Source of the DNA: Bdellovibrionales bacterium
Lineage (GTDB): Bacteria > Bdellovibrionota > Bdellovibrionia > Bdellovibrionales > DASUEL01
Length of the DNA: 17,768 nt
Reading direction: 5' to 3'
NCBI GenBank assembly: GCA_050250255.1
Contig: JBFWOZ010000053.1
Location: forward strand, 1 to 17,768
Numbering within the stretch: the stretch's first letter is position 1; every line of letters begins with the position of its first letter. A program made the translations under genes and the position numbers. Below the pieces are notes generated by a model, which saw only the letters and a program-made list of their open reading frames with translations, ran no database searches and was not told the DNA's origin. Below, piece after piece: positions 1 to 17,768 of the stretch.

Positions 1-405
1 CTTCGCAGAAATATTCTCAGGGGGATTCCCGCTTCAATCAATAGCCGACCTATACACTCTTTAAAAACACTATCTATCAAGGGTTACGAAACTTTTCGGA
101 CACGCTCCAGCGAAGCTCGAGCAAAAATCTATAGCTGTCCCAGAGAAGTAAGCAGTTTAAAAACCTAGATCGAACGGTTGGGAAGACCGTTCGAACATGG
201 GGGTATGGGGGCAAACAATACCGGGATCCGAGTATTCTCGTTAACGGAATACCTGGATCCAAGTGCTTAAAATTCAAAGAATGGGTAATTCTACAGTAGA
301 AAAAGGAGAGCCCCAGCTTGTCAGAGTTAGCTGCAATATAATGAGCGGTGCGTAACAAGCGCTCGCCGCATCGTTTCTTAATCGTTCTCATATCGGATAG
401 CATTT

Positions 406-434
406 TTGACAAGCTACAGGGCCTAAGTTAGGCT
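406..434 (+). promoter_or_regulatory. Putative sigma70 promoter of the bamA-lipid A operon
   Basis: TTGACA (406-411), 17-bp spacer, TAGGCT (429-434; TAnnnT), about 75 bp upstream of the likely bamA start. The palindrome GCCTAA-G-TTAGGC (421-433) overlaps the spacer and -10. Confidence 0.6.
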
Positions 435-508
435 CCCTGAGAATGAGCGTCTCTTAAAAATTCATATGAAAAATCAACGATTTGATTCGCATCGATGAGG
501 AAAGCAAG

Positions 509-2995
509 TTGAAGAAAATCTATTCCCCCCTTCTGCTGATTTGCATGTTGTTTGTGTTCCTCATGATCTCGACTTTAGGACAGGTGGACGCTTGGTCACA
601 ACCTACGAAAACTTTGCCAGCGAAAAAACCGACGATTTCTAAGACCAATTCTCAACCGAAAAAAACGGCTCAAAAAAAATCTGTAAAGAAAAGAATAAAA
701 GTCGCTCTTCCAGAAGCCGGTACAAAAAAAACTGTCGCTCCTGCAAAACGTCTTGGGGGCTCGCTTCTTTCAAAAATCACGATTAAGGGAAATAAAAAAA
801 TCGAAGGCGATGCGATTCGTGCCAAAATCAAAAGCTTGGTTGGTAATCCCGTCATTGCAGACGCTCTTCGTGATGATGTTCAGTCGATTTTCAAAATGGG
901 TTACTTCTACGACGTCACGGTTGAGCAAAACCGAAACAGTGATGGCATAGAACTCACTTACGTCGTGGTAGAAAAACCTTCGATGGTGGAAATTGCTTAT
1001 GACGGTAACGACGAAATCAGCGATGAGGATTTAAGCGAAGCAAGCGGCTTAAAAGCTTACGAAATTCTTGATAACCATCGCATCAATGAAGCTGTCGCAA
1101 AAATGCAGAAGCTTTATGAGGATAAAGGTTACTTTCTTGCAAAGATTGAAACCAATGTAACCGACGTTGAAAAAAACGAATCGGTGAAACTTCAATTTAA
1201 AATCAAAGAGAATGATAAGGTGAAGGTGAAGAAAATCACTTTCCTTGGAAATCGTAATATTCCTGATGGCCAACTCAAAGCTCGTATGGCGACGCAAGAG
1301 GGTGGTTTTTTCAGCTTCCTTTCGGGTTCAGGATCCTACAAACAAGATATTTTTGATCGCGATGTGCAGCTCTTAAGTTACGTTTATTTCAATGAAGGTT
1401 ATGTCCAGGTAAAAGTGGATCGTCCACAAGTATATGTCACTCCCGATAAGAAAAGCGTTTACATCACTATTCGTGTAGAAGAGGGCGACCAATTTAGCGT
1501 TGGAACAGTGGATTTCACAGGAGATCTTCTGTTTACGAAACCAGAGCTTTTTGAATCTATCGAAATTCAAAATGCCGGAATCTTTGTTTACGAAACTCTT
1601 CAAAAAGATCTCCGTACTCTTCAAGCAAAGTATGGGGATTTGGGTTACGCGTTTGCAAACATCATTCCGCGCACCCAGGTCAGGGAAAAAGAAAAACTTG
1701 TCGATGTTGTTTTTGAAATCGACAAAGGGAACAAAGTTTACTTTGGTGAGATTAATGTTGTGGGTAACAGCAAGACTCGCGACAAAGTTGTACGTCGAGA
1801 ATTGAAAATCCATGAAGGCGAGCTCTATCACGAAACCCGTCGCCGTGAATCTTTAGAAAATGTAAAGCGTTTAGGTTATTTCGAAGAAGTAAACTTTAAT
1901 ACGAGCACGCCTACCGATAAGCCGGATATTCTCAATATTGATATCGTAGTCAAAGAAAGAAACACGGGCAGCATTCAAGTGGGTGCCGGCTATAGCACGT
2001 ACTCTAATTTTATTTTCAATGGTCGTGTTGATCAGACAAACCTTTTTGGCCGTGGTCAAAAATTAGGTGTGTCGATGGATATCAGTAGTCGTGCTTCTTC
2101 CTATACTTTGAGTTTTACAGAGCCTTACTTTTTAGATTCTAAATGGTCTGTAGGTTTTGATGCTTATCAGAGCATGCGTTCACTTCAGAGTTACCAGGAA
2201 GAAAAAAAGGGCGGGTCCGTTCGGTTTGGCCACCCACTTGCAGAATACCTGAATGGTTACATGCGTTTTAAAAATGACTATACAGTCATTGAAAATCAGG
2301 GGAACTCAGATCCTGATCTTTTCCCCGTGAGAACGGTGAATGGGGTTACCAATTCGGTCACTTTTATTCTCGAATACGACAAACGTGATGACAGCTTTTC
2401 GCCAACAAAAGGTTTTGCCTCGTCTTCTTGGGTGGAGCTTGCTGGGGCCGGTGGGCAATCAGGGCTGGGTGGTCATAAAGAATATACGCTGGGACAAACT
2501 TCGGCGCGTTTTTACCAAAAGCTTTTCTGGGATGTTGTATTTAGAAACAATCTTACTTACGGATTTATTACGGCCCCTAATGGTCGTGAACCGCCGTTCA
2601 ACGAGCTCTTCTTACTCGGGGGAGCGAATAACTTAAGAGGTTATCCGTGGTTCTCTGTGGGTAAAAAGAAGTTGGCGCGTATTGGCCCGCCGGAACAACC
2701 ACTCAATCAGCGACCGCAGTATTTAGTGCCTTATGGAGGTAAGCAAAAAGCTTACTACAACGCCGAGTTCGAATTCCCTTTGATTAAAGAAGCAGGAATT
2801 AAGGGCGTCGTGTTCTACGATGTGGGTACCGCTGATGATTACATCTATTTTAATGAAATGCGACACGATACAGGTTTTGGATTTCGATGGTTTTCGCCGA
2901 TTGGTCCACTTCGATTTGAGTGGGGATTTCCGCTCGGTCGGTTGCCAGGTGAATCGCCTGTCAACTTCGAGTTCTCTATCGGAGCCCCTTTCTAG
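509..2995 (+). CDS. bamA: Outer membrane protein assembly factor BamA (Omp85)
   Basis: POTRA-type repeats (e.g. GNSKTRDKVVRREL, LGYFEEV), barrel start TGSIQVGAGYS, NLFGRGQ, loop-6 LRGY, WFSPIGPLRF and C-terminal Phe. Start moved from 482 to in-frame TTG 509: GAGG at 497-500 precedes it and it gives a typical signal peptide MKKIYSPLLLICMLFVFLMISTLGQVDA. Confidence 0.97.
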   Translation: MKKIYSPLLLICMLFVFLMISTLGQVDAWSQPTKTLPAKKPTISKTNSQPKKTAQKKSVKKRIKVALPEAGTKKTVAPAKRLGGSLLSKITIKGNKKIEGDAIRAKIKSLVGNPVIADALRDDVQSIFKMGYFYDVTVEQNRNSDGIELTYVVVEKPSMVEIAYDGNDEISDEDLSEASGLKAYEILDNHRINEAVAKMQKLYEDKGYFLAKIETNVTDVEKNESVKLQFKIKENDKVKVKKITFLGNRNIPDGQLKARMATQEGGFFSFLSGSGSYKQDIFDRDVQLLSYVYFNEGYVQVKVDRPQVYVTPDKKSVYITIRVEEGDQFSVGTVDFTGDLLFTKPELFESIEIQNAGIFVYETLQKDLRTLQAKYGDLGYAFANIIPRTQVREKEKLVDVVFEIDKGNKVYFGEINVVGNSKTRDKVVRRELKIHEGELYHETRRRESLENVKRLGYFEEVNFNTSTPTDKPDILNIDIVVKERNTGSIQVGAGYSTYSNFIFNGRVDQTNLFGRGQKLGVSMDISSRASSYTLSFTEPYFLDSKWSVGFDAYQSMRSLQSYQEEKKGGSVRFGHPLAEYLNGYMRFKNDYTVIENQGNSDPDLFPVRTVNGVTNSVTFILEYDKRDDSFSPTKGFASSSWVELAGAGGQSGLGGHKEYTLGQTSARFYQKLFWDVVFRNNLTYGFITAPNGREPPFNELFLLGGANNLRGYPWFSVGKKKLARIGPPEQPLNQRPQYLVPYGGKQKAYYNAEFEFPLIKEAGIKGVVFYDVGTADDYIYFNEMRHDTGFGFRWFSPIGPLRFEWGFPLGRLPGESPVNFEFSIGAPF

Positions 2996-3043
2996 GAAGG
3001 GCAAAACTTTTAAGATGAAAACAAAAAATAACCGGGAGGTAGT

Positions 3044-3553
3044 ATGAAACAGTTTACTCAAGCGCTTGCGGTGGTAGCTCTTTTTTTCGCGCAGAATGCA
3101 ATGTCTGCGGACCTGAAGATTGGCTACATCGATCTTCAAAAAGCCATTCAGGATACAAAGGCTGGAAAAAAAGCAAAAGCCGACATGGAAAAGGATATTG
3201 AGAAAAAGAAAAAAGAATTGCAGGACAAAGAAAAAGAGCTACAAAAAATGACTCAGGATTTTGAAAAGAAGAGCATGGTTTTGTCTGAAGAAATTCGTCA
3301 GAAAAAACAAATGGAGCTTCAGCAAGAAATCATGAAATATCGTGAGAACGTAGGTAAGAGTCAGATGGAACTTCAGGCGAAAGAGCGAGACCTCACTGCG
3401 CCTATTCTCGAAAAAATGAAAAAAGTGATCGAGAAAGTCGCAAAGGATGAGAAGCTGGCTATGGTTCTGGAAAAGTCTGAGCACAGTGTGGTTTGGGCCG
3501 AGAAAGAATTAGATATCACAGAAAAAGTCGTTTCCAACTTCGAGAAGATGTAA
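3044..3553 (+). CDS. skp: Periplasmic chaperone Skp/OmpH
   Basis: Signal peptide, KIGYIDLQKAI N-terminus, long K/E/Q coiled coil, DITEKVV C-terminus, GGGAGG RBS, directly downstream of bamA. Confidence 0.93.
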   Translation: MKQFTQALAVVALFFAQNAMSADLKIGYIDLQKAIQDTKAGKKAKADMEKDIEKKKKELQDKEKELQKMTQDFEKKSMVLSEEIRQKKQMELQQEIMKYRENVGKSQMELQAKERDLTAPILEKMKKVIEKVAKDEKLAMVLEKSEHSVVWAEKELDITEKVVSNFEKM

Positions 3554-3566
3554 TTCGAGGAGTCAC

Positions 3567-4052
3567 ATGGGTCGCTATCAAAAAGAACCGCCTTGGGAAA
3601 TTGATCATATTTTAGAACTGTTGCCACATCGATATCCTTTTGTGTTGGTGGATCGAGTTGTAAAAATCAATCAACAAGGTACTGATGACAACCGTGAGAA
3701 TAGCGAAATTTTCGCTATCAAAAATGTCACATTTAACGAAAACTTTTTTCCAGGGCATTTCCCTACGCGCCCTATTATGCCAGGAGTTCTCATTGTTGAG
3801 GCTATGGCACAAGCTTGCGCATTGATGAGCTGTCGTCCGCTCCCTCCCGAAGCAAAACGATGGGATTTTTATATCGTAGGTGTGAATGACGCGAAGTTTC
3901 GACGACCGGTTGTGCCCGGTGATCAAATCGAACTATATGGGAAAATCATTCGAGACAAAAAAAGTATGGTTATTTTTAATGCGGAAGCCAGAGTGGAAGG
4001 ACAGGTCGCTGCCCAAGCCCAAATCATGGCGAAAATGGTCGCTATCACTTAG
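3567..4052 (+). CDS. fabZ: 3-hydroxyacyl-ACP dehydratase FabZ
   Basis: [53 protein letters not shown]. Confidence 0.97.
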
Positions 4053-4063
4053 AGGATAAATTT

Positions 4064-4846
4064 ATGTCAATACATCCTTCGGCTGTGATTTCTCGTGATG
4101 CCATCATTGCACCTGATGCGAAGATCGGTCCCTTCTGTATTATCACAGGTAAAGTTAAAATTGGTGCCAGAACAAAACTTGATAGCCATGTTAGTGTGGG
4201 TTCCGATTACGGCATTGTTGAAATTGGTGAAGACAATCATATTTGTTCGGGTGCGGCCCTTGGCGGATTACCTCAAGATATTCACTATAAAAATGATCCT
4301 ACGAAACTTGTGATCGGTAATAAAAATGTTATTCGCGAGTTTGCGACACTCAATATTGGGACTGTTCGTGGCAAGGGCGAGACCAGGCTTGGTGATGATA
4401 ATTTGATTATGGCTTATGTCCATTTAGGACATGACTGCCAAGTTGGGAATCACAATATCATCGTGAATTCGACGCAAATTGCAGGGCACGTGCAAGTCGA
4501 TAACCATGTCACCATCAGCGGTGTGTGTGCGGTAAATCAGTTTGTACGTATTGGAAGTTACACTTTTATTGCGGGTGCAAGCTCGGTACATAAAGATGTG
4601 ATTCCCTACACTATTTGTCGTGGAAATTATGCAGTCTCCGCTGCTACGAATAAAATTGGACTTCAACGTTCGGGAATGACTCCAGAAAATGTGGAGAACA
4701 TTAACCGTGCGGTTCGCATTATTCTTAAGAGCACGTCTACGGTGGCAGAATCGCTCGAGCGAGTTGCGAAAGAGTGTCAGATGACCAAAGAAATGGAATA
4801 TCTCGTAAACTTTGTTAAAAATTCTAAGCGAGGTATTGCTAAGTGA
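4064..4846 (+). CDS. lpxA: Acyl-ACP--UDP-N-acetylglucosamine (or UDP-GlcNAc3N) acyltransferase LpxA
   Basis: IHPSAVI start, hexapeptide repeats, PQD motif, IREFATLNIGT, catalytic HLGHDC; follows fabZ. Confidence 0.96.
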   Translation: MSIHPSAVISRDAIIAPDAKIGPFCIITGKVKIGARTKLDSHVSVGSDYGIVEIGEDNHICSGAALGGLPQDIHYKNDPTKLVIGNKNVIREFATLNIGTVRGKGETRLGDDNLIMAYVHLGHDCQVGNHNIIVNSTQIAGHVQVDNHVTISGVCAVNQFVRIGSYTFIAGASSVHKDVIPYTICRGNYAVSAATNKIGLQRSGMTPENVENINRAVRIILKSTSTVAESLERVAKECQMTKEMEYLVNFVKNSKRGIAK

Positions 4847-5775
4847 GTGCTAAAAATCTCTCCTCACTTCGTACGGCGGTCATTGGGGTTGGATATCTAG
4901 GACGATTCCATGCGCAAAAACATAAAACGCTAGGGACATTGAAGTTTATTTGTGATGCTTCGGCGGAACGAGCCGTAGAGAGGGGGAAAGAGCTTGGCGT
5001 TGAATCAACTTCCAGCTACGAAAGCCTTCTGGGAAAAGTAGATGCGGTGACGATCGCTGCCGATACAACCTCGCACTACAAAGTTGCAGAATTTTTTCTA
5101 AAAAACGGCGTACATACACTTGTTGAAAAACCCATCACGGTGAAAGTGGAAGAGGGCGAAAAGCTTGTGGCGCTCGCGCGCAAGAACTCTTTAGTGTTAC
5201 AAGTGGGACACATTGAGAGATTTAATCCGGTTTTTGTTCATGGACAAAAGTTGATTCAAAAGCCTCGTTATGTGGAATTACAACGTCTCGCACCTTTTAA
5301 AACTCGAAGTCTATCAGTCGATGTGATTTTAGACCTCATGATTCATGATATTGACTTGGCAAGGGCTTACACGAAGGCGAAATTAAAAGATTTTTCTGCC
5401 GCGGGAGTTAGAATTTTTTCTGATTATAATGATTGGGCTCAAGCACATCTGTATTTTGAAGATGGATTCCATGCGAACATGATTGTGAGTCGTGCCGATT
5501 CGCAATCGGTTCGCAAAATCACGGTCGTCGATCAAGATCGCGTTTTAACTCTTGATCTTGGTGGAACAAGCATTCAAATTGCCGAAAAAAGTGATGATCC
5601 AGCACAGCCGTTAAAGTTGGGCACAGTTACGGTCGACAAATTTGACGCGCTTTTGGCGGAAACGGAAAGTTTTTTTAACTCCATCGTGAGCGGAGCACCA
5701 GTTCAGGTAACAGGCGAAGACGGTCTTGAAGCTCTTCGTATTGCTGAATTGGTAATGAAAAAAATCAAAGGATAA
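4843..5775 (+). CDS. gnnA: Gfo/Idh/MocA NAD-dependent oxidoreductase, probable UDP-GlcNAc 3-dehydrogenase (GnnA-like)
   Basis: Rossmann GVGYLGRFH, VEKP, VGHIERFNP, DVILDLMIHDID. GTG start overlaps the lpxA stop, and the gene lies between lpxA and lpxB as gnnA does in Acidithiobacillus. The family call is firm; the gnnA assignment rests on context. Confidence 0.75.
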   Translation: MSAKNLSSLRTAVIGVGYLGRFHAQKHKTLGTLKFICDASAERAVERGKELGVESTSSYESLLGKVDAVTIAADTTSHYKVAEFFLKNGVHTLVEKPITVKVEEGEKLVALARKNSLVLQVGHIERFNPVFVHGQKLIQKPRYVELQRLAPFKTRSLSVDVILDLMIHDIDLARAYTKAKLKDFSAAGVRIFSDYNDWAQAHLYFEDGFHANMIVSRADSQSVRKITVVDQDRVLTLDLGGTSIQIAEKSDDPAQPLKLGTVTVDKFDALLAETESFFNSIVSGAPVQVTGEDGLEALRIAELVMKKIKG

Positions 5776-5778
5776 CTT

Positions 5779-6918
5779 GTGGAACAAGCCTCTGTCTTGA
5801 TTGTGGCTGCGGAAGAATCAAGCAGCCTTTATGCTTTGAGGCTTTTAGAGAAGTGGAAGACTGAGGGACTTAGCATTTCAGCTTTTGGTGTTGGCAGTCG
5901 CGAGATGGAAATGGCGGGATTCCATCGGTTAGGTCATTCCGAAGAGATGGCGGTCGTAGGTCTCTCTGAAATTCTCTCTCATTGGAAAACGATCAAGTCT
6001 ACGTACTATAGCATTTTAGAAGAATGCCGCAAAAAAAAACCAAAATACGCCCTGCTCATGGATTATCCTGGTTTCAATCTTCGCCTCGCGAAGGAACTTA
6101 AGAAGATGGGGATTCCTGTCATTTATTATATTTCCCCGCAGCTTTGGGCCTGGAAAGAGGGCCGCATTAAAACAATGCGTGCCTACGTAGATCATGTGCT
6201 GGTGCTTTTTCCCTTTGAAGAAGAATTTTATAAAAAGAGAAATGTGAAGGCCACCTTTGTCGGACATCCCATTCTTGACGAATTAAGCGATGAGCAATTA
6301 AGTTCAGAAGCTCAGCAAATTAAGAGAAATAAATTTGGAGTGGCCAGCGGCAAAAAGATTTTAGGTTTGATGCCTGGGAGTCGCAAAGGTGAGATTCGGT
6401 ATAATTTTGAAGCTCAGCTTCAGACCGCCCAAATTCTCACCTCACAAGACCCTCAGCTCCATGTGCAAGTTTTGCTAGCACCCAGTCTTAAAAAGTCAGA
6501 TCTGCCTCTGCAGAATATTTCTTTTCCACTGTCGGTGATTCAATTAAAGCCTTTTGAAATGATCAGCATGTGTGATGTGATCCTCTGTGCTTCAGGGACG
6601 GCCACGTTGATGGTAGGTCTTATGGAAAAACCTATGGTGATTATGTATAAAGCGCATGCTTTAACGGCTTGGTTAGCTCGGCGCCTCGTCAAGATTTCTC
6701 ATGTTGGTCTCGTCAATATCATCGCTCAAAGAGAAATCGTTCCTGAGCTGCTACAAGAGGATGCCAATCCTGAGAAATTAGCCCAAACGCTCAAAGACTT
6801 GCTTTATAATCAACAAAAACACGATCAAATGGTGCATGATTTAAGGAACCTGAAAACTCTTCTTGGCTCTCGGGGAGCAACAGACCGTGTTGCAGAAATT
6901 TTGAGACAGTACTTATGA
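5779..6918 (+). CDS. lpxB: Lipid-A-disaccharide synthase LpxB
   Basis: DYPGFNLRLA, YYISPQLWAWKEGR, FPFE, FVGHP, MPGSRKGE, ASGTATL, PELLQ. Confidence 0.97.
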   Translation: MEQASVLIVAAEESSSLYALRLLEKWKTEGLSISAFGVGSREMEMAGFHRLGHSEEMAVVGLSEILSHWKTIKSTYYSILEECRKKKPKYALLMDYPGFNLRLAKELKKMGIPVIYYISPQLWAWKEGRIKTMRAYVDHVLVLFPFEEEFYKKRNVKATFVGHPILDELSDEQLSSEAQQIKRNKFGVASGKKILGLMPGSRKGEIRYNFEAQLQTAQILTSQDPQLHVQVLLAPSLKKSDLPLQNISFPLSVIQLKPFEMISMCDVILCASGTATLMVGLMEKPMVIMYKAHALTAWLARRLVKISHVGLVNIIAQREIVPELLQEDANPEKLAQTLKDLLYNQQKHDQMVHDLRNLKTLLGSRGATDRVAEILRQYL

Positions 6919-7937
6919 TTTTTCTTAGATATCTTCTTTCACCATTTGCACTTTTGTTTCAATTTGGCGTGATCGTCAGGCAAATTCTTTTTGATCTCAA
7001 AATTTTGAAATCGGTAAGAACAAAGGCGAAGGTGTTTTCTGTCGGGAACATTACTTCAGGGGGAACAGGAAAAACTCCGATCGTTTCTCTTGTTGGTCAG
7101 TGGGCAGAACGAAAAAAAATCACTACTGCGATTATTGCCAGGGGTTATGGAACCAAAGTGGAAGGTTGTCAGGAAGTCTCCCTTTCTCCAAGTGCCGCAG
7201 AAGCTTTTGGAGATGAACCTGTAGAGATTAAAAGTCGCCTCCCTCTTATGCCCGTATTTGTAAGTGCCTCCAAATCCCAGGCGGCCTTGCATGTGGATCA
7301 AACGTTAAGTCCTAAACTCATGATCGTGGATGATGGATTTCAGCACTTACGCTTAGAAAGAGACTTAGACATCGTGCTTTTGGATACGACGGCTCCAGAC
7401 TTCCACTACTGGCCTCTACCCATGGGTTACGGGAGAGATACGTTCGTTCGTTTGCAAAAAGCGGATGTGGTGATCCTCACTAAATTTAATTTAGCTACGG
7501 AAGTTCGGCAGATTTGGCATAAAACCCGAGTGCCAAAAAACAAACCTATTTTTTATGCGGATTATTTGTTGGAAGAGATCACGGATCTACAGACGGGTAA
7601 AAGAATTCCCATTTCTCAGCTCATTCAAAAGAAAGTGGTTCTGATGGCTGGGCTTGCCAACCCGTTGAGCTTTGAGAATCTTCTGTGTTCTGAGAAGATG
7701 AATATTATGGAGTATTTTCAATTCCCAGATCACCATGCCTATTCGAAAAAAGATTTAGAGAAAGTTTATAAATATATTCATTCTACCAACGCAAATTGCA
7801 TTATAACGACCGAAAAAGATGCCGTAAAGCTTGCTCCTTTTATCCCTTTTCCGGTTCCTATTCTTGTGACAAAGTTAAAGTTAAGTTTTCAAAATGAAAA
7901 AGAGTTTTATGAAATCCTTGACCGGCATATGTCTTAA
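6915..7937 (+). CDS. lpxK: Tetraacyldisaccharide 4'-kinase LpxK
   Basis: VGNITSGGTGKTP P-loop, RGYG, GDEP, DDGFQH, FPDHH, TTEKDAVK; ATGA overlap with lpxB. Confidence 0.96.
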   Translation: MIFLRYLLSPFALLFQFGVIVRQILFDLKILKSVRTKAKVFSVGNITSGGTGKTPIVSLVGQWAERKKITTAIIARGYGTKVEGCQEVSLSPSAAEAFGDEPVEIKSRLPLMPVFVSASKSQAALHVDQTLSPKLMIVDDGFQHLRLERDLDIVLLDTTAPDFHYWPLPMGYGRDTFVRLQKADVVILTKFNLATEVRQIWHKTRVPKNKPIFYADYLLEEITDLQTGKRIPISQLIQKKVVLMAGLANPLSFENLLCSEKMNIMEYFQFPDHHAYSKKDLEKVYKYIHSTNANCIITTEKDAVKLAPFIPFPVPILVTKLKLSFQNEKEFYEILDRHMS

Positions 7938-8787
7938 ATTCTTTTCTTATTTTATGCATTCGTTGCCGAGATCGCTCCAGCTGTTGGCGGGAGATTTGCT
8001 GGCCTATTTTGCTTTTGATATTCTTAGGTTTCGACGAAAAATCACGATGGATAATGTACAGCTGGCCTTTCCAAAACTGTCTTTGAAAGAGCAGACCCAA
8101 ATAGCTCGTGGAAGTTATAAAATTTTAGGCAGAAGCCTCATCGAATATAGTCATTTTCCCTTTATGAATATGGCGTGGATTGAAAAAAATTGTGAACTTC
8201 ATGGGCGCGAGAAAATTCAACGAGCGATAGATCAAAAAAAAGGGGTGTTGGTGCTCGGGCTGCATCTCGGGAATGGAGATCTCGCCCTCGCATCTCTCGC
8301 CGTTCAGGGATATCCTATTAATCTGATTTCTAAGCACTTTAAATCTGAGTGGCTCAATGAGATTTGGTTCGGGGTAAGAAAAAAAATTGGGATGAAGTTC
8401 ACTCCGGAAGAGAAAAGCTCTTACCAAATCCTGCGGGGCTTAAAAAACAAAGATTGTGTTGTATTCGTTTTAGATCAGTTTATGGGTCCTCCGGCTGGAG
8501 TGAGCACGATTTTTTTTGGTAAAGAAACGGGGACGGCCGCAGGGCTGGCGCTATTTTCTTTACGTAGTGGCGCTCCCGTAGTCCCGGCTTACACTTTTCG
8601 CGTAGAGAGCGGCAAAACTATGATGATCTTTGAGGACCCTATTGAACCTATCAAAACGGATAATCACGAAGCGGATGTGTCAAAAATGACCCAAATTTAC
8701 ACGTCCAAGCTCGAAGAAATTATTAAAAAATATCCTGATCAGTGGATGTGGCTGCATAGACGTTGGAAAACTTTTGAAGTACGATAA
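7894..8787 (+). CDS. Lipid A late (secondary) acyltransferase, LpxL/HtrB/MsbB family
   Basis: H-x4-D motif HLGNGD, VLDQ, FFG, and C-terminal YPDQWMWLHRRWK. Start uncertain (ATG 7894 or 7909); both overlap the end of lpxK. Confidence 0.9.
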   Translation: MKKSFMKSLTGICLKFFSYFMHSLPRSLQLLAGDLLAYFAFDILRFRRKITMDNVQLAFPKLSLKEQTQIARGSYKILGRSLIEYSHFPFMNMAWIEKNCELHGREKIQRAIDQKKGVLVLGLHLGNGDLALASLAVQGYPINLISKHFKSEWLNEIWFGVRKKIGMKFTPEEKSSYQILRGLKNKDCVVFVLDQFMGPPAGVSTIFFGKETGTAAGLALFSLRSGAPVVPAYTFRVESGKTMMIFEDPIEPIKTDNHEADVSKMTQIYTSKLEEIIKKYPDQWMWLHRRWKTFEVR

Positions 8788-8791
8788 CTCC

Positions 8792-9814
8792 ATGATGAAG
8801 AAACTGGCACTTATTCCTGCTATTTTTGTTCTCGTAACTTGCGCTTCTAAACCTTTGGAATACGAACATGCAAAGGATTTAGGGAAAATTGAGGCTTACG
8901 ATAAGCTCATTCAGGTTAAAGATTTACCTACAGATGCACCTCCTGCCGTCGCAACGCCAGTAGCGGAGACTCCAAAATCACCAGCTCCAGCAGTCCCAAA
9001 AGCTAAATTTTCAAAAAAAGCGAAGAAGGTGAAAAAAGTAGAGATAGACCCGTCCATACATTTGCCAGACTTAGAAGATGGTGAAGGTTTTGTGGGCCGC
9101 CGACCTACGATAGATCCATTTCGTGTGGGTGAAAAAATCACCATGATGATGACTTACTTCGGGGTTTCGGCCGGAGACATGATCTTAGAAGTAAAACCTT
9201 TTAAAGAAGTAAATGGAAACAAATCCTATCACATGATGGTGACACTCAAATCGAGTGACCTCTTTTCTTTAGTTTATTTAGTAGATGATTACGGTGAGAC
9301 TTTCATTGATTACGAAAACTTCACCCCTTACAACGCCAATATTTCTGCGACAGAATCAAAAAAACTACTCGCTTTGAAGACGGTTTTTGATTTCAAAAAG
9401 AACAAAGGTTATCGCTGGGAAAGACTAGTGAATAAAGGCGAAGCTCCTCGTGAAAGAAATGTGGAATGGGATATTCTTCCATTTTCTCAAAACGTGATTA
9501 GTGCTTTTTATTACGTGAGAGCTTTTACACTTCGACCAGGAAAAGTTTTTCGTTTTCATGTTGCCGATGACGGTAAAAATATGAACGTTAAAATTGAAGT
9601 ACTCAGAAAAGAAAAAATCAAAACGCGTGTGGGGGAGTTCAATACACTTGTTTTGAAACCGACTGTTGAAATCGGTGGCATTTTCCAGCCGATGGGGGAT
9701 GTTCTCTTTTGGGTGACTGACGACGAACGCAAATTGTATGTCAAATTAGAAGCCCAAATCAAAATTGGGAAAGTTATCGGCGTTTTAAAGTCCCTTGAAA
9801 AAGGCGGACCTTGA
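8792..9814 (+). CDS. DUF3108-like exported protein, probable lipoprotein
   Basis: ATG 8792 follows the acyltransferase stop and gives MMKKLALIPAIFVLVT-C (lipobox-like). A P/A/K-rich linker follows, then PFRVGEKIT..Y.GVSAG, IKTRVGEFNT and FWVTDDERK..VK, resembling DUF3108 proteins (recognised by eye). Confidence 0.7.
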   Translation: MMKKLALIPAIFVLVTCASKPLEYEHAKDLGKIEAYDKLIQVKDLPTDAPPAVATPVAETPKSPAPAVPKAKFSKKAKKVKKVEIDPSIHLPDLEDGEGFVGRRPTIDPFRVGEKITMMMTYFGVSAGDMILEVKPFKEVNGNKSYHMMVTLKSSDLFSLVYLVDDYGETFIDYENFTPYNANISATESKKLLALKTVFDFKKNKGYRWERLVNKGEAPRERNVEWDILPFSQNVISAFYYVRAFTLRPGKVFRFHVADDGKNMNVKIEVLRKEKIKTRVGEFNTLVLKPTVEIGGIFQPMGDVLFWVTDDERKLYVKLEAQIKIGKVIGVLKSLEKGGP

Positions 9815-9865
9815 TCTAGTTTCTTGTTATAGGAGCAACCTATTGCTCTTCTGACGCCATCTGTA

Positions 9866-9894
9866 TTGTGGGAACGGAAGAGCCTCCTTAAACT
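9866..9894 (+). promoter_or_regulatory. Candidate sigma70 promoter for a leaderless GT9 transcript
   Basis: TTGTGG (9866-9871), 17 bp, TAAACT (9889-9894), then 6 nt to ATG 9901; no Shine-Dalgarno upstream of the ATG. Confidence 0.45.
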
Positions 9895-9900
9895 ATCCTA

Positions 9901-11076
9901 ATGGCACTGACAAATTGTAGGTATTTTAACGGCTATAAACCTTGTGGCCGATCTTCTTCTTGTGATGAATTTTGTACTTCAAAAGATATTCCTCAAATTA
10001 GAATATTGGTGGTTCACCTTGGAGCTCTTGGGGCCGTCGTGAGATCAACAAGTCTTTTGAGCGCGATCAAAAGAAAATATCCGTCAAGCCATATTACTTG
10101 GGTGACAGATAAACCAGCTCACCACTTTTTTCAGAATCAAACTAAGGTAGATCGAATTTTGACATCTACTCCAGAAGATTTGCTTGTTCTTTCCATTTTA
10201 GAATTTGATGTCGCTTTTTGTATCGATAAAAGTTTGAAGGCGGCAGGCATCTTAGCACAAACACAGTACGATATTCTCTATGGATACAAAGCGGATCCAA
10301 CAGGAGCGATTGTTCCTGCAACAGCAGCTGCGGAAGAGTATTGGCAATTAGGATTAGATAATCATAAAAAATTCTATGTGAATCAAAAACCAGAAACCCA
10401 ACTTATTTGTGAAGCCTTAGAGCTCACTTATCAGCGTGATCCGTATGATCTTGTACTATCAGCGGCTGAGCAGGAACGATCCAAGCAGCGTCGTGAAAGA
10501 TGGCTTGGGAACTCTAAAGCGATTGTGGGAATCAATACGGGGTGTAGTCCTGTTATTAAATATAAAAAAATGAGTGTATTAGGTCACCGTCAGCTTCTTT
10601 CAGAACTGATGACCATTTCGAATATCTCCATAGTACTTCTTGGTGGGGGTGAGGAAGATGAACATCGTAACCGAGAGATTGGTTATGGGTTTCCAGTCCA
10701 CCAGAGCCCTACACTCGAGGGTGTGCGAGACGGTTTAGTGTCCGTGGTCGCTTGTGATGTGGTGATCACAGGTGATAGCCTTGGAATGCATATGGCGATC
10801 GCGTTGAAAAAATGGACGGTCGCATGGTTCGGACCAACATGCGCTCAGGAGATTGATCTCTATGATCGAGGAGAAAAAGTGATAACGACGGCTCCTTGTA
10901 ACCCATGCTGGAAGAGGTCTTGTCAAAAAAAACCCATGTGTTACGATTTGGTACCTTTGCCACAAATGATGGAAAGCACACTGAGAGGGCTTGAGGAGAT
11001 CGTGTGGAAAGACAACAAAAAAATCTCATTGTCCAAACAGCCTTTCTTGGAGACACACTCCTTTCCTTACCCTTAA
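9901..11076 (+). CDS. Glycosyltransferase family 9 (LPS heptosyltransferase-like) with Cys-rich termini
   Basis: ILVVHLGALGAVVRST, YPSSHITWVT, VITGDSLGMHMAIAL...VAWFGPT, C-terminal CNPCWKRSC..MC. Confidence 0.9.
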   Translation: MALTNCRYFNGYKPCGRSSSCDEFCTSKDIPQIRILVVHLGALGAVVRSTSLLSAIKRKYPSSHITWVTDKPAHHFFQNQTKVDRILTSTPEDLLVLSILEFDVAFCIDKSLKAAGILAQTQYDILYGYKADPTGAIVPATAAAEEYWQLGLDNHKKFYVNQKPETQLICEALELTYQRDPYDLVLSAAEQERSKQRRERWLGNSKAIVGINTGCSPVIKYKKMSVLGHRQLLSELMTISNISIVLLGGGEEDEHRNREIGYGFPVHQSPTLEGVRDGLVSVVACDVVITGDSLGMHMAIALKKWTVAWFGPTCAQEIDLYDRGEKVITTAPCNPCWKRSCQKKPMCYDLVPLPQMMESTLRGLEEIVWKDNKKISLSKQPFLETHSFPYP

Positions 11077-12071
11077 TTCTTTATGTACGAAAAATATATC
11101 CCGAACAAGAAATTTGGTATCTCTGTCGAGAGGGACTAGGGGAGTTACTGCTCCATTTGAAGCTTGTGGATAAAGTGATAGAAGTCAAAAAAAGAAAATC
11201 AGATAGTTACGATCAAGTTATTAAAGATTTAAAGAATGAGCAGTTTGAAAATATTTTTTCTCCTCATGAGTCTTTTCGAACGTCCATGCTTGTAAAAAAA
11301 TTGAAGGCGAAAAGAAAAATTGGATTTAAAAAATGGTGGAATTCTCTTATTTACACTCATCGCCTTTCAAAACCAAAACATCTGCCAGATGCTTTAAGGC
11401 AACTGTATCTCCTTTATTTTTTAAGCCCCGAGCTCAACCAATTTTTTTCTAATAAACAAGGTGCGCAGGTTTTTGCTTCGCAAAATGGAATGAAAACCCC
11501 ACAATTACCAGCTTGGGCTTCTATGCAAAGAGAGTTTGAGTTGCGTTTACCTGCGGGGTTTATACAGTCTAATAAAAAGCGGGCGGTTCTTGCGCCGGGA
11601 AGCCAGTGGGTTACAAAACGTTGGACCCCTGAGGGGTTTCTAGAAGTTGGGAAAAACCTTCAGACTCAAGGTTTTGAGATTTTAATTGTGGGATCAAAAG
11701 ATGAAAAGCCGATCTGTGATAAATTAGCGCAAAAGCTTATAGGTGCCCAAAATTTTTGTGGGCAAACAAGTCTCATTGAACTTCTCAGTCTCTTAAAGAA
11801 AAGTGATCTTCTCATCGTGAACGATAGCGGAGTGATGCACATGGGAGCGATTGCCGGCCTCCCTACGGTTGCGATTTATGGTCCAACAACTTTGGATTTA
11901 GGCTATCGTCCTTGGCAATCGGAAGCGCGCGTTGTGGAGAAGTCACTCCCTTGTCGGCCTTGCGGTAAACACGGCCATGACAAATGTCCTATCGGTACCC
12001 ACGAATGCATGAAGTCGATTGCGGCCTCAGAGGTTCTTTCCGCAGTAGATTCATTATCTCTTAAAGCATAA
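11004..12071 (+). CDS. Glycosyltransferase family 9, WaaF-like LPS heptosyltransferase
   Basis: QTAFLGDTLL, APGSQWVTKRW, VNDSGVMHMG..AGLPTVAIYGPT, CRPCGKHGHDKCPIGTHECM; GTG start with GAGGAG RBS at 10993-10998. Confidence 0.92.
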   Translation: MERQQKNLIVQTAFLGDTLLSLPLILYVRKIYPEQEIWYLCREGLGELLLHLKLVDKVIEVKKRKSDSYDQVIKDLKNEQFENIFSPHESFRTSMLVKKLKAKRKIGFKKWWNSLIYTHRLSKPKHLPDALRQLYLLYFLSPELNQFFSNKQGAQVFASQNGMKTPQLPAWASMQREFELRLPAGFIQSNKKRAVLAPGSQWVTKRWTPEGFLEVGKNLQTQGFEILIVGSKDEKPICDKLAQKLIGAQNFCGQTSLIELLSLLKKSDLLIVNDSGVMHMGAIAGLPTVAIYGPTTLDLGYRPWQSEARVVEKSLPCRPCGKHGHDKCPIGTHECMKSIAASEVLSAVDSLSLKA

Positions 12072-12081
12072 AGTAATGAGT

Positions 12082-12200
12082 TGGTTTGGGCAGAAAAAGT
12101 TCTCACCCAAAAGCTCAAACAGTCCTCACCAATGTCCTCATTTCATGAGGACATTGTCTGCGGAACTCGTTTTGGGCGAAAACTTTTTCTGCCCAAACCA
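12082..12200 (-). repeat. Long hairpin element, copy 1 (119 bp)
   Basis: 31-bp inverted arms 12082-12112/12170-12200 with 2 mismatches, both G-U compatible only on the - strand. Inner perfect 12-bp hairpin 12130-12141/12145-12156. Core shared with copy 2. Confidence 0.93.
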
Positions 12201-12410
12201 GATCCCGCTCATCTTTTGTTTTAAGATGTTTCAAGAATTGGCTCCTAGAATTTTGCCCGTGCCGTATCCTCAGCCCAATGTGAGAATCGCTATACCAAAA
12301 GATGTTTTAAATAAATGTTCGAAAGTTCTAAGAAATTAATAGATCTGCATTTCTGATTCTAATCACATAAAGATTTTGGAATTAATTGGTTTTAACTCGA
12401 GAGTAGTTGA

Positions 12411-12580
12411 TTCCTGTTTCCTTAGAAAAGTTTTTGTCCAAAACGAGTTCCGCAGCGCCTACACACCAAATAGTTTATAAGGGGGTAGAGCAGAAATCAC
12501 TTGGGGTCTAACGCAATCAAAGGTAAAGGCGCGAGGACTGTCTGAGCTTTTGGGCGAAAACTTTTCTAAGGAAACAGGAA
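12411..12580 (+). repeat. Long hairpin element, copy 2 (170 bp), inverted relative to copy 1
   Basis: 33-bp inverted arms 12411-12443/12548-12580 with 2 mismatches, both G-U on the + strand. Core CGAGTTCCGCAG (12444-12455) and GCGAGGACTGTCTGAGC (12531-12547) match copy 1 reverse complement at 12/12 and 15/17. Confidence 0.93.
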
Positions 12581-12601
12581 GTAAGTTTTAGTAACGTTAA
12601 A

Positions 12602-13471
12602 CTAATCCTTCGGACGATTGAAGGGAGTTGTGTCGAAAGGGATTTTGTTGAGTTCTTCTTTAAGAATTTCTTGATACTCAGCGACTTGGATGTCGACGCC
12701 AGAAATTTCTTTTAGCCAGTCCGCATCTGCTTGAGCGGCAAATTGGTAGCCGTGAATGCAATGGGCGCCTAGCTCTGCCGCTTCTTTGGAAAGTGGGGAG
12801 GGAATGGGGTAGAGATTCATATCGATAACGGTTGCCGGGTTCTTTAAAAAATTAAAATAATACAAATCTTTCAGAATTGTGTTTTCAGTCGTAAGGGGTG
12901 TGGTGTTGATCATGACGGAGTTCACTCCGGGAAGAAGCATGATGGAGGATTGAGGAACAAATTGGAACTCAACGTTGAAATACGTTTTTTTTACTTCTGC
13001 CATAAGCTCTGAACCAAGTTTATTATCTCGATCTGTTATATGGAATTTTAAAAATCCCATCTGAGCAAAAACACCAATCAACACTCGGGTTGTAGAACCT
13101 GCTCCCACAATAAAAATTGCAGAGTGGTGGTTCACGGACTTCATGTTTAGACTAAATTGCTTCATAATGGCGCCAAAGAGAAAAGATTTTGGCCACCAGA
13201 CAGATCGAATTTTGATGAGAGCATCGCCTGAGCGAATGCGCGAAATCTGTTCAGTATTATGAACGCCCATATGAGTGATTCTGTTGCCAAAGGGTGGTCC
13301 AATGCGAATAAAGTCGTATTGATTTTGGCAATCTTTGACTACGTCGAGGACGTTTTCCGATGTAGCAGGCATTTTTGTGAGCGTATTGGTTATACCCTTA
13401 GAGGTCATGAACTGACTAAGAGCTTCAAAGCGAGCCGCATTCTGCTCAGCGGTAACTACACACCATTTCAT
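12602..13471 (-). CDS. Divergent shikimate dehydrogenase (AroE)-like protein
   Basis: AroE-like length (289 aa) and C-terminal NAD(P) domain motifs: IVGAGSTTR, INTTP, VIDMNLYP..SPL, HG....AQA. N-terminal catalytic motifs are not recognisable. 4-nt overlap with the ribF stop. Confidence 0.7.
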   Translation of the reverse strand: MKWCVVTAEQNAARFEALSQFMTSKGITNTLTKMPATSENVLDVVKDCQNQYDFIRIGPPFGNRITHMGVHNTEQISRIRSGDALIKIRSVWWPKSFLFGAIMKQFSLNMKSVNHHSAIFIVGAGSTTRVLIGVFAQMGFLKFHITDRDNKLGSELMAEVKKTYFNVEFQFVPQSSIMLLPGVNSVMINTTPLTTENTILKDLYYFNFLKNPATVIDMNLYPIPSPLSKEAAELGAHCIHGYQFAAQADADWLKEISGVDIQVAEYQEILKEELNKIPFDTTPFNRPKD

Positions 13472-14475
13472 TTTTTTAAATCCTTATAATTTCTGAAAAA
13501 ATCGCGAGTCATTTGAACGTCTTCAGTAATTTGTTTCTTTAATTCTTGAATGGATGAAAACTTTTTTTCTACTCGTAATTTTTTAAAAAAATCAACTGAC
13601 AGAACCTCACCGTAAAGATCTTGATCAAAATCCAAAATATAAGTTTCGATTTTCATATTATTTTTTTGTGAATTTCTATCATCCTCAAAGGTCGGGTTGA
13701 ATCCCACGTTCGTGACAGAAGGAAAAAACTGACCTTTCACTTGAGTGTGAGTAACGTAAACTCCGGGACTTGGTGCCACGCCTGTGCCAGATGCAATGTT
13801 GACGGTGGGAAATCCGAGATGTCGTCCACGCTGCGCACCTTTAATAACAACACCTTTTAAATAAAAAGGGCGGCTAAGAGCTTCTTGGGCTTTTTCCATT
13901 TCACCTAGTTTTATTTTTTCTCGAATGTAGGAGCTGGAAATAATTTGTTCTTTTTTCCGAAGCGGCGGCACGACTTGAAGTTCAAAACCCCATTCTTGAG
14001 AGAGCTTTTCTAGCAGAGGGATGTTTCCTGATCGGTTTGCGCCGAAAGAAAAATCATAGCCTACTACTAATGCAATCGGTGAAAGAGGCTCAAAAATAAT
14101 TTCTTTTAAAAAAGTTTCTGGAGACATTTGTGAAAGCTCTCGAGAGAAAGGCTGAATGAAAAGATAATCAATACCCATTTTTTCTAGCTCTGAGATTTGG
14201 TCATCACGATCGAATAATTTGATGAGTTTTTTTTCGGGATAAAGAATTTGCATTGGATGTGGGTCAAAGGTCATTACTACGGATTTAGCCTGAAGCTCCC
14301 TAGACTTTTGTAGGAGATTTTGAAGAAGGGCGCGATGTCCCAGATGGACTCCATCAAAGTTGCCGATACTTACCACAGAGCGGGTGATTTCAGAGGGTTC
14401 ATGGCTACCATTTTGAGGCCGAGAGCTGGACCTTAGTTGTGGGCTAAGTTGTTTGATGTCACGCAGTACTTTCAC
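13468..14475 (-). CDS. ribF: Bifunctional riboflavin kinase/FAD synthetase RibF
   Basis: IGNFDGVHLGH, TFDPHP, VVGYDFSFG, ISSSYIR, GRHLGFPTVN, NVGFNPTF, IETYILDF..DLYG. Confidence 0.97.
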   Translation of the reverse strand: MKVLRDIKQLSPQLRSSSRPQNGSHEPSEITRSVVSIGNFDGVHLGHRALLQNLLQKSRELQAKSVVMTFDPHPMQILYPEKKLIKLFDRDDQISELEKMGIDYLFIQPFSRELSQMSPETFLKEIIFEPLSPIALVVGYDFSFGANRSGNIPLLEKLSQEWGFELQVVPPLRKKEQIISSSYIREKIKLGEMEKAQEALSRPFYLKGVVIKGAQRGRHLGFPTVNIASGTGVAPSPGVYVTHTQVKGQFFPSVTNVGFNPTFEDDRNSQKNNMKIETYILDFDQDLYGEVLSVDFFKKLRVEKKFSSIQELKKQITEDVQMTRDFFRNYKDLKK

Positions 14476-14481
14476 GCTCCA

Positions 14482-14490
14482 AGGTTACCA
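14482..14490 (-). promoter_or_regulatory. Candidate extended -10 promoter for a leaderless ribF transcript
   Basis: The minus strand reads TG-G-TAACCT-tggagc-GTG: an extended -10 ending 6 nt before the GTG start at 14475. Confidence 0.4.
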
Positions 14491-14497
14491 TAAAAAT

Positions 14498-14524
14498 TCA
14501 GAATTTCACACGTCTTTCCGATGA
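14498..14524 (+). promoter_or_regulatory. Possible sigma28 (FliA)-type promoter for pilB
   Basis: TCAG (14498-14501)-N15-TCCGATGA (14517-14524) resembles TAAA-N15-GCCGATAA, about 20 nt before the likely pilB start. Confidence 0.3.
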
Positions 14525-14544
14525 GATGCATGAAGGAGCTTCAC

Positions 14545-16278
14545 ATGTCTGCAGCAAAAAAAATTGGTGAATTATTGGTTCAAGAAAATGTGATTAAGCT
14601 AGACCAGCTTGAAAAAGCAAAGGTTGAGCAAAAGAGCAACGGTGGACGGTTAGGTGCGGCTCTTGTGAAGTTAGGTTATGTAAAAGAAACCGACCTTGCA
14701 GAGTTTGTATCAAAGCAATATCAAATTCCATCTATCGATTTGAGTTCTTTCGAAATTGATCCTGAAATTGTAAAGCTTATTCCAAAAGAAGTTTGTGAAA
14801 AACATCTCGTTTTTCCAGTTTCAAAAGCGGGAGATACTCTCGTTGTCGCGATGGCGGATCCAGGAAATATCTTTGTTCGTGATGATTTGCGTTTTGTGAC
14901 TCGCATGAAGATCGAAGTTGTAGTTGCTGCAGAAACAGCAATTGTGAAAATCATTGAGCAACATTACGGTCGAAAAGTTCAAATGGACAGCATCATTAAC
15001 GAGCTTGAAAAAGAAGATGCCAAAAATAAAACCCAAGTGAATTCACGTTCTGGTGCCGCCATGAACATGGGACCCGTCGTAGAAATCGTGGATAGTGGTG
15101 GAAAAGATGACGCTCCCGTTATTAAGTTTGTAAATGCCATGTTGACTGAAGCCGTTAAAACTCAATCTTCCGATATCCATCTTGAGCCGTATGAAAAACG
15201 ATTCCGTGTCAGATTTCGTATTGACGGTGTGCTCTACGAACGTTTGCAGCCACCTGCAAATATGGCCTCAGCTATTTTGAGTCGTATTAAAATTATGTCG
15301 CAATTGGATATAGCTGAACGACGCCGCCCTCAAGATGGACGTATGAAAATTCGCACCAAGGCAGGGCAAGATATTGATTTTCGGGTAAGTGTCCTTCCGA
15401 CTCTTTTTGGCGAAAAAATTGTGATGCGTTTACTCGATAAAAGCAATCTCCAACTAGACATGACAAAGCTTGGATTTACCGAACGTCAGCTCCAAATATT
15501 TAAAGAGGCCATCGCCTTGCCTCATGGAATGGTGCTGGTCACTGGACCAACGGGCAGCGGTAAATCGACAACTATTTATTCAGCCCTTATGGAGCTGAAT
15601 AAGGCAGATACGAATATTTCTACTGCGGAAGATCCGGTGGAATTTAACTTAGAGGGGATCAATCAAGTACAGATGAATGCGGATGTGGATCTGACTTTTG
15701 CGAGCGCTTTGAAGAGTTTTCTCCGCCAAGATCCTGATGTGATTATGGTGGGGGAGATTCGTGACTTCGACACGGCTGAGATTGCAATCAAAGCCGCGCT
15801 CACAGGCCATTTGGTGGTGAGTACTCTCCATACAAACGATGCTCCTAGTAGTATCTATCGACTCTTAAATATGGGTGCAGAACCTTTCCTTGTAGGGTCA
15901 GTTTTGACTTGTATCGTGGCTCAGCGACTTATGAGACAGATATGCTTACACTGCAAAGAAGAGATAAAAGTGGAGCCTGATGTTTTGATAAAAGCAGGAT
16001 TTGATGCTGCGGAAATTCCAAACCTACATATTATGAAGGGCAAAGGATGCTCCCAATGTAATGAAATTGGATACAGGGGTCGCGTTGCAGTATATGAAGT
16101 GCTAAGATTTACTGACAAGCTAAAGCAAGGTATCCTACATGGTGTAACTCCATTAGAGTTGAAAAAGTTAGCCATTGAAGATGGTATGACAACTTTAAGA
16201 ACGAGTGCTTTAGAGCGTGTTCGAAGTGGTGTTTCGACAATCGAAGAAGCCATGGAAACGACGGCTCCAGATAAATAG
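14545..16278 (+). CDS. pilB: Type IV pilus assembly ATPase PilB
   Basis: MshEN-like N-terminus, SDIHLEP, LDIAERRRPQDGR, Walker A GPTGSGKS, EDPVE, LRQDPDVIMVGEIRD, TLHTND, CLHC/CSQC Zn motif. Start set at ATG 14545 (AAGGAG at 14533-14538) rather than 14521. Confidence 0.97.
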   Translation: MSAAKKIGELLVQENVIKLDQLEKAKVEQKSNGGRLGAALVKLGYVKETDLAEFVSKQYQIPSIDLSSFEIDPEIVKLIPKEVCEKHLVFPVSKAGDTLVVAMADPGNIFVRDDLRFVTRMKIEVVVAAETAIVKIIEQHYGRKVQMDSIINELEKEDAKNKTQVNSRSGAAMNMGPVVEIVDSGGKDDAPVIKFVNAMLTEAVKTQSSDIHLEPYEKRFRVRFRIDGVLYERLQPPANMASAILSRIKIMSQLDIAERRRPQDGRMKIRTKAGQDIDFRVSVLPTLFGEKIVMRLLDKSNLQLDMTKLGFTERQLQIFKEAIALPHGMVLVTGPTGSGKSTTIYSALMELNKADTNISTAEDPVEFNLEGINQVQMNADVDLTFASALKSFLRQDPDVIMVGEIRDFDTAEIAIKAALTGHLVVSTLHTNDAPSSIYRLLNMGAEPFLVGSVLTCIVAQRLMRQICLHCKEEIKVEPDVLIKAGFDAAEIPNLHIMKGKGCSQCNEIGYRGRVAVYEVLRFTDKLKQGILHGVTPLELKKLAIEDGMTTLRTSALERVRSGVSTIEEAMETTAPDK

Positions 16279-16302
16279 TCTTAGACTAAGGAGAATTTAA
16301 GG

Positions 16303-17370
16303 ATGAATCATCTCCGCCAACTTTTAAAAGTGGCCATTGAACAAGGGGCTTCGGATATTCACATTACATCCGGTGCTCCTCCGCTTCTGCGTATTGATGG
16401 TAGCCTTGTAAAAGTACGTTCAGCAGACTTAGAGCCCGCTGAAACCAAGGAGCTTTGCTACTCTCTTTTGACAGAAGAGCAAAAAAGTCGCTTTGAAGAG
16501 ACCAAAGAATTAGATTTTAGTTTTGGAATTAAAGGTCTTGCGCGATTTCGTGCGAACATGTTTTATCAAAGAGGTACCGTTGCGGCGGCCGTTCGTCGTA
16601 TTCCAGTAGAAATTCCTGATTACAAAACTTTGGGGCTTCCGCAGATGGTGGGAGATTTCACTCACTATCATAATGGTCTGGTGTTGGTTACGGGTCCTAC
16701 GGGTTCTGGGAAAACCACAACTTTGGCTTCACTGATTGATAAAATTAATACCGAAGAGCGGGGTCATATCATTACGATTGAAGATCCCATTGAATATATC
16801 CACGCACATAAAAAATGTATCGTGAATCAACGAGAAATTGGGTACGACACCTGGGCCTTTAAATCCGCATTGAAGTATGTACTTAGGCAAGATCCCGATT
16901 ATTGTCTAATCGGCGAGATGCGCGATCTTGAGACGATTGAGACTGCGTTAACGGTTGCGGAGACGGGCCATTTGGTTTTTGGAACGCTTCATACCAATTC
17001 CGCCATTCAAACCATTAATCGTATCGTTTCGGTATTTGATGGTGGGCAAAGAGATCGTATTCGAACGCTTTTAAGTTTTGTTCTTCAAGGAATTGTTTCT
17101 CAAAGACTGATTCCCGGAATTGATGGTGGTCGAGTATTAGCCGTTGAAATTCTAGTTTTAACTCCGGCAATCCGTAACCTTATTCGCGAAGATAAGCTGC
17201 ATCAAATTTATGGTGTTATGCAAACGGGCCAAAATCGTACAGGCATGATGACCATGAACCAGTCTCTTATGAATTTATTAATGAAAAGAAAAATTGATAT
17301 GAAGCGAGCCTTTGAGGCAAGCCCTGAGCCTGAAGAGTTAGATGCGCTCCTTAAGAAAGCGGGGATCTAA
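16303..17370 (+). CDS. pilT: Type IV pilus retraction ATPase PilT
   Basis: ASDIHI, GPTGSGKTTT, EDPIEY, GEMRDLET, TLHTNSA, diagnostic AIRNLIRE; AAGGAG upstream. Confidence 0.97.
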   Translation: MNHLRQLLKVAIEQGASDIHITSGAPPLLRIDGSLVKVRSADLEPAETKELCYSLLTEEQKSRFEETKELDFSFGIKGLARFRANMFYQRGTVAAAVRRIPVEIPDYKTLGLPQMVGDFTHYHNGLVLVTGPTGSGKTTTLASLIDKINTEERGHIITIEDPIEYIHAHKKCIVNQREIGYDTWAFKSALKYVLRQDPDYCLIGEMRDLETIETALTVAETGHLVFGTLHTNSAIQTINRIVSVFDGGQRDRIRTLLSFVLQGIVSQRLIPGIDGGRVLAVEILVLTPAIRNLIREDKLHQIYGVMQTGQNRTGMMTMNQSLMNLLMKRKIDMKRAFEASPEPEELDALLKKAGI

Positions 17371-17372
17371 CG

Positions 17373-17768
17373 ATGCCCATATTTGCCTTTCAAGCTAAAC
17401 AGATGGATGGTCGTGGGGTCAAAGGAGAGATTGAAGCCTCCAGTGAAGTTGAAGCTCGCGTAAAAATCCGTGCTCAGCAAATGATTCCCATTAAAGTTGT
17501 TGCAAGTAATGGGGCGGGTGGTGGCACAAGCTTAGGCAATATGTTTTCCGGCAAAGGTGGAGTCTCTGGTCTTCTGATCCCAAAAGTAAAAACTAAGGAT
17601 TTAAAAGTGTTCACGAGACAATTTGCGACTCTTATTAACTCCGGTGTGGCCGTTGTTCAAAGTCTGGAGTTACTCGAAAGATCGAGTTCAAATCCCACTT
17701 TAAAATTGTGTCTCACTAAAATTCGCCAAGATATCTCTATGGGAAAAAAGCTCGCGGACAGCATGGCG
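17373..17768 (+). CDS. pilC: Type IV pilus inner-membrane platform protein PilC (5' part, truncated by the window end)
   Basis: Not in the ORF track. Manual translation from ATG 17373 is open to the window end: MPIFAFQAKQMDGRGVKGEIEA...KVKTKDLKVFTRQFATLINSGVAVVQSLELL...ISMGKKLADSMA, with a T2SSF/PilC FTRQ.ATL..SG motif; follows pilT. Confidence 0.93.
   Translation, partial: MPIFAFQAKQMDGRGVKGEIEASSEVEARVKIRAQQMIPIKVVASNGAGGGTSLGNMFSGKGGVSGLLIPKVKTKDLKVFTRQFATLINSGVAVVQSLELLERSSSNPTLKLCLTKIRQDISMGKKLADSMA

Follow-up and report, generated by a model that had tools for sequence, protein, structure and literature searches.

A hairpin repeat with a near-invariant core at bacterial gene ends that may fold as single-stranded DNA

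Introduction

How do two neighbouring hairpins come to hold a nearly identical, non-palindromic core when the outermost parts of their stems are unrelated? This question is raised by a 17,768-nucleotide stretch of DNA from a Bdellovibrionales bacterium (contig JBFWOZ010000053.1, positions 1 to 17,768; hereafter the window), in which two such elements lie side by side between convergent genes. An initial annotation, made from the sequence alone, described them as a candidate new repeat family with a core of specific sequence and selection for a single-stranded fold, and suggested either a structured non-coding RNA or a mobile palindromic element. Bacterial palindromic repeats are usually lineage-specific and bound to their own transposase. 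The elements of the window bear on how repeats can spread without a dedicated enzyme, and on how they come to be sited in one orientation at gene ends.

Results

Two inverted hairpins occupy the gap between convergent genes

The window gap is bounded by a GT9 heptosyltransferase-like gene (11004..12071, + strand), the last in a run of LPS/lipid A genes, and by a convergent AroE-like shikimate dehydrogenase gene (12602..13471, - strand), whose scores are below the NCBIfam cut-offs. It holds two long hairpins in inverted orientation, and the 3' end of each gene adjoins one of them. Seven window proteins were scanned: two were GT9 heptosyltransferase-like, one was AroE-like, one was RibF, one was lipid A acyltransferase-like and two had no match. 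None was a transposase, as the initial annotation had stated. An 87-aa ORF at 12076-12339 overlaps the first hairpin, has no family match and is probably spurious.

Copy 1 (12082..12200, - strand) is a complete hairpin in the order A..B, antisense to the GT9 gene. Read on the - strand, it consists of a 31-nt 5' outer arm (12170..12200), core half A, GAGTTCCGCA (12159..12168), an inner hairpin closed by a GAA triloop (12128..12158), core half B, GAGGACTGTTTGA (12115..12127), and a 3' outer arm (12082..12112). The B-side arm ends 10 nt from the GT9 stop codon, and imperfect pairing of the 3' arm runs on into the stop region. Copy 2 (12411..12580, + strand) is likewise complete and in the order A..B, is antisense to the AroE-like gene, and has a B-side arm ending 21 nt from that gene's stop codon. 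Its parts are a 33-nt 5' outer arm (12411..12443), core half A, again GAGTTCCGCA (12445..12454), a variable inner segment of 78 nt closed by a short GC helix (12455..12532), core half B, GAGGACTGTCTGA (12533..12545), and a 3' outer arm (12548..12580), all on the + strand. The outer arms of both copies were delimited with a repeat finder.

Both the sequence and the repeat finder confirm the description of an inverted hairpin pair with shared core halves. The outermost segments are unrelated between the copies, as claimed, and the arms of each copy are 94% complementary (31 nt in copy 1 and 33 nt in copy 2), with two mismatches per arm pair. The four mismatches, which had been read as wobbles on one strand, are all G.T on the element-sense strand, and the GTG/GCG difference in the core, also read as a wobble, makes the closing pair of copy 1 a G.T. 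Folded as RNA, the element-sense strand was more stable than its complement in copy 1 (-73.8 vs -64.0 kcal/mol) and in copy 2 (-69.5 vs -58.8 kcal/mol), with hairpin z-scores against 200 shuffles of -12.7 and -7.1, respectively. Half B matched the window twice where 0.09 matches are expected, and none of 200 shuffles reached two. A terminator scan returned a terminator-like site in neither copy. A promoter scan found no promoter-like site in the gap, and neither copy has a target duplication or TA termini.

The core recurs across phyla in two circular orders

The core is made of two strands, A (GAGTTCCGCA) and B (GAGGACTGTYYGA), which together have 23 letters, are non-palindromic and lie between two variable helices; the form common to both window copies is A GAGTTCCGCA and B GAGGACTGTYTGA. 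The initial annotation proposed a search for more copies. The 3.09-Mb genome of the same organism holds six complete ones (two on contig C53 and one each on C4, C20, C60 and C67) and one B-only half (C3), with about 6e-6 chance occurrences expected in the genome for both halves within 100 nt. The complete copies have about 12 core-proximal arm bases in common, and their distal arms differ at each locus (one row, G029d, was left out of the arm alignment). Exact B was present in 11 of the 61 genomes of the order and its reversed control in none. Half A was found in 39 of the 41 genomes of one genus, above control, and 49 of the 73 same-genus A matches checked had B downstream, mostly as the variant GAGGACTGTCCGA. 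Since this variant predominates in the well-sampled genus, counts of exact B underestimate the number of carriers.

A scan of genome contigs with B alone gave at least 129 loci and at least 135 distinct B matches. Among the matches listed, A lay within 110 nt of B in 119 of 135, compared with 0 of 135 for a reversed-motif control. The 119 pairs fell into two circular orders: the window order of A, inner part and B (order A; 50 elements) and the opposite order of B, short loop and A (order B; 69 elements). The core thus amounts to an internal loop flanked by two helices, and either helix can be the closed one. The inner part ranges from 5 to about 85 nt, and the minimal form of the element has about 35 bases. 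By their record titles, complete elements belong to at least 15 phylum-level groups. These include Pseudomonadota, Actinomycetota, Bacillota, Bacteroidota, Planctomycetota, Nitrospirota, Spirochaetota, Patescibacteria, Omnitrophota, Latescibacterota, Gemmatimonadota and Myxococcota.

Metagenomes, scanned with a relaxed pattern, revealed a wider family that keeps the minimal loop NTGTYTGA/GAGTT. Of its 128 distinct matches, 9 are of the window's subtype, and the flanks pair in 86% of cases (n = 117) compared with 23% after shuffling. Across 301 genomes of the phylum, a loose order-B pattern was not above its reversed control and was left out of the evidence. Phages and plasmids rarely carry the element: IMG/VR gave one exact order-B locus, copy 2 had no meaningful match among plasmids, and the known copies are chromosomal and near housekeeping genes. 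A viral scan with half A followed by AAAA returned 39 loci, which we read as chance. The location of the copies, chromosomal and not at plasmid or phage origins, speaks against a phage or plasmid single-strand initiation signal.

Small self-cleaving nucleic acids have a two-strand invariant internal loop between freely varying helices. By analogy, the core could itself be catalytic, a self-cleaving RNA or DNA (in the latter case a natural deoxyribozyme) whose own cut would serve its spread. Its build, present in both circular orders, resembles that of such molecules, and our partner searches (below) found no dedicated enzyme that would make the break instead. We nevertheless regard a catalytic core as very unlikely: the minimal loop that the wider family keeps is small for a catalyst, and no known ribozyme model in Rfam matched.

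The fold is specific to one strand and carries DNA-type loops

We counted outer-stem wobbles in 63 distinct stems, skipping core-adjacent pairs and leaving out five mis-paired rows, and obtained 47 G.T and 12 A.C on the element strand (p = 5e-6). A first count that kept the core-adjacent pairs, and with them a conserved C.A beside the core, gave 59 G.T and 40 A.C. The bias recurred in 48 stems of one genus (29 G.T vs 6 A.C), at most three of which overlap with the 63-stem set, and in the organism's own genome (9 G.T vs 0 A.C). The strand-specific fold claimed for the window copies thus extends to further copies. In addition, the two variable core bases were pyrimidines in all 185 matches (CT 94, TT 56, CC 35; duplicates counted) to a pattern that left those two bases free, as expected from T.G and C-G pairing on the element strand. 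Together, the wobble bias and the pyrimidine-only variation indicate that the fold matters on this strand.

The loops provide a second line of evidence. Short closures collected in a scan whose pattern left the loop open contained C-GNA-G in 50 of 74, GNRA in 3 and UNCG in 0 (among the matches listed, related genomes included), while the opposite strand gave C-GNA-G once and UNCG three times. The inner hairpin loops are GAA in copy 1, GCA in C20 and GAA in C67; in the best-sampled genus C-AAA-G (8) is more frequent than C-GAA-G (3), and AAA forms no GNA mini-hairpin. According to PMC13037366, a stable DNA mini-hairpin is formed only by GNA triloops, and the GCGAAAGC DNA mini-hairpin melts at 76.5 deg C compared with 39 for its RNA counterpart. 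The GNA triloops, together with a folded strand that is antisense to the adjacent mRNA, favour DNA over a non-coding RNA, and the element therefore likely folds as single-stranded DNA.

Many order-B elements also carry a pyrimidine-pyrimidine-purine, triplex-like tail 3' of the core (79 of 180, compared with 1 of 47 in order A, by a loose pattern). At L074, L079, L088, L120, L218, L219, L265 and other loci the triplex-like tail is T-rich and lies 50-110 nt 3' of the core; its strands co-vary, and its terminal hairpin loop is often GCGAAGC or contains CAAG.

As an alternative, an antisense or convergent transcript (a small RNA or a 3' end element) might carry the core as a structured RNA motif, which appears rather unlikely to us. 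Tandem G.A pairs are common in RNA, the G.U wobble bias is equally compatible with an RNA, and the order-B tail would then be an RNA triple helix that shields the 3' end; an RNA-level role would also predict the strict polarity relative to transcription described below. The loops, however, are of the GNA rather than the GNRA or UNCG type, the strand that folds is the one antisense to the nearest mRNA, genes in the sense direction are mostly distant, the window gap has no promoter-like site and Rfam gave no match. The single-stranded fold proposed in the initial annotation is supported, and of its two options, a structured non-coding RNA or a mobile palindrome, the non-coding RNA is the weaker choice given the triloops and the antisense strand. 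A relative's RNA-run contigs are interrupted at the inverted repeat, but those from a probable DNA run are too, and the former thus have no bearing on expression.

Elements are sited in one orientation at gene 3' ends

Of 92 order-A elements, 27 have the stop of a gene no more than 30 nt from the B-side arm, with the element antisense to that gene; a stop as close as this to the A-side arm was seen once. Outside the oversampled genus the counts were 10 vs 1 of 45, and for order-B elements (n = 99), counted within 250 nt, they were 55 vs 20; all of these counts include related genomes and use a crude ORF filter. Genes in the sense direction were mostly far from the elements, which are located in 3' trailers. 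The terminator of the upstream gene lies inside the element in two orthologous sets. Replication-strand bias was absent in the organism's own genome (3 leading, 4 lagging). Where a copy lies at the 3' end of a tRNA (four cases), its far arm repeats the final 5-8 tRNA bases in inverted orientation.

Orthologous copies are retained across species of one genus, and both of their roughly 30-bp locus-specific arms change together; one orthologous site is empty in a congener. For the window locus, the core was absent at the aroE orthologues of 19 relatives, but at the distance of these relatives an empty site cannot be delimited. Inverted element doublets like that of the window were seen at L553, L558 and L574, in three genomes of one genus.

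Portions of PMC5941160 and PMC8794818 describe how template switching homogenises the arms of inverted repeats and can create stems. For this reason re-paired outer stems alone are weak evidence of selection, and the claim that the fold is selected finds its better support in the wobble bias and the pyrimidine-only core variation. Template switching might even account for the elements altogether, as old palindromes that are kept perfect as a neutral by-product around a functionless core, and the extension of arms into tRNA ends is compatible with this. It cannot maintain the core, however, because the core is non-palindromic. Near-identity of the core across phyla, with variation that is strand-specific, largely refutes such a neutral origin and leaves it scarcely credible.

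No dedicated mobility gene was found with the elements

The initial annotation suggested looking for a co-occurring HUH/RAYT transposase, reverse transcriptase or nuclease, and our searches yielded a partner of none of these kinds. Neighbouring genes are varied housekeeping genes, with no recurrent mobile gene detected by clustering. A Pfam scan of 147 of the 317 neighbour ORFs (the short ones) found one T5orf172 and one rve but no Y1 domain. The organism's own genome has 11 Y1 genes, all of them lacking the core at their flanks, and Y1 is not enriched in carriers of exact B (8 of 11, vs 39 of 50 other genomes). The same genome has no reverse transcriptase, IS256 or small GIY-YIG match and a single long GIY-YIG match, and the two short GIY-YIG genes of genome G029 do not have the core at their flanks.

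Some paired elements do enclose genes: one for a transposase that looks IS4-like by eye, one of the Abi_alpha family and one hypothetical. At L130:2501-4212 the 444-aa transposase-like ORF between inverted core elements is probably an insertion sequence that entered a doublet. At L212:1501-2688 the Abi_alpha (PF14337) gene lies between two inverted relaxed-core elements, as if it were defence cargo. In the organism's own genome (G000), at C60 near 2523 and just 3' of a core copy, there is a short direct repeat and a truncated start of a transposase-like ORF.

In genome G008 the core lies within a MITE of about 200 bp, whose copies have their ends in common and are flanked by 9-bp target duplications; a derivative of this MITE without the core exists as well. 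Such shared terminal inverted repeats were seen in G008 and not in the organism's own genome, in G029 or in genus g31. We considered whether the core is cargo of several MITE families that are moved by ordinary DDE transposases, with hosts retaining the stem for mRNA 3' stability or processing and template switching causing the arms to drift. Besides the G008 copies, the location in 3' trailers and the two orthologous sets that enclose an upstream terminator are consistent with this, and ERIC-type MITEs influence mRNA stability in an orientation-dependent manner (parts of PMC2229807). However, most copies, including all six in the organism's own genome, have neither shared ends nor a target duplication, and the only IS256-family match in G008 is a fragment that lacks the ends of the MITE. 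MITE cargo would also leave the invariance of the core, its circular permutation and the choice of the strand opposite to the mRNA unexplained, and we hold it to be rather improbable.

Discussion

A candidate DNA fold on the template strand past gene ends

Our preferred reading, to which we assign a probability of roughly 45%, is tentative: the elements are copies of a dispersed gene-less repeat with a near-invariant core, which would fold as single-stranded DNA on the template strand past gene ends and be bound by a putative protein partner. Transcription-driven supercoiling, or replication, may expose the palindrome as a cruciform or hairpin. The arm on the template strand would then fold into a compact internal loop, in which tandem sheared G.A pairs (TGA/GAG and GA/GCA) lie between the helices, an arrangement that would allow either helix to be the closed one. 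A putative trans-acting nuclease or transposase, or a conserved host DNA enzyme, may recognise this fold, and nicking followed by template-switch repair could both carry the core to new gene ends and keep remaking the outer stem from local sequence. To judge by its long persistence at orthologous sites, the element may be kept by its hosts.

A bolder version sees in the core a functional fold of natural single-stranded DNA, conserved among bacterial phyla as a ribozyme core would be and able to work in either circular order. Such a fold would cut itself or call on a single host DNA enzyme that is universal, and so copy itself to gene ends with no transposase of its own and with its stem remade from the target. 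We consider this unlikely.

That the same 23-base core occurs from Actinomycetota to Patescibacteria, in both orders and with loops of the DNA type, points either to a biochemical partner that the carriers share or to an activity intrinsic to the folded DNA. If the DNA fold is real, it would be a widespread natural DNA structure with a putative partner protein. The minimal form is short enough to be tractable with synthetic oligonucleotides.

Comparison with known repeat families

As far as the literature and databases searched extend, the repeat family is undescribed, which agrees with the novelty proposed at the outset. In Rfam 15, the gathering threshold was reached by neither the window, L031, L009 nor 33 further loci; L009 and the window gave generic hairpin (miRNA) matches below it. 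Literature searches with exact core and tail strings and by topic returned no description; the supplementary lists that accompany PMC5737381 and PMC11109978 (250 mobile/repeat candidates) lie outside this comparison and may hold the motif. Nor was there a relevant match in the supplements of PMC2864571, PMC6429828 and PMC8632094, of which the first was compared in part and the last in small part, so that the last may hold it as well. Flavo-1 was rejected as an identity: its model misses the elements, the organism's own genome has no match at the gathering threshold, and the conserved letters differ, going by a portion of PMC2864571. Acido-Lenti-1, GUCCY-hairpin, Desulfotalea-1 and Collinsella-1 were likewise rejected, on a mismatch with the subset of supplement rows compared.

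REP, BIME and REPIN sequences with their RAYT (TnpA-REP) transposases are similar in being intergenic non-coding palindromes, mostly 3' of coding regions, that at times form inverted doublets and are likely recognised as folded single-stranded DNA (sections of PMC6006769 and PMC3733652). Unlike the REP families outlined in those sections, the copies in the window and elsewhere in the genome share no GTAG/GTGG or CGTC tag, in their arms or in their core. The core family also differs in its locus-specific arms of about 30 bp, its few copies per genome, its permuted core found across phyla, and its copies not flanking a Y1 gene. TIRYT repeats, as far as the same sources describe them, have arms identical to the inverted repeats of the TIRYT gene, whereas the arms of the core family differ at every locus. 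The organism's own genome separately contains two fixed-arm repeat families, with 22 and 13 pattern matches. Their ends correspond to the inverted repeats around Y1/TIRYT-like genes on C1 and C8, and they are likely TIRYT-mobilised repeats.

We also listed 74 long inverted repeats across the whole G000 genome. Two further families, one with six pattern matches (C1:110538-110655, C9, C12, C16, C29 and C33) and one with four (C1:115220-115344, C3, C11 and C39), have a conserved non-palindromic centre and locus-specific arms of 24-36 bp, which is the build of the window elements with different cores. Palindromic elements of about 265 bp lie at C1:36033-36297, C7:68516-68782, C41:2466-2735 and C92:1-261.

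Long-stem MITEs such as ERIC/IRU, Correia, RUP and YPAL (excerpts of PMC2229807) resemble the core family in length (100-200 bp), in forming a single long stem-loop and in lying between genes near gene ends, and one subfamily, that of G008, has ends common to its copies together with 9-bp target duplications. In contrast to ERIC-type MITEs as presented there, the core family has no TA termini, and most copies have no shared terminal inverted repeat or target duplication. Searched against 5426 E. coli genomes, the minimal element gave only three 21-nt matches, all in coding genes, and no similarity to ERIC/IRU.

The intrastrand triplex repeats BoxC, PIT and TMECO (parts of PMC4666352) recall the pyrimidine-pyrimidine-purine tail of order-B relatives, but TMECO is a G/C-rich class II motif, the order-B tail is T-rich and the window's order-A copies are tail-less. 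Flavo-1 and MRSC-65-2, orphan motifs that came out of ncRNA screens (portions of PMC2864571 and PMC11109978), are likewise multi-copy long stems with conserved internal loops that possibly act at the DNA level; their conserved letters differ from those of the core, and MRSC-65-2 has a UYCCGG repeat.

Ssn (GIY-YIG) nucleases act on NTS/SRM repeats, and compared with the SRM described in sections of PMC11893778 the core family has no HGTCWY-type consensus and no short GIY-YIG gene alongside. One Ssn/SRM-like locus was seen at L576:1250-2000 (G029), where a 98-aa GIY-YIG gene comes with TGTC-type hairpins and a tandem array of a 20-base unit follows. The Ssn system, as those sections present it, is nonetheless a precedent for a hairpin repeat that acts as single-stranded DNA and is read across phyla by a trans-acting nuclease.
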